Source: an uncultured Clostridia bacterium
Lineage (GTDB): Bacteria; Bacillota; Clostridia; TANB77; CAG-508
Reading direction: 5' to 3'
Assembly: GCA_944386175.1 (NCBI GenBank)
Contig: CALXAB010000001.1
Coordinates: forward strand, 47,645 to 111,644
Length of the DNA: 64,000 nt
Shown here: piece after piece, positions 1-64,000 of the stretch
Numbering within the stretch: position 1 is the stretch's first letter
How the letters are laid out: the number at the start of each line of letters is the position of its first letter
Position numbers and translations under genes: made by a program
The notes under the pieces: model-generated
What the model was told of the DNA's origin: nothing
Databases searched by the model: none
The model's input: only the letters and a program-made list of their open reading frames with translations

Positions 1-111
1 AATTCCAAAGATTGTTTCTATTATGTATCCAAAGAAACTATAAATAATAAAATAGAAAAATATTTTCCATATGCTGTTTCCTAATATTGTTTTTTCTTTT
101 TTAGTTTCCAT
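1..111 (-). CDS. membrane protein, N-terminal part only (gene runs off the left edge)
   Basis: ATG at 111-109 preceded by GAGGGGAA. Translation METKKEKTILGNSIWKIFFYFIIYSFFGYIIETIFGI is a hydrophobic helix. Absent from the ORF track because the window edge truncates it. Confidence 0.4.
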   Translation of the reverse strand, partial: METKKEKTILGNSIWKIFFYFIIYSFFGYIIETIFGI

Positions 112-265
112 ATTCCCCTCATTTCTTTTTTAGATTATATTATATTTAAAATGTAATGACAAGATATTATTATTAAATATTTTATAAAAAATTATTTTGC
201 GAAAAACTTTATTTACATAATATCATATTATATATAAAGGTTGATTGAAAGGAGGAATGTATTCT

Positions 266-843
266 TGGACTTAAAAGGAAAAAAAATAGGATTTGTACTT
301 ACTGGCTCGTTTTGCACATTTCAAAAAGTAATACCTAAAATGAAAGAATTAAAAAAATTAGAAGCGGAAATAATTCCAATTATGTCCTATAACAGTTATA
401 CTTTAGACACAAAATTTGGTAAAGCTAAAGATTTTATACAAGAAATCGAAAATATTAGTGAAAATGAAATAATTCATACAATACAAGGAGCTGAACCAAT
501 TGGTCCTAAAAAAATGACTGACATAATGATTATTGCTCCATGTTCTGGAAATACTATGGCAAAATTGGCTTGTGATATAATAGATACTCCAGCGGTAATG
601 GCTGCTAAGTCTCATTTAAGAAATGAAAGACCATTAGTAATTGCACCTTCTACTAATAATGGTCTAAGTGGAAATGCTGAAAATATAGGTAAATTATTAA
701 ATAGAAGAAATTATTATTTTGTGCCTTTCAGGCAAGATAACCCAATTACTAAACCTAGGTCTATAGTTTTTGATTCAGAATATATAATTAGAACTATAGA
801 GAGTGCTTTAAATGGAGAACAAATTAGTCCTATATTATTATAA
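266..843 (+). CDS. dpaB: dipicolinate synthase subunit B (flavoprotein family)
   Basis: ORF 241-843. AGGAGG at 251-256 favours the TTG start at 266. GKKIGFVLTGSFCT, IAPCSGNTMAKLA and FVPFRQDNP are collinear with Bacillus SpoVFB as I recall it. Confidence 0.85.
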
Positions 844-892
844 AATCTGTGCCAATTTTACGAAAATCAAAATTGTGTGCAATGGATTTTCT

Positions 893-926
893 CTATTAGG
901 AAAAGTCAGCATGACTTTCCTAATAG
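893..926. terminator. bidirectional hairpin terminator between convergent dpaB and the muramidase gene
   Basis: CTATTAGGAAAAGTCA-GCA-TGACTTTCCTAATAG, a ~15-bp stem sitting between two convergent stop codons. Confidence 0.6.
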
Positions 927-941
927 ATATCAAATCATTTA

Positions 942-2198
942 TTAAATTTGTAATAACTGTCCTGGATAGATTATATTAGGATTTTGAATCCCATTTATTC
1001 TAACCAAATAATTTACTGAAACTCCATATCTCCTTGCTATTGATGTTAAGGTATCTCCTCTTTTTACTACATATGTACTACTAATATTTTGTATAGGATT
1101 TAAATCCTGTATATTACTTTCTGTTATTCTAAGTTTTTGACCTGGATAAATTAAATTTGGGTTTTGTATGTTGTTTAATTCTACAATATGATTTACTGTT
1201 ACATTGTATGATTGTGCAATTCCTGACAATGTATTACCTCTTTGTACTGTATAAATTATATCGCCTGTACCTCTTGTTTCTTCTCCTCTAACTGTTGAAT
1301 TAGTTAATATTCTGATGGTTTGACCTGGAAAAATTAAATTTGGATTTTGTATATTGTTTATATTAGCAACCTCTTGGACAGTTGTTCCATATTTTCTTGC
1401 TATTTCCCATAATGTTTCTCCTCTTTTTATTGTATAATTTATAGTTTTAGTATTTGTTATTTCCTTTGGATTTTCTATTACAGGTATTTCTGAAACTTCA
1501 TCTAAAAATATTTCTTCTGAATATTTATCCATATCTACAAATCCATTTATTCCGCGTACTCTACCTCTATCTGAATATTGAATTCCTAAAAATTTTTCCC
1601 AGTTTGTTTGAATATTTTCTAGCTCTCTATAATCTCCATAATATGCAAGCCATAATCCATAATTTTCTGATAATTCTCTTCCAAATAAATTTTGTGCATT
1701 ACTTAGATCACTATACAAAATAACTTCTTTATTTGTTAGTCTTTTTGTAGTTTCTAAAAATACCTCTGCAATTTGGTTTATTTCTTCCACTCCTACTCCA
1801 CCAAATACTTCATAGTCTAATACTAATTTACAATCTGGAGCTTTATTAGCTATTACAGAAACAAAAAACCTCGCTTCTTCTATAGCTTGTTCTGTATTTG
1901 TCGCAGTTAAAAAATGATAAAATCCTACTTTTAGTCCATTAGCTTTTGCATTTTCATAGTTTATATCAAAATATGCATCTTTTATATTTGAACCTTGGCT
2001 TGCTTTTATATATACAACATCTACACCATCACTTTTTACTCCTTCATAATCTATGTATCCTTGCCAGTTACTAACATCAATTCCTTGATATTCTAAAGTT
2101 GATATTGGAGTTATTGCATATACAAAATTAGTATTCATGAATAATATGACTGTAATAATTACTAGAAAATTTAAAATAATACTTATTTTTTTCCTCAT
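942..2198 (-). CDS. secreted GH25 muramidase with three C-terminal LysM repeats
   Basis: N-terminal signal/anchor helix. [31 protein letters not shown] is a GH25 signature. Three repeats of the [41 protein letters not shown] type (LysM). Confidence 0.85.
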
Positions 2199-2365
2199 AA
2201 AAAACCTCCATTACACATATTTAATTTATTATATGTAATAAAGGTTTTAGTGTTAATTTGCTGTATTAGTATTTGTAATATTTCATCAAATAAATCAATA
2301 CTATTTTTAGTTAAATTAATAGTTCTTTTTTTACTCATTTTATAATAATATTTAATGGTGATATT

Positions 2366-3877
2366 TTGAGAAAAGCTAAAGTTTTATTAATAAATGGATC
2401 AATACTTACAATATCAGCGCTTTTTATGCGTTTTGTTGGATTAGGTTTTAATGTTTATTTATCTAATAAATTAGGTGCTGAAACAATTGGAATTTTTACA
2501 TTAATTATGTCTGTTTATTTATTTTTCGTAACTATTGCTACTTCTGGCATTAGCATGGCTACTACTTGTATTGTGTCAGAAGAATTAGAAAAAAATAATA
2601 AACAAACAGCTTTTCAAAGTCTAAGAACTTCAATGAGTTTAAGCCTAACACTAGGTATAATCTCAGGTATTTTAATAATGCTTTTTTCCGATTTTATTAT
2701 TTCAGTTTGTTTAAATAATTTAGTTAGTAAAAAAATACTTTTCTATATAGCTATTGGGCTTCCTTTTATTGCTATGTCATCTTGCATTAATGGATATTTT
2801 TCTGCTATTAGAAAAGCTTATAAAACAGCTTTTGTGCAAAGTTTTGAACTTGTTTTTAAAATTATTGTAACAATAATTTTATTACCAAAATCTATTTCAA
2901 AAGGTGTTGAAGATATTTGTATTTCTTTAATTTTAGCTGATGTTATTGCTGAGATTGCTTCTTTTACTGTTATATATATTTGCTATTTATATGAAAAAAA
3001 TCGCTATTTTTCTTTTAGAAGTAGCTATGGCAATTTTAGAAGAATTGCTAAACTGTCTGTACCTGTTGCTTTGACTTCATATATACGTTCTGCTTTATCT
3101 ACAATAAAACAATTAATAATACCTACAAGACTTGAAAAATCTGGTCTTTCTTCTTCAATGTCTTTTGCTAGCTATGGAATTATCCAAGGTATGGTAATGC
3201 CTATTTTAGTTTTTCCTAATATATTTATAACTTCATTTAGTAATTTACTTATACCTGAATTTTCTAGATTTCATGCTACTAGCTCTAATAATAGATTGTC
3301 CATTATATGTGATAAAATATTTAAATTAACTTCTGTTTTTTCTATATGCGTATCTTTCATCTTCCTATTATTTGCAAATGAACTAAGTTTAGCAATATAT
3401 CAGAATTTAGAAAGTGCTACATGGATTAGGTTTTTATCACCTTTAGTATTTTTTATGTATATGGATACTGTAATAGACGGCGTTTTAAAAGGTATGCAAA
3501 AACAAGTTTTTGTTATGTTTGGAAATATTACAGATTTAATTGTTACTATTATTTTATTATACTTCTTACTACCTGTATTAGGCATTTGGGGATTCATCGT
3601 GTCTATCATAGTTAGTGAATTGTTGAATTTTACTATAAGTTTTATACAATTATGGAAACTTATAAAATTTAAAATAGATTTTAAAAATTATCTTTTAAAA
3701 CCTATTTTTGCTGGATTATTTAGTTACTTTATATTACATATATTTTCTTTAGTAAATACTAATTCTACTTTTACACTAATTATTACTATCGCATTTTTTT
3801 GTTGTTTTTATTTTATTGCATATATCTTACAAAATTTAAAGGATTTACCAATTTGGGGACGCGTCCAAAATTGGTAA
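2366..3877 (+). CDS. spoVB: stage V sporulation protein B (MOP/MurJ-type flippase family)
   Basis: 503-aa polytopic membrane protein. The N-terminus LINGSILTISALFMRFVGLGFNVYLSNKLGAE is typical of SpoVB. Lies next to spoIIIA. Confidence 0.75.
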   Translation: MRKAKVLLINGSILTISALFMRFVGLGFNVYLSNKLGAETIGIFTLIMSVYLFFVTIATSGISMATTCIVSEELEKNNKQTAFQSLRTSMSLSLTLGIISGILIMLFSDFIISVCLNNLVSKKILFYIAIGLPFIAMSSCINGYFSAIRKAYKTAFVQSFELVFKIIVTIILLPKSISKGVEDICISLILADVIAEIASFTVIYICYLYEKNRYFSFRSSYGNFRRIAKLSVPVALTSYIRSALSTIKQLIIPTRLEKSGLSSSMSFASYGIIQGMVMPILVFPNIFITSFSNLLIPEFSRFHATSSNNRLSIICDKIFKLTSVFSICVSFIFLLFANELSLAIYQNLESATWIRFLSPLVFFMYMDTVIDGVLKGMQKQVFVMFGNITDLIVTIILLYFLLPVLGIWGFIVSIIVSELLNFTISFIQLWKLIKFKIDFKNYLLKPIFAGLFSYFILHIFSLVNTNSTFTLIITIAFFCCFYFIAYILQNLKDLPIWGRVQNW

Positions 3878-4579
3878 TTATTTAGTAGCTATATGTATAT
3901 TTTCAATTGCTGCCTTCATTTCTCTTGAAATAATATTTTGAATTTGTGCAACTTCTTCTTGTTTTAATTCTTCTGCTTCAATTATTACACTTATACTATC
4001 TCCATTTACAAATACAATGTTATTTGAAAATCCCTTTGTTGTTATTAAATTTTCACAAATCATTATACTATTTTTAGTTTCATTTATTTTTGTTATTTCT
4101 TGTGTAGCTGTTTGTTTCTGAGTTTCTAATGAATTACTACTATTTAATACATTTTCATATGTTTCTATCATTTGTGAATACATTGTGTCTCTTTCTAATT
4201 TTGATTTTACAAAATAGTCATTATCATTATTATTTTGTTGAGTAGTACTTGTATTTATAGTTGTTTCATTTGTAGTTGAATTAGTATTTCCATCTGTATT
4301 TATAGTATTTTGATTCAATTGTGTGTTTTCTGTTAGAGCTGTTTCATTCGTACTATTTGATATTGTGTTTGTTTCTTCTTTTGATACTACATCATTACTA
4401 CTTACTAATTGTGCATCTCCTATATCCGCTAACTGTGTATCATCATTTGATTCCATTTGCATACTTGTTTCTAAATCTGTATTTTTTGTGTTTGTTGTAT
4501 AATTTAAATATCCTGCTGTAACTAACATTAAAGCTATAATATAAATAATAACTTGATTCTTTTTTAATATTTTTTTCAT
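3878..4579 (-). CDS. spoIIIAH: stage III sporulation protein AH
   Basis: Last gene of the 8-gene operon. AAGGAG RBS before the MKKILKKN start. Single N-terminal TM, Asn/Thr-rich linker, conserved C-terminal domain. Confidence 0.75.
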   Translation of the reverse strand: MKKILKKNQVIIYIIALMLVTAGYLNYTTNTKNTDLETSMQMESNDDTQLADIGDAQLVSSNDVVSKEETNTISNSTNETALTENTQLNQNTINTDGNTNSTTNETTINTSTTQQNNNDNDYFVKSKLERDTMYSQMIETYENVLNSSNSLETQKQTATQEITKINETKNSIMICENLITTKGFSNNIVFVNGDSISVIIEAEELKQEEVAQIQNIISREMKAAIENIHIATK

Positions 4580-4684
4580 AGGCTTTCTCCTTAAAATATA
4601 TTTTTTGTTCACTTACATATATAGAATTTGTTCATAAAATTTTTTTTTCTTAAATGAATTCTTATTTTTATTTTGTTTTTAATA

Positions 4685-5323
4685 TTAATTCATTTCAAAA
4701 ACTTGAATTTTATGTGTGGCAAGTCCTGTTACTGCTTCAACAGCCTGGATAATGCTTGTTTTTACTGTTGCGTCATTTGCTCCTTTTGCAGTAACTATTG
4801 CACCTTCAACTTTTGGCTGGACTATTTTTTGGGTTATGGGTGTTTTTTCTCCATTTTCTTCTTGATATATTACTTCTTTTTGTGAATCTGTTTCTTGAAT
4901 TTTCCTTGTCCCCCCTGATGTATCACTTTCTTCTGTGTTACTTACTTTTGAATTTTCATTATACATCGGTACTATTTCGTTTGATTCAGAATAATTTATA
5001 AAAACTTGTACATCTCCTACCCCTTTTATTTTTGTAAGTATTTGTTCTAGGCTTTCTTTTAGATTGCTATTAGTAGTGTTCTGTATATTATCATTCATGT
5101 TTATAGTATTATTAGTGTTATTTGATGCTAATTGTTTTGTAGATGTATTGTTAGTATTTTTACTGGTGTTTTTATTTCCATTCCATATTATATTTATTGC
5201 TACAATTGTTATTATAAGTATTATTAAAAATACAACTAAATTTTCAATTTTTCTTTTATTATTTCCTTCTTTTCCTTCCCCTTCTTCTTTGTTAAAGACG
5301 TTTTTTAATTTATCTCTAAACAT
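4685..5323 (-). CDS. spoIIIAG: stage III sporulation protein AG
   Basis: Position and size match. The C-terminus VEGAIVTAKGANDATVKTSIIQAVEAVTGLATHKIQVFEM is typical of SpoIIIAG. Confidence 0.8.
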   Translation of the reverse strand: MFRDKLKNVFNKEEGEGKEGNNKRKIENLVVFLIILIITIVAINIIWNGNKNTSKNTNNTSTKQLASNNTNNTINMNDNIQNTTNSNLKESLEQILTKIKGVGDVQVFINYSESNEIVPMYNENSKVSNTEESDTSGGTRKIQETDSQKEVIYQEENGEKTPITQKIVQPKVEGAIVTAKGANDATVKTSIIQAVEAVTGLATHKIQVFEMN

Positions 5324-5955
5324 TTTTCACTCACCCCATATTCTTCTATTAAAAATTTTTTTATATTTTGAATATCTGCATTGGTAATTTTTATTGTATT
5401 TTCACTATTATTCGTTGTTTCATTATTATTTGTACTTTTACCATTATTTTCTGTTTTAGTTTCTATTGGTTTTATTTTTTGGACTTCTACAACTATTTTA
5501 TCTTCTATTGTATTATCTTGTTCTTTTTCGTTTTTCTGATTGTTTTCTCCTTTTTTTACATTTAATTTGATTTTTGTTATTTTTGTTTCTTCTTCTTCAT
5601 TTCCTATTTTAGCTTCTACATCACATTCTGTTACATCATATCCTTTTTCTTGCATTTTATTTTTTATATCTTTTTCTAATTCTTCTGAATATAATTGTAT
5701 TATTCTTTTATCCATAGAAGTTTGATCTACAGGTGTTGCTTGTGTTGTTTTATAATTTTCTAAATCTATATTTCCTATGTCCAATATTTCCTTATTCTTT
5801 ATGAATGGTGATATTATACTAAATAATATATATATTCCCATTATCATTCTTATATATTTTTTTGTTTTATTATTTGGTAACAACATTTCTAAAATAGACA
5901 CTATAACTATGGCTACTCCTAAACTTTTTGCCCATGAACTTAAAAATTCTACCAT
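5305..5955 (-). CDS. spoIIIAF: stage III sporulation protein AF
   Basis: Position and size match. N-terminus with two TM helices (WAKSLGVAIVIVSILEMLLPNNKTKKYIRMIMGIYIL). Confidence 0.75.
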   Translation of the reverse strand: MVEFLSSWAKSLGVAIVIVSILEMLLPNNKTKKYIRMIMGIYILFSIISPFIKNKEILDIGNIDLENYKTTQATPVDQTSMDKRIIQLYSEELEKDIKNKMQEKGYDVTECDVEAKIGNEEEETKITKIKLNVKKGENNQKNEKEQDNTIEDKIVVEVQKIKPIETKTENNGKSTNNNETTNNSENTIKITNADIQNIKKFLIEEYGVSEKCLEIN

Positions 5956-5964
5956 TTTCTCTCC

Positions 5965-7137
5965 TTATCTATACATCATCCCTGTATTTGATATTTTTAA
6001 TACTAAGGCTGTTCCAATTATTAACAATACAGAAAGTGAGCATAATATTGCAAGAAAGATTTTAAATATATCTCCTATTTGTTCTAGTAAATCAACTATC
6101 TTGCTATCCGCTATTGGTTCTGTTACGGCCGACAGAATTTTGTATGCTATAGTAAGGATTGTAAGTTTTAATATTGGTATTATACATATCCCAACTACAA
6201 TAATTACTCCTACAAATCCAACTGCATTTTTTAATATTATTCCACATCCTAAAACTGTATCCACTGCGTCTCCTAATATTTTTCCTACTACAGGTATTGC
6301 TGAACTTACTACTGCTTTTGTAGTCTTAGCCGTTATTCCATCAACACTACTTGATAGAGTTCCCTCTAATGAAACCATTGCTACAAATACTGTTAATATA
6401 ATTCCTAGAAACCACACTATTCCTGATTTTAAAAATTTTGCAATTTTTCCTATTTGTACTTTATCAGATATTTTTGAAATTATTACTAAACTTACAACAA
6501 CTAGAACTAATGGTATTAAGATTGTTTGTATTATATTTCCTATAAAGTTTATTAGAAATAATGTTATTGGTTCTAATATTGTAGTTGTAGCTATACTTCC
6601 TGTATATATCATTAAAGTCATTAATAGTGGGACTAAAATATTCATAAATCCTACTAAATTATTGCTTGTATCTTGTACAATTTTTACTATGTCAGAAAAA
6701 TTGGACATTATTATTGTTATTATTAATATGTATTGAACATAATATATTATTTTTGATATATTATCATTTTCTAAGCCATCACTTATGGATTTTAATATAC
6801 TATGTATAATTATAATTGCTAATATTCCAGCTATTGCACCTAGTGCTGATGTGAATTCTTTTCCTAATAAATTTAATATTTTATTTATAATTGTATTGTT
6901 ATTTATCTCTCCTTTTAATGCATCTTGTAAAATTTTATTTATATCAATATCTTCAAAAAAATCTCCTGTGTATTGTTTTGACTCTTGTATAAAATTATTA
7001 ATTCCAAATTCTTCTTGTTGCTCTGTTAATGTCTGATTTTGATTATCAATTTCATTTGTATTTTCATTTGCATATATTTTTTGCATTGGAAAATTTATTA
7101 GTATTATAGTTATAAATAAACAAACTATTTTTCTCAT
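5965..7137 (-). CDS. spoIIIAE: stage III sporulation protein AE
   Basis: 390-aa polytopic membrane protein with a signal peptide, at the fifth position of the operon. Confidence 0.8.
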   Translation of the reverse strand: MRKIVCLFITIILINFPMQKIYANENTNEIDNQNQTLTEQQEEFGINNFIQESKQYTGDFFEDIDINKILQDALKGEINNNTIINKILNLLGKEFTSALGAIAGILAIIIIHSILKSISDGLENDNISKIIYYVQYILIITIIMSNFSDIVKIVQDTSNNLVGFMNILVPLLMTLMIYTGSIATTTILEPITLFLINFIGNIIQTILIPLVLVVVSLVIISKISDKVQIGKIAKFLKSGIVWFLGIILTVFVAMVSLEGTLSSSVDGITAKTTKAVVSSAIPVVGKILGDAVDTVLGCGIILKNAVGFVGVIIVVGICIIPILKLTILTIAYKILSAVTEPIADSKIVDLLEQIGDIFKIFLAILCSLSVLLIIGTALVLKISNTGMMYR

Positions 7138-7149
7138 TAGTAGCTCCTT

Positions 7150-7536
7150 TTATGGTAATATTTTTAATACTATTTCTAACAATGCTGATATTATTGGAAT
7201 AGACATAGCTATAATTATTATTTTGCTTCCTATTTCTACTTTACTTGCAATTGCTGCTTCTCCTGCATCTCTACAAATACTTACTGCAAATTCTGCTAAA
7301 AATGCTATTCCTGTAATTTTTAATAGTAATGCAAGAAATTCTGTATTTATTGACGCCTTATTTGCTATAGAATTTAATAATTGTACTATGTCTGCTAGTT
7401 TGTCTGCAATTAATAAGATAATTACTATTCCTGTTAATATACTTACATATATAGCAAATTCTGGTCTATATTGTTTTAAAATTATAATTATTATTAGAGC
7501 AATCAGAGCAATACCAATAATTTTTATAATATCCAT
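7150..7536 (-). CDS. spoIIIAD: stage III sporulation protein AD
   Basis: 128-aa hydrophobic protein. AAAGGAG RBS before MDIIKIIG. Confidence 0.8.
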   Translation of the reverse strand: MDIIKIIGIALIALIIIIILKQYRPEFAIYVSILTGIVIILLIADKLADIVQLLNSIANKASINTEFLALLLKITGIAFLAEFAVSICRDAGEAAIASKVEIGSKIIIIAMSIPIISALLEIVLKILP

Positions 7537-7604
7537 TTTGCTTGCTCCTTTCATATACTGCTTTTATCTCGTATAAGAAGAATCAAAGATTGTTATTACA
7601 TTTA

Positions 7605-7799
7605 TTATAGATTAAATATTGTCCTTACTGTATCAAATAATCCACTTATTTCTTTTATTACCATTGTTAATACTATTACTAATCCAGCTAAAGTCGTCAT
7701 CATTGCTTGGTCTTCTCTTCCCGCTCTTACTAAGACTTGGTGTAATACTGCTACTAGTATTCCTATTGCCGCTATTTTGAATAATAAATTTATATCCAT
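7605..7799 (-). CDS. spoIIIAC: stage III sporulation protein AC
   Basis: 64-aa protein with two TM helices, at the third position of the operon. Confidence 0.8.
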   Translation of the reverse strand: MDINLLFKIAAIGILVAVLHQVLVRAGREDQAMMTTLAGLVIVLTMVIKEISGLFDTVRTIFNL

Positions 7800-7970
7800 A
7801 AACTTCTCTCCTTTGTAGGTTCTTTGTGAATTTTACTTATCATATTGACTATTTTCTTTTTGATTTTCTTTATTTTTGTTTTATATATTCTTTGATTTTT
7901 TATATTTTTGATTTACTAAATTTACATTAAAATTATTACTATTACTAAACCAATTGTTGTGCCTAATCTA

Positions 7971-8444
7971 CTATATAATTTTTCGTTTTTTACTTTTTCT
8001 TCTCCGTGCTTCTTTTATTTGACTCTCTAAGAAATTTTGTGTTATTTCTATTTGACTAACTTGTCCTTCTACATCTGTTTGTCCTAGTAATTTAGATAAG
8101 CTTTTTAATATGTTTATATCTTCTTTTTTTAAGTTTGTTTTATTTTCTTCAAGTATTTCATCTAATGTTTCTTCCCACGCAATAGTAGCTGTTAGAGTAT
8201 TCATTTTTTCTTTTGCTTTTGAAAAAATAAGACCTATATTTTTTCTTGTATTTTGTGATATTTCTTCAAATATTTCTGGTATTGGCTCATATGTAAATTT
8301 TATTTTGCTTTTGAATATGTTTAATGAATTTTGTATTTCTTCTAACTCTTCTAATCTATATACATATTTTTTTGATAAAAACTTTCCTATTAATGCTGAT
8401 ATTATAAATACTAAAAATAACATAAATATTTTTATCATTTCCAT
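7971..8444 (-). CDS. spoIIIAB: stage III sporulation protein AB
   Basis: ORF 7971-8501. The internal start MEMIKIF sits behind an AAAGGA RBS and is favoured. N-terminal TM plus a helical domain. The start is uncertain. Confidence 0.7.
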   Translation of the reverse strand: MEMIKIFMLFLVFIISALIGKFLSKKYVYRLEELEEIQNSLNIFKSKIKFTYEPIPEIFEEISQNTRKNIGLIFSKAKEKMNTLTATIAWEETLDEILEENKTNLKKEDINILKSLSKLLGQTDVEGQVSQIEITQNFLESQIKEARRRKSKKRKII

Positions 8445-8534
8445 TTTTATCTCATTCCTTTCTGATGTATACTCTTTACTGGTTGTCCTTTTATATTTCA
8501 TATATATTATATTCAGTTAATATTCTTATAGAAC

Positions 8535-9404
8535 CTATAAAAATATTATTTTTTCTATTTGCTTATTTTCTATTAATTTATATATTTCTTTATTATTTTT
8601 AACATCTTCTATATTTCGTCCATGCATTGTAAAAATTCCTTTTATTCCAGCTGTTGTTGCTTCTTGTATTGCTTCTATATCTTCTTTTGAGCCTATTTCA
8701 TCACATGCTATTATCTCTGGTGCCATTGTTCTTATCAAAATTTTCATTCCTTTATATTTAGATACATTTTCTATTACATCTGTCCTCATTCCTACATCAT
8801 TTTGTGGTATTCCTTTATACATTGCTGCAATTTCTCCTCTTTCGTCTACAACTCCACATGTTTTACCTTTAAAATTCAGATTTTCCATTCCATTGCTTAG
8901 TCTTCTTATTGTATCCCTTAATATTGTGGTTTTTCCTTTTCCTGGTGGTGATACTATTAATGTTGTAAAAATTGTATGATTTTCTATATCTAGTATTTCT
9001 TTTATAATTTTATTACTACAATTTAGTATTTGTCTTGCTATTCTAAAATTTAGACTTGTTATATATTTTAAATTTATTATTTTCCCATTTTCTTCTACTG
9101 CTGTTCCTGTAATTCCTACTCTATGTCCACCTTTTACAGTTATAAAACCTTCACATATTTGATTTTTGTATGCATATATGGAATTTTCACATATTTTTTC
9201 TAAAGTTTGAAGTATTTCTCTTTGATCTACTATATGATTTATTACAACATCTTCATATCTTAATTTTAAAATTATTGGTTTTTGTACTCTTATTCGTATT
9301 TCCTCTATGTTTTCTCTTATTATTTTATTGTCTTCAAATATATTTTTTAATATATTGTATATATCTATTGGGAAATACCTTATTACTTCATATATTCCAC
9401 TCAT
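8535..9404 (-). CDS. spoIIIAA: stage III sporulation protein AA (ATPase)
   Basis: Walker A SPPGKGKTT and CDEIG Walker B-like motif. First gene of the operon. Confidence 0.85.
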   Translation of the reverse strand: MSGIYEVIRYFPIDIYNILKNIFEDNKIIRENIEEIRIRVQKPIILKLRYEDVVINHIVDQREILQTLEKICENSIYAYKNQICEGFITVKGGHRVGITGTAVEENGKIINLKYITSLNFRIARQILNCSNKIIKEILDIENHTIFTTLIVSPPGKGKTTILRDTIRRLSNGMENLNFKGKTCGVVDERGEIAAMYKGIPQNDVGMRTDVIENVSKYKGMKILIRTMAPEIIACDEIGSKEDIEAIQEATTAGIKGIFTMHGRNIEDVKNNKEIYKLIENKQIEKIIFL

Positions 9405-9493
9405 TTTTTCTCCTATTTTTTATTTATTTTATGTTTTTTTATATAACAATTTATTTATATGATATAAATTATATTTCATCACATTTAACACAA

Positions 9494-9533
9494 AAAAACA
9501 TATAATATTATTTTTCATAATATTATATGTTTT
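9494..9533 (-). terminator. rho-independent terminator of the 604-aa protein gene
   Basis: On the minus strand: AAAACATATAATATTAT-GAAAA-ATAATATTATATGTTTT followed by TTT. Confidence 0.7.
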
Positions 9534-9553
9534 AGATTTTATTTTTAGAACTA

Positions 9554-11368
9554 TTATTTTTTATTTATAACTACTCTATATATAATTCCTGTGTCTGTAT
9601 CTTTTTCAAATTCTATTCTATAATAACTTTCTGGTTCTATTGAACTTTTTATAAATACTATATTTTGATCTGTTACTTCATATTCTGTACCATCAAAATT
9701 TATCTCTTTTATTTTTTGAGTTCCTTCTTCTTCATTATTTGTTTGAATTACTGTCAATAACCCTCTTGTTGTTGTTCCCATAGAGTTTGTACTTTGATAT
9801 GGTTCAAATTTAGCATTAAATGCTGATATCTCTATTCCTTCTAATTCTGATATAGAACTTTCTGCTATACTATTTGCAGAATTTAAGATTGACATAGTTG
9901 GGATAAATTTTAGTAATGGATTTTCTGTCTCACTAAGTCCTAATTCTTCCATTTGCTCTTTGTTTACTTGTGTAATCCTTTCTATTATTGAACTCATTAA
10001 ATTATCTACTTGTGATTGGTCATATTCACTTAATATTATCGCATTTCTGTTTGTCAATTCTTCTATATTGGCTGTTTCTACAAAATTTACTTTATTATTT
10101 AACTGATATTTATATGCTATTTTTTGTGTTTCTTCATTATCATTTTCACTAATGTTTGTGTTATTACTTTCAATTTCGCTACTTTCAGATCCATTTTCTA
10201 TATTTGTATCTTCTTCATTAGAAGTATTAGTATTTTCAAGTTCTGCATTTATATCCTCTTCGCTATTTAATTCATTATCTGTTGATTCATTCTCATCTTG
10301 ATATGATGTTTCTATATTTTTAGTTTTTGAATTCATAATATTTAATTCTAAAGTGTAAGTCTCTTCAATATTTTGTAATGAATTTAGTCCTTTATATTCC
10401 ATAGTAAAAACTATATTCTCATTATCTTCTATATTTGCTAAAGTTATTGAATATTTTAAATTTTCATCATCACTATTTTTTTCTATAATAAATGAGTTAT
10501 CATTATCTTTTATTTCAATCTTAGATAAACTATTATTGCTTGTATATAAAATAATATCAATACTATCATTTTGGTTGTTTGTATCCTCATTAAGCTCTAC
10601 AATAATATTATCTATATCAGCTGATGTAAGATTTGTAGAAAACATTTCATTTATATTACTTAATAATTGTTGATCATTTTTCAAATTTTCTAATAAAACA
10701 ATTTCTAAATCATTTAATTCTTGGTATGTTAAAGTCAATTTGTATCCATTATCAACTTTTGAAAATTTATCATCTGATAATCTCGAATTTATTATTTCAA
10801 TATATTTATCTAACTCAACTTTTAGTTGTTCTTTGTTAATAGTTTTTGATAATTCTAAATTCCCAATATTATTTGATAAATTACCTTGTACTTGTATATC
10901 TGATATATTTTCAGCTATATATTTACTTCCAATATATTTTGTTTGCACTCCCATAGTATCTGATAATTTTCTTACTGTAAGAGGGAAAACAACATCTGGA
11001 GAATAATTTATATTTATATTTTGTTCAAAATTTTTATTTTTTAAATCTAATATACCATCAAAAGATATGTTCATTTGATTTAATATTTCATATTCACTTT
11101 GATTTGCTTCATTTGTTACATTACACGTTAAATCTCCACTATTTTCATATGGTTCACTTATTATCTTATTATAATATTCTATTATATCATTCGAAATAAA
11201 TCCCTTTTTTTCATCTATTATTTGTGAAGCATACTCAAAAAATATTTGTTTTTTACTTCTAATTAAATCTGTTGCAAAATACATATATGCAACACCTGAT
11301 AAAATTAATATTAATAGTGTAACTATTATTAAAATTATCACTATTTTTTTGCTTTTGTTTGATTTCAT
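9554..11368 (-). CDS. membrane-anchored protein of unknown function with an Asn/Glu-rich low-complexity segment
   Basis: ORF 9554-11422. GGAGG RBS before MKSNKSKKIVIILIIVTLL (start at 11368). One TM helix. I recognised no domain. Confidence 0.6.
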   Translation of the reverse strand: MKSNKSKKIVIILIIVTLLILILSGVAYMYFATDLIRSKKQIFFEYASQIIDEKKGFISNDIIEYYNKIISEPYENSGDLTCNVTNEANQSEYEILNQMNISFDGILDLKNKNFEQNININYSPDVVFPLTVRKLSDTMGVQTKYIGSKYIAENISDIQVQGNLSNNIGNLELSKTINKEQLKVELDKYIEIINSRLSDDKFSKVDNGYKLTLTYQELNDLEIVLLENLKNDQQLLSNINEMFSTNLTSADIDNIIVELNEDTNNQNDSIDIILYTSNNSLSKIEIKDNDNSFIIEKNSDDENLKYSITLANIEDNENIVFTMEYKGLNSLQNIEETYTLELNIMNSKTKNIETSYQDENESTDNELNSEEDINAELENTNTSNEEDTNIENGSESSEIESNNTNISENDNEETQKIAYKYQLNNKVNFVETANIEELTNRNAIILSEYDQSQVDNLMSSIIERITQVNKEQMEELGLSETENPLLKFIPTMSILNSANSIAESSISELEGIEISAFNAKFEPYQSTNSMGTTTRGLLTVIQTNNEEEGTQKIKEINFDGTEYEVTDQNIVFIKSSIEPESYYRIEFEKDTDTGIIYRVVINKK

Positions 11369-11409
11369 AAAAAACCTCCATTGGAACAACTTATTATATT
11401 TTGATAATT

Positions 11410-12129
11410 TTATTCTTCCCAATTATGATAAATGTTAGCAACATCATCTAAGTCTTCTAATCTTTCAATTAGTCTTTCCATTTTTTCTACACCTTTTTCA
11501 TCAAGAGTAACTGTTGTTGTTGGCACCATTTGAACTTCTGCTTCCAAAAATTTCAATCCTGATTCTTCTAGTTTTTCACGGACAGATGTAAAATCTGATG
11601 GATCTGTTGTAATTTCATATATTTCTTCTGATGTTTGAAAATCTTCTGCCCCTGCATCTAATGCTAACATCATTAATTCCTCTTCATCCATTGAAGTTTC
11701 TGCTTTTTCTATTATTATAACTCCTTTTTTGTTAAACATATATGATACACAACCTGTTGTTCCTAAATTTCCTCCTGATTTGTCAAATGCATGTCTTACA
11801 TCTGCTGCTGTTCTGTTTTTATTGTCTGTTGCTGCTTCTACAATAACTGCTACACCATTTGGTCCATATCCTTCATATGTAATTTCTTCATAGTTTTCGT
11901 TACTTGTTGATGCTTTTTTTATTGCATTATTTATTGTGTCATTTGGCATATTTGCTGCTTTACATTTTGCAATTACATTTTTTAATTTTGAGTTTCCTGC
12001 TGGGTCTGGTCCTCCTTCTTTTACTGCTATTAATAATTCTCTTCCTAGTTTTGTGAATATTTTTCCTCTTGCTGCATCTGCTTTTCCTTTTTTGGCTTGT
12101 ATGTTGTGCCATTTTGAGTGACCACTCAT
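11410..12129 (-). CDS. yebC: YebC/PmpR family DNA-binding transcriptional regulator
   Basis: [31 protein letters not shown] is the canonical YebC N-terminus. 239 aa. Confidence 0.9.
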
Positions 12130-12310
12130 TTTATTTCCTCCTTCATTTTTCTTTTATTATTAATATCTATTTTTTAGATTAAATAAACTTTCTAGGTTAT
12201 TCTATCATATTTTTTTAGTTTTGTGTAGTATTTTTTTATATTTTTACATTTACGCAGTTAATTTGCATGTTATTATTTTATTATTTAAATTGTAATTTAT
12301 CTCCTACCTA

Positions 12311-12430
12311 TTAAATGAAATGCAAAACAATAGGAATAAGCAGAATTAAAATTACACCTACTGCACATATAGCAATCACTTTTTGAAAACTTCGTTTTTG
12401 TTGTTCACTCATATTATTATACCATTTCAT
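12311..12430 (-). CDS. 39-aa small membrane protein
   Basis: GGAGG lies 10 nt upstream of the ATG. MKWYNNMSEQQKRSFQKVIAICAVGVILILLIPIVLHFI has one TM helix. Below the ORF-track size cut-off. Confidence 0.45.
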   Translation of the reverse strand: MKWYNNMSEQQKRSFQKVIAICAVGVILILLIPIVLHFI

Positions 12431-12488
12431 ACACTATTACCTCCTAATAAATCAAACAAAAAATTACTATTTTTGTTTAACTATTGCC

Positions 12489-12692
12489 TCATCTTTTTAC
12501 TAATTTCTTTACTTCTTCAAACTTTCCAAATCCCACGTCACCTAAATGATATACCGTATCTGTATTCTTAACGACGGAATTCCATCTTTCAATTATACAT
12601 TTGTTCATTTCTTCAATATTTTTAAATGGTCTATTACAGTATTTAATTATATTTGTATGATTAAAATGTGTATCAGCTATAAAATATATCAT
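12489..12692 (-). pseudogene. 5' remnant of a metallophosphoesterase gene
   Basis: [12 protein letters not shown] and YHLGDVGFG are the first two phosphoesterase motifs. The ORF stops after 67 aa and no GNHD/GH motifs follow in any frame. Confidence 0.6.
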
Positions 12693-12709
12693 ACACTCTC
12701 CCTTTCTGC

Positions 12710-13564
12710 TTAAACAGTTGAAACTTCTATATCTAAACTTGAAATAAATTCTTTTAGTTCTTTTATTATTTCTTCAAACTTAATATCATTTGCATATTTA
12801 TTCTTTTTAGCATATCCATTCCATAAACTTACAATTCTATCATATGAAGATATATTATCTAAAATCTGTTCATAATCCTTTAAATATCCAAGCGATTCTC
12901 TTTTATCAAATGTATTTTTTATTGATAGTTTTAAATTCTTAATATCAATATTATCTTTAAATTTGCTTAAAAACATATGTACATCATAGTAATCCTTCAT
13001 TCTGCTATTATACTATCCTCTTCTTAAAATGGTTTCAATTTTTTCAGATATGATTGTTTCAGCGTTATATGTATAAATTAATATCTTTTTATTTTCAAAT
13101 AATGATGGATAACTATACTCCAACTCTTTTGGTACAACTTTATCTCCTGTAGAAATATCAATATCTAAATTAATTTTAACATTTTCTAATTTTCCAATTA
13201 AATGATATTTATTTCCACCATATTCATCATCTTCTCTTATATCAGTTATATCAATTAATTCAAACTTCACTCCATCTTTTAAATCAATATTTAATATTTC
13301 GTTTAAAACTTTTGCCATCTGTTCTTTAGAAATATCTAAACCCTTGATTGTTGTATCCATATCTCTTGTAGTTCTATTATTGATTCCAAATAGTGCTGAT
13401 AACAGTAAACCACCTTTTAATATAAAATTTTCTTGATATTTTGAAAGTGAAATTCTTTCTAAGATTCTTTCAAACATAAATCTTTGTAACAATTCATAAT
13501 GATTTAGTTGGTATTTTTTCTCTAGTTCCTTTGATTTTTGTTTAAGTTCTTTATATTTTATCAC
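12710..13564 (-). pseudogene. AbiEii/AbiGii-family nucleotidyltransferase toxin interrupted by one in-frame TAG
   Basis: ORFs 13013-13564 and 12710-13000 are in the same frame, separated only by the TAG at 13013-13015. Together they are collinear with the intact 281-aa paralog at 53266-54111. Confidence 0.8.
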
Positions 13565-14141
13565 TCATCAAAACCTCCATTATAATAGTTAATTTCTCAT
13601 ATACATTAAATATTTTAGCATATTCATCTAATAGTTTTAAATTTTTATCCTTTAAATTAAAATAACTTTTCAAAATTTTATTATATAATTCTATATCGTA
13701 CTCATCTTGTTTTTTTAGCATATCACATATACATCTTTCTAAATTATATACAATTATAGGATTACCATATGGACTTGTTATAGTAATTTTACCTATATTT
13801 AACTTTTCTTTAGATACATAGTGAATTTTTACATTTTCTCTAATTCTTTTATGAGAATATGTAGTAACATCAAGTTCATATGGTACTCTTTCACTAATTC
13901 CCAGCAAGTGAAACGCAGTATTGTATGAATAAATAATATTGTTATAACGTTTTTGCAAAATATAGTATTCATCTTCAATTAATTTATTATCAATATATAA
14001 ACCTCTTGATACTCTTCTAATTATTCCTTTTTTAATTAATTCCGGAATATATATTCTTTGAATTCCGTTTTGCTCTATTTCACTAGATGTTATATAACCA
14101 TTATTTCTTTTTAAAAATTTTTCTATTTTTTTTATATTCAT
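13551..14141 (-). CDS. AbiEi-family type IV antitoxin / transcriptional regulator
   Basis: Overlaps the AbiEii start. Paralog of 54108-54701 (GYITSSEIEQNGIQRIYIPELIKKGIIRRVSRGLY). GGAGG precedes the ATG at 14141. Confidence 0.75.
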   Translation of the reverse strand: MNIKKIEKFLKRNNGYITSSEIEQNGIQRIYIPELIKKGIIRRVSRGLYIDNKLIEDEYYILQKRYNNIIYSYNTAFHLLGISERVPYELDVTTYSHKRIRENVKIHYVSKEKLNIGKITITSPYGNPIIVYNLERCICDMLKKQDEYDIELYNKILKSYFNLKDKNLKLLDEYAKIFNVYEKLTIIMEVLMSDKI

Positions 14142-14152
14142 ATTAACCTCCA

Positions 14153-14196
14153 TTACAAACGTACTACCATTTTATCATATTGTTGTACGTTTGTAA
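14153..14196. promoter_or_regulatory. inverted repeat upstream of abiEi (candidate autoregulatory operator)
   Basis: TTACAAACGTAC (14153-14164) and GTACGTTTGTAA (14185-14196): perfect 12-bp arms with a 20-nt spacer, 12 nt upstream of the start codon. Confidence 0.5.
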
Positions 14197-15049
14197 ATGT
14201 TATACTTGAAATTTATTAAATTTCTTATTAACCAATATAGTTTATAGTGTATTTTTACACCATATCATATCATTTTGAATAACAATACATTTTATATCAA
14301 TAATTTACTTGTTTCAATTTTACTTATTTCTTTGTTATAAACTTACTTTGAAATTTACAAACATTTACATTTTTTAGCAAAAAAATATAGCCAATAGTGG
14401 AATATTTTTATTCCACTATTGACTACTTTTTTATCTATTTTTTTCATTTGTGTAGTATTTTTACAAATATTTTTTGTATTTTACTTATGTGAGTTGTACA
14501 TTTTTTATTGTTTAAATTTATTTATAATCTTAATCTCATTGATCTTTCAAAAAACATTATTAATTGTACAAAAAGCTTTGAATGAAAAAAATTCAACCTA
14601 CTTTTTTGTTACCTATATTAAATATATTTTTTTATAAAAGCCATAAAATAAATTTTATTTATAAATTCATTTTATAGCTTAATTCTAATCAATTTGCTCT
14701 AAATTAATTAATTCATTTTCTTTAAATGTTAATTTTAGTAAACATGGTGATTTTATATTTAGTATTTTTTCATTTTATAAACAAGTGTAAATGTTAAAAT
14801 AAGATTTTTAGTTTATCAAAAACATAGGAAATGGAGAAACCACAAAGTGGTTTGTCTATTGAAATATGAAAAATACATCTACAACAGTCAAATTACAGAG
14901 GTGTTTTTCTTTTGTTGGTTATTTTTGTTTGCTAATATTATTACTAATGCAATAATTAAGGCAAACGTAATGATAGTTAACCCTATTAATGAATAATATA
15001 GTTTGTATAGCACCTAAAATAATTCCAAGTTCTGTTAGAGTTCTTGATA

Positions 15050-15868
15050 TTATTCACTTATTGTATATCCCGTAGTATCTGGTTTCGTAATATCTGTATC
15101 TTTAACCACACCAAATTCATATTTATAATCTGTTGTTCTATTATTTTGATTATCTATCATCTTTATTGCTAATCCAGTATCTACATCAATAAATTTTTCT
15201 GTATTGCCATCTCTTATTAAATAACATTCTTTTCTATTAAGTTCTATTTTATCTATACTTGTTGTAATTGCCATAAATAAGTTTTCGAATATATTTTGAC
15301 CAGTAAAGTAAACAGGATTAATGGTTATATCCGTTGAATTATTCAAAGTTTTTGTTGTCCCATTATCTATTAATGCTATTTTTTCTGTTTCCGACTTATA
15401 TAATATTATGTTAATAGTATCGTTTACTTCTGAAAATATACTCATTTTTCCCAAAGTTACGCCATTCTTATTAAATGATTCTAAAATACTCATTTGCCCA
15501 TTAGAATATGTTTCTGTTTTGGTATGATAATTTGTTTGATTTTTCATATCATTTGCTCGGTTTGATAAATTCATAAGTATCATTGTTTTTCTTCCTACTA
15601 CTATAATGAATAATATAACTACAATTAGTAAAATATTTCTTAAAAGTTTAAGTTTTCTGTTAAATTTTTTAATATATTTAACTTCTCTATTATCTCTTTT
15701 TGAACTATTTAGTTTTAAATCCTTTTGCATATTTTCAAATATGTTTTTACATTCTGTACATTCATTTAAATGTTCTTCAATGTATTTGTTTGTTTCTTCA
15801 TTTGTAAGTTTTTCTATATAATTTGGCAATAAATCTTGGATAATTTTACAATCTTTTTTTTCTTTCAT
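15050..15868 (-). CDS. anti-sigma factor (zf-HC2 type) with one TM and an extracytoplasmic domain
   Basis: HLNECTECKNIFENM zinc-finger motif and TM LLRNILLIVVILFIIVVG. Start overlaps the stop of the upstream sigma-factor gene (translational coupling). Confidence 0.7.
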   Translation of the reverse strand: MKEKKDCKIIQDLLPNYIEKLTNEETNKYIEEHLNECTECKNIFENMQKDLKLNSSKRDNREVKYIKKFNRKLKLLRNILLIVVILFIIVVGRKTMILMNLSNRANDMKNQTNYHTKTETYSNGQMSILESFNKNGVTLGKMSIFSEVNDTINIILYKSETEKIALIDNGTTKTLNNSTDITINPVYFTGQNIFENLFMAITTSIDKIELNRKECYLIRDGNTEKFIDVDTGLAIKMIDNQNNRTTDYKYEFGVVKDTDITKPDTTGYTISE

Positions 15869-15869
15869 A

Positions 15870-16349
15870 CTAATCAACCTCCTTTAATTGATTTTTTCCA
15901 CGATAAAATGTTACTCTAGCCCAGTTTTCTGTTTTATTCAAAATAATTCCTATCTCTTTAAAACTTAGTTCTCCAGTTATCCTTAGATACATTACTTCTC
16001 TTGTTTTATCATCTAAAGTTTGCATTTTTTTATATAATGAAATTTTTTCATCATTTGCAATAACTTGTTCTTCTACTGTATCTAATGCTTGTACATTTAT
16101 TAAATATTTCTCTTCTGTATTTATAACTTTTTTATTCTTTCTGCATTCATCATACCATAGATTTTTAGCTATCTGACATAACCATACTGCCATTTTACAT
16201 TCGCCTTTGTATGTATTTATTTTCTTTACAGCTTTATAAAAAGTTTCTTGCGTAAGTTCTTCAGAGATATCATTATTATGACTTAAACAGAATAGATATT
16301 TGTTTACTATTTCAAAATACTCTTCGTATATTTTTTCGATATCCTGCAT
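15870..16349 (-). CDS. ECF-type RNA polymerase sigma-70 family factor
   Basis: Region 2 (ELTQETFYKAVKKINTY) and region 4 HTH (LSFKEIGIILNKTENWARVTFYRGKNQLKE). AAGGGGGA RBS before MQDIEKIY. Confidence 0.8.
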   Translation of the reverse strand: MQDIEKIYEEYFEIVNKYLFCLSHNNDISEELTQETFYKAVKKINTYKGECKMAVWLCQIAKNLWYDECRKNKKVINTEEKYLINVQALDTVEEQVIANDEKISLYKKMQTLDDKTREVMYLRITGELSFKEIGIILNKTENWARVTFYRGKNQLKEVD

Positions 16350-16649
16350 AACTTTTGTCCCCCTTATATATGACGTATAAAAATTCGATTCGTTACAAAG
16401 TTTGTTAAATTTTTTCATTTTTTTATTCTATTATATCAAAAATAGCAGATTTTTGTACTTAAAATGAAATCTCCTTATTAAACTTTTTTGTCTAATAATT
16501 TGAGTTCACTTCATTTTTTTCTGCTATTAATTAGAACTATAAATTATTATTTTGTAATTACAATATGTTGACTATTTAAACACATTTTATAACTAGTTAA
16601 GCTTACTAAATGGCTAATTTTGTATTTATTATTATATGTTTTATCTTTA

Positions 16650-17352
16650 TCACAACTCCATTTCTTGACTATCTAATATTTTTGTACATTTTTCTCTTTC
16701 TTTTTTTATTCCTTCTTGTATTGATGTTTTTATCAATGCTTTTAAATGTTCTGGTTCTGGATAATCTTTCTTATCTAAGGCTGCAAGAACAAACTTGTCT
16801 CTTATACTAAACCTTGTTATTTTTCCTTGTTCATTAGTAACTCTTAAAAGTTGATCTAATAAAATTCCAATATCCATAGGAAAACCATGCTCTCTTGAAT
16901 ATCTCTCAGCAAAAGCAAGTGTTGTTCGTGTATTACCATCTCTAAAAGGATGTACTCTCCACATTTTTACAATATTGTCTGTAAATTCTGCTGTTACTTC
17001 ATCAATATTTTTACCTGACCAATTAGAATTATTCAGTACAGTAAGAACTTTATCTAACTCTCCGCTCAATATTTTGTGGTTCAGAATATTCTAAGCTTAG
17101 ACCTGGAATAACTACTTCTTCTTTGTATATAGGAACTGTTCTAAACTCTCCTGCCCATTCAAATATATCTTCAAAAATATGTTTATGGAGTCTTTTTATA
17201 TAATCAATATCATATTTTTACTTAAATTCTTCTCCTACATCTATTAATTTTACAAAACCTATATCTTTTTCAGCACTATTTAACTCATCATATTCTTTAA
17301 TTCCTAGTTTATTTTTTAGAGTTCCGTTATCTTGAATATATGGATCTTTCAT
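16650..17352 (-). pseudogene. Fic/DOC family protein, disrupted by a nonsense codon plus a frameshift
   Basis: The N-terminal part MKDPYIQDNGTLKNKLGIKEYDEL starts at 17352. In-frame TAA at 17218-17220. The Fic motif HPFRDGNTRTT lies in ORF 16650-17069, which is in a different frame. Confidence 0.8.
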
Positions 17353-17398
17353 ATTTTATTACATTCCCCCATTAACAAAATTATAATTTAAAATCATC

Positions 17399-17596
17399 TT
17401 ATTTGTTCTTATTATATCTATTAATTACTCTTTCTTGCAATTCCTTTAGTTCTATTTCTCCTTTTATATATTGTTTAGCTAAAGCGATTGTTTCGTCTGT
17501 AGGTATATCCGCACCTGACATTGAAATACCTAAAGCTTTTTTTAATAGTTCTTTTCTCTCTTCAACACTTGTTTCATTAACTTTATAACTACTCAT
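17399..17596 (-). CDS. small VbhA-like Fic-associated antitoxin candidate
   Basis: 65 aa, directly upstream of the Fic pseudogene. GISMSGADIPTDETIALAKQYIKGEIELKELQERVI resembles the VbhA-family layout. Confidence 0.45.
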   Translation of the reverse strand: MSSYKVNETSVEERKELLKKALGISMSGADIPTDETIALAKQYIKGEIELKELQERVINRYNKNK

Positions 17597-17736
17597 ATTA
17601 ACTTTCCTTTCTCTTTCGGATATATTTTATCACATTTTATTTATTTTGTGTAGTATTTTTTCTATCTATGGTCTTACATATATTGTGCATATGTAAATCT
17701 ATCATTATCAATATTCATTATCTTTTACTTTTCTAA

Positions 17737-18819
17737 TTATTTTTCTACTCCTAACAAAAAATCATCAAATAATTTTTCTATGTATTCGGAAGGAATATCT
17801 TTATCCTGATTTTCTTTTTTATTTTTTAGCATAGTTATCAAATCATTCTCATTTAATGTTAATATTAATTGCCCCTGGTCTCTTAAAATTCCTTTGCATA
17901 TGCTTTTAGCATTTTTATTAATTCCTTCCCTACTTATCACTATTGCAACTGTTCGTAATGTATTTTTATTTAAATATTTATTTGTAGTCTCAATTTGGTC
18001 CTGTGTAATTTTACTATTGTAATTTTTAAATTCAAATATAATATATCTAGATTTATATATTTCATACAACATTTTCCAAAATCCATCTTGCTGTTTTACT
18101 TTTCCTAATAAATCTATTCTATGCAAATTATTATCACAATTTATCTGTGATTTCCAACCATATATATAATCTCCAAATAGATATTTTAATACTTTTTCTC
18201 CTATTTTTTCAAATTCTTTTGAGCCTTCTTTTCCTTTTTTTATATTCTTTATCTCATTTATATATTTGTCTTCTATGTTTATACATTTCTCTTTTTCTGG
18301 ATTTTCTACATAGTTCATATATTTTTCTAAATCTATTTTTTGCGGAACATAATCTATAATTGAAAATGTTAACATATTCTTTAGCTGTTCCAGTAGATCT
18401 TGATTGTTCTTTATCAAGTACATAATATTAGCAATATCTATTATAATTATATTGTCTTTTTTATAATAATCCTTTTGTTGTTCATCAACACTTCCAAATA
18501 TAATAACAAATGAATACTTATTTAGTTTTTCTTTTGGATAAATTTCTCTATAACTTTTCAATTGGTTTATTGCACTAATAATAGTATTTTTTGAATTGTT
18601 CTTTACTTCTTTTATTTCTACTAATATATCAAGATTATTAGCACTTTTTAAAACAAAATCTATTATTTTATTTTTGATTCGCAATTCTTTTTTATATTCA
18701 ATACTTAAATATTGAAACATTTTTTCTATAAAATCATCTACTTGTTGAAAAAAGAAAACAAACATATTCATTCCTTCATCTCCTATCTCTATATATAGAT
18801 TATTTTTCGATATTTTCAT
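17737..18819 (-). CDS. hypothetical protein with two restriction-endonuclease-like (PD-(D/E)xK-like) segments
   Basis: IDFVLKS..NLDILVEIKEV in the N-terminal half and HRIDLLGKV...YIIFEFKNY in the C-terminal half resemble D...ExK nuclease cores. The call rests on motifs only. Confidence 0.4.
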   Translation of the reverse strand: MKISKNNLYIEIGDEGMNMFVFFFQQVDDFIEKMFQYLSIEYKKELRIKNKIIDFVLKSANNLDILVEIKEVKNNSKNTIISAINQLKSYREIYPKEKLNKYSFVIIFGSVDEQQKDYYKKDNIIIIDIANIMYLIKNNQDLLEQLKNMLTFSIIDYVPQKIDLEKYMNYVENPEKEKCINIEDKYINEIKNIKKGKEGSKEFEKIGEKVLKYLFGDYIYGWKSQINCDNNLHRIDLLGKVKQQDGFWKMLYEIYKSRYIIFEFKNYNSKITQDQIETTNKYLNKNTLRTVAIVISREGINKNAKSICKGILRDQGQLILTLNENDLITMLKNKKENQDKDIPSEYIEKLFDDFLLGVEK

Positions 18820-18858
18820 TTATCTTTTTTTAATTTATTAACAGCTTTAATAAATACA

Positions 18859-19046
18859 CTAAAAAACATACTCTAAAAATACTATTCCATCTAAATGATT
18901 ACATTCATGTTGCACTAATCTTGCAAAAAATCCATTTAATTGTTTTTGTATTTTTTCCCCATTCTTATTATAATAAGTTATTCTTCATCACATTTTTTGT
19001 TAAGAATAGGCTCTCCTACTTCTCTTACTTTTAAGACTTTTTCCAT
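18859..19046 (-). pseudogene. def: peptide deformylase remnant (internal deletion plus frameshift)
   Basis: The N-terminus MEKVLKVREVGEPILNKKCDEE is followed by a stop. Another frame gives FFARLVQHECNHLDGIVFLEYVF (the QHExDH motif). The central motifs are missing. Confidence 0.75.
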
Positions 19047-19154
19047 GTATATTTTCCTCTTTTAAAATAATATTTCTTTATAAATTTCTACTTGTTGTAG
19101 TATAAACTAATATTACATTTAATTTTTTCATTTATAATCTTCTCCAAAATTTTT

Positions 19155-19991
19155 TTATATATTATCAGTATTAATTCCTAATTTTTTAAAATTTGCATTA
19201 ATTCTTGTCATGTCTCTATATCTTCCTTCTTTTAGTTCAAATCTGTAATTTTCTTTTTCTATATTTATCTTCTCATCATTCAGTTCTTTTTCTATATTAT
19301 ATGGGAGTTTTATAAATTGAAAAGAAATCTCTGATGTATAATCTTTACTTCCATATTCTCCTTCAATAATTAAATAAAAAGCTTTTGTTGTTTCTAAAAC
19401 ATTGCTATCTTTATTCCTATTTCTAATAACATCAAAAGAATTTCCTACACTTCCAACATTTATTATTGTTTTATTATATATTTTGTCCATATATGGGTGA
19501 TGAATATGCCCATATATTACAACATCTGCAATATTTTGTGATACTGTTTTTTCAGTTGGTAAAAACATTTGATATTTAGTATCTATACTATCAACATTTA
19601 ATATAGCTTTATTATTTACTTTTGGTGTTGCATGAAATACCCTCACTAAACTTCCACTCATATAAAACTCATAACAAAATGGTAGGTTTAATAAGTATTC
19701 TTTATCTTCTTTAGCTAATAATGACTGATTCCATTTAATTCTTTTTTGCTCTTGTTTAGGCATATTTCCTATATTTTCATGACTTTTTGAAAAATGTTCA
19801 TCACAATTTCCTTGTAATACCACATCACAGTTTTCTTTTATCAATTCAACACATTCTTTTGGATGTACTCCTTTGGCTATAATATCACCTAAACATATAA
19901 TCTTATCTACATTTCTTTTTTCTATATCTTTTAAAGTTACCTTTAATGCTTCTAAGTTGCCATGTATATCTGAAATTATTGCTATCCTCAT
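19155..19991 (-). CDS. metallophosphoesterase family protein
   Basis: MRIAIISDIHGN, LGDIIAKG, GNCD and GHIHHP motifs. Confidence 0.75.
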   Translation of the reverse strand: MRIAIISDIHGNLEALKVTLKDIEKRNVDKIICLGDIIAKGVHPKECVELIKENCDVVLQGNCDEHFSKSHENIGNMPKQEQKRIKWNQSLLAKEDKEYLLNLPFCYEFYMSGSLVRVFHATPKVNNKAILNVDSIDTKYQMFLPTEKTVSQNIADVVIYGHIHHPYMDKIYNKTIINVGSVGNSFDVIRNRNKDSNVLETTKAFYLIIEGEYGSKDYTSEISFQFIKLPYNIEKELNDEKINIEKENYRFELKEGRYRDMTRINANFKKLGINTDNI

Positions 19992-20107
19992 ATTTAATTC
20001 GACCTCTTTTCCTTATAACCAATTTATATCACAAAAAGCTAAATTTTCATAGTATTTTACCAATATTTCCAAACATATTTATCCTTAAATTTTAATATAA
20101 TTTTATA

Positions 20108-20345
20108 AGTACACTTAGTGAACTTTTTCTTAAAAATCACTTCTTTTTTGTTCATTTAGTGAACTTTTGCACTCTAAAAAGCGTTTTTTATCCATTCACT
20201 CGGTGAATTTTTGCATCAGATCTGCATAAAATTTTTGTTTTTTTATTAACTCTTGAAGGCTTGCCCTTCAATGTGTATATGCGTTGCGTAATGCACGCTA
20301 TCCTGCCTTTAGTATTCACTTTAGTTCACCTTATCAAAATTAATT
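20108..20345 (-). repeat. partial, orphan copy of the R module (distal half only)
   Basis: Collinear with 51134-51350, 36674-36880 and 43392-43605. Dyads at 20108-20124, 20150-20164 and 20194-20208. Conserved core and hairpin at 20246-20307. No smORF or recombinase adjacent. Confidence 0.85.
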
Positions 20346-20452
20346 TATGTAAATTGTTGAATTATTTCCTTTTTTATGCTATATTAACTGTATCGTTTCA
20401 AAATCTTCTTTATAAAATTTCTACTCAAAATTATTTCAAAGGAGGTGTATTT

Positions 20453-20791
20453 GTGGATTTAAATCTATTGGAACCTATTATTAATAATCTTGATAAAGCA
20501 ATTCATAAGACTAACTTAAAAGACTCTTTTATAGACGAGTTTATTCATGATTTACAAAGAAGTATTTTAAGGCAAAACCTTGATTATGATTATAGTAAAT
20601 TACCTAAAAATACCATATTTGAAGTCGACTATATTGAAAATGGATTTGCTTCTTGTTTAGATACTGCACAAAAACATTCAGAAAAATATTATATTCCAGA
20701 AGAGTTACTTGATGAAACTGCCAAAAATGCAGATTATATTCAACTTGACGGTAACAAATATACTGCTGTTTCTAATCCATATAAAAATTAG
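20453..20791 (+). CDS. hypothetical protein (112 aa)
   Basis: AGGAGG at 20440-20445 and GTG start at 20453. The longer ORF from 20261 would read through the R repeat and is unlikely. Confidence 0.5.
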   Translation: MDLNLLEPIINNLDKAIHKTNLKDSFIDEFIHDLQRSILRQNLDYDYSKLPKNTIFEVDYIENGFASCLDTAQKHSEKYYIPEELLDETAKNADYIQLDGNKYTAVSNPYKN

Positions 20792-21758
20792 TTTCTGCAT
20801 AAAAATAAGAACATATTTGAAACATGCTCTTATAACTTATCTTATTTGCTCCATCTAAATTTAAATCTTTTCTTTTTTCTATTATAATATTATTTCCATC
20901 ACTCTTTAGCCATATAGTTCCATCATCTTTTGTTATAAATATATTATCTTCTTCTATTCCAATATTTTTTAGTCTTTCTAAAACATTTAAGTTTGGATGA
21001 TTATACCCTTCATTATTTCCAGCAGATATGATTGCATAAGTAGACTTTACTATATTTAAAAATTCACTAGATGTAGCATCTTCTGCTCCATGATGTGCAA
21101 CTTTTAATACATCAATTTTTTCTAAACCTTCTATTTTACTGTCTAAGTTATTTGTTAAATCTCCTGTAAATAAATATTTTGTATTTATATATTCAAGTTC
21201 AATTACTATTGATGTATCATTTAATTTATTTTTGTCAGTTGGATCTGAATTATCAACATTTAAACACTTCCACTTTGCTTTTCCTAAACTATATTCGATG
21301 TCTTGCGATTTCTCTATCTGTTGCTTGTTAATATTATTTTCTTTTATATAGTCTTCTAATTCAGTATAAAATCTTTTTCCTTGATATGTACTATATGGCA
21401 TATACAATGTTTTTACATTTATATTTGTTAATACTTCTTGCATCCCACCAATATGGTCTTCATCTATATGTGTTCCAATTAAATAATCTAATTCAACTAT
21501 TCCCTGTTCTTTCAAAAATTTTGATATATATTCTCCATCAGAGCCATTTCCACAATCTATCAACATATTGACATCATTATTCGTGACTAATATACTTTCA
21601 GCTTGTCCTACATTAAAAAAAATTATATTTAATTCTGAACTATCAATTCCAATATTTCCATATTTATTATTTAAGTTCACTTCTATAAATATTAAGAAGA
21701 TTAATACTAGTATAATTAATAATACTGTTAAAATAGATTTTAAGTTTTTCTTATTCAT
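20772..21758 (-). CDS. membrane-anchored MBL-fold hydrolase (ComEC C-terminal lactamase-like domain)
   Basis: N-terminal TM. LIDCGNGSDG, GTHIDEDHIGG and VAHHGA motifs. Confidence 0.7.
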   Translation of the reverse strand: MNKKNLKSILTVLLIILVLIFLIFIEVNLNNKYGNIGIDSSELNIIFFNVGQAESILVTNNDVNMLIDCGNGSDGEYISKFLKEQGIVELDYLIGTHIDEDHIGGMQEVLTNINVKTLYMPYSTYQGKRFYTELEDYIKENNINKQQIEKSQDIEYSLGKAKWKCLNVDNSDPTDKNKLNDTSIVIELEYINTKYLFTGDLTNNLDSKIEGLEKIDVLKVAHHGAEDATSSEFLNIVKSTYAIISAGNNEGYNHPNLNVLERLKNIGIEEDNIFITKDDGTIWLKSDGNNIIIEKRKDLNLDGANKISYKSMFQICSYFYAETNFYMD

Positions 21759-21767
21759 ACTCTCCTC

Positions 21768-22589
21768 CTATACATTTGCAACTTGTAATGTTTCAAAATA
21801 ATCTAGTACACTTTTAACTACCTCTTCTATTGGTAGTTCTAGCCAATTGTTTTTAGCAGTATTTAAACTCTTCAAATAATTTTTGTTATGTAATATTCTA
21901 TTTAATCTTTTAAATATATCCTCTAAGTTATTTTCTTTCATAGTTTCATCACTAAATATAAAAGTATTAAAACATTTTATCAATTTATTCTTATTTAAAT
22001 TTTCATTATTTATTAAATAATAGAAATCAAATATATCTTTGTATCTTGTAGAGATAAAACCAAATTTTAATAATGATTTCAATTTTTCTGAAAAAATTTG
22101 CTCTTTAGAATTTATTAGTAAAGTAACACTTTCTTTGATATTATTTAGATCAAAACAATATTCTTCTTGTTCAATATCAAAATTTTTATGCACTCCTATA
22201 TCTAATTTTGTTTCAATTTTATTATGTCTTTTATCTTTTAATTCAATATATACTCTTTTTCCATTATAATCTTGATGACTTAATTCTTCAATTGGAGCTA
22301 TAATTTTTATTGTTATATCTGATTCTTCATGATTCAACTTATCTATAAAATTTTCTATGGACTCATTTGATAAAGAATACTTTATAAAATCTAAGTCTAA
22401 ATCTCTTGTAGCTCGACGACTATCTTTAGAAATATTATGCATAACTACTCCACCTTTTATAGTTATATTTCTATTTAAAGAACTTTTGGATATTTTGGCT
22501 AGTATAATATCTTGACATACTTTGGCAGATGCATCTAAATGTTCATATCCATCTTTAATATAGTTATCTCTCATTTCTTTTAAATTCAT
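21768..22589 (-). CDS. AbiEii/AbiGii-family nucleotidyltransferase toxin (second locus)
   Basis: ITIKGGVVMHNISKDSRRATRDLDLDF nucleotidyltransferase core. Start overlaps the stop of the upstream antitoxin-like gene. Confidence 0.7.
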   Translation of the reverse strand: MNLKEMRDNYIKDGYEHLDASAKVCQDIILAKISKSSLNRNITIKGGVVMHNISKDSRRATRDLDLDFIKYSLSNESIENFIDKLNHEESDITIKIIAPIEELSHQDYNGKRVYIELKDKRHNKIETKLDIGVHKNFDIEQEEYCFDLNNIKESVTLLINSKEQIFSEKLKSLLKFGFISTRYKDIFDFYYLINNENLNKNKLIKCFNTFIFSDETMKENNLEDIFKRLNRILHNKNYLKSLNTAKNNWLELPIEEVVKSVLDYFETLQVANV

Positions 22590-23140
22590 TAAAACACCTC
22601 TCTTTGTAATGATTCATATATGTGTTCTTCATGTGGGAACATTTCTATATATTCTTCAATTTTACTTATATCTAAGCTATTTATAATTTTTCTGTAATTA
22701 GAAATTATTTCTTTGTAATAGTCAAATGCAAGTTGTTTTTTATTTCTGATTAGTTCTATTAACATTCTTTCCTTATCATATATATTTACTGTTACACCTT
22801 CTATATCAATTTGAGCTTTACCAATTTCAAATAATTTTTCTGAAACAAAGACTTGTACAATTTTATCGTCCTTAATTCTTAATGCATTTCTTTTTGTTGC
22901 TAAGTTTAATTTAGTTGGGATAACATCTGTTAAATTATGAAAATAAAATGCACTATCCATTGTAAAAATTGCATTTTTATACTTTTTTGATAATATTTCT
23001 AAATAATTTACATTTTTTGTATCTGAATATATATTTTTTTCAATTTTATATATTTCTTCTCTTTGAATTGCTTTCCTTATTTGATAGTCTGATTTGTATT
23101 TTTCCTTTATTTCTTTATGATTATATATCATTTTTACCAC
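22589..23140 (-). CDS. AbiEi-like antitoxin (second locus)
   Basis: 183 aa, overlaps the toxin start by 1 nt. Its size and position match an AbiEi_4-type partner. Confidence 0.55.
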   Translation of the reverse strand: MVKMIYNHKEIKEKYKSDYQIRKAIQREEIYKIEKNIYSDTKNVNYLEILSKKYKNAIFTMDSAFYFHNLTDVIPTKLNLATKRNALRIKDDKIVQVFVSEKLFEIGKAQIDIEGVTVNIYDKERMLIELIRNKKQLAFDYYKEIISNYRKIINSLDISKIEEYIEMFPHEEHIYESLQREVF

Positions 23141-23158
23141 CCATATGTATTTTAAACT

Positions 23159-23193
23159 AAAAACTCACACTTGTCAAGTTTGTGTGAGTTTTT
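23159..23193 (-). terminator. terminator of the hydrolase gene; possibly also an operator for abiEi-2
   Basis: AAAAACTCACAC...GTGTGAGTTTTT hairpin with a T-run on the minus strand, 19 nt upstream of the 23140 start. Confidence 0.6.
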
Positions 23194-23203
23194 AGTTTAA
23201 TTT

Positions 23204-23755
23204 TTATAAATAACTTACTATATCTTCAAATGTATCATGTCCACTTTCACTATTGATATGCCCACCATTTGGTATCAGAACTTGTTCTGTAGCAATTTTA
23301 TTTGCAAAATCGTTTTCTACTTCATATTTTACATATGGATCATTGTCTGAGTAGAAACATATAATTTCATTAGCATATTTTTTTACATTTTCTAAATTAT
23401 CAAAATACATTGTTCTATTTACTGTGTCATATTCTTCATTTATTCCTAAATAATTGTTAAATCCACATACAAATATTAATTTTTTAACTTTTACTTTATT
23501 TTGGGCTAAAAATTTGGATATAAATACTGGTGCAATACTATGCCCTATTATTGTTGTGTTTTCGTTTATTAATCCTAAATCTAAGTAATTTTTCAATAAT
23601 TTGCTCCAATTCTCATAATTTTGAAATCCTACTCCAATTGGAAAGTCTGGTACATATACTTGTTTTCCATCATCTTCTATAAAATCATGTAACCAACCAA
23701 ACCAATTTGAGTATGGGCTTCCAAATGATCCATGTATTATAAAATAATTTTCCAT
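23204..23755 (-). CDS. YdeN/RBBP9-type alpha/beta serine hydrolase
   Basis: IIHGSFGSPYSNWFGWL and the nucleophile elbow GHSIAP. 183 aa. Confidence 0.7.
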   Translation of the reverse strand: MENYFIIHGSFGSPYSNWFGWLHDFIEDDGKQVYVPDFPIGVGFQNYENWSKLLKNYLDLGLINENTTIIGHSIAPVFISKFLAQNKVKVKKLIFVCGFNNYLGINEEYDTVNRTMYFDNLENVKKYANEIICFYSDNDPYVKYEVENDFANKIATEQVLIPNGGHINSESGHDTFEDIVSYL

Positions 23756-23768
23756 TTACTTTTCCTCC

Positions 23769-24008
23769 TTAATATGTTGCATCTTGTATTCTATATTCTG
23801 TATAGTCAACAAGTTCAACCAATTCATCTAATATTTTTTCTTTTAATTCGTTGTAATCTTTTTTATTGATGTACGAATCTTCTCTTTCAAACTCATTTTC
23901 TGCTGGGTTTATATTATTAATTTTTATATCATTATTGCATAGCAATTGTTCTACTTCATATAAAATTTCTTCTGCTATTTCTTCACACCATGAATTACTA
24001 ACTAGCAT
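23769..24008 (-). CDS. hypothetical acidic protein (79 aa)
   Basis: ORF only. Overlaps the upstream gene by 11 nt (operon-like). Confidence 0.4.
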   Translation of the reverse strand: MLVSNSWCEEIAEEILYEVEQLLCNNDIKINNINPAENEFEREDSYINKKDYNELKEKILDELVELVDYTEYRIQDATY

Positions 24009-24405
24009 TTTTTAATACCTCCACATCATAACAATATTTTTTTAAAATTTTTAAATCTAGTTCTATTACAGGTAACAAAATTAATTTAACAGCAATTCTT
24101 TTAACTATTTTCTTCATAATACCTAGTTCCAACAAAACACTTATTAAGTTTGTATTTGAATAGCTGTCTATTACAACTTGATTTTCTGGTAAATCTTCTT
24201 CTACATCAACTGTTACATTTGAAATTTGTGATAAGTTTGTATCATCTTCTATATAACCATATATACATAAACTCATTTTTCCTTTTCTGTATTCTCCTTT
24301 ATCAAAAAAACAGTTTTTGTATTTTACGCAATTTGATTCATAGTTAAATGTTTTCAAATAACTCCCTCCTTTTTTATAAATTTTTATTATTGTATTCAAA
24401 AACAA
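23998..24405 (-). CDS. hypothetical protein (about 120-135 aa; two possible TTG starts, each behind GGAGGG)
   Basis: ORF with strong RBS motifs at 24411-24418 and 24363-24370. Confidence 0.45.
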   Translation of the reverse strand: MFLNTIIKIYKKGGSYLKTFNYESNCVKYKNCFFDKGEYRKGKMSLCIYGYIEDDTNLSQISNVTVDVEEDLPENQVVIDSYSNTNLISVLLELGIMKKIVKRIAVKLILLPVIELDLKILKKYCYDVEVLKNAS

Positions 24406-24419
24406 TAAACTACCCTCCT

Positions 24420-24640
24420 TTCTTTTTAAAACAAAAAAATAACAAGTTAGATTTCTCTTTCCTGTTATTTTATCTTGTTATATTTACTTTTAAGCACAAT
24501 TCCCCTATAGCCATGTTAAAACTATAAGAGACATTTTATAAAGTGCCACTTACTTTACCTTTGCTTGTAAGCAAAGGTATGCTGATAAATCAGCTTACCC
24601 TATTACTAGGTGTTACTTCATCAGTAACTATTTTTGAATA
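24420..24640 (-). promoter_or_regulatory. structured 5' leader ending in a terminator-like hairpin (candidate riboregulator, class not recognised)
   Basis: Minus-strand promoter TTGTAC-17-TATAAT at ~24650-24680. Then hairpins GTTAC-TGATGAA-GTAAC, GCTGA-TTTA-TCAGC and ACCTTTGCTT..AAGCAAAGGT, then ATAACAAG...CTTGTTAT plus a T7 run immediately before the RBS. Confidence 0.4.
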
Positions 24641-24765
24641 CACATATATTATAATACATAATTTTTTTTTGTACAATATATACATATAATTTTTTTAATT
24701 GCTTACATATCAACTATTTAAAGTCTTTTTTATATCCACAATATTTTGAAGTAAACTTTTTATAA

Positions 24766-25515
24766 CTATTTCTTAATCAATTTTTTACTATAAAATTCAT
24801 AGTACTTATCATCTATGTTTTGGATCTTTTCTATCAATTTATTATATTTTTTTCTTCTTACTCCTATTTTTAAAGGTTTAACTATTTTCAATTCCTCTTT
24901 ATCCATACCATCAGATTTATAAAATCTCAATATTTCATACCTTATTGTGTCAAATTCACTTTGTGTATATATTTTATTCTTTTCTATTTCTATCCCTAAT
25001 TTTTTTAATATTTTTAATTCTTTACTATTTAACTCATCATATAAACTTATAATTTTTTTATTAGTGTATTCTTCATACCATTCTTCATATTCCATACTTA
25101 TCTCTCCTTTAATTACTTTATCATTTTTAAGTAGTTTCTCTATTTTTCTTATCTCTTCTATTATTATTGTATCATCATAATACGGTTTTTCTATATATCC
25201 TCCTATTTTTAATTTTTCATCTTTTTTAATAATATAATCTTTTTTGTCTGATGAAATAATCAAAAAATATGGTGAATATTGATTTTTACTATATTTTTTA
25301 ATTATGTCTAATCCTGTATATTTATAGTTTTTTCTCATTAAATCTGTAATAACTATGTCTGGTTTTAGAGTATCAATCATTATAACTTCATCATAATCAT
25401 TATTAGCAAGTCCTACTATCTCTATTTCTTCAAATTTACCTAAATATTTAGCAATTTGGTTACATATTGTTGAGTTATCATCTGCAATCAATACTTTTAT
25501 TGTATCATTTTCCAT
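24766..25515 (-). CDS. orphan response regulator (receiver domain) with an uncharacterised C-terminal domain
   Basis: IKVLIADDNSTICNQI...DIVITDLMR receiver signature. No DNA-binding output domain recognised and no adjacent kinase. Confidence 0.6.
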   Translation of the reverse strand: MENDTIKVLIADDNSTICNQIAKYLGKFEEIEIVGLANNDYDEVIMIDTLKPDIVITDLMRKNYKYTGLDIIKKYSKNQYSPYFLIISSDKKDYIIKKDEKLKIGGYIEKPYYDDTIIIEEIRKIEKLLKNDKVIKGEISMEYEEWYEEYTNKKIISLYDELNSKELKILKKLGIEIEKNKIYTQSEFDTIRYEILRFYKSDGMDKEELKIVKPLKIGVRRKKYNKLIEKIQNIDDKYYEFYSKKLIKK

Positions 25516-25555
25516 ACTTTCTCCTTTCTCGTATAAATTTTAATTTAACATTTTT

Positions 25556-25581
25556 ATATAGACCATGAATATGGTCTATAT
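25556..25581. promoter_or_regulatory. perfect palindrome in a divergent promoter region (candidate operator)
   Basis: ATATAGACCAT-GAAT-ATGGTCTATAT, lying between the response-regulator gene and the XRE gene. Confidence 0.45.
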
Positions 25582-25626
25582 TTATGAAAAAAATTGCTAT
25601 ATTATAAAAAGAAAGGATTTACAAAT

Positions 25627-25884
25627 ATGTTATTAAATGATGCAATTAAAATACGAATAGAATATTTTTTAAATAGAAATGGATTATCTTCATTATGGGA
25701 TTTATATAAAGTATCTGGTGTACCTAAATCAACTATTAATTCATTGTTTTCTTCACAGACAAATTCTCTCCCACGTCTTTCAACATTACTGCATTTATGT
25801 GAAGGTTTAAATACAAACTTGAAAGAGTTTTTTAATGATGATATATTTCTTGATGTTGAAGATTATACAGAAGATAAAAAATAG
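25627..25884 (+). CDS. XRE-family HTH protein
   Basis: MLLNDAIKIRIEYFLNRNGLSSLWDLYKVSGVPKSTINSLF has an HTH_3-like layout. Confidence 0.6.
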   Translation: MLLNDAIKIRIEYFLNRNGLSSLWDLYKVSGVPKSTINSLFSSQTNSLPRLSTLLHLCEGLNTNLKEFFNDDIFLDVEDYTEDKK

Positions 25885-26067
25885 TTTTCTGTATTGTCTT
25901 TTTTTTGTAAAATTTCTTTATTTTATATTTTTATAGCACTTTTTATTTTATTCGAATTTTATCATTTTTTTATCAATACTTATATTGTATTTTTGCCATA
26001 ATATCAATATAAGTTTGTTCTGTTTGACTTAAAATTCCTATATTATTGATAAAAAAGGAGATTTTTG

Positions 26068-26424
26068 ATGAAAAAAAATGACAACTTAAAATTTATTGGA
26101 AATAATATTCAACTTGCAAGGCTAAAAAGAGGCTTAACTCAAGAGACTTTAGCAGAAAAGTGTGATGTTTCTACTAATTATATTAGCTCTTTAGAACGTG
26201 GTCTTACTTCTGGTAGTATTCCTCTTATAATAAGCATTTGTAATGTTTTACAAGTTACTCCAAATTATTTATTTAATTATTCATCTAATACTGAAAATTT
26301 TAATGATAATGTTGATATAATTAATCCTGAAATACTTATTTGTTATTCTAAATTAAAGGATGAAAATAAAATATTTGTAAATCAAACAATACGCCATCTA
26401 TATGGTATGCAAAAAAAGAGATAA
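26068..26424 (+). CDS. XRE-family transcriptional regulator
   Basis: IGNNIQLARLKRGLTQETLAEKCDVSTNYISSLERG is a canonical HTH_3 motif. AAGGAG RBS. Confidence 0.8.
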   Translation: MKKNDNLKFIGNNIQLARLKRGLTQETLAEKCDVSTNYISSLERGLTSGSIPLIISICNVLQVTPNYLFNYSSNTENFNDNVDIINPEILICYSKLKDENKIFVNQTIRHLYGMQKKR

Positions 26425-26434
26425 ATAAAATAAA

Positions 26435-26483
26435 GAGGGAGTAGTATATATTTGTTAAATCAACATTTATATCTACTCCCCTT
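26435..26483. terminator. bidirectional hairpin between convergent genes
   Basis: GAGGGAGTAG ... CTACTCCCC enclosing an AT-rich inner stem. Confidence 0.5.
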
Positions 26484-26488
26484 TCAAC

Positions 26489-27163
26489 TTAGTCTTTCGG
26501 GTCTTTAATAACAATTCTAAAAGAGATGTCTGGACTTTCTCTTTCTGGGTCTGCCCATGTTCTGAAAATAGGAGAATGTTTTTCACCTGTGTTAAAGCAT
26601 GAGCCATGTCCTCCCCTAATAATTCTATGATGGTCATACAGTTCAGATTTTTCTGTTGTCCATGTATATGCATTTCCCCAGAAACAATCTAAACGGTTAC
26701 GCATCCAATTAGGATTTGAGCCTGTTTTCTTTAAAATAAATGGATTGGTATAATTCCCAATATCATCATTTCCTTTAATAAAAACTTCCTCAAAAGTTGC
26801 TGCACCTGTTTGTACTAACCACATAGCAATTCGGTTATATTCTTCGTTTCCTATTACAGTTCCATCCATCTTTTTTGCTAATTCCATTGCATCAGGAAAT
26901 TTAATATTTACACATGGATATTTTCCTGCAATTGAATATGGATTTCCTTTGTTGTCTATAGATATCTCATATCTTGAAATCCAAAAACCTCTTACATATA
27001 ACCCATCTGCTGTGTACCCTGATGGAATTCTTAAAAGATGATTTCCATTATCATCTTCTATTACATATCCATCATTAATAGTTCCTTCTTTGAAGTGATA
27101 TTTCTCTAAAACATCTACTTCAATCCGATCACCATCACAATACTCTACAAATCTTTCTCTCAT
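26489..27163 (-). CDS. SUMF1/FGE-family (formylglycine-generating-enzyme-like) protein
   Basis: GFWISRYEIS, RIIRGGHGSCFN and WADPER resemble the FGE-sulfatase domain. Has its own TTGACA-17-TATAAT promoter at 27228-27256. Confidence 0.55.
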   Translation of the reverse strand: MRERFVEYCDGDRIEVDVLEKYHFKEGTINDGYVIEDDNGNHLLRIPSGYTADGLYVRGFWISRYEISIDNKGNPYSIAGKYPCVNIKFPDAMELAKKMDGTVIGNEEYNRIAMWLVQTGAATFEEVFIKGNDDIGNYTNPFILKKTGSNPNWMRNRLDCFWGNAYTWTTEKSELYDHHRIIRGGHGSCFNTGEKHSPIFRTWADPERESPDISFRIVIKDPKD

Positions 27164-27291
27164 GTTAATGACCTCCTATATAAAGACTTGTTAATAAGAT
27201 ACCAATTAGCTTTTGCTAATTGGTATTATTATATATTATGGTATTGATTTTGTCAACATAATTAAATTTTAATCAATTTATACTTTTAAAA

Positions 27292-27975
27292 TTACTTTCC
27301 AAAAATTCTACTTGCTTCTACTTGATTATATAATGCTTCTTCATTATCATAATAGAAAGCCCATTCTTTATCTCCATATGAAAAGTGCCACCACTCACCA
27401 TCATATGGAGCAAATCCTTCTTTCATCATAATTTTTCTTAATAATTTCCTATTATTTTTTGCTTCCTCTGATATATTTTCAGTTTCATAATAGCATTGTA
27501 TAGTACTATAATCTAATATATCTGAACCAAAATCTAATATTTTATTTTCAACATCATCATATATAGCTGCATCAACTGCTCCACCTGTCGGATGTCCTGA
27601 AACAACTGGTACAGCAATTTTCTCATGTATGTATTCATACATCTCTATTTCATCTTCAAATTTATCCTTTACTTCTTCTAGGATTTCATTAAAATATTTC
27701 TCTTGTTTTTTCATATCTCTAAAACCATATACTACTATTATTTTATAATTTTCATTTACTTCTTTTAACTTTTTTGCAACATTTATAAGTTTTTTATAAA
27801 CAGTTTTTCTTACAGCTATTTGATGTCCATATTCCAACATATTTCTTCTTTCTTGATATTTTCCAATCACTAGGTCATCTTCTAATGGAAGTAGTACAAA
27901 TTCTTCTTTGTCTGTTTCTTCATTAAAGTTCTCAATAGTTATCAAATCTTCATATCTTACAAAATTATTTGCCAT
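27292..27975 (-). CDS. VanX/DdpX-like D-Ala-D-Ala dipeptidase (M15 family)
   Basis: Zinc/catalytic motifs SGHPTGGAVD and EWWHFSYGD. Confidence 0.75.
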   Translation of the reverse strand: MANNFVRYEDLITIENFNEETDKEEFVLLPLEDDLVIGKYQERRNMLEYGHQIAVRKTVYKKLINVAKKLKEVNENYKIIVVYGFRDMKKQEKYFNEILEEVKDKFEDEIEMYEYIHEKIAVPVVSGHPTGGAVDAAIYDDVENKILDFGSDILDYSTIQCYYETENISEEAKNNRKLLRKIMMKEGFAPYDGEWWHFSYGDKEWAFYYDNEEALYNQVEASRIFGK

Positions 27976-27997
27976 TTGTATATTTGTCCTTTCTTTC

Positions 27998-29317
27998 CTA
28001 TTTTTTATTTTTTTGTAGTATTTTTATAGTTTCATCTAGCGTTATAGTATTTTGTTCCCCTGAATTCATATCTTTTAATGTTATTACATTATTTTTTATT
28101 TCTTCATCTCCTATAATTATTACATAATTTGCATTAATATTATTAGCATACTTGAATTTTTTTCCTATCTTTTGTTGTTCAATATTAATTTGTACATTTA
28201 TACCCTTTTCTCTTAGTTTTGCAGCTACTTTTGCACACATTTCACAGTCATCTGTCATTGAAATTATTAATACTTCTGCAATTGTTTCTTCAGTTGCTGA
28301 AATTATTTTATTATCTATTAGTTGAAAAAATAGCCTTGATAATCCTATTGAAATCCCTACTCCTGGCATTTTTCTATCAGTATAAAATTCTGTTAAATTG
28401 TCATATCTTCCTCCTGAACATATACTTCCTAAGTTTTTATATTGATTTAAAAATGTTTCATAAACTGTTCCTGTATAATAATCTAACCCTCTAGCAATAC
28501 TCAAATCAATTTTATAATTCTCTTCTGGAACTCCAAATATTTCAATAAATTTAGAAACTTCTTTTATTTCTTTTATACCTTCATTAAATATTTCATTATT
28601 AATTTGCATATTTTCTAATTCTTTTATTTTTTCTTCATTGTTTCCTCCTATACCCAAAAATTTAATTATAACATTAGCTTTTTTTTCTGGCATAAGTACT
28701 AATAATTCTTTTTTTACTTCTTCTTTTCCTATTTTTTCTATTTTATCAATTATTCTTAATATTTCAGATGATATATCTTCAAGTTTTAAACTTGAAAAAA
28801 GTCCATTTAATATTTTTCGATTATTTATACATATTGTAAAATCATCAAATCCTAACTTTTTAAAGGTATTATATATAATAGATGGAATTTCTGCATCATT
28901 TATTATTGACAATTCACCATCTCCAATAATATCAACATCACATTGATAAAATTCTCTATATCTTCCTCTTTGAGGTTTCTCACCACGATATACTTTTCCT
29001 ATTTGGTATCTTTTAAATGGAAAACTTAATTTATCATAGTATTCAGTTACATATTTAGCTAATGGTACTGTTAAATCAAACCTCAAAGCTAAATCTGTAT
29101 CTCCTTTTTCAAATCTATAAATTTGTTTTTCCGTTTCTCCTCCAGCTTTGGCCAGTAAAACATTTGCATCTTCTATTATTGGTGTATCTAATGGTACAAA
29201 ACCATATTGTTCGTAAGATTCTTGTATTATCGCTCTCATTTTATTAAATAATATTTGTTCATTAGGTAATAATTCCATAAATCCTGGTAAAGTTTTTGGT
29301 TGTATTTTCCCTTTCAT
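27998..29317 (-). CDS. hisS: histidine--tRNA ligase, copy 1 (divergent type)
   Basis: Class II motifs FRYE-like (KQIYRFEKGD), RYREFYQCDVDIIG and GGRYDNL, plus a C-terminal anticodon-binding domain. 439 aa. Confidence 0.85.
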   Translation of the reverse strand: MKGKIQPKTLPGFMELLPNEQILFNKMRAIIQESYEQYGFVPLDTPIIEDANVLLAKAGGETEKQIYRFEKGDTDLALRFDLTVPLAKYVTEYYDKLSFPFKRYQIGKVYRGEKPQRGRYREFYQCDVDIIGDGELSIINDAEIPSIIYNTFKKLGFDDFTICINNRKILNGLFSSLKLEDISSEILRIIDKIEKIGKEEVKKELLVLMPEKKANVIIKFLGIGGNNEEKIKELENMQINNEIFNEGIKEIKEVSKFIEIFGVPEENYKIDLSIARGLDYYTGTVYETFLNQYKNLGSICSGGRYDNLTEFYTDRKMPGVGISIGLSRLFFQLIDNKIISATEETIAEVLIISMTDDCEMCAKVAAKLREKGINVQINIEQQKIGKKFKYANNINANYVIIIGDEEIKNNVITLKDMNSGEQNTITLDETIKILQKNKK

Positions 29318-29329
29318 TCTAACTCCTCC

Positions 29330-29980
29330 TTAATAATCTCCTTTAATATTTTTTTTCTTTTTATTTCCTTGTTTTTTATGTCTTTCAATTAATTTATCTT
29401 CTATTTCTTGTATTGAAACATTAGATTTAAACATTAATACTAGTGTATGATATATTAAATCAGAAATTTCTCCTATCAATTCTTTTTTATCTATGTTTTT
29501 CGCAGCTATTACTGTTTCAGTTGCTTCTTCACCAACTTTTTTGCATATTTTATCTATTCCTTCATCTAATAAATAATTAGTATATGAATTTTCCTTTGGA
29601 TTAATATTTCTATCAATTATCTGATTATAAATATCCTGTAAGATATTTGTATCATCATTATTTTCATAAGAAACTATTTCCTTAAAAAAGCATGAATAGT
29701 TACCAGTATGACATGCTCCTTTTCCTTCCTGCTTTACATAAATCAACAATGTGTCGTTGTCACAATCTAAATACATGCCTTTTATTTCTTGAATATTTCC
29801 TGATGTTTCTCCTTTATGCCATAATTCTTTTCTACTTCTTGAATAAAAACATGTTTGTTTGTTTTCTATCATATATTTATAACTATCTTCGTTTACATAT
29901 GCTAACATCAATACTTCTTTTGTTTTATAATCTTGTACTATTGCTGGAATTAACTCCATCTTTTTAAAATCTGGCTTCAA
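29330..29980 (-). CDS. hisIE: bifunctional phosphoribosyl-AMP cyclohydrolase / phosphoribosyl-ATP pyrophosphatase
   Basis: HisI part [18 protein letters not shown]...DCDNDTLL...ACHTG. HisE part [15 protein letters not shown]. Confidence 0.9.
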
Positions 29981-30082
29981 TATTCTTCAACTCCTAAAAT
30001 ATTTATATTACTTATATATTGTTATTTTTATTGTGGGGAAAATAATACAATTATTTTCCCCTTTGATTAAACACTTTAAATC

Positions 30083-31447
30083 TTAAAGCTCTTTATCAAG
30101 GTAGATTTTTAAATCTTCCTCTTTTCTCTCTTTCTGTAATCTTCTCATCTTGTCAACACTACTTACACCTTCAAGTAATTTAAATCCTAATTTCACGGCA
30201 ATATTATAGGACATAGATTTACCTATTTCGAGAGTTTTCATATATACTCTTTCATAACCATCCTCTTTCATTACTTCAATAGCATATTTCATTAACTCTG
30301 TCCCAATTCCTTTTCCACGAAACTCTTGTAAGACTGTTATATCAGCAAGATATGCTGTTTTTTCTGGATTATCATAATGGACAGGATGCCTATCTTTTAA
30401 TAACATTTTTCTAAAAGTTACTGTTCCTATACATTCATCTCCAATATAATATCCATAAACATGACCGTATTTTGTTAGTTCTTCATATTCTTCTTTGATT
30501 AAATCATCTGTCCAATCCTCACAATATGGGGGATTACAAAATACTTTATATGCTTTTATAAAGTCTTTTATTTTATCTGGTGTTATTGCTTTGATTCTCC
30601 GTGCCATCATAGTTTTTTCCTCCTCTAATTCAATTGAATATTTTTTTCCATCAGTTTCAACATTGCCTAAAATAGTAGCCTTTTCAAAATTCCCTTCTTT
30701 ATAGATTATGTCTGCTGTAATAATCAATCCAGAAGGCTGTAAAACATCAATTTTTACACTTTCATTTTTTAAATAAGCTTCTACAATACATGTAGCTGTT
30801 GTCCCAGACCCACATGCTGTTTCATAGAAAAGTGTATGAATTTCCTTAACCCATACAATTGGATTAATCTTTATTACACCTTTTTCTTTTTCGCAGAACA
30901 TAACTCCTACTGCTTCACTATATTCAAGATGATATTTATGAATATAGTGCATCCCCATTGCTTTTAAATCCTTCTTATTAATAAGATATTTTTTAGCAAT
31001 TTCATCTTGAATAACTACAGTTACCATACCATTCATTTTTACAATAAAAATTCCTGGCTCTTTTTCAGTGATTACATCATCACCATGATAAAGTGGAATT
31101 TCGCACCATGCCTTTCCTTCTTCATCAACTCCTGCATTAATCAAATCTTTAGAATTTACAAACATTTGTAAATTCCCTGATTTACCATTTAAATAAATGG
31201 TTGCTGCACTTCTTGTTGCATTACCACAAAACTCTCCCCCTGCCATTTGCAATTCAGGTTTATGATTTAATTCAATAAACCCAACCTGCTCAACATTAGA
31301 ATGTTTTGCCATAATCAAATCGTTGATTTTCTTTCTCTGTTTTTGTGTATATTCCAATCCATAAACGAATGCTGTATCATTACCAGCTGGTCTATAAATT
31401 GAATATTCCACATTAGTTACAGATGCTTTGCAATGTTTTTCGTTCAT
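30083..31447 (-). CDS. fusion protein: DapF-fold PLP-independent racemase/epimerase (N-terminal) + GNAT acetyltransferase (C-terminal)
   Basis: RPAGNDTAFV, GGEFCGNATRSAA and ETACGSGTTATC (two catalytic-Cys motifs of the DapF fold). The C-terminal part has VLQEFRGKGIGTELMKYA (GNAT motif A). Confidence 0.65.
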   Translation of the reverse strand: MNEKHCKASVTNVEYSIYRPAGNDTAFVYGLEYTQKQRKKINDLIMAKHSNVEQVGFIELNHKPELQMAGGEFCGNATRSAATIYLNGKSGNLQMFVNSKDLINAGVDEEGKAWCEIPLYHGDDVITEKEPGIFIVKMNGMVTVVIQDEIAKKYLINKKDLKAMGMHYIHKYHLEYSEAVGVMFCEKEKGVIKINPIVWVKEIHTLFYETACGSGTTATCIVEAYLKNESVKIDVLQPSGLIITADIIYKEGNFEKATILGNVETDGKKYSIELEEEKTMMARRIKAITPDKIKDFIKAYKVFCNPPYCEDWTDDLIKEEYEELTKYGHVYGYYIGDECIGTVTFRKMLLKDRHPVHYDNPEKTAYLADITVLQEFRGKGIGTELMKYAIEVMKEDGYERVYMKTLEIGKSMSYNIAVKLGFKLLEGVSSVDKMRRLQKERKEEDLKIYLDKEL

Positions 31448-31520
31448 AATGTTCTCCTTTCTTTGAATTGAAGGTAAGTATAAAATATTTATACTTAGTA
31501 ATGAATAAATTACATTAATT

Positions 31521-31549
31521 ATTATATATTCATTTTATGTAAAAGTCAA
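31521..31549 (-). promoter_or_regulatory. sigma-A-type promoter for the racemase-GNAT/hisIE/hisS unit
   Basis: TTGACT (31549-31544), 17-nt spacer, TATAAT (31526-31521). Its -35 overlaps the hairpin GTAAAAGTC...GACTTTTAC (31539-31577) just after the hisG stop. Confidence 0.5.
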
Positions 31550-31579
31550 GAAAATCCAGTATATTCAAGACTTTTACGG

Positions 31580-32215
31580 TTATTTATTATTTTGTTTTTC
31601 TATTAAATCAATTAAATTTAAAATTTCTTCCTTCTTATACTTAAATTTAGTCTTATTACAAATTAATCTTGTACTTACATCTGCTATTTTCTCTATAACT
31701 TCTAAGCCATTCGCTTTCAATGTTGCTCCTGTTTCTACTATATCTACTATTGCATCTGTTAATCCAACTACTGGTCCTAATTCAACTGACCCTTCAAGTT
31801 TTATTATTTCAACATCTTCATCTTTACTTTCAAAATAGTTTTTAGCAACACTAGGATATTTTGTTGCTATCCTTTTTCTTCTATTTAATTTTAGATTTTT
31901 ATATTCAGGATAACTACAGACTGCAAATGAGCATTTTCCTATTTCCAAATCTAGTAATTCATAATAATTTTTAAAAGAATTTTCCAGTAATGTATCACTA
32001 CCTACAATTCCTATATCAACAATACCATGTTCAATAAAGGTAACTACATCGTTTGACTTTGCAAATATTATTATCATTTTATCTTCTACGTTTATTTGTA
32101 ATTCTCTTTTTTTATTTATCATAGATTCTACATTATATCCTAATTTTTCTAACATTTCTGTCATCTTTTTTTCTATTCTACCCTTTGTTAAGGCTATCTT
32201 TAACATTTTGTTCAC
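31580..32215 (-). CDS. hisG: ATP phosphoribosyltransferase, short form
   Basis: 211 aa. [13 protein letters not shown] and [18 protein letters not shown]. The short HisG form requires HisZ. Confidence 0.9.
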
Positions 32216-33176
32216 CTGCTCTTTCTACTGCTTTTAATATATTATCCATATAATAAGCCATTCCTATGGCTGGTACATCCTTTCCGAAATTGTTATATAA
32301 TTTGTCATATCTTCCACCACTTATTATAGGTTCTTCTACAAATTTACTATATACTTTAAATATAATTCCTGTATAATATTCCATATTAGGAACACAAGCC
32401 AAATCAAACAAATCTTGTTGTTTCATATTCATGGTTTCATACAATTCTTTCAATTCTATTAGACTATTCTTTAATTCATTATCTCTTAATTTTTCTATGG
32501 TTCTTACTAATATTTCTATATTTCCATTAAGTCTTGGTAAAGATATTAAAAAATTGCTTATATTTTTATCTATATTATATTTATCACAAAATTTTTTTAA
32601 TCCACTTATATTTTTTTGTAGTAATAGCTGCGAAAACTCTTTCTTTTTTTCAGATCCAACTATTTGGCATAATCTATTATAAAAACTAGCTGAACCAAGT
32701 TCTATCTTTAAATCCTTTAATCCAAAAAGTGGTAAAGATTTTTGTAATAATGATATACACTCTACATCTCCTTCTATTGCTTTTTTTCCAATTAATTCTA
32801 TCCCTACTTGGTATATTTCGCTATTCTTTCCTTTATGTTCCTTTTCTTTTCTATATACTTTTCCAAAATAGCAATACCTTTTTATTTCATCTTTTTTTTG
32901 TGATACATAGTATCTAGCTATTGGAACTGTAAAATCCCATCTTAAAGCAACATCTTTTCCTTCTTTATTTATATATTTGAATAAAGTACTCTCATCTAAA
33001 TTCTTATATACACTTTTATATAATTCCACATATTCAAATGTTGGCATCAGCATTTCTATATATTTTTCATCATAGAATATCTTTCTCAATTTACTTTCAA
33101 AATTTCTTAATTTATTAACATTCTCAGTAATTACCCCACTACTTTCTTCTGGTATTGAAAATTTGTATAATTCCAT
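32178..33176 (-). CDS. hisZ: ATP phosphoribosyltransferase regulatory subunit (HisRS paralog without anticodon-binding domain)
   Basis: 332 aa with a HisRS-like catalytic core ([19 protein letters not shown]). Overlaps hisG. Confidence 0.85.
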
Positions 33177-33196
33177 AAAAATTCTCCTTTCACATT

Positions 33197-33251
33197 AAAA
33201 AGCTATATAGTTAAATAATATCTTTCTATGAATATTATCTACCTATATAGC
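33197..33251 (-). terminator. attenuator terminator in the hisZG leader
   Basis: On the minus strand: GCTATATAGG (33242-33251) ... CTATATAGC + TTTTT (33197-33210), 20 nt upstream of the hisZ RBS. Confidence 0.65.
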
Positions 33252-33314
33252 TTTATATTTTTATATAGGCACATCAAAATCGACTTGTGCCTATACATTA
33301 TATTAGACACAAGT

Positions 33315-33362
33315 TTAAAAATGATGATGCACTTTATTTATATTTTTAGTTATATTCTTCAT
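33315..33362 (-). CDS. 15-aa leader peptide MKNITKNINKVHHHF with three consecutive His codons
   Basis: AAGAGGAA RBS, ATG at 33362-33360, CAT CAT CAT at 33329-33321, TAA at 33317-33315. Followed by overlapping alternative stems. Confidence 0.6.
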   Translation of the reverse strand: MKNITKNINKVHHHF

Positions 33363-33392
33363 TTTTATTCCTCTTTTTTCTTATTTTTAATT

Positions 33393-33421
33393 ATAATACA
33401 TTATTTTTTTATATATGTCAA
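33393..33421 (-). promoter_or_regulatory. sigma-A-type promoter of the hisZG leader
   Basis: TTGACA (33421-33416), 17-nt spacer, TATTAT (33398-33393). Confidence 0.6.
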
Positions 33422-33482
33422 GTACAAAATTCATTTTTTTTAACATGCTATAACCAATTATGATTATAGCATGCTTTAGATT

Positions 33483-33767
33483 TTACTTAGAGAAAGATAT
33501 AATTGCATAATGTCGCTTTGCATCAATTTGATAATAAGAATGCCCCCTAATATTAATTGGCTTTTCTATTGTTTTAATAGAAATTTTCAGCCCATTACCA
33601 TTTGCCCAGCTTGTTAGTTCTCTTTCCATAGCAACATCTACATCCCTTTTTTCTTTTTCAATCTGAACTTTCTTGAAAAATACTAATGCTACTTTTACTT
33701 TGAACTTAATCCATTCCGTATCAAACCGTGACCTTTCTCTTCTTTTTCTACTTTCAAATTTTGACAT
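33483..33767 (-). CDS. hypothetical basic protein (94 aa)
   Basis: ORF only. Followed by the hairpin AGCATGCTATAA..TTATAGCATGTT. Confidence 0.35.
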   Translation of the reverse strand: MSKFESRKRRERSRFDTEWIKFKVKVALVFFKKVQIEKEKRDVDVAMERELTSWANGNGLKISIKTIEKPINIRGHSYYQIDAKRHYAIISFSK

Positions 33768-33873
33768 ATAGATTTACCTCCTACTATTTATTTTATTTAT
33801 TTTATCACATACACTTATATTTTTCAATTAAAATTTTAGGAAGCCATGCATTATACACAGCTCCCTATGATTT

Positions 33874-35205
33874 TCAGTCCTTATTATTAGTTTCGATAAA
33901 TTGCATAATCCCTTCATAGTCAAAGATACCGAACTCTCGATTGTTTCCAGTTTCCATATCCTTGACTTGGATTTTTTGCTGTTTGATTTCATCTTCCCCA
34001 ATAATAATAACGTAAGGAATGTTCATTTTGTTGGCATAATTCATACTTTTTTTCAGTTTCTGAGTCTTTTTTTCCATTTCTGTTTTGATTCCAACTTCAC
34101 GCATTTTAGTAACAAACTTAAATGTCTGTTCTTCTGTTCCCATTGGAATCACAAACAAATCAACGGTAGAAAACTTTTTGTCAGAATTCTTTAAGACTAA
34201 AATTTCATATATAACATCTAATCCAAAAGACATTCCAACTGCTGGATATTCATTTCCATCATCAATGAATGTTGTAATAATTTTATCGTATCTGCCTCCT
34301 CCTCCTATGCTCATGTTGAAATCTTGTACACCAACTTTTCTGTCTTTCAGGAAAATCTCCCAAACTGTACCAGTATATATATCAATCCCTCTTGCCAAAT
34401 AAGGAGCAAATTTCATGCATTTTTCGGCCTCTGTTCCTGACAGATAATCATATAATGCATCAATTTCTTTTATCCCTTCGGCAATCATTTCATTATCATA
34501 TACTGATAATAATCTTTTTAATGTTACATAATCAGAGTTTAGAACATTTTTCAATGCCTCCACTTTATTGGCATCAATACCAATAGCTGCAAACTCTTCA
34601 AATAATTCTTCCTCTGTGAGTTTGGCAAACTTATCAATCAACATGATTGATTTTCTTAATATTTCTTCCGAAACATCACCAAAAATAGAGAAGATGATAC
34701 CACTCAATAGCTTTCTGTTGTTGAATTCTATTTCAATGTCAAGTCCTAGCTCTTTATATGCTTCGCTTGTCATTGTCATGTATTCTGCTTCTGCTAAAAC
34801 ACTTTTAACTCCAACAACATCAACATCGCATTGGGTAAATTCTCTGTTTCTACCTACCTTAACTGGACCATCTCTAAAAACTTTTCCAATCTCATACCGT
34901 TTAAAGGGTAAGGTAACTCCTTTATTTGAACTAATCAATTTAGAAAAAGTGATTGTCAAATCATACCTTAAACCCAGTTTTCTTTTTCCTTGATCACTCA
35001 ATTTGTACATCTCGTTCAGAATATCTGCACCTTCTGAATATTTAGATGCCAATAAGTCATACATACAAAGAATTGGTGTTTCGACTGGTGAAAATCCGTA
35101 CTTTACAAAGATGCTTTGCAATACACTTTTGATTTTTTCCCGGATAATTTGTTTTTCCGGCAAATAATCATAAGTCCCCTTTAAGTTTTCAAAATTTCTG
35201 CTCAT
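33874..35205 (-). CDS. hisS: histidine--tRNA ligase, copy 2 (canonical bacterial type)
   Basis: KGTYDYLPEKQ, LRYDLTITFSK, NREFTQCDVDVVG and GGGGRYDK, plus an anticodon-binding domain. 443 aa. Confidence 0.85.
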   Translation of the reverse strand: MSRNFENLKGTYDYLPEKQIIREKIKSVLQSIFVKYGFSPVETPILCMYDLLASKYSEGADILNEMYKLSDQGKRKLGLRYDLTITFSKLISSNKGVTLPFKRYEIGKVFRDGPVKVGRNREFTQCDVDVVGVKSVLAEAEYMTMTSEAYKELGLDIEIEFNNRKLLSGIIFSIFGDVSEEILRKSIMLIDKFAKLTEEELFEEFAAIGIDANKVEALKNVLNSDYVTLKRLLSVYDNEMIAEGIKEIDALYDYLSGTEAEKCMKFAPYLARGIDIYTGTVWEIFLKDRKVGVQDFNMSIGGGGRYDKIITTFIDDGNEYPAVGMSFGLDVIYEILVLKNSDKKFSTVDLFVIPMGTEEQTFKFVTKMREVGIKTEMEKKTQKLKKSMNYANKMNIPYVIIIGEDEIKQQKIQVKDMETGNNREFGIFDYEGIMQFIETNNKD

Positions 35206-35334
35206 AAAATTACTCCTTTCTGAAAATCATGGAAAATCATACTTTTAATTTTCCTTAGTCTATATGAACATTCTTCGCAATTATTATACTGTATTTTACT
35301 AAATTTGTCAATTATTTACATAATTTTTTCACCT

Positions 35335-35386
35335 AAAAAAGCACATTATATCAATACTTTTGATACAATATGCTTTAATAATTTTA
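35335..35386 (-). terminator. rho-independent terminator after the purD-like fragment
   Basis: On the minus strand: AAAGCATATTGTATCAA..TTGATATAATGTGCTTT followed by TTTAGG. Confidence 0.55.
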
Positions 35387-35450
35387 ATATAAATTATTAT
35401 TTTATATTTAATTATTTATATAGTATTTATAATTTTTATATGTTACATTA

Positions 35451-36125
35451 TTAAAATTCCCTTATATCATATCTAAAATATAGTCCATCCATTTTTATTT
35501 TATGAAAATCTTTTATTATATTTTCTTTGACTTTATTAAAATCTTTTCCTACTCTTCTTAATGCAAATACTCTACCTCCTGAAGGATATAGTATATTATT
35601 TTTTGATATTATATGTTCCCCTATAATATCTGTTGTATTTTTTACTTTGTTCATACCTAAAATTGGTTCATCAAAACTACTTCTTTCTACTTCTGGATAT
35701 CCTGCTGAAAATCCATACATTGCTATAGAAAAGCAGTCTTTTTTCCAACAATTATTTATCTTTTCTACATCTTCATAAAAGAAATTTATTATATCTATAA
35801 AAGGTTTATTCAGTAACCCTAATAAAGCTAACCACTCTGGATTACCTGTTCTTGTATTATATTCTAATACATATACTTTTTTATCTTCGGTAACCATTAT
35901 TCCTATATATAAAATATAGTTATATTCCATATTTTCTTTTTTCATACCTCTTATAGTTGGTTCTATTATATCTTTTTTTAATTGTTCTTCTTTTTCTGTG
36001 CTAACTCTTGCATAAGCACATACTCTTAAATTACCTTTTATAACTTCTCCTGTTGTTCTATTAATTCTTCCTTTTTTCTTCTCTATTACTTGTACTTTCA
36101 AATTTAACCTCTCTTTCTCAAGCAT
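35451..36125 (-). pseudogene. chimeric ORF: first 48 codons of an LSR gene fused in frame to the C-terminal ~176 aa of a PurD-like (phosphoribosylamine-glycine ligase) gene
   Basis: Residues 1-48 (MLEKERLNLKVQVIEKKKGRINRTTGEVIKGNLRVCAYARVSTEKEEQ) are almost identical to LSR 48681-50573. From 35981 leftwards the sequence matches the PurD C-terminal half (EYNTRTGNPEW, SGGRVFAL, DGLYFRYDI). Confidence 0.8.
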
Positions 36126-36168
36126 AGAGAATCTTTATGTTTGTATTATATACTAAAATTTTATATTT

Positions 36169-36354
36169 TTAAATACCTATGTGGATTAAATTATATTCTT
36201 TTAAAATATTTTGTTTTAGTTCTAAATATCTTTTCTCTTTAATTAATCCTGCATTATATGTTTTATTTAGAATTGCTATTTTAATGCTACAATTAAAAAT
36301 ATTTTCATTTAGTTTTACATTTTTCGTATTATCAAATTTTACTTCGTACAACAT
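36169..36354 (-). CDS. 61-aa conserved small ORF preceding the LSR (copy A)
   Basis: MLYEVKFDNTKNVKLNENIFNCSIKIAILNKTYNAGLIKEKRYLELKQNILKEYNLIHIGI. Nearly identical to copy C and homologous to copy B. Confidence 0.6.
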   Translation of the reverse strand: MLYEVKFDNTKNVKLNENIFNCSIKIAILNKTYNAGLIKEKRYLELKQNILKEYNLIHIGI

Positions 36355-36439
36355 AAAAATCCTCCTCTGCTTGAATTAAATTTCAAAAAAGAGCGACAAA
36401 AAAGCCAGCCGGCTAGCTAGACTGACTTCTTTGTCTTAC

Positions 36440-36890
36440 ATTTTTTGATAATACAATTATATTATGCTGTTCTATAAAGTTCAATTCCCGTTTTTTTCCC
36501 TTTTTTCTATTTTAATTGATAAAGCGTTGACTTTTTAGTTAGTACACTAAGTAAACTTGTGTAAAAATTTTTTTAATTATTTTTTACTTTATTATTTTTG
36601 AGTTCACTTAGTGTACTTTTTGTTTTGTATTTAAAAACCTTAGTTCACTTAGTGAATAAAAAACTAACTTTCAAGTACACTTGGTGAACTTTTTCTTAAA
36701 AATCACTTATTTTTCGTTCATTTAGTGAACTTTTGCACTCTCAAAGGCATTTTTTAGCTGTTCATTCGGTGAATTTCCGCATCAAATTTGCTTAAAATTT
36801 TTGTTCTTTTGTTAACTCTTGAAGGCTTGTCCTTCAATGTGTATAGGCGATGTGTGCACACTCGCTTTCCTGCCTTTAGTATTGTTTTTT
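36440..36890 (-). repeat. R module, copy A
   Basis: Dyads at 36541-36557, 36601-36617, 36642-36658, 36674-36690, 36716-36730 and 36760-36774. Core and hairpin at 36812-36874. Ends 2 nt from the stop of the ABC gene. Confidence 0.85.
36456..36484 (-). promoter_or_regulatory. consensus sigma-A promoter of unit A'
   Basis: TTGAAC (36484-36479), 17-nt spacer, TATAAT (36461-36456). A terminator-like leader hairpin at 36403-36427 plus a T-run follows. Confidence 0.6.
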
Positions 36891-36891
36891 A

Positions 36892-38670
36892 TCATATATT
36901 AATTACTTTTTGTTGACTCATATATAATTTATAATAATTTCCTTTTATGCTCATTAATTCTTCATGAGTTCCATATTCTACTATTTCTTTATCTTTAATA
37001 AAAAATATTCTGTCACTATCCACTATTGTAGATAATCTATGAGCAATCGTTATTACAGTTTTATTTTTAACCATTTCTTTTGTTAGATTTTGTAGCATTT
37101 TTTCTGTTTTTACATCAATCTTACTTGTTGCTTCATCGAAGATTAATATTTTAGGGTTATTAATAATTGTTCTTATATAGCATAATACCTGTTTTTCTCC
37201 ATCTGATAGATTTTTTCCATTACTACTTAATTTTGTATTGTATCCATCTTCTAAACTCATTATCCAATTATGTACATTCAATCTTTTACATATTTCTATT
37301 ACTTTATCATCAGTTATATTTTCATTTCCATATTTTAAATTTTTCATAATGCTTGTACTAAATAAGTAATTTTCTTGTTGCATAATAGCTATCTGTTTTC
37401 TAAGTCTATTTAGTTTTATATTTCTAACATCTTCTCCATCAATAAAAATATTTCCTGAATCTATATCATAAAATCTTCCAATTAGATTTGTAATAGTGGT
37501 TTTTCCACTTCCTGTACTACCTACAATAGCTACTTTTTCTTGCGGTTTTACTTTAAAAGATATATTATTTAAAACTTTATTATTTTCTATATAAGAAAAA
37601 CTAACATTTTTAAATTCTATTTCACCTTTTATTTTGATGTCTTTAGCATCTATTTTATCTTTTATATCTATTTTTTCATCCATTGTTTCAAATATTCTCT
37701 CTAAATATGTAATTGAATTAATAAAATCATCTAATGTTTTAAATAAGTCTTCTATAGGTTGCCAAAAGTTAGATGAATAACTTCCCATAGCAACAATAGT
37801 TCCAACTGATGTAGTTGGATATAAAAACATCGCTCCTACAAAATATATTGTTGCAGTTACCCAATGTGACATTGTTTGTACACTACACCATCCAATATTG
37901 CCAAATTTTATTTGTTTGCAACTTGCATCTTTCCAACTTCTACTTAAATCATTAAATATATCTTCATTCTTTTCTTCTCTATTAAATGCTTGGGTTATTT
38001 GCATTCCTTTTAATGTTTCTAATAGATATGCATTAGTATTAGAATTTTTATTATTAATTAGTAATTTATTTTTTCTCTTTATCTTAGCTGTTGAAGCAAA
38101 TATAAAAATAAGTATTACTATTCCAACTAATGCGATTAATGTTAGTTTCACACTTGTTAAAAACATAAATATCAGAATAATAAGCATATTAAATATGTTT
38201 AAAAATGTTGTTACTAATTTATCTGTAATTAGAGTAGAAACATCTTCTGCATATTCTGTTAGTCTAACTAGTATTTTTCCATGAGGTCTTGTGTCGTAAT
38301 AATTAACTGATAAATACTGAATATGTGAAAACAAATCATTTTTTATATCTTCTACAATATTTTGATTTACTTTAGCCAACATTTTTTTATACACTTTAGT
38401 TACAATAATAGACAATAATACTAAAAATAATGCTAATAATATTATGATAAACAATTTTTCATAATCGCTATTAGGAATAACATCATCGATTACATATTGT
38501 AGTATTTTAGTGATAAATAAAGTAGCTATAATAGATATACAATTTAAAATAAATATAATAATCAATTTTGATTTATATTTTTTTATGTATGTTAAACCTC
38601 TTTTATAATTAGAAAGACTGAATGAAGTATTTTTTTCATCTTGGTCATATTTGTTTACACTCATATACAT
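36892..38670 (-). CDS. ABC exporter, fused permease/ATPase (heterodimer partner 2)
   Basis: Six N-terminal TMs, Walker A GSTGSGKTT, signature LSDGEKQ, Walker B ILIFDEATS. Confidence 0.85.
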   Translation of the reverse strand: MYMSVNKYDQDEKNTSFSLSNYKRGLTYIKKYKSKLIIIFILNCISIIATLFITKILQYVIDDVIPNSDYEKLFIIILLALFLVLLSIIVTKVYKKMLAKVNQNIVEDIKNDLFSHIQYLSVNYYDTRPHGKILVRLTEYAEDVSTLITDKLVTTFLNIFNMLIILIFMFLTSVKLTLIALVGIVILIFIFASTAKIKRKNKLLINNKNSNTNAYLLETLKGMQITQAFNREEKNEDIFNDLSRSWKDASCKQIKFGNIGWCSVQTMSHWVTATIYFVGAMFLYPTTSVGTIVAMGSYSSNFWQPIEDLFKTLDDFINSITYLERIFETMDEKIDIKDKIDAKDIKIKGEIEFKNVSFSYIENNKVLNNISFKVKPQEKVAIVGSTGSGKTTITNLIGRFYDIDSGNIFIDGEDVRNIKLNRLRKQIAIMQQENYLFSTSIMKNLKYGNENITDDKVIEICKRLNVHNWIMSLEDGYNTKLSSNGKNLSDGEKQVLCYIRTIINNPKILIFDEATSKIDVKTEKMLQNLTKEMVKNKTVITIAHRLSTIVDSDRIFFIKDKEIVEYGTHEELMSIKGNYYKLYMSQQKVINI

Positions 38671-40379
38671 TCCTCCATATTATTTACTTGAATATCATAA
38701 ATTTCTTTATATTCTCCATTCTTATTCAATAATTCTTCATGTGAACCACTCTCTATGATTTCTCCGTTTTTCATTACAAATATGACATCAGCATTTTTTA
38801 CAGAAAGAATTTTTTGTGCAATTATAATTTTTGTACATCTATATTTCAAATTATTAATATTTTCAGTAACTTCTAATTCAGTTTCAAAATCTAGTGCGGA
38901 AGTTATATCATCTAATATTAATATACTAGGTCTCTTAGCTAATGCTCTTGCCAAAGATAAACGCTGTTTTTCACCTCCTGATAAACTCACTCCATTTTCT
39001 CCTATTATTGTATTAATATCCTCTGGTAAATCAAATACATAATCAGCTTTAGCCAATTTTAAACATTTTTTTATTTCTTCTTCTTTTAAATCTTCATTTC
39101 CAAAACTAACATTATTGGAAATAGTATCAGAAAACAGAAAAGGAGTTTGAGAAACATAACCGATATTTTTTCTTAATGATTTTAATGTATATGTATTTAT
39201 TAAATTATCGTCTATTTCTATCTTTCCACTTGAACATTCTATCAGTCTTAACATCAGTTTTCCAATAGTAGATTTTCCACTCCCTATTTCTCCAATAAAT
39301 GCATAAGTCTTATTGGGCTTTAAATCTAAATTAATATTTTTTATAACTTTCCTATTATTAAGTTTGACATTAACCCCTTTAAAAATAATATTTTCCCAAT
39401 TATTTAATATTAAACTTCCTTTATCTTTTATTTTAGGTTCAGTTTCTAATAATTTTCTTACTTTTGATACAGATACTCTAAATTGTTGCCATTCATTTAT
39501 AAAACCACTTAATTCTATAAACGGTTTTCTTATAGTGCCTATAAAAGAATTAATAATAATAAATTGTCCCATTGTCGTGTAACCTTTTATAACAAATATT
39601 CCCCCAAATAAAGTTAATAATATTTGCATACAATATGATAAAAATGTGACTATATTGTCATAAGAGATATTCATATTTTGTATTTCTAAATTCTTATTTT
39701 TCAAATTTCTATTCTTTACTTTAAAGTTATCTATTTCTTTTTGTTCTGTTGCAAATGTTTTGATTAATCTATTTCCTTCTATATTTTCTTGTATATAATT
39801 ATTTAGGTTTGACAAACTTTCTCTTTGATCTTTATATAATTCCTTTGATTTTTTTATATGTTTTTTAGATATAACTGCAATTATAGGAGTAGGTATTAAA
39901 ATAATTAGTGTTAAAATTGGGTTTATATATAGGCAGTAAATTGTAGTTAAAATACTAGTAGTTAACATGCTTATAGATTGTTTTATCACAAAACACATAT
40001 TATGATGAATAATGCTATTATCTGTTGTTAAAAGCGTGCTTATTTCTCCCAAAGTTTTTTCTTCGTAAAAATCTTGATTTAATTCATTCAATTTTTTATA
40101 ACATTCAACTTTTAACTTATGTGCTAAATTAAATCTAACATGATCCATTATTAATATTCCAAAATAAGTTATCAGCCTACCTATAAAATACATACTAATA
40201 GATATAATAAAAAGGTATGGAATAATAGAAAAATTACTCTCATATATACCTTTATCTATTATTTCTCCTAATAGTATAACTGGTAATATTTTAGAAATTC
40301 CTCCACCTAATATTATCATTAAATTTGAAATCCAATATCTAAAATTATATTCTTTAATAAATTTTAATACCCATCTCAT
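38661..40379 (-). CDS. ABC exporter, fused permease/ATPase (heterodimer partner 1)
   Basis: Walker A GEIGSGKST, signature LSGGEKQR, Walker B ILILDDITS. Overlaps its partner by 10 nt. Confidence 0.85.
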   Translation of the reverse strand: MRWVLKFIKEYNFRYWISNLMIILGGGISKILPVILLGEIIDKGIYESNFSIIPYLFIISISMYFIGRLITYFGILIMDHVRFNLAHKLKVECYKKLNELNQDFYEEKTLGEISTLLTTDNSIIHHNMCFVIKQSISMLTTSILTTIYCLYINPILTLIILIPTPIIAVISKKHIKKSKELYKDQRESLSNLNNYIQENIEGNRLIKTFATEQKEIDNFKVKNRNLKNKNLEIQNMNISYDNIVTFLSYCMQILLTLFGGIFVIKGYTTMGQFIIINSFIGTIRKPFIELSGFINEWQQFRVSVSKVRKLLETEPKIKDKGSLILNNWENIIFKGVNVKLNNRKVIKNINLDLKPNKTYAFIGEIGSGKSTIGKLMLRLIECSSGKIEIDDNLINTYTLKSLRKNIGYVSQTPFLFSDTISNNVSFGNEDLKEEEIKKCLKLAKADYVFDLPEDINTIIGENGVSLSGGEKQRLSLARALAKRPSILILDDITSALDFETELEVTENINNLKYRCTKIIIAQKILSVKNADVIFVMKNGEIIESGSHEELLNKNGEYKEIYDIQVNNMEECI

Positions 40380-40505
40380 TTATATTTTTTCTCCAATATT
40401 TATTATATTTTTATATTACTTTTCATATTCTATCATAATTTTATTTCTTTCTCAATAAAATTATAAAGTTTCAAAATATATTTATCCTTACATTTGCTTA
40501 ATTAT

Positions 40506-40581
40506 GAAAAAATCCGCAATAGAAATAATGTCAAGAGCGAGTGATAATGAGTTTATTTACTCTTGATATTATTTTTATTGC
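40506..40581 (-). terminator. long conserved hairpin H (copy b) with T-run
   Basis: On the minus strand: GCAATAAAAATAATATCAAGAG - 22-nt loop - CTCTTGACATTATTTCTATTGC, then GGATTTTTTC. Confidence 0.65.
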
Positions 40582-40821
40582 AGATTAAATTTACCCTGCA
40601 AATGTATGAGGCAAAAAATAAGTATCAGTACATATCTACCGACACTTAAATTTATAAAGATTCTCTATTACTTATTTCATAAATTCTTTCTAGCAATTGA
40701 AATAACTGATAATTTTACATATCTACAATTAAACACAACCTATATATGTCATGCTTATCATAGACACAATCTCAAATTCCCTAGTATTTCAAACACTTCT
40801 ATCAATTTTCTAAAATTTAAT

Positions 40822-41004
40822 TTATGTGTTTCCACTTACCACATCTGCAACTACTTTAACTTTCACATCTGAATTTTGATGTTTTTCTCTTCCATATCTT
40901 CCTTTTTTCTCGAAAGTTATAATCTCTGAAAACATATCAAATTCAAGTATTACCTGTCCTGTTTTAGTTGTAGCACTGCCACACATTCCACATGTGTTGG
41001 TCAT
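40822..41004 (-). CDS. CxxC tail module of LSR B, in a separate overlapping frame
   Basis: MTNTCGMCGSATTKTGQVILEFDMFSEIITFEKKGRYGREKHQNSDVKVKVVADVVSGNT is homologous to the in-frame C-terminus of LSR C. Overlaps the end of LSR B by 41 nt. Confidence 0.5.
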   Translation of the reverse strand: MTNTCGMCGSATTKTGQVILEFDMFSEIITFEKKGRYGREKHQNSDVKVKVVADVVSGNT

Positions 41005-42679
41005 CTCTGGTTGCAGTAAGTTTTAAATGTTGTTTATCTCCTGTTGCAGTAAAATTGTCTTTACAATTTATTTCTGTTCCGTTTTTACAAATAAACCTTA
41101 TTGTATATGGATTTATTGTACCATTTTCTAATGTTTCCCCAATTATTACTTTCTCTATTATACATTCAAAAATATCTTTATCAAAATTTTTCATTATTTC
41201 CATATCTTTAAATAAACCTTTAAACTTGTTTAATCTATGTTTAATACTTTCATTTCTGTTTGTGTCTTTTAGTAGGTTTTGTATTTTCTGTTCTACTTTT
41301 AATAGTTCTATGTTTAGCTCATCATATTTTAAAGTATATTGTTCTTTATTTATTCTGCCTTCTAAGTTTAGTTCTAATAGATTATTAAGTTTCTTGTTTA
41401 TTTTCTCTTTGTCTTTTTCTAGCTTATTTACTACTGTTTCTGTAGTATTTTCTTTTAAGACATTTTCTATTTTTTCTAAAAAATCTTCTACTACTTTTTT
41501 ATTGTTGTTACAGAGTATTCTATATCCTTGTACAAAACAATCTTCTAGTATTTCTTCTGGTATTGCTTTACAGTATGGGCATTCTTCTTTTCCATGTTTT
41601 GCTCTTTTGATACATTGCCATACTGCTTTTTCATATTTTCTTTTTGAGTTCCAGTTTCTTCTTGTAAGTAAGCTACCACAAAATCCACAATATAATTTAC
41701 TACTAAAAGCATATTTCTTACTATAGTTATTATTTCTTCTTCCTGTTTCTCTTGTTCCTACTCGTTTTATTCTTATTTCTTGTACTCTATCAAATAACTC
41801 TTTACTAATAATTGGCTCATGATGTTCTTTTATATAATGCTTTTCTGCTTCTCCTAAATTGCTTAATCTTTTATGTGATATTGGATCTATTGTAAATGTT
41901 TTTCCCATTAGCACATCTCCAATATATTTTTCATTTTTTAGTATTCCTCTTATTGTTGATTCGTTCCAATTATCATTACCTTTTGGGGATTTAATGCCTT
42001 TTGCTTTTAGTTCTTTTGCTATTGTACTTGAACCTATTCCGTCTACATATCTTTCAAATATATATTTTATAACTTCTGCTTGTTCCTCATTTATAGTTAT
42101 CTGTTTTGTTATTAAATCATAGTTATAACCGTAACAACCATTATAGCCAATTAACTCTCCCCTGTCTTTCTTCATTTTTAGTCCAAGCAATACATGTGAA
42201 GATATGTTCTCACTTTCTTGTTGTGCCATAGCACTTAATACTGTTAGTAGCATTTCTCCTGTTCCTGATAGAGTATTTAGATTTTCTTCTTCAAATAAAA
42301 CTGCAATGTTCTTTTCTTTTAGCATTCTTACATATTTTAAAGTATCTAATGTGTTTCTAGCAAATCTTGATATGGATTTTGTTAAAATCATATCAAATTT
42401 TCCAGACATTCCATCTGTTATCATTTTCATAAAGTCTGTTCTTTTAAAATCTAATGTGCCACTTATAGATTCATCTGCATATATTCCTGCAAATTGCCAT
42501 TCAGATTTGCTATTGATTTTTTCATCATAATACTTTAATTGTGATTGGTAACTATTTAATTGTTCTTTATTTCCTGTACTAACTCTACAATATGCACATA
42601 CTCTTAATCTTTCTTTGATTGTTGTACCTGTTACTCTGTTAATTCTTCCGTTTGTTTTCTCTATGACTTGAATTTCCAT
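40964..42679 (-). CDS. large serine recombinase, unit B
   Basis: Resolvase catalytic domain (VCAYCRVSTGNKEQ, SISRFARNTLD), recombinase domain, zinc ribbon (CGFCGSLLTRRNW...CPYCK) and coiled coil. Confidence 0.9.
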   Translation of the reverse strand: MEIQVIEKTNGRINRVTGTTIKERLRVCAYCRVSTGNKEQLNSYQSQLKYYDEKINSKSEWQFAGIYADESISGTLDFKRTDFMKMITDGMSGKFDMILTKSISRFARNTLDTLKYVRMLKEKNIAVLFEEENLNTLSGTGEMLLTVLSAMAQQESENISSHVLLGLKMKKDRGELIGYNGCYGYNYDLITKQITINEEQAEVIKYIFERYVDGIGSSTIAKELKAKGIKSPKGNDNWNESTIRGILKNEKYIGDVLMGKTFTIDPISHKRLSNLGEAEKHYIKEHHEPIISKELFDRVQEIRIKRVGTRETGRRNNNYSKKYAFSSKLYCGFCGSLLTRRNWNSKRKYEKAVWQCIKRAKHGKEECPYCKAIPEEILEDCFVQGYRILCNNNKKVVEDFLEKIENVLKENTTETVVNKLEKDKEKINKKLNNLLELNLEGRINKEQYTLKYDELNIELLKVEQKIQNLLKDTNRNESIKHRLNKFKGLFKDMEIMKNFDKDIFECIIEKVIIGETLENGTINPYTIRFICKNGTEINCKDNFTATGDKQHLKLTATRDDQHMWNVWQCYN

Positions 42680-42881
42680 CTTTCCTCCGTTCCGCCTAGA
42701 GATAAAACTTAATAATTTTATTTTATAGAAAAGTGCATTTTAATGCATCTTTTCTATAAAACAAGGTTAATTTACCTATATTTGCCCGAGCTTTAGCTCG
42801 TGGCATTTGAGCCTAGAAATCTTTGATTTCGTTAAGGCTCAATTATCTTATATCATTTTTTAGATAAAAAGTAAATTGTTC

Positions 42882-43058
42882 TTACAAAAGTTTATAATCT
42901 TTTAAGATTTTTCTTTTTATTTCAATATATTCTGAATCTAGTATTAAGTTTTCTCTAAACAAATTATTTAAAAACAATAATTCCATGCTACAGTCTAGCA
43001 TATTATTATCTTTTAGTTGTTTAGAGTTATCTACTTCTATTTTATAATTATGTAGCAT
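42882..43058 (-). CDS. 58-aa conserved small ORF preceding the LSR (copy B)
   Basis: AAGGAG RBS. MLHNYKIEVDNSKQLKDNNMLDCSMELLFLNNLFRENLILDSEYIEIKRKILKDYKLL aligns with copies A and C. Confidence 0.55.
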   Translation of the reverse strand: MLHNYKIEVDNSKQLKDNNMLDCSMELLFLNNLFRENLILDSEYIEIKRKILKDYKLL

Positions 43059-43149
43059 GAAATTGCTCCTTTTCTTTAAATTTGAAAAGAAAAAGAACAA
43101 AGAAACTAGAATCTTTCTAATCCCTTTGCTCTTTCTCTTTCATACTACC

Positions 43150-43178
43150 ATTATATTATCGTGTTTTTATATAGTCAA
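43150..43178 (-). promoter_or_regulatory. consensus sigma-A promoter of unit B
   Basis: TTGACT (43178-43173), 17-nt spacer, TATAAT (43155-43150). Confidence 0.6.
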
Positions 43179-43199
43179 TTCCATTTTTATTCCCTCTTT

Positions 43200-43640
43200 T
43201 CTATTTTTGATATAATTCTAGTATCTAATTTTATAAGTACACTAAGTAAACTAAAAATTGTATAATTTTAAATTGCAGTTCACTTGGTGTACTAGAAAAA
43301 TATAACAAAAGTTCACTAAGTGTATTTGTAAATTTTGTTTTATTTTCACATTCACTTAGTGAACTAAATTCAAAAATATTATTCAATATCAAGTACACTT
43401 GGTGAACTTTTTCCCAAAATAAGTGAATTTTTTTAATTTTTTAATTCACCATTTTTAATTTTGAACGAAGAATAGCGGGTTTGAGCCAGTTCACCGAGTG
43501 AATTTTTACATCATATTTGCATAAAATTTTTGTTTTTTTATTAACTCTTGAAGGCTTGTCCTTCAATATGTATAGGCATTTTGTTAAGAATGCTATCCTG
43601 CCCTCATTTTCAATGAGGTATTTTGCTCTTAAAATGTACT
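43200..43640 (-). repeat. R module, copy B (diverged)
   Basis: Dyads at 43236-43252, 43277-43293, 43310-43326, 43350-43365, 43392-43408 and 43488-43504. Outward-facing half sites at 43422-43450. Core and hairpin at 43541-43603. Confidence 0.8.
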
Positions 43641-43685
43641 TATTCTACTTAATTAAATATACTTATCCTTAAATCCTCTTAATCG

Positions 43686-43769
43686 AAAAACAATGTGCTT
43701 TTAAAAATAAGTCAAGGTTGTGCGATAGCACATTTATTTAAACCTTGACTTGTTTTTATAAAGCACATT
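43686..43769 (-). terminator. long conserved hairpin H (copy c) after the ParB-like gene
   Basis: ~28-bp stem AATGTGCTTTATAAAAACAAGTCAAGGTT / AACCTTGACTTATTTTTAAAAGCACATT followed by GTTTTTCG (minus strand). Confidence 0.6.
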
Positions 43770-43788
43770 ATACTTTTCTAAAAGGATT

Positions 43789-45225
43789 TTAACTATTTAT
43801 AAAAAATTGAATTATTGCAAATATTCCCATATCTGAAATTGTTTTTATTGCATCTACATTAGCAATAACTTTATAAGGGTGATGAATTACTAAATCTAAA
43901 TAGTTTTTCATTCCTTCATTATTAAAACATGTCTCCCATGCTCTTGAAATAGTATCGTCATCAATAAGATTTTGTTTATCTATTGATATTTTATTTATAA
44001 TCTTCTCTAATCTCAAGTCCAAATTATTATTTGCAGATTTCCATTTTTCCCATTTTCCTTTGTTTATTAAAAAATAGATGCTTGATTGTTCTAATAATGA
44101 GCGGATTAAAAAGCAATATGATATTGGGTAATTTTTATATAAATTTCCAAATGATAAATGCTGAATTTCATAGCATAGATTTTTAATCCCTTTAGCTCTA
44201 TCATTACTATATTTTAGTTTGCTACAATTAATATTTTTAAATAAAATACTATTGTCTTTTCTTGTTAATCTGATTTTATTAAATGCTATACTTTCATTTA
44301 TTTTATTTTTTACTATTTCACTTTCATTGGCATTATTATGTTTTTCTTCTCTACCATTAGAAAATATCTTCATTTGTTCATTTTTATTTTCTAAATTTTC
44401 ATTTATTTTATCTTTGCTGTCAAACCTTTCACTAACATTATTTTCTATATTGCCATACAAATATTTTTCTATATTAGCATTATTTTTTATTGTGTTACTT
44501 GTAATCCTACCACTTACAATATCTTGAACAATTCGTAATACTTTCTTGTCTAATTCATTTATTGAAGACAATGGCATTAAAACATTGTTATTAAAAGAAA
44601 TATTCAGATATTCTTTACCAACTTTTGAAGAAACAATCTTTTCAAACTTATTTACTGAAAAATTATTGTCAACTCCATCAAATGCTTTTTTACAAAATCC
44701 TTGTAATTGTGAAAATATATTTTTTACTCCCATTTTATCTTCAAATCTTTTTATTGAAGCTGTATCCCATTTTAAAGCTCCTGTATCAGTTGTATGTACA
44801 TTTCTTATATATCCAGCACAATCTTCAAATGAAGTGGCCACATAACAAGGAATTTGAAAATATTCTTCTCCTTGAATTCCTGCACTCATTGCATATATGC
44901 TTCTTATTTGTGTATATGAAAAGTATTTAAAAGATTCTACCAATTTAGGATTTTTTAAGATTTTCATTGCTGTTAATCTTCTATTACCATCCCATGCCAC
45001 AAATTTTTCTTTTTTCTCATCATAAGTGACTGTAACTATTGATTGTGGATACCAACCATTTGTGTAAATATCACTAATTAACTTATGCATTGCCTTCGCT
45101 TCTTTAGAATTTCTCACCAATTGTTGCATTATAAAAAGTTCATCCGCTATCATAATTTGTGTATGTCTTGGATTCTCTGGATTTACTAATATTTTTTCTA
45201 TGTCTATTAGTTGATGTTCTCTCAT
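43789..45225 (-). CDS. ParB/Srx-fold N-terminal domain protein with a large uncharacterised C-terminal region
   Basis: ILVNPENPRH and VAWDGNRRLTAMKIL (ParB-like nuclease/NTPase motifs). GGGGGA RBS before MREHQL. Confidence 0.55.
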   Translation of the reverse strand: MREHQLIDIEKILVNPENPRHTQIMIADELFIMQQLVRNSKEAKAMHKLISDIYTNGWYPQSIVTVTYDEKKEKFVAWDGNRRLTAMKILKNPKLVESFKYFSYTQIRSIYAMSAGIQGEEYFQIPCYVATSFEDCAGYIRNVHTTDTGALKWDTASIKRFEDKMGVKNIFSQLQGFCKKAFDGVDNNFSVNKFEKIVSSKVGKEYLNISFNNNVLMPLSSINELDKKVLRIVQDIVSGRITSNTIKNNANIEKYLYGNIENNVSERFDSKDKINENLENKNEQMKIFSNGREEKHNNANESEIVKNKINESIAFNKIRLTRKDNSILFKNINCSKLKYSNDRAKGIKNLCYEIQHLSFGNLYKNYPISYCFLIRSLLEQSSIYFLINKGKWEKWKSANNNLDLRLEKIINKISIDKQNLIDDDTISRAWETCFNNEGMKNYLDLVIHHPYKVIANVDAIKTISDMGIFAIIQFFINS

Positions 45226-45294
45226 ATATAATTCCCCCATTTTTTACCTTATAAAGTCTTTCGTAAATCCCTCATCATTCTTAAGTATATTATT

Positions 45295-46791
45295 CTATTT
45301 TTTTGCAATATATTTTTGATTTTTAGTATTTGGTTTATCTGGTATAGTCATTTGCAATTTTCCACTATCTAATAATGGTCTCATGTATTTTAAATAGAAA
45401 TTTCTTCTGTCTTTTAATCCTAAATATGCCATTATTTCTTTTGTTGTTTTTGGTTCTCTACAAAATTCTAATATTTTATCTTGATGGGTATCTTGGTGGA
45501 TATCTTGGTGGGTTGTTGGTCGGTCTTTTATCTCATTTTCAAATCTATCATGTATAAATATTGTTGTAATAAAATAATCTCTTGTTTCATTTGTTTCAAA
45601 CTCTGGTTCTTTTGAGCCATTATTTTTCAATGCTCTTTTTATTTTTGGAATACCTGTATTTCTACCTTCTGTTAATTTTAATTCTTTTAAAAACTCTCCA
45701 ATTCTACGATTTCTATATTTTCTTGCTATCATATTTTTATCTTCAATTGATTTTTCGCTTATTGAACGGTCTGGTCCTGGATAACTTACAATATGAATTC
45801 TATCTTCCATTATTCTTACTTCTACTGGTTCCCTTACATCATATCCTCTATGATAAACTGCATTTACTAATGCTTCTTCTATTGCTTGATATGGATAATT
45901 AAAAAATCTTACAGCCTCCGCTTGTCCATCTATCTTTAAAATTTTTTCCATAATAACAGTATTTTTAATATATGTTAAAGCACTTTTTATCATAGTATCA
46001 ATAGGTCCTTTAAATATTTGCTCTGTCATATCATCACCTTCTGGACCGTTTCTTAAATCTACTACTTCTATTTGTGAATATGGAAAGAATTTTTGTGGCT
46101 CATCATTAAAAAACATTAACCCTACATTTAAAGGTTTCATATATTCTGGTGTTCCATCTACTATTCTCATACTTTTACATAAATCTATAAAACTCATTGT
46201 TTCGGATTCTTTTAATAGTTCACTCTTTATCTCATATAAGTAATTTTGAATTAGTGGTAGTTTTAAATCTTGAATTTGTGCCTCATGATTCATTCTATCA
46301 TCGAATGGTATTACTCTTGCCATATCATATAATTCTTTTTGCTCTACTTCTGTAGCTTTTACTGTACTGGACATTTTTCTAATATAATATGAATATCCTT
46401 TTGAAAAATCTTTATCTAGTGTTGTTGGACATTTGTATGGTCTATTCTGACCACCAAAACACCATACTACTAGTATATTTTTACCTTTATATTGAGCAAC
46501 ATCTACAATTGGTGTATAGGCTGGCTGTATCATTTTACATTTTGTTAGCAATTCTTTTTGAATTTTATCTATTTCAGATAATTGTAGCCCTTCAAAATCT
46601 TTCTTAGGTCTACCATTTGCTTCTTCAACACCTATTAAAATATATCCTCCACCCCAGTTATCTATATCATTTGCAAAAGCACAAATTGTATGTAATATTG
46701 GTTCTGGATTCCAGTTTCTCTTTAATTCTAATCTTGCATTTTCTACAATGTTTTCATTTAGTATATTTTCTATACTTGTAGGTAATCTCAT
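45295..46791 (-). CDS. AlbA_2 (Schlafen-like) + HATPase_c_4 + C-terminal wHTH protein
   Basis: ENARLELKRNW...FANDIDNWGGGYILIGVEE (AlbA_2) and EALVNAVYHRGY (ATPase-like). C-terminal wHTH-like tail. HQDIHQDTHQD repeat. Confidence 0.7.
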   Translation of the reverse strand: MRLPTSIENILNENIVENARLELKRNWNPEPILHTICAFANDIDNWGGGYILIGVEEANGRPKKDFEGLQLSEIDKIQKELLTKCKMIQPAYTPIVDVAQYKGKNILVVWCFGGQNRPYKCPTTLDKDFSKGYSYYIRKMSSTVKATEVEQKELYDMARVIPFDDRMNHEAQIQDLKLPLIQNYLYEIKSELLKESETMSFIDLCKSMRIVDGTPEYMKPLNVGLMFFNDEPQKFFPYSQIEVVDLRNGPEGDDMTEQIFKGPIDTMIKSALTYIKNTVIMEKILKIDGQAEAVRFFNYPYQAIEEALVNAVYHRGYDVREPVEVRIMEDRIHIVSYPGPDRSISEKSIEDKNMIARKYRNRRIGEFLKELKLTEGRNTGIPKIKRALKNNGSKEPEFETNETRDYFITTIFIHDRFENEIKDRPTTHQDIHQDTHQDKILEFCREPKTTKEIMAYLGLKDRRNFYLKYMRPLLDSGKLQMTIPDKPNTKNQKYIAKK

Positions 46792-46842
46792 CTTCTCACC
46801 TTTCTTTTTCAAATGTCCGTTTTTTCGGACTTATAAAATTTT

Positions 46843-47259
46843 TTATTTCATATAATCTCTAATTTTAAATAATAACTCATCATCTAATATCTCTGTTGAG
46901 GCAAAATTATTTAAAGTATTATTATCTTCCCAATCTATATCAAATAAATTTATCACTTTATCATATCTTGGGAAAGCATGATAATGAACAAATGGATCAT
47001 GCATCATCATAATCATATAATTAAACTTTATTGCTCCAAACCTGTCTCTACATAGTTCTTCATACCATTTTATTACTTTTGGAAATTCAGCACCTTCATC
47101 TTGTAACATTCCACTTACATTTTGTGTTTCTCTTTTCAATAAAATAACTACATCTCCTAATGTTGTTTGTTTTTGCCTAACACAAACAATCCAATACTTA
47201 AACTCTTTAATACAAAGTTCCTCTGGTCTAAATTTTTTCATAAATTCTAAATTGTCCAT
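46843..47259 (-). CDS. HIT-like protein (138 aa)
   Basis: FVHYHAFPRY resembles the HxHxHxx histidine triad. Motif-level call only. Confidence 0.4.
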   Translation of the reverse strand: MDNLEFMKKFRPEELCIKEFKYWIVCVRQKQTTLGDVVILLKRETQNVSGMLQDEGAEFPKVIKWYEELCRDRFGAIKFNYMIMMMHDPFVHYHAFPRYDKVINLFDIDWEDNNTLNNFASTEILDDELLFKIRDYMK

Positions 47260-47282
47260 TGATAAGACCTCCTCTTACATTT

Positions 47283-47922
47283 TTATTTTTTAAACATATC
47301 ATTTAAATTATGTGATATTAATTTTAAATTATCTATATTTTCCCCTTCAATAACATAAGGCGTACAATGTTGTATTTGCAATTCAAATACTCTTTCTCTT
47401 GGTTCAATCTTAAACATATTTAAAAATAAGCACCTTATTGCATGATAATGTGAGAATATTCCTATTGTTATATCATCATTAAAATCTAACGAATCAAGAA
47501 ATCTTTTACATCTTATACTAACATCAGTATAGTTTTCTCCTTTTGGTGCTTTTTGTACGAAATCTGTTCTAAATTTATTAAATTTTTCATCTGTAATATA
47601 TTCATTATATTCATTAGAAGCTAATAAATCCTTCTTTTCCTTCAAATATTCCTAAACATCTTTCTCTTAAATCTTTACTTAAATTTAGTTCATATCCTGG
47701 TTTAGCTAATTTTGCTGTTTGTATTGCTCTCATTAAATCTGAAGAATAAACTTTTTTAATACTTTTAATAATATCATTTTTTGCTAAAATACTTGCTTGA
47801 TTCTTTCCTTATTCTGTTAAACTCGTCAATTCATTATCTAAAGTTCCTGTGTATAAAGCTGTTCCTTCATCATTTATCACGTTTGCCATTGTTTGTCCAT
47901 GTCTAATTATAACTATTCTCAT
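47283..47922 (-). pseudogene. histidine phosphatase (phosphoglycerate-mutase-like) gene with a nonsense codon and a frameshift
   Basis: MRIVIIRHGQT starts at 47922. In-frame TAA at 47809-47811. The C-terminal part (GENYTDVSIRCKRFL...FSHYHAIRCL) is in another frame (ORF 47283-47645). Confidence 0.75.
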
Positions 47923-48506
47923 TAATTGTTACCTTCCTTTTTATTCTTTATTGTTTCAATATATTCTTTAACATATGCGTTCATATCTCTATCAAATAGT
48001 TCTTTTGAATATTCTAATCTTAATAGTTCTTCTCTTAAGATTGGCAAATATACTTCTATAATTTCATCTAACGCCTCTGGTTCTTCTTCAATACATCTTT
48101 TCCATCTATTTTTTCCGATATAAGCAATTTTGTCTGCATCTCTTACAATTTTTCCTTCAACTGTTGGAGGAATACATTTTCTCTTATGATTTACTACTGC
48201 TGAATAACATTGTTCTATTATTTCATTACTATAACTTAACTTTTCCATTTCTTCTTTTAGAATTCTTCCGCTTTCTTCTTCATGTCCTTTATCTGTAACA
48301 GACCTTCCAACATCATGCCAATATGCAGCTATAATACATATTTCTTTATTAGCTGGTATCTCTTCTAATAATTCTTTTACATAGTTTACGACATCAATAG
48401 TATGACCTATAAAATGTAGAGGATCATTTTCACATACTTTCATTTTTTCTATAGCTATATCAATTAATTTTTTATTTTTATTATATATTTCTTCGTAAAT
48501 ATCCAT
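47922..48506 (-). CDS. HD-domain phosphohydrolase
   Basis: FIGHTIDVVNYV and AAYWHDVGR (H...HD motif). Confidence 0.7.
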   Translation of the reverse strand: MDIYEEIYNKNKKLIDIAIEKMKVCENDPLHFIGHTIDVVNYVKELLEEIPANKEICIIAAYWHDVGRSVTDKGHEEESGRILKEEMEKLSYSNEIIEQCYSAVVNHKRKCIPPTVEGKIVRDADKIAYIGKNRWKRCIEEEPEALDEIIEVYLPILREELLRLEYSKELFDRDMNAYVKEYIETIKNKKEGNN

Positions 48507-48680
48507 TCTATCTAAATTCTCCCTATCTCTATTCTTTTATATTTTGACCATATTTTACCATAAAACAATAAAAAAATAAAGCATATAACAAATTAAATTA
48601 TTACATACTTTACCTTTCAAGTTTTATCTCCAAACATTTTTATTTTTCGTTGACAAATCGTTGACATTATCAACAAGAAA

Positions 48681-50573
48681 TTATACTACTCCGCACACCA
48701 TGTCAACTTCTATCGTTACTTTAATTTTATGATTTTCTGTTCTTTTAACCTTATTTTTGCCTTTTCTATCAAAACTAATAAAATCTTCAAAAGCAGTAAA
48801 TTGGGCTATTGTATCGAATCTTTCAGACATAGCACCGAGCAACACTCCACATGGCTCACACCCAGTCTGTAGATAGTTTTGGCTTACCTCGTATGATGAC
48901 TGTTGCAAACTACCTTGATTTTTATCTTTTTGACATTTGATTTCGTTTCCAGATTTTAGGATAAATGTTATTACTCTTGGATTTACATCTCCATTTTGTT
49001 CTTTTTCTCCTATTATAACTTTTTCTATCATTAATTCAAAAACATCTTTATCAAATGTTGGCATTATTTCATCATCTTTAAATAGACTTTTAAACTTGTT
49101 TAATCCTTGATTTAAACTAATTGAATCTTCTAACTCTAGTTGTAAATGTTCTTGCTCTTTTTCTATTTTGTTTATCTTGTTTTGTAATTTTGCCTTTTTA
49201 TCTTTTAATGTTTCAAGTGTTATTGTTCCATTCAAGTTTAAATCAATTAACTTGTCTATCTTTTCTTTTAAAGTTTGTTTTTCTTCTTCTAATTTTTTAA
49301 TAGAACTTTCATTACTTTCTTCTTGTATGATTTCTTCCATTTGTTTTAAGAATGTTTTGATTAGTTTTTTGTTATTATTACATAAAAGTTTATAACTTTC
49401 TGTAAATGCTTCTTCTATAATGTTTTCTTTCATTGCTTTACAATATGGGCAATTTTCTTTTCCATGTTTTACAAATTCCATACAATGCCATACCGTAATA
49501 CTATTTTTTGTTCCAGAGTGCCAGTTTCTTCTTGTTAATAAACTTCCACAAAAACCACAATATATTCTACTACTAAAAGGATATTTTCTGCTAAAGTTTC
49601 CTTTTCTTCTTCCAGAGCCTCGTACTCCTCCTCGCTTTTGTAATATTTCTTGTGCTTGATTAAACATTCTTTCTGAAATAATTGGTTCATGATGTTCTTG
49701 TATGTAATACTGATTTTCTTCTCCCATATTGACTACTCTTCTATGTGAGATTGGATCTGTTGTATATGTTTTTCCTTGTAAGACATCTCCTTTGTATTTT
49801 TCGTTTTTCAAAATACCTCTTATAGTTGAGTCATGCCATTGTTTCTTTCCTGTTGGTGTTTTATATTTCATAGCAGTTAGTTCTTTTGCAATTGTTGTGC
49901 AACCTACTCCTTGACAGTATCTTTCAAAGATATATCTTACTATTTCTGCTTCTTGATAATTTACTGATATTTTCTTTGTTTCTTTATCATATACATATCC
50001 TAAACATCCATTATATCCAATTAATTCTCCTCTTTTTTGTTTCATCTGTAATCCTAGTTTTACATGAGAAGATATATTTTCGCTCTCCTGCTGTGCCATT
50101 GCACTCATTACTGTTAGCATTACTTCGCCAGATAATTCTAAAGTATTGATGTTTTCTTCTTCAAAATAAATAGTGATTCCTTTTTCCTTTAATAATCTTA
50201 CATACTTTAAAGTATCTACTGTATTTCTTCCAAATCTTGATATTGATTTTGTAATTATCATGTCAAATTTGTTTTCTGTTGCATCTTGCATCATTCTCAT
50301 AAAGTTATCTCTTTTATAGTCAAGTGTTCCTGTTATCCCTTCATCTGCATAAATCCCTACATAAGTCCAATCACTTCTTGATTTTATTTTTTCTTCATAA
50401 TATTTTAGCTGAGAATTATAACTATTTATTTGTTCTTCTTTTTCTGTACTAACTCTTGCATAGGCACATACTCTTAAATTGCCTTTTATAACTTCTCCTG
50501 TTGTTCTATTAATTCTTCCTTTTTTCTTCTCTATTACTTGTACTTTCAAAATTAACCTCTCTTTCTCAAGCAT
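48681..50573 (-). CDS. large serine recombinase, unit C, with an in-frame C-terminal CxxC tail
   Basis: VCAYARVSTEKEEQ, SISRFGRNTVD, CGFCGSLLTRRNW...CPYCK and a coiled coil. About 90 extra C-terminal residues are homologous to ORF 40822-41004. Confidence 0.9.
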   Translation of the reverse strand: MLEKERLILKVQVIEKKKGRINRTTGEVIKGNLRVCAYARVSTEKEEQINSYNSQLKYYEEKIKSRSDWTYVGIYADEGITGTLDYKRDNFMRMMQDATENKFDMIITKSISRFGRNTVDTLKYVRLLKEKGITIYFEEENINTLELSGEVMLTVMSAMAQQESENISSHVKLGLQMKQKRGELIGYNGCLGYVYDKETKKISVNYQEAEIVRYIFERYCQGVGCTTIAKELTAMKYKTPTGKKQWHDSTIRGILKNEKYKGDVLQGKTYTTDPISHRRVVNMGEENQYYIQEHHEPIISERMFNQAQEILQKRGGVRGSGRRKGNFSRKYPFSSRIYCGFCGSLLTRRNWHSGTKNSITVWHCMEFVKHGKENCPYCKAMKENIIEEAFTESYKLLCNNNKKLIKTFLKQMEEIIQEESNESSIKKLEEEKQTLKEKIDKLIDLNLNGTITLETLKDKKAKLQNKINKIEKEQEHLQLELEDSISLNQGLNKFKSLFKDDEIMPTFDKDVFELMIEKVIIGEKEQNGDVNPRVITFILKSGNEIKCQKDKNQGSLQQSSYEVSQNYLQTGCEPCGVLLGAMSERFDTIAQFTAFEDFISFDRKGKNKVKRTENHKIKVTIEVDMVCGVV

Positions 50574-50616
50574 AGAGAATCTTTATGTTTGTATTATATA
50601 TTAAAATCTTATATTT

Positions 50617-50802
50617 TTAAATACCTATATGAGTTAAATCATATTCTTTTAAAATATTTTGTTTTAGTTCTAAATATCTTTCCTCTTTAATTAGTCCTGC
50701 ATTATATGTTTTATTTAGAATTGCTATTTTAATGCTACAATTAAAAATATTTTCATTTAGTTTTACATTTTTCGTATTATCAAATTTTACTTCGTACAAC
50801 AT
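50617..50802 (-). CDS. 61-aa conserved small ORF preceding the LSR (copy C)
   Basis: AGGGAGAA RBS. Same protein as copy A apart from a few substitutions. The 105-aa form in the ORF track would run through the leader hairpin and promoter. Confidence 0.6.
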   Translation of the reverse strand: MLYEVKFDNTKNVKLNENIFNCSIKIAILNKTYNAGLIKEERYLELKQNILKEYDLTHIGI

Positions 50803-50905
50803 AAAAATTCTCCCTTGCTTAAATAAAATTTCAAAAAAGAGCAATAGAAAAAGCCAGTCGGCTAGCTTCGACTGACTTCTTTGTCTGACATTTTTTGATA
50901 ATACG

Positions 50906-50934
50906 ATTATATTATGATGTTCTATAAAGTTCAA
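50906..50934 (-). promoter_or_regulatory. consensus sigma-A promoter of unit C
   Basis: TTGAAC (50934-50929), 17-nt spacer, TATAAT (50911-50906). A leader hairpin AGTCAGTCG..CGACTGGCT at 50852-50878 plus TTTTT follows. Confidence 0.6.
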
Positions 50935-50939
50935 TTCCC

Positions 50940-51355
50940 GTTTTTTTCCCTTTTTTCTATTTTAATTGATAAAGTGTTGATTTTTTAGTTAGTACACTAA
51001 GTGAACTTGTGTAAAAATTTTTTTAATTATTTTTTACTTTATTATTTTTGAGTTCACTCGGTGTACTTAGTTTTTTATTATATCAATTTTTAGTACACTT
51101 AGTGAACTAATTATAAATTATTTCATAAAATTTAGTACACTTGGTGAACTTTTTCTTAAAAATTACTTATCTTTCGTTCATTTAGTGAACTTTCACACTC
51201 TAAAAGAGATTTTTTAGTCATTCATTCGGTGAATTTTTGCATCAAATTTGCTTAAAATTTTTGTTCTTTTATTAACTCTTGAAAGCTTGACCTTCAATGT
51301 GTATATGCGTTGCGTGATGCACGCTATCCTGCCTTTAGTGTTCACTTTATATCCT
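50940..51355 (-). repeat. R module, copy C
   Basis: Dyads at 50991-51007, 51051-51067, 51092-51108, 51134-51150, 51176-51190 and 51220-51234. Core and hairpin at 51272-51333. Abuts the stop codon of the 617-aa gene. Confidence 0.85.
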
Positions 51356-53209
51356 TTAATTAGTATTAGATTCTGATGTAGTTTTATTTACAACACCCAA
51401 GTTCTTAATACTATCTTGTAAACTTTCATCTGGAATAAAGTTTCTACAATTTTCTAATTTATAAAATTCCCCTAATTTATCTATATCTTTATATAAGAAA
51501 TAAAAATAGTTTTTTAATGCATTTTCTGTTGTTTCTAATCTAGGTCTTAATGAGTATGCTCTTTTCTTCTTATAGAAATAGTTTTCATTAAATAATTTAT
51601 ATAAATTATTTAGTTCATCACTATCTAATGTTATTTTGTGAAATCTCGTTTCTTTGAAAATATAATTTATTTTATCAATGTCTATATTTAAATCATCAAC
51701 ATATTCTCTAATGTTATTCTTGCTTATTATAGTTATTATAGATAATGTAATACTCATAATTATATAATCCATAAATTCTTTTGATAAATTCATTGTCCTA
51801 AATATTTTTATTGATCTAATATCATTGTTTTCAATCATTTTTAAAAACATTATAATGATTGGTTCACCCTTTATAAGATATGGTATAAATATTTCTTCTT
51901 CATGTATATTTTTTCTTTGCAGAAAATCATTAATACTTCTATCTGGAAATTTTTCCCTATGTTCCATTAATCTAATATTATCGTATAATTCTTCTAGTAC
52001 TCTGTACTTTTCATTTTTAGTTAAATTCTTATTTTCAATAACACATGTATATACAGATTCTAAATATCTATTACTAGTAAACATATATATAGAATCATAT
52101 TTATATAATCTACAATAGCTAAAATCTATAACATTTTCATATAGAAAAATTAAATACATATCTAATTTAATAATTCTCCATACAAGATTTATATATTCTT
52201 TTTCTTGACTTTCAGTTTGAATATATTTTATTTTATCTATTAAATTTGCAATATTTTGCATTTTATAATCATCATGAACAGGCACAAATTCATAATAAGC
52301 AAACATTGTATAAAGTTTACAATATATATTTGCAGCCTCTATATGTTTATTATATAAAATCAAATGCGAAACTATTTCATGTATAGCACTAATCAAATCA
52401 CTTCTAAAAATCATTTCTGTATAATATTCTTGAAGAATTTTTTTGTTATTAAATAAAGTTAAATCTATAAGATTCATTATGTTGTGAATATTATAATTAT
52501 AATCATTATCATTTTTTTGTATTAATACTAATGTTTGATTCTTTAAGTCTGTGATATCTTTGCACCCATGGCTATTTAGAGGAATCGCCTTTTTTATATG
52601 CTTCTTTTGTTTCTCTAAATACATACATAGTAAACTGTTTCCAAACCAATTTTTATGAGTGTAAAACCAAATCATTTTAATACACATATAAAATATAACT
52701 ACAAGAGAAAGCAAAAAATTTATTAATATTAGTATTTGACTACTGCCTTTTAGGCATTGTATAATATTTACAAATAATAGGAGAACTAAAATTATAAAAA
52801 TTTTTAGCAATGATAAAAAACTATTGTTAGGGAAAATAACATTAATATGTTTTTTTCCCAATATATAACTTTCAGACAACCCAGATAATAAAGATATTAC
52901 TGAAATTATTATCAATGTATTACTAATTTGAGCTACTAATATATCATTTGAATCAATGTTAAATTCTTTATTCAAGTCTAATATATTTTCAATTTTGTAA
53001 TCATTAATAGCATAAAAAATTACAAACATACTAAATATAACTATACTAAACATAAAAATAATCATTAAAAAATTCATAATTTTTTGTTTAACTACAAAAT
53101 ATTTTTTATTATCATATATTTTATACCATTTTAAAAATTCTTTTATTTTATAATTTTTATTTAAAATAAATCTTCTTATTTTTTTTAATTTACCATTAGA
53201 ATCTTCCAT
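51356..53209 (-). CDS. 617-aa membrane protein of unknown function, downstream of AbiEii
   Basis: About five N-terminal TM helices, then a ~400-aa soluble region with no motif I recognise. Lies 56 nt after abiEii. Confidence 0.55.
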   Translation of the reverse strand: MEDSNGKLKKIRRFILNKNYKIKEFLKWYKIYDNKKYFVVKQKIMNFLMIIFMFSIVIFSMFVIFYAINDYKIENILDLNKEFNIDSNDILVAQISNTLIIISVISLLSGLSESYILGKKHINVIFPNNSFLSLLKIFIILVLLLFVNIIQCLKGSSQILILINFLLSLVVIFYMCIKMIWFYTHKNWFGNSLLCMYLEKQKKHIKKAIPLNSHGCKDITDLKNQTLVLIQKNDNDYNYNIHNIMNLIDLTLFNNKKILQEYYTEMIFRSDLISAIHEIVSHLILYNKHIEAANIYCKLYTMFAYYEFVPVHDDYKMQNIANLIDKIKYIQTESQEKEYINLVWRIIKLDMYLIFLYENVIDFSYCRLYKYDSIYMFTSNRYLESVYTCVIENKNLTKNEKYRVLEELYDNIRLMEHREKFPDRSINDFLQRKNIHEEEIFIPYLIKGEPIIIMFLKMIENNDIRSIKIFRTMNLSKEFMDYIIMSITLSIITIISKNNIREYVDDLNIDIDKINYIFKETRFHKITLDSDELNNLYKLFNENYFYKKKRAYSLRPRLETTENALKNYFYFLYKDIDKLGEFYKLENCRNFIPDESLQDSIKNLGVVNKTTSESNTN

Positions 53210-53265
53210 ATTTTGCTCCCATTTTCATATATTCATTTAATTATTCTATGTATGTAGTTATTAGA

Positions 53266-54111
53266 TTATTTTTTTAATTCATTCTTTATTTCTTCTAATA
53301 CTCCCATCGTATCTTCATAATTAATATCTTCTGCATAACTAAATTTAGATTGATAATTCTTCCAATGCTCTTTCAGAACATCACTTTCTTTTATAACTTC
53401 CATTATCTCATTTATATTATTTAATTTATCCATTGAACCTCTATATTCAAATTTCTTCAATATAGCTTGTCCTAATAATTCTTTATTAAAATTTTGTTGT
53501 TGAGTAGTCCATAATATATAAATATCATAAAAATCTCTCGCTCTTGTAGTATCTATATTTCTTGATATAATTGTTTCAAATTTATCAGCTATTACTGTTT
53601 CCATATTATATGCTAATATTTCTATTGAACGATTTTCAAACATTAAATCGAACTTATAATTTACTTCTTTTGGAACAATTACATCTCCTGTTGTTATATC
53701 TAATTTCATTGGTACAACTAACTTATCAAATTTAGCATCTAAAGCTACTCTGTATCCTCCATATTCATCTTCTTGTCTTATTTCTTTTATACTTCTAAAT
53801 TCAAATGCTACTCCATCATCTAAATCTATATTAAAAATTTCATTTAAGATATTTTCAAGATTATCCTTTTCTAAATCAAATCCTTTTATCGTTGCATCCA
53901 TATCAAGAGTATTTCTCATGTCTATTCCAACTATTGCTGTTATTAACATTCCTCCTTTTAATACAAATTTATATTTGTATTTTGATACCGAAATTCTTTC
54001 CAATAGTCTTTCTAGCATATAGTTTTGTAAAATAATGTTTTCATTCACATCTACTTTATCTGACATATTCTTTATCCATGCTTTTAATTGTGCTCTATTT
54101 TTTGCTATCAC
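53266..54111 (-). CDS. AbiEii/AbiGii-family nucleotidyltransferase toxin (third locus, intact)
   Basis: FVLKGGMLITAIVGIDMRNTLDMDATIKG nucleotidyltransferase core. 281 aa. Overlaps the abiEi stop by 4 nt. Confidence 0.8.
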   Translation of the reverse strand: MIAKNRAQLKAWIKNMSDKVDVNENIILQNYMLERLLERISVSKYKYKFVLKGGMLITAIVGIDMRNTLDMDATIKGFDLEKDNLENILNEIFNIDLDDGVAFEFRSIKEIRQEDEYGGYRVALDAKFDKLVVPMKLDITTGDVIVPKEVNYKFDLMFENRSIEILAYNMETVIADKFETIISRNIDTTRARDFYDIYILWTTQQQNFNKELLGQAILKKFEYRGSMDKLNNINEIMEVIKESDVLKEHWKNYQSKFSYAEDINYEDTMGVLEEIKNELKK

Positions 54112-54701
54112 AATAACACCTCCAAGTATTTTCTTACTTCATCTTCAATATTAAATAATTTTGCATATTTGTGTAGTTTAATAGAGTTTCTATCTTTTCT
54201 TTCAGCATATCTTTTCATCGCATCTGTAAATAAGGCAATTTCTATTTTTTTCTTATTTCTGATAATGTCACATATTGTTCTCTCTAAATCATAAACTTTA
54301 ACTTTGTTTCCATATGGTGTATTCATTTCTATTATTCCTAATTCATATAATTCATCTTTTAAATAGAAAAATTGATAGTTTCTATCTTTTAGTAATTTAG
54401 TATTATAGTAACTAGGTATAGTCAATTGATATTTTATGGGAGTTCTATCACATAAATCATGAAAATACAAAGCTGTCTCATGAGAGAATATCCCTTTTTT
54501 ACAAATTGCTTGTGTGATAAAATAATTATCTTCAAATGTATCTGCTCCAATATATACTCCTCTTGCTACTCTATCTATCAATCCCTTTTCTATCATCCTT
54601 GTTAAAATCTTATTATTTATCCCAATATCTTCTACTTGATATGTTTCAATCACTCCATTATTATTTTTTAATAATTTTTCTACTTTTTCTATATCATCCA
54701 T
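54108..54701 (-). CDS. AbiEi-family antitoxin (third locus)
   Basis: NNGVIETYQVEDIGINNKILTRMIEKGLIDRVARGVY wHTH region. Paralog of 13551-14141. Confidence 0.75.
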   Translation of the reverse strand: MDDIEKVEKLLKNNNGVIETYQVEDIGINNKILTRMIEKGLIDRVARGVYIGADTFEDNYFITQAICKKGIFSHETALYFHDLCDRTPIKYQLTIPSYYNTKLLKDRNYQFFYLKDELYELGIIEMNTPYGNKVKVYDLERTICDIIRNKKKIEIALFTDAMKRYAERKDRNSIKLHKYAKLFNIEDEVRKYLEVLL

Positions 54702-54716
54702 AAATTTTCTCCTTTG

Positions 54717-54761
54717 CCGTTTTCATTCGTAAATATTATATCATTTACGAATAAAAACGGC
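54717..54761. promoter_or_regulatory. inverted repeat upstream of abiEi-3 (candidate operator)
   Basis: GCCGTTTTCATTCGTAAAT - 7 nt - ATTTACGAATAAAAACGGC, 16 nt upstream of the start codon. Confidence 0.5.
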
Positions 54762-54810
54762 AACAATATTTAAAAAATTAATAGCACAAAATTAAAATTT
54801 GTGCTAAAAT

Positions 54811-55296
54811 CTAACTTTCAAAGTAAAATGCTAACCTTGAATTATTTCTAATATATTTCTCCTCAAAATTATTATTTGTAAAATTTTTTATAGTCTTTCT
54901 CCAAAATTTTTGAGCTCTTTCATTTTTTAATAATGTTCTAACTTCCCATTTTCCTTTATATAACTCAAACATTTTATTTGCCATATATGTACCTGCTCCC
55001 ATTTTTCTATACTTGTTAAGAATAAAAAATTCAGCTATTTCGTTCATATTTTCTTCATTAAATCTATGTAAAACAAAACCTGCTAATTCATTATCACATT
55101 TTAATATATATGGATGTCTATTTTCTTCTTGCCAGTATCTTTCAACATATTTATTCATTACATATAATCCAGAATCTAGCATTGTAAATGTTGCTGTCTC
55201 ATCTTCAAAAAAGCTAAGCTCATATGTATATAATTGCATTAAATTATATATTATATTTTTGTCTTTTTCATCAACTTTTATTAAATCAAATCTCAT
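54811..55296 (-). CDS. GNAT family N-acetyltransferase
   Basis: FFILNKYRKMGAGTYMANKMF (motif A). Confidence 0.7.
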   Translation of the reverse strand: MRFDLIKVDEKDKNIIYNLMQLYTYELSFFEDETATFTMLDSGLYVMNKYVERYWQEENRHPYILKCDNELAGFVLHRFNEENMNEIAEFFILNKYRKMGAGTYMANKMFELYKGKWEVRTLLKNERAQKFWRKTIKNFTNNNFEEKYIRNNSRLAFYFES

Positions 55297-55325
55297 TTTC
55301 TTCTCCTTATTTAAATAATAAAAAA

Positions 55326-55949
55326 CTATTTTTCAATTTCATTATCATATATACTTTTATATTCTTCAAACTTAGCCTTTGCTCTTGGTAGTCCTGCATC
55401 CACTGCCATCTTTAAATAATATTCTGATAATCTTAAATTTTTCTCTGTTCCAACTCCATTATAATAAAAATTTGCTCCTAAATCATAAATTGCTGGAAGA
55501 TGTCCTTGTATTGCACAGTCATGTATTAATTCAAATGCTTTCTTTTCATCTCTTTCAATATTTCCAAATCCAAAATAGTAATAAGCTCCTAAACAAAATT
55601 TTGAAAATGCTTGTCTTCTCGGTGTTTCTTGTTCTTCATTTATAAGACTTAATAGTGATTCATAAGCCTCAATATGTATCTGTTTTGCTTTTTCTTTATC
55701 TTGTTCCACTCCATCTCCAAAATGATAGCAAGCACCAACTCCATATGCACAACGAGGATCTCCTAAGTCTTTTCCTTTTTCATACCAGTACATTGCTTTT
55801 TCAAAACTTTGCTCTGCTCCATTTTCTTGACTATCATAACTTCTTCCTAGAATATAGCACGCAAGTCTATCTCCATTTTTAGCTTTCATTTCTAAATCTT
55901 CTATGTTAAATATCATTGGCTTTATTATATTATTCACTTTTAGCTTCAC
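55326..55949 (-). CDS. Sel1-repeat (TPR-like) protein
   Basis: Repeated Sel1 units: AxxWYxKGxDLGDPRCAYGVGACYHFGDGVEQDKEKA. Confidence 0.75.
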   Translation of the reverse strand: MKLKVNNIIKPMIFNIEDLEMKAKNGDRLACYILGRSYDSQENGAEQSFEKAMYWYEKGKDLGDPRCAYGVGACYHFGDGVEQDKEKAKQIHIEAYESLLSLINEEQETPRRQAFSKFCLGAYYYFGFGNIERDEKKAFELIHDCAIQGHLPAIYDLGANFYYNGVGTEKNLRLSEYYLKMAVDAGLPRAKAKFEEYKSIYDNEIEK

Positions 55950-56481
55950 CTAATTTCTTTAATAAAATATATCTTTTTATATTTTCATCTTTTTTATACC
56001 AAGTTTGTTCCTCATATCCTAAGTCTTTTAAATTTCTTAAACTATAAATATTTCCAAAAGTTACTTCTGCAATAATGTTACTTATTCCTTTTTCTTTAGC
56101 CCTTCCTTCAAGATATTTTACTAATGTTTTCTGTAATCCATATCCTCTATACTCTGGTAATACAATAACTCCATCTATATCAGCACAATTACCTTTGATA
56201 TTTGTAATCATTTGCTTTAATTCTTTCATTCTGCTTGAAACTGATAAAAAAATCCATGCAATCATTTTATTATCTATAAAAGCACCATATATCTCTCCAT
56301 CATTTATAGGGTTGTTTAATATCCTTAAATATGTTTCTTTTTTAAAAGGTAAAAAATAACCTTTTTCCTCCTCTTTAAAATTATCTATTACAATATTTTG
56401 AATATTATATATGTCATCAACGTCATTCGAATTGCATTTTCTAATTTTTAGTTTTTCCTTAGAAAATTGATTAATTTCCAT
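55930..56481 (-). CDS. GNAT family N-acetyltransferase
   Basis: VLPEYRGYGLQKTLVKYL (motif A). Confidence 0.7.
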   Translation of the reverse strand: MEINQFSKEKLKIRKCNSNDVDDIYNIQNIVIDNFKEEEKGYFLPFKKETYLRILNNPINDGEIYGAFIDNKMIAWIFLSVSSRMKELKQMITNIKGNCADIDGVIVLPEYRGYGLQKTLVKYLEGRAKEKGISNIIAEVTFGNIYSLRNLKDLGYEEQTWYKKDENIKRYILLKKLGEAKSE

Positions 56482-56498
56482 ATTTTAATTCACCTTCG

Positions 56499-57494
56499 TT
56501 ATTTTGTTTTTTCAAAAATATCACTCCAAAAGTCATTGTTGCTAAATTCTAATCCTTTTTCACTTTCATAATACCAAAATTTATCTTCTTCCGATATTTC
56601 TCCTTTACTCATCAAATGACTTAACTGTAAAATTCCCATTGCATTTGCAATATCAAATAATATTGGAAATACTTCTTTTTCATAGCTTGTCAATTTATTA
56701 TATTTCTCATACTCATTTAATATCATCCTTATCTTGTTTTTGGTATCTTCAGTATCATTTGGGTTTAAACATAAGTTACAACTACTTACAGCTAAATCAA
56801 TAATTCTAGGAAGATAATTTGACACTGCAAAATCTATTATCCATAATTTTCCATTATTATCTTTCATAACATTTGTACTTATTATATCTCCATGTGTAAA
56901 AGCATGTGGTAATTTTTGCATATCAATATTTTTAAATTTTACTATCAATTCATTTAACCTTGTGTAATCATTTTCACTTAAATGTTGTTTTTTATCCTCA
57001 AACTCTTGTGCAAAATTTATAATTGCCCATTTGTCATAAATAAACTCTGAATCTAATTTTTGGTTATGTATAATCGCCATTTGTCTTATAATTTCTTTTA
57101 TTTCTTCTTCACTTGGAATAATTCCTAAATCAAAAAAGCTATTACCATTTATGTACTGAAATACACATAATCTATATTTGATATTTTCTATTTCAATTAC
57201 ACATTCACTTTCATTATTTACTTTATACAGTTTTGGTGTATTTATTTCTGTTTTTTCTGCTAATTCAATTCTCTCAATATAGTTTTTACAATCTGTATCT
57301 GTTCTTTCTTTATGAAATATTTTTACACAATATTTTCCTGTTGTTGTCTTTAATATATAATTGAAATCTTCATACCCAACTGTAATAATCGTATCTGATA
57401 CATATTCTCCTAAATTATACATATTACATATATGTTTTGAAACTGTACTTAAATCAGTGTTTAGATTAATCCTATCTTTAAATTCTTCTTCCAC
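56499..57494 (-). CDS. APH/choline-kinase-family phosphotransferase
   Basis: Catalytic loop HGDIISTNVM and WIIDFAVS (DFxxS). Confidence 0.7.
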   Translation of the reverse strand: MEEEFKDRINLNTDLSTVSKHICNMYNLGEYVSDTIITVGYEDFNYILKTTTGKYCVKIFHKERTDTDCKNYIERIELAEKTEINTPKLYKVNNESECVIEIENIKYRLCVFQYINGNSFFDLGIIPSEEEIKEIIRQMAIIHNQKLDSEFIYDKWAIINFAQEFEDKKQHLSENDYTRLNELIVKFKNIDMQKLPHAFTHGDIISTNVMKDNNGKLWIIDFAVSNYLPRIIDLAVSSCNLCLNPNDTEDTKNKIRMILNEYEKYNKLTSYEKEVFPILFDIANAMGILQLSHLMSKGEISEEDKFWYYESEKGLEFSNNDFWSDIFEKTK

Positions 57495-57500
57495 TAATAT

Positions 57501-57833
57501 TTATACCTCCATGTACCATTGTTTAAGAAATATACATTTATTGCTCTTATTTAATTTTATTTGATATATCATGTCATATAATATTGTATCTTTCAAAATA
57601 AAATTAACTATACAACATTCATCATTTTCACATAGTATATTGAACTCAATATCATTTGTGTTTTGCCCTTTTATTTCTTCCCATATTTCTCTAATTTTTT
57701 TCATGTTATTTATTTTTTCTATAGGCGACTCATAATACTCCACTTTTTCATCAAATAAGTTAATTATCTTGTCTATATCTTTCTGTTTCCAATTATTTAG
57801 TAATTCATCACACCATTTATAATAATCTCTCAT
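57501..57833 (-). CDS. hypothetical protein (110 aa)
   Basis: ORF only. Its start lies 7 nt from the stop of the kinase gene. Confidence 0.4.
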
Positions 57834-57929
57834 ATTCTATTCTCCTAATCTTTACTGTATATAATATATCATAAATTCCTTAATTTTACAATGAAATCGC
57901 CAATATTTTAATATTACATATATCTTTAC

Positions 57930-58364
57930 ATTTGCTTAACTACCCCAAAATCTCCAATAGAAATAATGTCAAGAGCGAGTGATAACAAGTTCATTTACTC
58001 TTGACATTATTTGTATTGGAGATTAAAATTGCTTTGCAAATGTATAGCACAAATTTTTCGCTTTTTTCGTGATATAAAATTCCATCGGACGAAAATTTCA
58101 ATTTTTTCGTCCGATAAATTTTTATAAGCCGAATTTCATTAAATTTTCGTCCTATAAAAAATAAGCATCAGCAGATATCTACCAACACTTAAATTTATAA
58201 AGATTCTCTATAACTTATTTCATAAATTCTTTCTAACTATTAAAATAACTAATAAATTCACATATCTACTAACCACCTCAACCTATATATGTTTTTCTTG
58301 CCATAGATACAATCTCAAATTTCCTAGTATTTCAAACACTTTCATCAATTTTCTAAAATTTAAT
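57930..58364 (-). repeat. copy d of the non-coding segment found downstream of LSR B (40480-40821), with hairpin H at 57952-58021 and a ~120-bp insertion
   Basis: Collinear with 40480-40821. The insertion at ~58040-58165 carries TTTTCGTSNKATAAA motifs, including the perfect IR ATCGGACGAAAA / TTTTCGTCCGAT (58084-58115). Confidence 0.8.
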
Positions 58365-58545
58365 TTATGTGTTTCCATTTACCATATCTGCAACTACTTT
58401 AACTTTCACATCTGAATTTTGATGTTTTTCTCTTCCAAATCTACCTTTTTTATTAAAAGTTATAATCTCTGAAAACATATCAAAATCAAGTATTACCTGC
58501 CTTTCTTTAGTTGTAGCACTGCTACACACTCCACATGTGTGGTCG
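58365..58545 (-). pseudogene. orphan 3' end of an LSR gene (CxxC tail only)
   Basis: HTCGVCSSATTKERQVILDFDMFSEIITFNKKGRFGREKHQNSDVKVKVVADMVNGNT with no start codon. Similarity to LSR B stops at ~58545, next to CACATGTG (58532-58539). Confidence 0.75.
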
Positions 58546-58597
58546 CTTATAAATTCAATTACAAAATTTTTTTTTGAATATTAAAAATTTTTTATGT

Positions 58598-60187
58598 TTA
58601 TGCTCTTAACTTAAATGTTTTTGGTGCATATTTATATGCCACAAACAATGAAATCAAAGAATAAAGTATGCAAAAAACAATTGTTGCTATTCCAAAAGAA
58701 AATGTAGGTAGTTGTATTTGTATCATATACCAACATACAAAATAAGTTATTCCTTGTACCACTGTATATGTACTACTTTTCATTTCTGTGCTAACATTAT
58801 AAGGTTGAAGTAAATAGTACATTACTAAATAGTGGACTGAAAAAAATACACTCATTGCTATTATAGATATTATCAAAATAGCATAATTTAATGAATTATT
58901 TGTTCCACCAGATAAGTATAGTAATAAAGCTAATCCTAATCCTATTAGTGTTGCTGGTAATAGATTTATTACTATTAAAGTTTTTAATCTTTCTTTAAAT
59001 ATTCCAAGTATAACTTTTGGTGTTCTATATATTCTATATGTAAGCATACTGTAGTCGCAATTCATGAACATTGCTTGGGTAACAGATGAACTCCTATTTA
59101 TACAATACATGATAAACACAAAATATGGCAAATATACCATTAATATTTTATTTATTCTATCCTTAAGTCCGTTATTTATCAAAATCCCAATAATTAGTGC
59201 AATAAAAATAAATAATATAACAATCGATTGTTTTTTTACTGCTTTTGTTAAAATCTTGCTATGTCTTTTTACAAATAAATCATGAAAATATGCAAATCCA
59301 GATTTATTACTTGTATAGTTTTCATTCAATTCTATTTGTTTTAGACTTACATTTTTTATAGCTTGTGTTCCAGTATTTTTCTCTTGCATATATACATTGT
59401 TTTCTGTCAATATTTGTTTATACATCTTTTTATAATCTTTAAAATTATGTATTTTTATTAAACTGTAAATTCCTATTATTATTGAAATAATAAATATAAC
59501 TAAGAAAATATTCTTGTTTAATACTATATTTATAGCTGGTAATCCATAAGCTAATAATAGACACACTCCTACAAATCCCCAGACAAATTTTGTTGGTAAG
59601 TTTTCATTTGATGCCTTGTTTGTCTTCTTAAAGTAATATATGCTGTAATTCATTACAATTAGCTTTATTGCTACCACAAAAAATGGTAATACTATTTGAA
59701 TCCACAAGGGTACTTCTGTTATCATTCCAAATAAAATTGTAAATGGTAAAAAGCCAATAATCAGTTTTAATAATTGATAATAGTAATTAGATAAGCCATA
59801 TTCTCTTGCATTTATATTCATTAAAACTATTGCATAATATTTGTCTTTTGTTGGATTTAACATATATGTGTTTAAAACTCCTCCACATAGTGTTAAAAAG
59901 GTAAATAAATGTATAAACATATCTGATTGATTTGTTTTATACCATGATAATGCCATAAATATCATGGCTACAATATATATGATTTTTCCAATAAATATAC
60001 TTAATATTTCATATAATATACTTATAATATTTGCAAATATTTTTAATCCTTTATTTTTATATAAACTATTTGGCAATATTTTTTTAATAATTGGGAGTTG
60101 TTTTATAGAATAAATAATACTATTTATTCTATATGTATTTTTTAATTTAAAGGATGTTATAAATGTTTCTATCATATTAAATTTCAT
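58598..60187 (-). CDS. polytopic membrane protein, probable permease partner of the upstream ABC ATPase
   Basis: 529 aa with at least 10 hydrophobic segments, directly downstream of the ATPase gene. Confidence 0.5.
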   Translation of the reverse strand: MKFNMIETFITSFKLKNTYRINSIIYSIKQLPIIKKILPNSLYKNKGLKIFANIISILYEILSIFIGKIIYIVAMIFMALSWYKTNQSDMFIHLFTFLTLCGGVLNTYMLNPTKDKYYAIVLMNINAREYGLSNYYYQLLKLIIGFLPFTILFGMITEVPLWIQIVLPFFVVAIKLIVMNYSIYYFKKTNKASNENLPTKFVWGFVGVCLLLAYGLPAINIVLNKNIFLVIFIISIIIGIYSLIKIHNFKDYKKMYKQILTENNVYMQEKNTGTQAIKNVSLKQIELNENYTSNKSGFAYFHDLFVKRHSKILTKAVKKQSIVILFIFIALIIGILINNGLKDRINKILMVYLPYFVFIMYCINRSSSVTQAMFMNCDYSMLTYRIYRTPKVILGIFKERLKTLIVINLLPATLIGLGLALLLYLSGGTNNSLNYAILIISIIAMSVFFSVHYLVMYYLLQPYNVSTEMKSSTYTVVQGITYFVCWYMIQIQLPTFSFGIATIVFCILYSLISLFVAYKYAPKTFKLRA

Positions 60188-60296
60188 TCCTTTCTCGCTT
60201 TACTATAAAGGCACAAATAGTTATGAAAGTAATTTTATTTCAAACTAATCTTATCCCTTTCTAGTAAAAATTTAATTAGAAATTAATCTTATAACT

Positions 60297-60995
60297 TTAC
60301 TCTTCTTTTAATGCTTCTATTATTTTATTTTTCAAATGTTGATTATCTAAATTATTTTTATCTATTTCTTCTAACATGCCTTTATTTAAAATAACAATTT
60401 CATCACATAAATCTAGTGCTAATTCCATGATATGTGTAGAAAATATAATAATATGGTCTTTTTTTATTTCTCTTAGCATTTGTTTCATTTCTTCTGCAAC
60501 AACTACATCAAATGATGTTAAAGGTTCATCTAATAACAATACATTTGGACTTGCTATTATATTAACAAGCATTTGCATTTTATTTTTCATACCATGCGAA
60601 TAATCTTTTAATAATTTATCCCTATCTTCTTGCTCTATCTTCATAAAGCCAAAATATTCATCTATTGTTTTCTCATTTTTTATTCTATTTTTATTGATAT
60701 CTATGAAAAATTTTAAAAATTCTCTTGCTGTTAAAAATTCTGGAACATTTGGAGTAGATAATACATATCCTATGTCTTCTGCTTCCATTTTTCTTTTATT
60801 ATTATTGTCTTCTATATAAAATTCTCCTGCATCTATTTCTATATCTTCATTTAAACAATTAAAAAATGTTGTTTTTCCTGCTCCATTTCTACCAAGTAAA
60901 CCATAAATTTTACCTTTTTCAAATTCAAAATTTATGTCTTTTAAGACTTCTTTTTTTTCAAAACTTTTTTTTAGATTTTTAACGACTAATTTCAT
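60297..60995 (-). CDS. ABC transporter ATP-binding protein
   Basis: Walker A GLLGRNGAGKTT, Walker B LLLDEP. Confidence 0.85.
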   Translation of the reverse strand: MKLVVKNLKKSFEKKEVLKDINFEFEKGKIYGLLGRNGAGKTTFFNCLNEDIEIDAGEFYIEDNNNKRKMEAEDIGYVLSTPNVPEFLTAREFLKFFIDINKNRIKNEKTIDEYFGFMKIEQEDRDKLLKDYSHGMKNKMQMLVNIIASPNVLLLDEPLTSFDVVVAEEMKQMLREIKKDHIIIFSTHIMELALDLCDEIVILNKGMLEEIDKNNLDNQHLKNKIIEALKEE

Positions 60996-61097
60996 ACACT
61001 TCTCCTTTAATTCTATCTTTAATTATTTCGTCAATAGAATACCATATATATATAAATTAGTCTAGTATCTTTTATTATAATTTTTTCATTTTTCAAC

Positions 61098-63194
61098 TTA
61101 TTCCTCCTCTTTAATAATATTTTTACTTCCAAAATATGTTGCTAAAAAATATATTCCATAAATTACTCCTATAATAATTGCTGTTGCTATAGTAGAAGGC
61201 AACAATTCGTCTGGTGAAGCAAGTACAGCAAGCATTGATAATATAAATTTAATTCCAAATATTGAATGTACTATTGCTAAAACAAGTGGCAACATAAAGA
61301 AAATAAATATCTGCCTAAATAATGCTTTATTTATCATTTTTTCATCACAACCTATTTTTCTTAAAATTGTATATCTTTGTTTGTTATCAGAACTTTCAGT
61401 TAATTGTTTTAAAGCTAAAATTGCTGAACTTGCAATTAGAAATACAATTCCTAAATAAATTGCTATAAATATGATAATTGTTGCTAATCCTTTACTTGCT
61501 TCTTTTAAACTAATTTTAGATGTTCCATCAAGGTTAATTCCTTTTTCTTTTATATTATTAATAAATTCTGTGTCTCCATTTCCTATTAATGTATTTTCTA
61601 TTTCTTGTTTACCCGCTTCTGTATCTGCATTATAGTTTGCTACTAAAAGGTATTGTTCTGTATATTGATTTTGTACCTCAAAACTATCTGGTACTAATAT
61701 AATTCCTGCATTCATATTACTTGAAGACATAAATATAAATCCATATTTACATTCATTATATTTTGAATGATATCTTTTGCCATTTATTTCTATATCTGAG
61801 TTATTTTTTAATGCTTGATTTCTTAAATTGGTCATTTGGTCAAAATCGCAAAGTACCATATATTCATCATCATTTAAACTATATTGTTCTTCTCCATATA
61901 ATGTAGCTATTTTGTTATAATCAGAAAGTTTTATAACTGATTCTGGTGTATCATAAGTTAGCATTGAAAATTGATTTTTAGCTGTTTCGTAATAATCTCC
62001 CAAACTAGTTTTTAAAGTCCATTCTGGTATTGCATAAATTGGAACTTCTACAACATCTTTTAATGTATTCATATCATAGCCATTTGTTTCTAAAGTATAG
62101 CTTACAGGATGTTTTGAATCTTCTATTTGTGTTTGCGTATTATATATTGTTTTTCCACTATATGAACTCACATAACTTTCTGGAAGATATGCTGTTTTAT
62201 ATAAATTTACATCTACTGGTGTAAGTTCTTCTAGTTGTGAATCTAATGCCGATTTTATAGATAGACTTCCAGATAATACACTTATTGTCATAAATAACAT
62301 TAAACAAATGATACTCATACTGATTATATTTGTATTAACTTTATTATTTAATTGCCTTAATACAAACATATTTGTTCCTTTTAAATATACTTTTTTACTT
62401 GATTGTATCATTCGTAATATAAACCCTGATAATGACCAAAATATGCCGATTGTCCCTATAATGCCCATTAGTATAGGTTTTAATAATTTATCTGCTGTAT
62501 TTAATTCATATACTCCGCCTGTTACTCTCCAATACGCATATCCTAGTATTCCAGCTGATATTAGAAATACAAGTATTGAAATAATTGGATTTTTCATTTT
62601 TACTTTTTCATTTTTTCTTATAGCAGTTAATAAATTAATTAATTTATATCTTGAAATTGTTAGTGTGTTAAAAATAATAACTGCTAAATACATAACTGCA
62701 AAATAAATACATGTTTTTATGCAAGCATCTTTTGAAAATACAAAAGTAAATTCGCTCATATCTGCTTCAAATAGTTTTGCAACTAAAATAGACATAAATT
62801 GTGAAGCAAATACACCTATAAATATACCAACTGCTAATGATAAAATTCCAATTAATATAGTTTCTAAAAGGATAATTCCTGATATTTGCCTTCTTCCCAT
62901 ACCAAGTGTCATATATATTCCAAATTCTCTTTTTCTTCTATTTACTAAAAAGTTATTGGCATATACAATTAAAAATCCTAATACGATTGCTACAAAAACT
63001 GACATCATTCCAAGTAAATCAACTAATAGAGTTATCATTTCTCTTGTTGAAGTAGATACTTTTATCATTGCTTGTTGACTATCTAATGAGTTAAACATAT
63101 AGAAAATTGCTACTCCTAATACTAATGTTAAAAAATATATTGCATAATCTTTAAAACTTTTTTTCATATTTCTTATAGATAATTTAAATAACAT
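61098..63194 (-). CDS. FtsX-domain permease of the BceB type (10 TM with a large extracellular loop)
   Basis: 698 aa. Two FtsX-like 4-TM bundles separated by a ~230-aa soluble domain. Overlaps the ATPase gene. Confidence 0.75.
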   Translation of the reverse strand: MLFKLSIRNMKKSFKDYAIYFLTLVLGVAIFYMFNSLDSQQAMIKVSTSTREMITLLVDLLGMMSVFVAIVLGFLIVYANNFLVNRRKREFGIYMTLGMGRRQISGIILLETILIGILSLAVGIFIGVFASQFMSILVAKLFEADMSEFTFVFSKDACIKTCIYFAVMYLAVIIFNTLTISRYKLINLLTAIRKNEKVKMKNPIISILVFLISAGILGYAYWRVTGGVYELNTADKLLKPILMGIIGTIGIFWSLSGFILRMIQSSKKVYLKGTNMFVLRQLNNKVNTNIISMSIICLMLFMTISVLSGSLSIKSALDSQLEELTPVDVNLYKTAYLPESYVSSYSGKTIYNTQTQIEDSKHPVSYTLETNGYDMNTLKDVVEVPIYAIPEWTLKTSLGDYYETAKNQFSMLTYDTPESVIKLSDYNKIATLYGEEQYSLNDDEYMVLCDFDQMTNLRNQALKNNSDIEINGKRYHSKYNECKYGFIFMSSSNMNAGIILVPDSFEVQNQYTEQYLLVANYNADTEAGKQEIENTLIGNGDTEFINNIKEKGINLDGTSKISLKEASKGLATIIIFIAIYLGIVFLIASSAILALKQLTESSDNKQRYTILRKIGCDEKMINKALFRQIFIFFMLPLVLAIVHSIFGIKFILSMLAVLASPDELLPSTIATAIIIGVIYGIYFLATYFGSKNIIKEEE

Positions 63195-63951
63195 CGTTCA
63201 AATCACCTCCAAGAAGTGTTTGCACCTCAATTATTTTTTCAAAGAATTGTTTTCTTGTGTCTTCACCTTTAATTAATTCATTAAATATCTTTCCATCTTT
63301 TATAAAGATAATTCTTTCTGCATAACTTGCTGTGAAAGCGTCATGTGTAACCATTAAAATGGTTGCTCCTAAATTTTTATTTAAATGTTCAAACGTTTCT
63401 AGTAATTGTCTTGCTGATTTTGAGTCTAATGCTCCTGTTGGTTCATCCGCTAGAACTATTTTAGGGTTTGTTATAATTGCTCTGCTACTAGCCACTCTTT
63501 GTTTTTGTCCTCCTGATATCTGATATGGATATTTATTTAAAATATCTGATATATCAAGTTTTTTTGCTACTTCTTTTACTTTTTTATCTATTTCATGAGA
63601 ATTTACCTTTTGAATTGTTAATGCTAGTGCAATATTTTCATAAGCAGTTAAAGTATCTAGTAAATTAAAATCTTGAAATATAAAGCCTAATTCTTCTCTT
63701 CTAAACTTATTTAGCTTATTTCCTTTTAATCTTGTAATGTCTTGGTTATTAATTATAATTTTTCCGGCTGTTACTCTATCAATTGTTGATATACAATTTA
63801 ATAATGTTGTTTTACCAGATCCGGATGCCCCCATTATACCAACAAATTCTCCTTCTCCTACATTAAAACTAATTCCATCTATTGCTTTTGTTAAATTTGA
63901 TTTGTTACCATAGTATTTTTCTATGTTTTTTACCTCTAATACATTACTCAT
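63184..63951 (-). CDS. ABC ATP-binding protein of the BceA/MacB type
   Basis: GIMGASGSGKTTLLN, ISGGQKQRVA and VLADEPTGALD. Confidence 0.85.
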   Translation of the reverse strand: MSNVLEVKNIEKYYGNKSNLTKAIDGISFNVGEGEFVGIMGASGSGKTTLLNCISTIDRVTAGKIIINNQDITRLKGNKLNKFRREELGFIFQDFNLLDTLTAYENIALALTIQKVNSHEIDKKVKEVAKKLDISDILNKYPYQISGGQKQRVASSRAIITNPKIVLADEPTGALDSKSARQLLETFEHLNKNLGATILMVTHDAFTASYAERIIFIKDGKIFNELIKGEDTRKQFFEKIIEVQTLLGGDLNDVI

Positions 63952-64000
63952 TATAAAATTTTCCTCCTTTTTCTTAGTTAAAATTGTAATTGTTTTTCGA

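Follow-up and report, generated by a model that had tools for sequence, protein, structure and literature searches.

Across a 64,000-nucleotide stretch of DNA from an uncultured Clostridia bacterium (the window), a non-coding block recurs as direct repeats that flank co-oriented cargo. What purpose does this block serve? An earlier note had taken the inverted repeat at its cargo-proximal end for a compact serine-recombinase crossover site, and had argued that the hairpin beside it is selected for its structure. The two proposals fared very differently in the analysis described here.

Results

The repeated block and its surroundings

The block is made up of the last of a series of 15-bp palindromes, an A/T-rich stretch, an inverted repeat with 7-bp arms and a 5-nt spacer (7-5-7, the core), a hairpin of 18-19 nt (hp1) and the motif T(T/A)TCCTGCC; the core and hp1 form its right-hand half. 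All four copies of the repeat R (orphan, A, B and C) are present on the + strand, and the 7-5-7 repeat, with arms TTGAAGG and CCTTCAA, was found in each; the core CTCTTGAANGCTTGNCCTTCAA has 4 matches in the window against 0.01 expected by chance. The arms had been described as near-invariant, which is correct for the orphan, A and B copies, but the left arm of copy C is TTGAAAG and leaves an A.C mismatch. Similarly, the motif following the hairpin had been called conserved; it is TATCCTGCC in the orphan, B and C copies and TTTCCTGCC in copy A. The hairpin variants themselves are just as reported, with GCGT-T-GC..GC-ACGC in the orphan and C copies, GCGA-T-GTG..CAC-TCGC in copy A and GCATTTT..AGAATGC in copy B. 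Single-strand folding of the core hairpin and hp1 gave z-scores of -1.8 to -4.0. The conserved stretch extends over about 113 nt in most copies, with a recognisable left edge that differs among them, and the 15-bp palindrome has 35 matches against 0.02 expected.

Where a recombinase gene is present, the block lies 0.7-1.1 kb upstream of a small ORF and that gene, in a single fixed orientation; the left side of the orphan copy is without a recombinase gene. The recombinases are large serine recombinases (LSRs) with Resolvase, Recombinase and Zn_ribbon_recom domains, and no tyrosine recombinase was found in the window ORFs or the annotated neighbourhoods. The 58-61-aa product of the small ORF has no Pfam or PHROG match, and its C-terminus reads as possibly SHOCT-like. 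The elements are small and integrative, carry one LSR each and are stacked in tandem in a chromosomal island. Islands of this family have among their cargo genes for abortive infection, further candidate defence genes, transporters and enzymes of the resistance type. The positions of all features are given in Table 1.

Table 1. Positions of the block copies, recombinase genes and neighbouring features in the window (an arrow within a sequence marks the nick or nick-like position)
Feature	Position	Strand	Remarks
Orphan copy	20253..20307	+	core 20253-20271, hp1 20281-20298, TATCCTGCC 20299-20307
Orphan arms	20253-20259 / 20265-20271	+	
Copy A	36819..36874	+	core 36819-36837, hp1 36847-36865, TTTCCTGCC 36866-36874
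Copy A arms	36819-36825 / 36831-36837	+	
Copy B core	43548..43566	+	
Copy B arms	43548-43554 / 43560-43566	+	
Copy B hp1 GCATTTTGTTAAGAATGC, then TATCCTGCC	43576..43602	+	
Copy C core TTGAAAG-CTTGA-CCTTCAA	51279..51297	+	
Copy C arms	51279-51285 / 51291-51297	+	
Copy C hp1 GCGTTGCGTGATGCACGC	51307..51324	+	
Copy C nick-like motif TATCCTG↓CC	51325..51333	+	equals RP4 oriT nick region over 9 nt (PMC3772185)
hp2 CCTCATTTTCAATGAGG, then TATTTT	43602..43618	+	among window copies, copy B only
Site 2 CTTATCCT↓TAAATCC	43662..43676	+	second nick-like sequence
Alpha long hairpin	43692..43769	+	~28-bp stem, inner GTGCGATAGCAC hairpin
Beta long hairpin	40511..40586	+	~450 nt 3' of B-type recombinase gene
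Second beta hairpin copy	57949-58024		
15-bp palindrome array GTWCACTnRGTGWAC in R(C)	50992..51190		spacing 41-60 bp, mostly ~41 bp
Further palindrome arrays	43237-43407 (and site 43489-43503), 36542-36730, 20109-20164		
LSR, C type	48681..50573	-	630 aa
LSR, B type	40964..42679	-	571 aa
Conserved small ORF	50617..50802	-	61 aa, between R and C-type recombinase gene
Small ORF counterpart, copy B	42882-43058		58 aa
Site O, C-type gene 3' end	48827..48875	-	..GAGCCA-TG-TGGAGTGTTGCTCGGTGCTAT.., central dinucleotide 48850-48851
Site O equivalent, B type	40991-40992		
Site O equivalent, gene remnant	58534-58535		

Conservation of the hairpin in other genomes

A genome scan with the core pattern returned at least 115 stretches, and those listed come from uncultured gut Clostridia genomes except for one chance match (L064). 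Covariation in hp1 was assessed in 89 distinct copies among the matches listed. In this set pair 46-60 is GC in 55 copies, AU in 26 and GU in 5, pair 47-59 is AU in 41 and UA in 32, and pair 50-57 is UA in 53 and CG in 14. Neither the covariation score nor the percentage of paired cells was reached in any of 500 shuffles, controls with slid partners showed covariation far below that observed, and RNAalifold recovered both hairpins independently. These results support selection on the structure itself, as the earlier note had argued from the window copies, and the larger alignment now provides the statistical support. Among the matches listed, 40 distinct hp1 variants keep their pairing while TCCTGCC is invariant, the bulge switches arm among copies, and both the loop and the total length differ. 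The invariance of the 7-bp arms in this wider set is imposed by the search pattern; three more copies in the loci that the pattern missed carry one compensated arm change (pair T-A to A-T, L020 5400-5520), one G.T and one A.C.

The two strands are not equivalent. Of the 40 distinct hairpin variants among the matches listed, 23 fold better as the + strand and 7 as the - strand, and there are 17 G.U/G.T pairs on the + strand against 5 on the -. A structured + strand would also be expected of a small non-coding RNA, in which the core hairpin and hp1 would be followed by hp2 as an intrinsic terminator, with UUUCCUGCC as a single-stranded seed or protein-binding region. Consistent with this, hp2 and its TATTTT score as a terminator on the + strand only, and the hp1 covariation, the RNAalifold hairpins and the G.U excess are all of the kind an RNA would show. 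However, no acceptable + strand sigma-70 promoter was found upstream, TTGAAG-17-TATAGG being the single candidate. Outside the window, 88 of 117 copies among the matches listed have hp2, so that the terminator is absent in about a quarter of them (class 2 and several cargo junctions) while the block is still conserved. Searches of Rfam gave only chance hairpin matches, both over the whole window at the gathering threshold and over 43100-43850 with E up to 10. A small RNA is an unlikely reading of the block. Two simpler roles in transcription were rejected: hp1 as an intrinsic terminator, since the T-run after the hairpin is absent on both strands, and the core as a sigma-70 promoter (TTGAAG-17-TATAGG on the + strand, TTGAAG-17-TAATAA on the -), since the "-10" differs among copies and none of them has T at its position 6. 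The alpha hairpin is terminator-like on the - strand and has TTGACT boxes in its arms.

Alternatively, the block could regulate the recombinase operon in cis, with the 7-5-7 repeat and the palindromes as operators for a dimeric repressor and with hp1 as a structure in the mRNA 5' leader on the - strand. Its position 0.7-1.1 kb ahead of the small ORF and the recombinase gene, always in one orientation, would suit this, as would the phased palindromes, which resemble protein-binding sites. The single compensated change seen in the arms of the core could equally reflect a symmetric binding site or a hairpin. The canonical copy L065 also has a promoter-like site (TAGACA-17-TAAAAT) in the hp2 region that points toward the recombinase; it is missing in class-2 copies. 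The - strand mRNA may start at a promoter overlapping hp2. Against regulation, about half of the copies with at least 3 kb of left flank have, by our reading and among the matches listed, no recombinase gene nearby to regulate, and yet keep the block at 85-90% identity. Furthermore, the wobble bias is on the + strand and not on the mRNA strand, and the arm-switching bulge and varying lengths of hp1 are unlike an operator of fixed spacing. On balance this explanation is improbable.

The position of the crossover

The core does not behave as a site of strand exchange. Half-sites, with one arm joined to foreign sequence, number 0 in 854 kb of related loci. A metagenome scan, run without a positive control, for the left arm with a non-canonical right side gave 40 matches, none of them with the upstream context of the repeat; as candidate half-sites these were dismissed, being only chance matches in coding genes. 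A polymorphism 10 nt to the left of the core is linked across it to the hairpin type (Cramer's V 0.65, p=4e-9); hairpin type and the class of sequence after CCTGCC are unlinked (V 0.09, p=0.85). The symmetry of the core is confined to its 7-bp arms, with their 5-nt spacer, and there is no dyad of ~40-50 bp around a 2-bp crossover.

Breaks in homology map instead to a site at the 3' end of the recombinase gene, here called site O, a dyad of ~50 bp with the symmetry GATAT..CCA-TG-TGG..ATATC. The break at ..CCA-TG-TGG.. is sharp, and at least six classes of left partner meet it, among them recombinase bodies of several types, a rumA-type gene by its 3' end, and further sequences. The rumA-type gene (TRAM and tRNA_U5-meth_tr domains) is joined to the element "tail" at ..TTTACAAGCCA-TG-TGGA.. 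in loci L022, L033, L068, L079, L081 and L107; the rumA body is absent from the window. From these junctions site O is likely to be the true attachment and crossover site of the LSRs, and the recombinase gene would end in a rumA-like tail because the crossover lies inside its own 3' end. A split of the recombinase gene between neighbouring elements was ruled out, as body type and tail type stay associated. Site 2 (TTATCC↓TTA), a recurrent cargo junction in other genomes, was considered as the recombinase crossover since cargo junctions cluster there, and was dropped in favour of the site O/rumA break. With half-sites lacking, linkage running across the core and the LSR site lying elsewhere, the crossover that had been proposed at the central CTTG is not upheld.

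The core, or hp1 with CCTGCC, might still be a site-specific recombination site of another kind, at which exchange between identical direct repeats, as at res or loxP, excises and reinserts cargo cassettes. The missing hybrid junctions are not decisive here because exchange between identical sites leaves none. All copies are direct repeats around co-oriented cargo, and the free assortment across CCTGCC shows that some site-specific joining occurs beside hp1. However, the LSRs own a conventional site with hybrid junctions in site O, the short arms and odd 5-nt spacer of the core are not the expected dyad around a 2-bp centre, and the strong linkage and lack of half-sites count against exchange there. 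The block also stands beside LSRs only about 30% identical to those of the window, which should not share DNA specificity, and, of six other metagenome contigs, the 3 distinct places shown have the identical array and no rearranged variant. Exchange at these sites is very unlikely.

The block as a possible origin of transfer

The distant LSRs downstream of the block are 27-32% identical to the window LSRs (L065, L080), and a similar one stands beside it in L058, where it is partial at the contig end. Independence from recombinase type is expected of a site serving a shared host or helper factor, and not of one co-evolving with the recombinase. We tentatively read the block as an oriT-like origin of conjugative transfer, used in trans, at a little less than an even chance.

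In origins of the MOBP family the nick region follows the consensus (C/T)ATCCTG(C/T), and the inverted repeat upstream of it varies more in its sequence (PMC3772185). In the block, the variable hp1 lies upstream of the invariant TCCTGCC and ends 7 nt before the G↓C of the motif, and the TATCCTGCC of the orphan, B and C copies is identical over 9 nt to RP4 CCTATCCTG↓CCCGG (RP4 sequence from PMC3772185). Across the loci [TA]TCCTG[CT] has a background rate of 2.4e-4 per nt, so that a chance motif only a few nt away from any one hairpin is expected at about 1e-3. The sequence constraint is on the 5' side of the motif only; among the matches listed the sequence beyond CCTGCC is of a different class in 29 of 117 copies, and cargo often begins a few nt further on. 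The + strand would be the strand nicked and transferred. Moreover, the conjugative plasmid pAPRE01 carries an LSR 47-49% identical in the same layout, with a hairpin and then TTTTCCTG between cargo and LSR operon, and integrative and mobilizable elements with serine integrases need an oriT, some of them having no relaxase (PMC5704250).

We infer nicking, relaxase identity and mobilisation from these features, as follows. The relaxase would come from a conjugative element in the same cell, recognise hp1 as a + strand hairpin and nick 7 nt downstream of it, at TCCTG↓CC. The DNA to the right of the nick, that is the cargo, would be transferred first and the recombinase side last, while the core inverted repeat and the phased palindromes would bind accessory or regulatory proteins of the relaxosome. 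Integration would follow transfer, with the LSR inserting the circle at site O, the enzyme's own site, which lies in the 3' end of a rumA-type gene or beside it.

Several observations weigh against this proposal. No relaxase Pfam family was found in the window ORFs or the Pfam-annotated neighbourhoods, and the relaxase motif H-x-D-x(3-4)-H-x-H is in none of 855 ORFs of at least 120 aa from the loci, although this regex would miss relaxases of the Rep_trans type. Because the block is unmatched in PLSDB plasmids (blastn with 361 nt) and in IMG/VR viral contigs (0 matches in a scan for the upstream flank), no helper element was identified. One of the common hairpin lineages, GCGATATGTTAATACCGC (13 rows), has its better pairing on the - strand. 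The likeness of the motif to known nick regions was noticed after the event. Among the matches listed most copies have TTTCCTG and not ATCCTG: TATCCTGC is found in 3 of the 4 window copies and in L077, L083 and L106, and TTTCCTGC, in which the first base of the core hexamer is altered, in copy A and ~95% of the other copies. To our knowledge, descriptions of ATCCTG-type nick sites come from MOBP systems of Proteobacteria, with none from Firmicutes. The ATCCTG hexanucleotide is required in vitro by RP4 TraI and VirD2 (PMC3772185).

The nick could alternatively be in the core. Nick sites from Firmicutes include RYGCTTG↓C in Tn1549 and TGCTTG↓CCA in pRJ6 (PMC7755788), and the core loop AGGCTTG↓Y agrees with both over GCTTG, with G at the Y position of RY. 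The base that follows GCTTG is T in 57, C in 30, A in 10 and G in 1 of 98 distinct copies among the matches listed. The loop would then be a second nick site, for a Firmicute-type relaxase; GCTTG↓Y and TCCTG↓CC stand in one block and cannot both be the explanation. A search of the literature for oriT sequences with GCTTGC or TTCCTGCC gave nothing useful.

The same loop recalls the CTTG↓ATA type of rolling-circle nick site. The block might on this basis be a replication element of the excised circle, either a double-strand origin nicked at the loop CTTG or a single-strand origin, with the palindromes, phased as they are, for iterons; the hairpins would form in single-stranded DNA. But no minimal element contains a Rep gene, the plasmid and phage collections hold no match, and the few mismatched variants of the core favour the - strand or neither, which leaves a replication origin highly improbable.

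Discussion

Should the block be an oriT, the movement of these islands in the absence of any transfer genes would be accounted for, and there would be a short sequence tag with which to find both the islands and their conjugative helpers in metagenomes. Whatever its function, the block is the mark of minimal recombinase islands that form a very abundant family in uncultured gut Clostridia with small genomes. The placing of the recombinase attachment site in the 3' end of its own gene, matching the 3' end of rumA, should be useful in mining for large serine integrases with defined targets.

A wider reading, speculative and as a whole unlikely, is that the directly repeated oriT-like blocks work like T-DNA borders and build an integron-like array. 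Units of cargo plus recombinase would be packaged by a helper relaxase that begins at one block and stops at the following one, and elements would trade cargo through strand exchange at the nick. In combination with the serine recombinase, the outcome would be an array of co-oriented accessory and defence genes with no integron integrase. The alpha and beta hairpins, with their promoter-like boxes, might be single-strand promoters from which the recombinase is expressed on the incoming strand.

Comparison with known systems

Among short sites, the core is like res site I, hix and gix of the small serine recombinases in being a short inverted repeat near a serine recombinase gene. Those sites have half-sites of ~12 bp around a 2-bp centre, unlike the 7-bp arms and 5-nt spacer here, and the enzymes here are LSRs with another site, with no evidence of exchange at the core. 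Integron attC sites share the repeated structured elements in which pairing rather than sequence is conserved, the folding of one strand and the co-oriented cargo; they differ in that no IntI tyrosine recombinase is present here, the flanks are invariant and not degenerate, and the hairpin is far shorter.

The right-hand half of the block is closest in layout to MOBP origins (RP4/RK2, Ti-plasmid T-DNA borders, H. pylori tfs4), in which a variable inverted repeat lies directly 5' of a conserved nick region and constraint is limited to the 5' side. The RP4 nick region is identical to TATCCTG↓CC of three window copies, and T-DNA borders are likewise arrayed direct repeats of a site that flank DNA segments. 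The differences are the TTTCCTG of most copies here and the lack of a cognate relaxase nearby. We know of no nick site of the MOBP ATCCTG type described in low-GC gut Clostridium hosts.

As a whole the system resembles known tandem mobilizable elements with serine integrases. The rumA-targeting IMEs of Streptococcus (PMC5704250) have, as here, an LSR integrase, form junctions with a rumA-type gene at its 3' end, and accrete in tandem as related, decayed and distant elements with varied cargo; unlike them, the elements here are minimal (recombinase, ~60-aa ORF, non-coding block), with no relaxase or coupling protein, have their likely crossover within the recombinase gene, in its 3' end, and belong to another host clade. 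The relaxase-less MGIs of SXT/R391 and IncA/C, and the arrays of SGI1, combine an integrase with a cis oriT, depend on a helper and form tandem arrays, but theirs are tyrosine integrases in Proteobacteria with known helpers. SCCmec differs in target gene and recombinase clade, and SCC is without a comparable repeated hairpin block; like the elements described here, however, it uses LSRs (Ccr) at the 3' end of an rRNA methyltransferase gene (rlmH/orfX), regenerates a usable site after integration, and forms tandem composite islands with diverse cargo.

The conserved block and its covarying hairpin

R, the repeated non-coding region, ends in a conserved block, and the four R copies reported in the earlier note were confirmed: the 22-nt core CTCTTGAANGCTTGNCCTTCAA has four matches in the window against 0.01 expected by chance, and a profile search of the region gave no fifth copy. 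In each copy a 7-5-7 inverted repeat (TTGAAGG-CTTGY-CCTTCAA) is followed by nine bases (TRTGTATAK), a hairpin of 18-19 nt (hp1) and T(A/T)TCCTGCC. The sequence account in that note held overall, except that copy C has TTGAAAG as its left arm and that copy A then reads TTTCCTGCC. When folded as single-stranded DNA, both hairpins form in all window copies (z-scores -1.8 to -4.0).

A claim that the hairpin is kept paired by compensatory changes was borne out by a covariation test on one alignment of 89 distinct sequences from the matches listed. Within hp1, pair 46-60 is GC in 55, AU in 26 and GU in 5; pair 47-59 is AU in 41 and UA in 32; and pair 50-57 is UA in 53 and CG in 14. Both sides changed in 79 cells where 26.6 were expected, none of 500 shuffles reached the observed covariation score or paired-cell percentage, and 93% of cells were paired in the real structure compared with 36-49% in slid-partner controls. 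RNAalifold recovered both hairpins unprompted. The search pattern allowed no variation of the 7-bp arms in this set; among the loci, three copies fall outside the pattern, one with G.T, one with A.C and one with a compensated T-A to A-T change. The last, a diverged second block copy in the related locus L020 (5400-5520, motif oriented on +; core CTCTAGAAGACTTGTCCTTCTA), is altered on both sides of arm pair 2 and is the sole compensated change seen in the arms.

The upper stem of hp1 occurs in two registers, which places the bulge in the 5' arm or in the 3' arm, and the loop differs in length between copies; such variation speaks for a nucleic acid that folds and against an operator of fixed spacing. 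Among 40 distinct hp1 variants, the + strand fold was the more stable in 23 and the - strand fold in 7, with 10 tied, and minimum-energy folds contained 17 G.U pairs on + against 5 on -. The frequent lineage GCGATATGTTAATACCGC opposes this trend, and the + strand bias is suggestive but not conclusive.

Gene context and distribution

The - strand carries all genes of the region. A conserved ORF of 58-61 amino acids precedes each large serine recombinase (LSR) gene, and R (0.7-0.9 kb) lies upstream of it and contains 15-bp palindromes, GTWCACTnRGTGWAC, five or six in number and spaced by 33-60 bp, mostly about 41 bp (four helical turns); the motif has 35 matches where 0.02 are expected. In most copies the conserved unit is about 113 nt, from the last palindrome to CCTGCC, and its recognisable left edge differs among copies. 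Copy A retains R, the small ORF and the start of the recombinase gene, then the 3' part of a purD-like gene; this fusion recurs in contigs from other samples, annotated there as a 216-aa gene. The orphan copy has no adjoining recombinase gene.

Cargo between copies comprises ABC transporters, AbiE pairs, a Schlafen/AlbA_2 protein, HD and GNAT enzymes and an APH-family phosphotransferase, with RhuM and reverse transcriptases also among the kinds in the window and loci. Its genes (window ~13000-58000 and L001-L115, the related loci) are nearly all co-oriented with the recombinase genes; the - strand predominates in clustered families, and 728 ORFs from the loci listed form 384 clusters. The array was found in six other metagenome contigs, with identical gene order in the three distinct places shown. 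Ordinary chromosome makes up the left 12 kb of the window, where yebC and a spoIIIA operon lie; because of the latter the host is probably a spore former.

Features of the window and of two related loci
Feature	Position	Strand	Remarks
Block core CTCTTGAANGCTTGNCCTTCAA	20250 (orphan); 36816 (A); 43545 (B); 51276 (C)	+	22 nt
LSR, B type	40964-42679	-	Pfam Resolvase, Recombinase, Zn_ribbon_recom
LSR, C type	48681-50573	-	Pfam Resolvase, Recombinase, Zn_ribbon_recom
Palindrome arrays	50992-51190; 43237-43407 (+ 43489-43503); 36542-36730; 20109-20164		upstream of each recombinase operon
Recombinase-purD fusion ORF	35451-36125		first 49 C-type codons including catalytic RVST motif, plus C-terminal GARS_A/GARS_C
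Site O	48827-48875		homology break ~48850, 3' end of C-type gene
Site O equivalents	~40991; ~58534		homology break; B-type gene; gene remnant
Alpha hairpin	43692-43769		~76-80 nt, near-perfect, inner small hairpin, TTGACT boxes in arms
Beta hairpin	40511-40586; 57949-58024		~76-80 nt, near-perfect, inner small hairpin, TTGACT boxes in arms
AbiE components, three places in one island	13551-14153; 21768-22589; 53266-54701		AbiEi alone; AbiEii alone; AbiEii + AbiEi pair
spoIIIA operon	3878-9404		AA, AE, AH detected
Two HisRS-like genes	27998-29317; 33874-35205		with hisZ, hisG, hisIE at 27998-35205, inside or beside island, between orphan block and copy A
Direct repeat	18795-18857; 33072-33134		63 nt, 71% identity (repeat finder)
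pAPRE01 relative (L156), Anaerococcus prevotii	NC_013164.1 39690-49252		conjugative (MOBQ) plasmid; LSR 47-49% identical
L160, near-complete genome	ERZ28754687 contig_14102 (1.86 Mb) 1940-2160		island start adjoins clp ATPase gene

A genome scan with one genome per species gave at least 115 stretches. The matches listed are all from uncultured gut Clostridia (human, mouse and chicken samples) apart from one chance match; one source genome is labelled Candidatus Merdicola, and many genomes carry several copies. The region had no match in Rfam, IMG/VR viral contigs or PLSDB plasmids.

Evidence against the inverted repeat as the crossover

The 7-5-7 repeat had been proposed as the crossover of a serine recombinase, and three tests speak against this. 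Firstly, half-sites are missing: neither arm was joined to foreign DNA in 854 kb of loci, and a metagenome scan for hybrid arms, run with no positive control, gave chance matches within genes alone. Secondly, among 98 distinct copies the base at a polymorphic position, 10 nt to the left of the core, is strongly linked to the hairpin type beyond it (V=0.65, p=4e-9), whereas hairpin type and the class of sequence after CCTGCC, some 10 nt away, are unlinked (V=0.09, p=0.85). Linkage is thus kept across the core and lost past CCTGCC, which places the re-sorting point, as read from these sequences, just after TCCTGCC and not in the core. Thirdly, the recombinase site lies elsewhere. The identical-sites version of the crossover model is very improbable.

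That other site, site O, is the attachment site proposed for the LSRs, where homology breaks sharply within the 3' ends of their genes (+ strand ...GCACCGAGCAACACTCCACATG|). Across 31 instances the same 'tail' recurs on the right, and the left partner is of several classes: C-type bodies, B-type bodies, a third recombinase type, unrelated sequence or a rumA-type (TRAM + U5-methyltransferase) 3' end. The last is the partner in six genomes (L022, L033, L068, L079, L081 and L107), where the rumA-type gene joined to the 'tail' is intact. Direct reading of the - strand gives ..GATAT-N18-CCA-TG-TGG-N16-ATATC.., where about 50 bp form an imperfect dyad centred on a dinucleotide, as is usual for sites of large serine recombinases. 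To judge by this anatomy, site O is a conventional recombinase site, separate from the block. The rumA and recombinase reading frames occupy common DNA there in different frames, the last 58 codons of the C-type gene overlapping a copy of the rumA-type 3' end (HVECCSVLYLK); on this reading the attachment site of a recombinase lies within the 3' end of its own gene.

What follows the block

After CCTGCC the uninterrupted form, that of most loci and of window copy B, has hp2, a hairpin terminator-like on the + strand, with a T-run, then ..TTATGTCTACTTAATTAAATATACTTATCC|TTAAATCC.., then the long alpha hairpin, terminator-like on the - strand. Another segment, TTTAGTATTCACYTTAGTTCAC, or TTTAG and then cargo, follows in 29 of 117 copies in the loci listed. 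Cargo joins the conserved sequence at several points, none of them left of CCTGCC. A + strand small RNA ending at hp2 is unlikely, as no convincing promoter was found and the terminator is lost in a quarter of copies. Alpha comes after the block in most genomes; beta, in the 7 loci where it was detected, always lies 3' of the B-type recombinase gene, about 450 nt away. These hairpins could also be single-strand promoters or single-strand origins.

A proposed oriT-like module

The best explanation, put forward tentatively, is that the block may be an oriT-like module, resembling an origin of conjugative transfer. The hairpin hp1 would form in the nicked, transferred + strand, which fits the wobble pairs that favour this strand. 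The nick or joining point would be TCCTG|CC, in keeping with conservation that stops directly after TCCTGCC and with the free assortment. The block would serve a shared helper, as fits a site that persists where the recombinase gene is missing or the recombinase is an unrelated one: by our reading of the loci listed, among copies whose left flank extends for at least 3 kb roughly half lack the gene nearby, and LSRs just 27-32% identical to those of the window are also preceded by the block (L065 and L080, with a similar case in L058 that the contig end truncates). As a regulatory region and leader for the recombinase operon the block would be suitably placed, and a promoter-like TAGACA-17-TAAAAT in L065 points the right way; orphan copies are nevertheless still conserved and the strand bias is wrong, which makes this reading improbable. 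A replication origin is very improbable.

The oriT-like reading draws on MOBP origins, in which a more variable inverted repeat lies upstream of the nick-region consensus (C/T)ATCCTG(C/T) (PMC3772185). The block similarly has a variable inverted repeat, about 7 nt and an invariant motif, with constraint on the 5' side only, and three of the four window copies have TATCCTGCC in common with the RP4 substrate GGGCCTACTTCACCTATCCTGCCCGGCTGA (PMC3772185). In the loci [TA]TCCTG[CT] has a background frequency of 2.4e-4 per nt. The resemblance to MOBP origins was spotted after the fact, and most block copies among the matches listed have TTTCCTG, not ATCCTG. To our knowledge, no Firmicute relaxase has ATCCTG-type specificity. 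A motif search of the loci ORFs, Pfam scans and annotated neighbourhoods revealed no relaxase gene near any copy, and no helper element was found among PLSDB plasmids or IMG/VR viral contigs. Alternatively, the nick could lie in the 7-5-7 repeat, whose loop GGCTTG|Y resembles the Firmicute nick sites of Tn1549 (RYGCTTG|C) and pRJ6 (TGCTTG|CCA) (PMC7755788); between the two candidates, TCCTG|CC is favoured by the linkage data.

Relation to known systems

On pAPRE01 the layout matches that of the islands, with two ABC transporter genes, a hairpin with TTTTCCTG, a small ORF and a recombinase gene that ends in a rumA-like tail (THVETVALL). In L160 the island opens with a site-O-like sequence and the 'tail' without a rumA body, and its array has a group II intron reverse transcriptase and an rve transposase where the recombinase gene is expected. 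New here are this particular conserved block, co-varying hairpin included, the block's abundance within a gut clade that is uncultured, and the possible mobilisation through it of elements that are little beyond a recombinase, a 60-aa ORF and the block. In a more adventurous reading the repeated blocks would be T-DNA-like borders where a relaxase would shuffle cargo. The whole system is of a known kind, a tandem accretion of serine-integrase, rumA-targeting, mobilizable-type elements, such elements and their accretion having been described (PMC5704250), and it is comparable in logic to SCCmec composite islands.

Follow-up and report, generated by a model that had tools for sequence, protein, structure and literature searches.

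Three AbiE modules followed by probably interchangeable cargo genes, among them a candidate defence gene, in a gut Clostridia genome

The window analysed here (the whole stretch of 64,000 nt from an uncultured Clostridia bacterium) contains three AbiE loci, each followed on the same strand by a different gene. These are probably three ordinary AbiE modules whose followers are interchangeable cargo of mobile elements, the 617-aa membrane protein after locus 3 being a candidate defence cargo. Loci 2 and 3 share one layout, in which the abiEi-abiEii pair is succeeded by a sharply bounded cargo slot and then by a junction element, J, behind which complete copies have a near-palindromic repeat array, a 61-aa ORF and the gene of a large serine recombinase. 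The scaffold belongs to small integrative elements of one family, which occur in uncultured gut Clostridia and pile up in tandem, and for which AbiE would be an abortive-infection and addiction module of their own.

Three two-gene AbiE modules

The three AbiEi/AbiEii pairs reported in a preliminary description of this DNA are confirmed, all on the minus strand and at coordinates that were exact or at most 12 nt off, as are the gaps to the next same-strand gene (17, 9 and 56 nt for loci 1, 2 and 3).

54108..54701, minus strand: abiEi of locus 3, 197 aa; Pfam AbiEi_4 1.3e-6; PADLOC PDLC02225 234 bits, full length
53266..54111, minus strand: abiEii of locus 3, 281 aa, DUF1814 nucleotidyltransferase; Pfam AbiEii 1.1e-37; PADLOC PDLC02288 320 bits
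22589..23140, minus strand: abiEi of locus 2, 183 aa; PADLOC AbiEi PDLC02238 236 bits, full length
21768..22589, minus strand: abiEii of locus 2, 273 aa; Pfam AbiEii 3e-21; PADLOC PDLC02310 374 bits
13551..14153, minus strand: abiEi of locus 1, 200 aa; Pfam AbiEi_4 2e-8; PADLOC PDLC02225 198 bits
12710..13564, minus strand: abiEii of locus 1, pseudogene; codon 183 is followed by an in-frame stop (translation)
12489..12692, minus strand: metallophosphoesterase N-terminal stub, 67 aa; residues 3-54 of 1xm7_A, E 2.8e-6

Pfam AbiEii (PF08843) is found across the three pairs (E 1e-37, 3e-21 and 1.5e-26), and PADLOC AbiEi and AbiEii models match all of them, with a top score of 374 bits; the subfamilies of loci 2 and 3 are only ~25% identical. 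At locus 3 the two genes overlap by 4 nt, and the AbiEii translation shows the GG and DxD motifs; judged by family, AbiEi would be the antitoxin and autorepressor and AbiEii the toxin. The pair of locus 1 and its phosphoesterase stub stand as previously described, but its abiEii is not intact: the in-frame stop falls just before the conserved R/K-D-[FY]-[FY]-D stretch, which makes it a pseudogene, with one half matching the N-terminal and the other the C-terminal part of PADLOC AbiEii models. All three loci are ordinary two-gene toxin-antitoxin/abortive-infection modules, one of them dead. The stub, in which a DxH...GD motif can be read directly, is truncated by unrelated sequence, and its only solved relative is the chain 1xm7_A ('hypothetical protein aq_1665'), which we take to be a calcineurin-like phosphoesterase. 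J was not detected at locus 1, and the shared-scaffold layout is claimed for loci 2 and 3, with locus 1 as no more than a possible member.

The pairs themselves are the same as the published type IV AbiE systems of Lactococcus pNP40 and S. agalactiae (Dy et al. 2014, PMC3985639), in which an AbiEi of the winged-HTH, COG5340 type likewise precedes a DUF1814 AbiEii in overlapping genes, the promoter also lies within long inverted repeats, and the mobile-element location is shared, AbiE there stabilising DNA and aborting infection. Only the context differs, since the published operon is strictly bicistronic and experimentally sufficient as such (PMC3985639), whereas here and in sister loci an extra gene lies 8-56 nt past abiEii.

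54714..54763, minus strand: promoter/operator of abiE locus 3 (promoter scan and direct reading)
50850..50869, minus strand: terminator-like hairpin, the first downstream of the abiE promoter on that strand

The locus 3 promoter has a -35 box TTGCCG, a 17-nt spacer with an extended TG and a -10 box TATAAT, and is flanked and covered by two 21-nt inverted-repeat arms (20/21 complementary), an arrangement that agrees with the published IR1/IR2 operator of abiE in S. agalactiae (PMC3985639). The terminator-like hairpin of the upstream GNAT gene (54782-54806) isolates this unit. Neither a terminator-like site nor a promoter scoring at least 9/12 was found in the 56-nt gap between abiEii and the 617-aa gene, and no terminator-like hairpin directly follows the latter. 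As the cassettes begin 8-56 nt past abiEii with only a ribosome-binding site between, the AbiEi-repressed promoter probably transcribes the cargo too, and this layout suggests read-through into the 617-aa gene.

The cargo slot and its right flank

51356..53209, minus strand: 617-aa cargo gene, orphan family; fills the non-homologous gap 53266..51349 exactly (blastn)
51263..51341, minus strand: junction element J, roughly 80 nt, which borders the cargo slot on the right; an invariant AAGGCAGGA motif, then two hairpins that show compensatory substitutions
50988..51193, no strand: repeat array, five near-palindromic repeats of 17-22 nt (AGTACACTnAGTGAACT) whose starts are 60, 41, 42 and 41 nt apart
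50617..50802, minus strand: ORF before the recombinase, called as 61 aa in public contigs
48681..50573, minus strand: large serine recombinase, 630 aa; PHROG integrase phrog_95 1e-141
40964..43604, minus strand: right module copy B, with diverged J, repeats, a small ORF and, at 40964-42679, a second large serine recombinase of 571 aa
35451..36883, minus strand: right module copy C, in which J, repeats and the 61-aa ORF precede codons 1-48 of the recombinase, joined in frame to the 3' part of a purD-like gene
20086..20323, minus strand: copy D, a remnant that comprises J and the first part of the repeat array; matches 51114-51349 at 87.5% identity over 240 nt

Comparison of locus 3 with sister loci by blastn gives two blocks, 54779..53267 and 51348..49174, with nothing homologous between them; read directly, the junctions show that homology breaks at the abiEii stop codon and restarts 8 nt past the stop of the 617-aa gene. 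The AbiE modules of the sister elements are ~87% and their right modules ~84% identical, and the followers differ between loci while AbiE stays about 87-92% identical, so that the cargo is swapped between fixed boundaries. The occupants of the slot in other metagenome loci are as follows.

L027, L029, L032, L041, L050: 947-aa HSDR_N and STAND protein (Avs2 model, 1e-21)
L039: 986-aa HSDR_N and NACHT protein
L034: 666-aa AAA_15/AAA_21 protein, an OLD/AriA-like ATPase (AriA, PtuA and GajA models)
L026, L047: complete Lamassu (LmuA, LmuC and the DUF3732 LmuB)

A homologue of the 617-aa protein occurs in none of the 34 metagenome loci with close AbiEii relatives, a small sample in which many loci are short or redundant. 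Some AbiEii relatives have plainly non-defence followers (BipA, an amidohydrolase, Dxr, a sigma factor), which indicates that the 1.5-kb AbiE module also lands in other contexts; only in the subset that has the J/recombinase right flank can AbiE be said to border a hotspot. On annotated plasmids, distant AbiE pairs are followed on the same strand by unrelated genes or by none, and they often adjoin a convergent gene.

The structure of J is supported by 90.4% of paired cells, against 27-52% in slid controls, by six pairs that change on both sides and by a covariation score reached by none of 500 shuffles; Rfam holds no match to it. The repeat array is kept in sister right modules, and the 61-aa ORF (without Pfam or PHROG match) shares 95% identity with its counterpart in copy C and 39% with that of copy B, a mechanical call of 105 aa at 50617-50934 being probably too long. 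A near-identical recombinase gene in public contigs carries precomputed Pfam Resolvase, Recombinase and Zn_ribbon_recom domains, and the best NCBIfam matches of the 630-aa protein, all below cut-off, are CcrC, CcrB and XisF-like. J occurs at four positions of the window (51341, 43604, 36883 and 20323). Copy C is 91% identical to 50415-51342 over 934 nt and its fusion ORF matches GARS_A and GARS_C, and the MBL gene of locus 2 has copy D ~450 nt downstream. Four occurrences of this right flank in the window indicate that recombinase elements, and remnants of them, are stacked there. That three AbiE loci cluster is not a matter of chance, as at least two of them are cargo of this repeated scaffold.

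20772..21758, minus strand: membrane-anchored MBL-fold protein, 328 aa with an N-terminal anchor; cargo gene of locus 2
20261..20791, plus strand: small convergent gene beside the MBL gene; conserved part at about residues 54-175

The membrane-anchored MBL-fold protein described 9 nt after the AbiE of locus 2 is indeed one (Lactamase_B 2.6e-17; ComEC C-terminal region 106 bits, below cut-off). With the small gene, which is always convergent with it (aa identity of 77-81% in L065 and L066, 30% in L062-64), it forms a discrete cassette at 21771..20342, whose breakpoint lies 3 nt after the abiEii stop. The cassette occurs with AbiE in L058 and L065 and without it in L066 and L059-64, the AbiE-free occurrences being at 66, 61 and 51% identity. 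The adjacency of AbiE is kept where the MBL protein of the relative is 78% or 68% identical, a persistence that is more than trivial, yet consistent with shared descent of one element. An unrelated MBL protein is encoded 8 nt after a relative of the locus 3 AbiEii in L043.

The 617-aa protein

As first described, this is a membrane protein, with no match in Pfam, NCBIfam, PADLOC or PHROG; the ~5 TM helices assigned to it, however, are four by hydropathy and the AF2 model, at about 47-67, 92-112, 134-154 and 160-182. They follow a basic N-terminal helix and precede a predicted cytoplasmic all-alpha domain of ~430 aa (hydropathy, charge bias, AF2). The model is all helical (pLDDT 86.9, pTM 0.85), and a fold search with it gave no significant match. 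Invariant positions of the protein include Q94 and S96 and the QEYYTE motif at 260-265.

Clustering at 90% identity divides the family into 37 clusters, and at 50% identity it has 119 representatives among 1.84 billion proteins; AbiEii clusters at 86% identity or more exceed 120, against 37 for this entire family. Across the ten sequence lineages over which linkage was judged, AbiE stands alongside only homologues of 86-100% identity and is absent in seven (76, 74, 68, 45, ~35, 29 and 27%). The family is independent of AbiE, and no conserved partner gene was found for it. Its other contexts are all mobile or defence-like, and include large and small serine recombinases, relaxases, a KAP NTPase, a NACHT protein and ParE. 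The genes of the two most distant full-length relatives (P0035 and P0036) lie directly downstream of a 195-aa resolvase; in the RADS study (Andersen et al. 2026, PMC13552941), small serine recombinases are reported as markers of defence genes and this very arrangement served as bait, whereas in the window the neighbour is a large serine recombinase, downstream, beyond J and the repeat array. The searched parts of that article do not mention the family.

The 617-aa protein is best read as a stand-alone cargo gene product and candidate defence protein, on the strength of layout and gene company; since known anti-phage systems occupy the same slot in sister elements, its gene is a testable candidate for a new defence gene. 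It would act alone as a membrane-anchored anti-phage protein, whose cytoplasmic helical-repeat domain may sense an infection cue and whose four-helix membrane module would then compromise the membrane, with an abortive-infection-type outcome.

Comparable systems and alternative explanations

The SCC-like cassettes of staphylococci with Ccr large serine recombinases (Hossain et al. 2024, PMC11470126) are likewise small, integrative, stacked head-to-tail at one chromosomal site and loaded with varied defence systems, and CcrC, CcrB and XisF are the best NCBIfam matches of the window recombinase. However, its Ccr matches are far under the family cut-offs (133 vs 900 bits), the target is a purD-like gene instead of rlmH/orfX, the host is a gut Clostridia bacterium, the scaffold has conserved parts of its own (AbiE, J hairpins, repeat array, 61-aa ORF) and the array ends inside the recombinase reading frame.

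In the defence-swap slots of phages and satellites, conserved genes also flank a short region where unrelated defence systems interchange in near-identical elements, and searches of such slots have yielded new defence genes. Here, in contrast, the carrier is neither phage nor satellite, the left flank is a TA/Abi operon whose promoter probably drives the cargo, and a structured non-coding element forms the right flank. Integron cassettes, which bear attC hairpins, are promoterless and are expressed from Pc, with TA cassettes stabilising large arrays. The likeness to integrons lies in largely promoterless cassettes downstream of a resident promoter, a boundary hairpin element better conserved in structure than in sequence, and a toxin-antitoxin module in the array; on the other hand, there is no IntI tyrosine recombinase, each element has one slot, and J has a long invariant sequence motif and nothing to support it as a recombination site.

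The preliminary description had raised three-component AbiE variants, in which the follower (617-aa protein, MBL protein or phosphoesterase) would be a functional partner, such as an extra effector or a toxin-modulating sensor. A same-strand follower 8-56 nt away with no terminator-like site, here and in many sister loci, the linkage of AbiE to the MBL gene down to 68% identity and the case of L043 would fit such a partnership, which is nevertheless very improbable: the follower switches while AbiE hardly changes, several followers are complete self-sufficient known systems (Lamassu, Avs-like), both the 617-aa and the MBL homologues occur without AbiE in most lineages, distant pairs often adjoin a convergent gene or lack related followers, and two genes are experimentally enough (PMC3985639). 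The hydrolase-like character noted in two of the three loci has no backing beyond those two cases, bar that of L043. The same description also offered coincidence within defence-island-like DNA, which comes nearer the truth but is too weak, as the adjacency is structured and AbiE is a conserved left flank. Unrelated neighbours in generic accessory DNA, with no common architecture, could be expected from a region rich in such genes (a Fic/Doc-like pair, a Schlafen/AlbA_2 protein, GNATs, APH, ABC transporters) and from AbiE modules like that of locus 3 upstream of housekeeping-type genes (BipA, Dxr, amidohydrolase). This is unlikely, given that breakpoints match the abiEii stop and J exactly in many independent contigs, that the order AbiE-cargo-J recurs for two such divergent subfamilies and that the structure of J is conserved.

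A lesser but real possibility is that the architecture is right and the 617-aa protein serves the element, through entry exclusion against sister elements, transfer membrane anchoring or a niche/transport function, as could be suggested by its lack of similarity to PADLOC models or known effectors, by several homologues beside relaxases on mobilisable elements and by the non-defence cargo of the array (an ABC exporter pair, APH, GNATs). A defence role is favoured instead by four of five alternative occupants of exactly that slot being recognised defence proteins, by homologues that adjoin a KAP NTPase, a NACHT protein and small serine recombinases (reported defence markers, PMC13552941), and by a sparse, patchy and fast-evolving distribution of the family, which is typical of defence genes.

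AbiE pairs and the genes behind them

The AT-rich DNA of the window harbours three AbiEi/AbiEii pairs, all of them already noticed in the preliminary description and all clear in both Pfam and PADLOC (the nearest named relatives of this DNA in public data are metagenome-assembled genomes of uncultured Clostridium or Clostridia):

Locus 1: AbiEi 13551-14153, AbiEii 12710-13564, minus strand (Pfam and PADLOC)
Locus 2: AbiEi 22589-23140, AbiEii 21768-22589, minus strand (Pfam and PADLOC)
Locus 3: AbiEi 54108-54701, AbiEii 53266-54111, minus strand (Pfam and PADLOC)

The Pfam family AbiEi_4 was matched at loci 1 and 3, and the PADLOC AbiEi models gave full-length matches at all three loci (198-236 bits), as expected of an antitoxin with an N-terminal winged-HTH domain encoded by the upstream gene of each pair. 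The partner AbiEii, a DUF1814 nucleotidyltransferase, matched both Pfam PF08843 and the PADLOC AbiEii model at every locus, and its GG and DxD motifs, together with an R/K-D-[FY]-[FY]-D stretch, are visible in the translations of loci 2 and 3; at locus 1, an in-frame stop before the last conserved motif leaves the set of motifs incomplete. The two genes overlap by 14, 1 and 4 nt at loci 1, 2 and 3, respectively. Judged by these matches, all three pairs belong to AbiE, the AbiEii proteins of loci 2 and 3 being only about 25% identical. At locus 3, a promoter (TTGCCG-17-TATAAT) is set inside two 21-nt inverted-repeat arms around the -10 box, a layout comparable to the IR1/IR2 operator of the AbiE system of S. 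agalactiae (PMC3985639), and the regulatory layout of this locus is textbook AbiE.

Each pair is indeed followed at short distance by another gene of the same strand, with gaps of 17 nt (locus 1), 9 nt (locus 2) and 56 nt (locus 3). The phosphoesterase behind locus 1, described as a 67-aa stub, is an N-terminal fragment beyond which the sequence is unrelated, and this truncation, together with the in-frame stop in abiEii, makes locus 1 a wreck. The gene behind locus 2 encodes a MBL-fold protein, and the one behind locus 3 an orphan membrane protein of 617 aa. Between loci 1 and 2 lie an ECF sigma/anti-sigma pair (15050-16418) and three accessory genes at 16650-17069, 17399-17596 and 17737-18819. 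One is a 139-aa ORF whose NCBIfam matches, to VbhT/Doc toxin models, are only weak (E >0.001) and lie far below threshold. A 65-aa ORF upstream might encode the corresponding antitoxin, and the third gene, for a protein of 360 aa, has no family match.

A cargo slot between conserved flanks

Relatives of the toxin of locus 3, AbiEii_3, are numerous (more than 120 clusters at identities of at least 86%, and 7631 clusters at E <1e-20), and a metagenome scan with this protein provided 34 loci, a small sample. A blastn comparison of window positions 44000-60000 with these loci revealed two conserved blocks, one at each side of the orphan gene:

54779..53267: promoter, abiEi and abiEii, ~87% identity
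51356-53209, minus strand: the 617-aa orphan gene
51348..49174: intergenic region, small ORF and recombinase, ~84% identity

No homology exists between the blocks, and the gap corresponds exactly to the 617-aa gene plus its 56-nt leader, as read directly from the junctions. At least five different followers were found after AbiEii relatives, and the sister loci, which have the same AbiE flank, carry the following genes in this position.

Alternative occupants of the slot in sister loci
947-aa HSDR_N-STAND protein matching Avs2 models: L027, L029, L032, L041 and L050; disrupted in L033
1088-aa HSDR_N protein: L030
986-aa HSDR_N-NACHT protein: L039
666-aa AAA_15/AAA_21 ATPase matching AriA, PtuA and GajA models: L034
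Complete Lamassu system (LmuA, LmuC and the DUF3732 protein LmuB): L026 and L047

Recognised defence systems make up four of the five alternative types in this small sample (the Avs2-like STAND, the NACHT, the AriA/PtuA/GajA-like ATPase and LmuA/LmuC/LmuB). These alignments show the AbiE pair to be a fixed left flank and the junction element J plus recombinase a fixed right flank, the 617-aa gene being one of several alternative occupants. Conserved flanks, sharp homology breakpoints and variable content between them make locus 3 a hotspot, and the order AbiE-cargo-J is common to loci 2 and 3. Conserved slots in mobile elements are among the most productive sources of new bacterial immune systems, and the slot described here comes from uncultured Clostridia of the gut, which are poorly studied.

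The cassettes start 8-56 nt past abiEii, usually with a ribosome-binding site alone in between; the exception is a Lamassu cassette with a 128-nt leader, which contains a hairpin followed by a T-run. Because most cassettes leave no space for their own promoter, and no terminator-like site was found between abiEii and the first hairpin, at 50850-50869, the cargo is probably read through from the abiE promoter. If it is read from this AbiEi-controlled promoter, the toxin-antitoxin operon would double as a regulator of other immune genes. AbiE itself may both act by abortive infection and stabilise the element, by analogy with its known biology (PMC3985639).

The recurrent third gene had been taken as a possible sign of three-component AbiE variants, or else of coincidence inside defence-island-like DNA. 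The contexts of homologues of the 617-aa protein, known mostly from exact-sequence matches together with three loci from a genome scan for its relatives, speak against the former.

Genomic contexts of homologues of the 617-aa protein
86-100% identity: AbiE upstream, with the order abiEi-abiEii-617-small ORF-serine recombinase kept
76%: no AbiE; HTH gene upstream, 340-aa gene and a different large serine recombinase downstream
74%: no AbiE; overlapping 296-aa gene, with recombinase, Mob relaxase and ParE nearby
68%: no AbiE; 743-aa gene, KAP NTPase and UvrD helicase
45%: no AbiE; 356 nt available upstream, without AbiEii similarity
About 35%: no AbiE; relaxase element
29% and 27%: no AbiE; 195-aa resolvase directly upstream

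AbiE is thus missing from seven of the ten lineages examined, and none of the 34 loci with AbiEii relatives carries a homologue of the 617-aa protein, so that three-component variants find no support here. The MBL side points the same way: within a large family (7184 clusters at E <1e-10), an AbiE relative lies upstream of homologues with 78% and 68% identity and is lost in those with 66%, 61% and 51%. Distant pairs were inspected in five annotated plasmid or ICE-like records (AbiEii 37-47% identical to AbiEii_3), where the followers are unrelated or missing: a convergent relaxase gene in two, and in one record each a 307-nt gap and then a hypothetical gene, ssb, or a small hypothetical gene plus a PLD-like gene. 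From these neighbourhoods, the two-gene AbiE pair is the conserved unit, as published, and searches of open-access papers turned up neither a three-gene AbiE nor this family of elements. The other explanation holds in its defence-island part and in spirit, the structure being more specific than coincidence: a swap slot within stacked serine-recombinase elements. For annotation, the lesson is that a gene set closely behind a toxin-antitoxin pair on the same strand is not necessarily part of that system; in the present case, it is the AbiE pair that stays fixed as a flank and the follower that varies.

At locus 2, the MBL gene overlaps at its 3′ end with a small gene of convergent orientation, as it does in every case inspected (77-81% identity in L065 and L066, 30% in L062-64), and nucleotide homology with L066 begins 3 nt past the abiEii_2 stop. 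This constant company and this breakpoint indicate that the MBL and convergent genes are another discrete cassette in the same position. The MBL domain resembles both the C-terminal domain of ComEC and the MBL effectors of some PADLOC models (LmuA, Avs1a and a DRT-associated MBL), all NCBIfam matches being below the family cut-offs. ComEC/Rec2 proteins have a full architecture of OB fold, competence membrane domain and MBL domain, whereas the 328-aa protein of locus 2, with a single N-terminal anchor, matches TIGR00361 only in the C-terminal MBL region (positions 439-654, 106 bits versus a cut-off of 190) and does not qualify as a ComEC/Rec2 protein. Viral contigs yielded no match to AbiEii_2 or to the MBL protein, and a tblastn search of plasmids detected no AbiEii_2 relative of 30% identity or more, only weaker ones.

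Other observations concern the surroundings of AbiE. In L043, a 209-aa MBL-fold protein (Lactamase_B_3; 5848-6477) of a different MBL subfamily from that of locus 2 starts 8 nt past an AbiEii_3 relative, a second case of MBL after AbiE. The 1.5-kb AbiE module of the locus 3 type (83-88% nucleotide identity) also adjoins unrelated genes (L024-L057, for example L040, L055, L052, L035/L037, L057 and L042), among them BipA, an amidohydrolase, Dxr, ECF-type sigma factors and a 110-aa ORF, which may mean that the module is mobile in its own right, apart from the recombinase scaffold.

The 617-aa orphan protein

No match to the 617-aa protein was found in Pfam, NCBIfam, PADLOC (PADLOC-DB 2.0) or PHROGs, which places it outside the defence families known there, and sequence, profile and fold searches of the PDB were equally negative. 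Its family is small, comprising 37 clusters when grouped at 90% identity and, among 1.84 billion proteins, 119 representatives at the 50% level. More distant profile matches share only the N-terminal membrane module, and the sole Pfam match among them is a sub-threshold Tetraspanin on P0378 (19.9 bits versus a cut-off of 32.1).

An AlphaFold2 model from a 36-sequence alignment is confident (pLDDT 86.9, pTM 0.85), all helical and, in agreement with hydropathy, contains four transmembrane helices, where about five had been counted in the preliminary description. A strongly basic N-terminus, in which 14 of 44 residues are K/R, leads into the four hydrophobic helices, and the chain is basic again just past the fourth. 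From these basic flanks and the positive-inside rule, both termini and the C-terminal domain of ~430 aa are predicted to be cytoplasmic. Among the residues that never vary in the family are Q94-I95-S96, which belong to the second membrane helix, and those of a QEYYxE motif (260-265).

A conserved partner was sought among the neighbour genes in eight contexts, and none was found save a small resolvase common to the two most distant full-length members (27-29% identity). This 195-aa resolvase lies directly upstream of the homologue in L020/L021 (6005-6592) and in L022 (6297-6884), the two versions being 65% identical to each other, and these relatives fit the reported use of small serine recombinases as defence markers (PMC13552941). 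With no other neighbour protein common across contexts, the 617-aa gene is, on its neighbourhoods, a stand-alone gene that travels on mobile elements without an AbiE partner.

Judged by its company alone, the chances that the 617-aa protein is an anti-phage protein seem about evenly balanced. Our best guess at its mode of action, a membrane disruption triggered through the helical-repeat domain, is less probable than the role itself. In any case, this well-modelled orphan occupies the same slot as the Avs-like, NACHT, OLD-like and Lamassu systems of sister loci, which makes it a concrete candidate defence gene, and one worth testing.

Junction elements, recombinases and stacking

J, at the right edge of the cargo slot, spans ~80 nt and consists of an invariant AAGGCAGGA motif and then two hairpins with compensatory substitutions. 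In eleven distinct copies, 90.4% of the pair cells are paired, versus 27-52% with the partners slid, and six pairs change on both sides; the covariation score observed was reached by none of 500 shuffles. An Rfam scan of 48000-55500 yielded no family for J, and a role as intrinsic terminator was rejected because neither hairpin is trailed by a T-run. The element was also found in L011, L012, L026, L027, L034, L039, L042 and L047, and four copies are present in the window:

Copy A: 51263-51341, minus strand, after the 617-aa gene
Copy B: 43526-43604, minus strand, after a 483-aa gene and before a second recombinase (571 aa)
Copy C: 36805-36883, minus strand, after an ABC-exporter pair; 91% identical to copy A over 934 nt
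Copy D: 20245-20323, minus strand, ~450 nt downstream of the locus 2 MBL gene; a 240-nt remnant

With its four copies, all on the minus strand, the window holds a stack of serine-recombinase elements and remnants. Five near-palindromic repeats of 17-22 nt (AGTACACTnAGTGAACT; 50988-51193, start-to-start 60, 41, 42 and 41 nt) sit between J and the 61-aa ORF/recombinase, with matching parts in copies B, C and D, and this array looks like binding sites for a dimeric DNA-binding protein. Past the repeats come a terminator-like hairpin (50850-50869), the 61-aa ORF and a 630-aa large serine recombinase. Placed at an end of the element and equipped with Resolvase, Recombinase and zinc-ribbon domains, this enzyme is of the kind expected in a large serine recombinase integrative element.

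The arrangement as a whole operates in the manner of the defence hotspots in P2/P4 elements and ICEs, and its tandem, defence-carrying logic is common to the SCC-like cassettes of staphylococci with their Ccr recombinases (PMC11470126). SCC elements, however, use Ccr recombinases and target rlmH (orfX), whereas here the CcrC and CcrB models reach 133 and 129 bits, far short of their cut-offs of 900, and the flank is a purD-like gene, so that the element is not SCC. Promoterless cassettes and a hairpin boundary also recall integrons. These rely on the tyrosine recombinase IntI with attI and attC sites, whereas the recombinases here are of the serine type, J is a hairpin-forming element with a long invariant motif, and no tyrosine recombinase was found in or beside the elements of the window.

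The array ends on the right in a fusion ORF, where recombinase codons 1-48, with the catalytic-serine motif YARVS, continue in frame into the 3′ part of a purD-like gene (GARS_A/GARS_C):

35451-36125, window, minus strand: recombinase-purD-like fusion
4455-4904, L009: the same fusion junction in an independent metagenome contig, directly after a 617 element

The homology between right-module copies A and C ends near the fusion point (window 50415, about codon 53). This end of homology, and the fusion common to the window and L009, suggest an attachment site inside the recombinase reading frame, with stacking rebuilding full genes. The alternative is that the fusion derives from a shared old deletion; the purD-like 5′ half was found neither in the window nor in any locus examined (approximate query with E. 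coli PurD), nor was an empty site. Together with J and the repeat array, the recombinase gene interrupted here bears on how the elements move and stack.

It is doubtful, although conceivable, that everything holds jointly: a 617-aa protein founding a new single-gene, membrane-anchored anti-phage family (four-TM effector plus cytoplasmic helical-repeat sensor), a slot transcribed from and gated by the AbiEi-repressed abiE promoter, and an attachment site inside the recombinase frame, such that the gene is split by integration and made whole by stacking. In that event, AbiE would be both an addiction module and a platform from which gut Clostridia express exchangeable immunity genes.

Upstream of locus 3, a 529-aa ORF (58598-60187) was considered as a further recombinase and rejected, only a short C-terminal recombinase remnant being present (58374-58535). 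This remnant and a 110-aa ORF (57501-57833) belong to a conserved block, 57501-58537, which is found again in many sister loci, in most of them upstream of AbiE, and may be the left-end module of the element:

865-1788, L027
1910-2600, L037
4114-4759, L011
9207-9879, L039
5248-5622, L042

Between this block and AbiE lies a second variable region, here with an APH, two GNATs and a Sel1-repeat protein. The neighbouring element, that of copy B (40964-48506), encodes a HD-domain protein, a histidine-phosphatase fragment, the 483-aa protein, which matches only phage families of unknown function (phrog_9592), and then its own 571-aa serine recombinase. It also encodes a 505-aa Schlafen/AlbA_2-HATPase_c_4-Fic_C protein, prokaryotic Schlafen proteins having recently been reported as defence proteins (PMC13552941).
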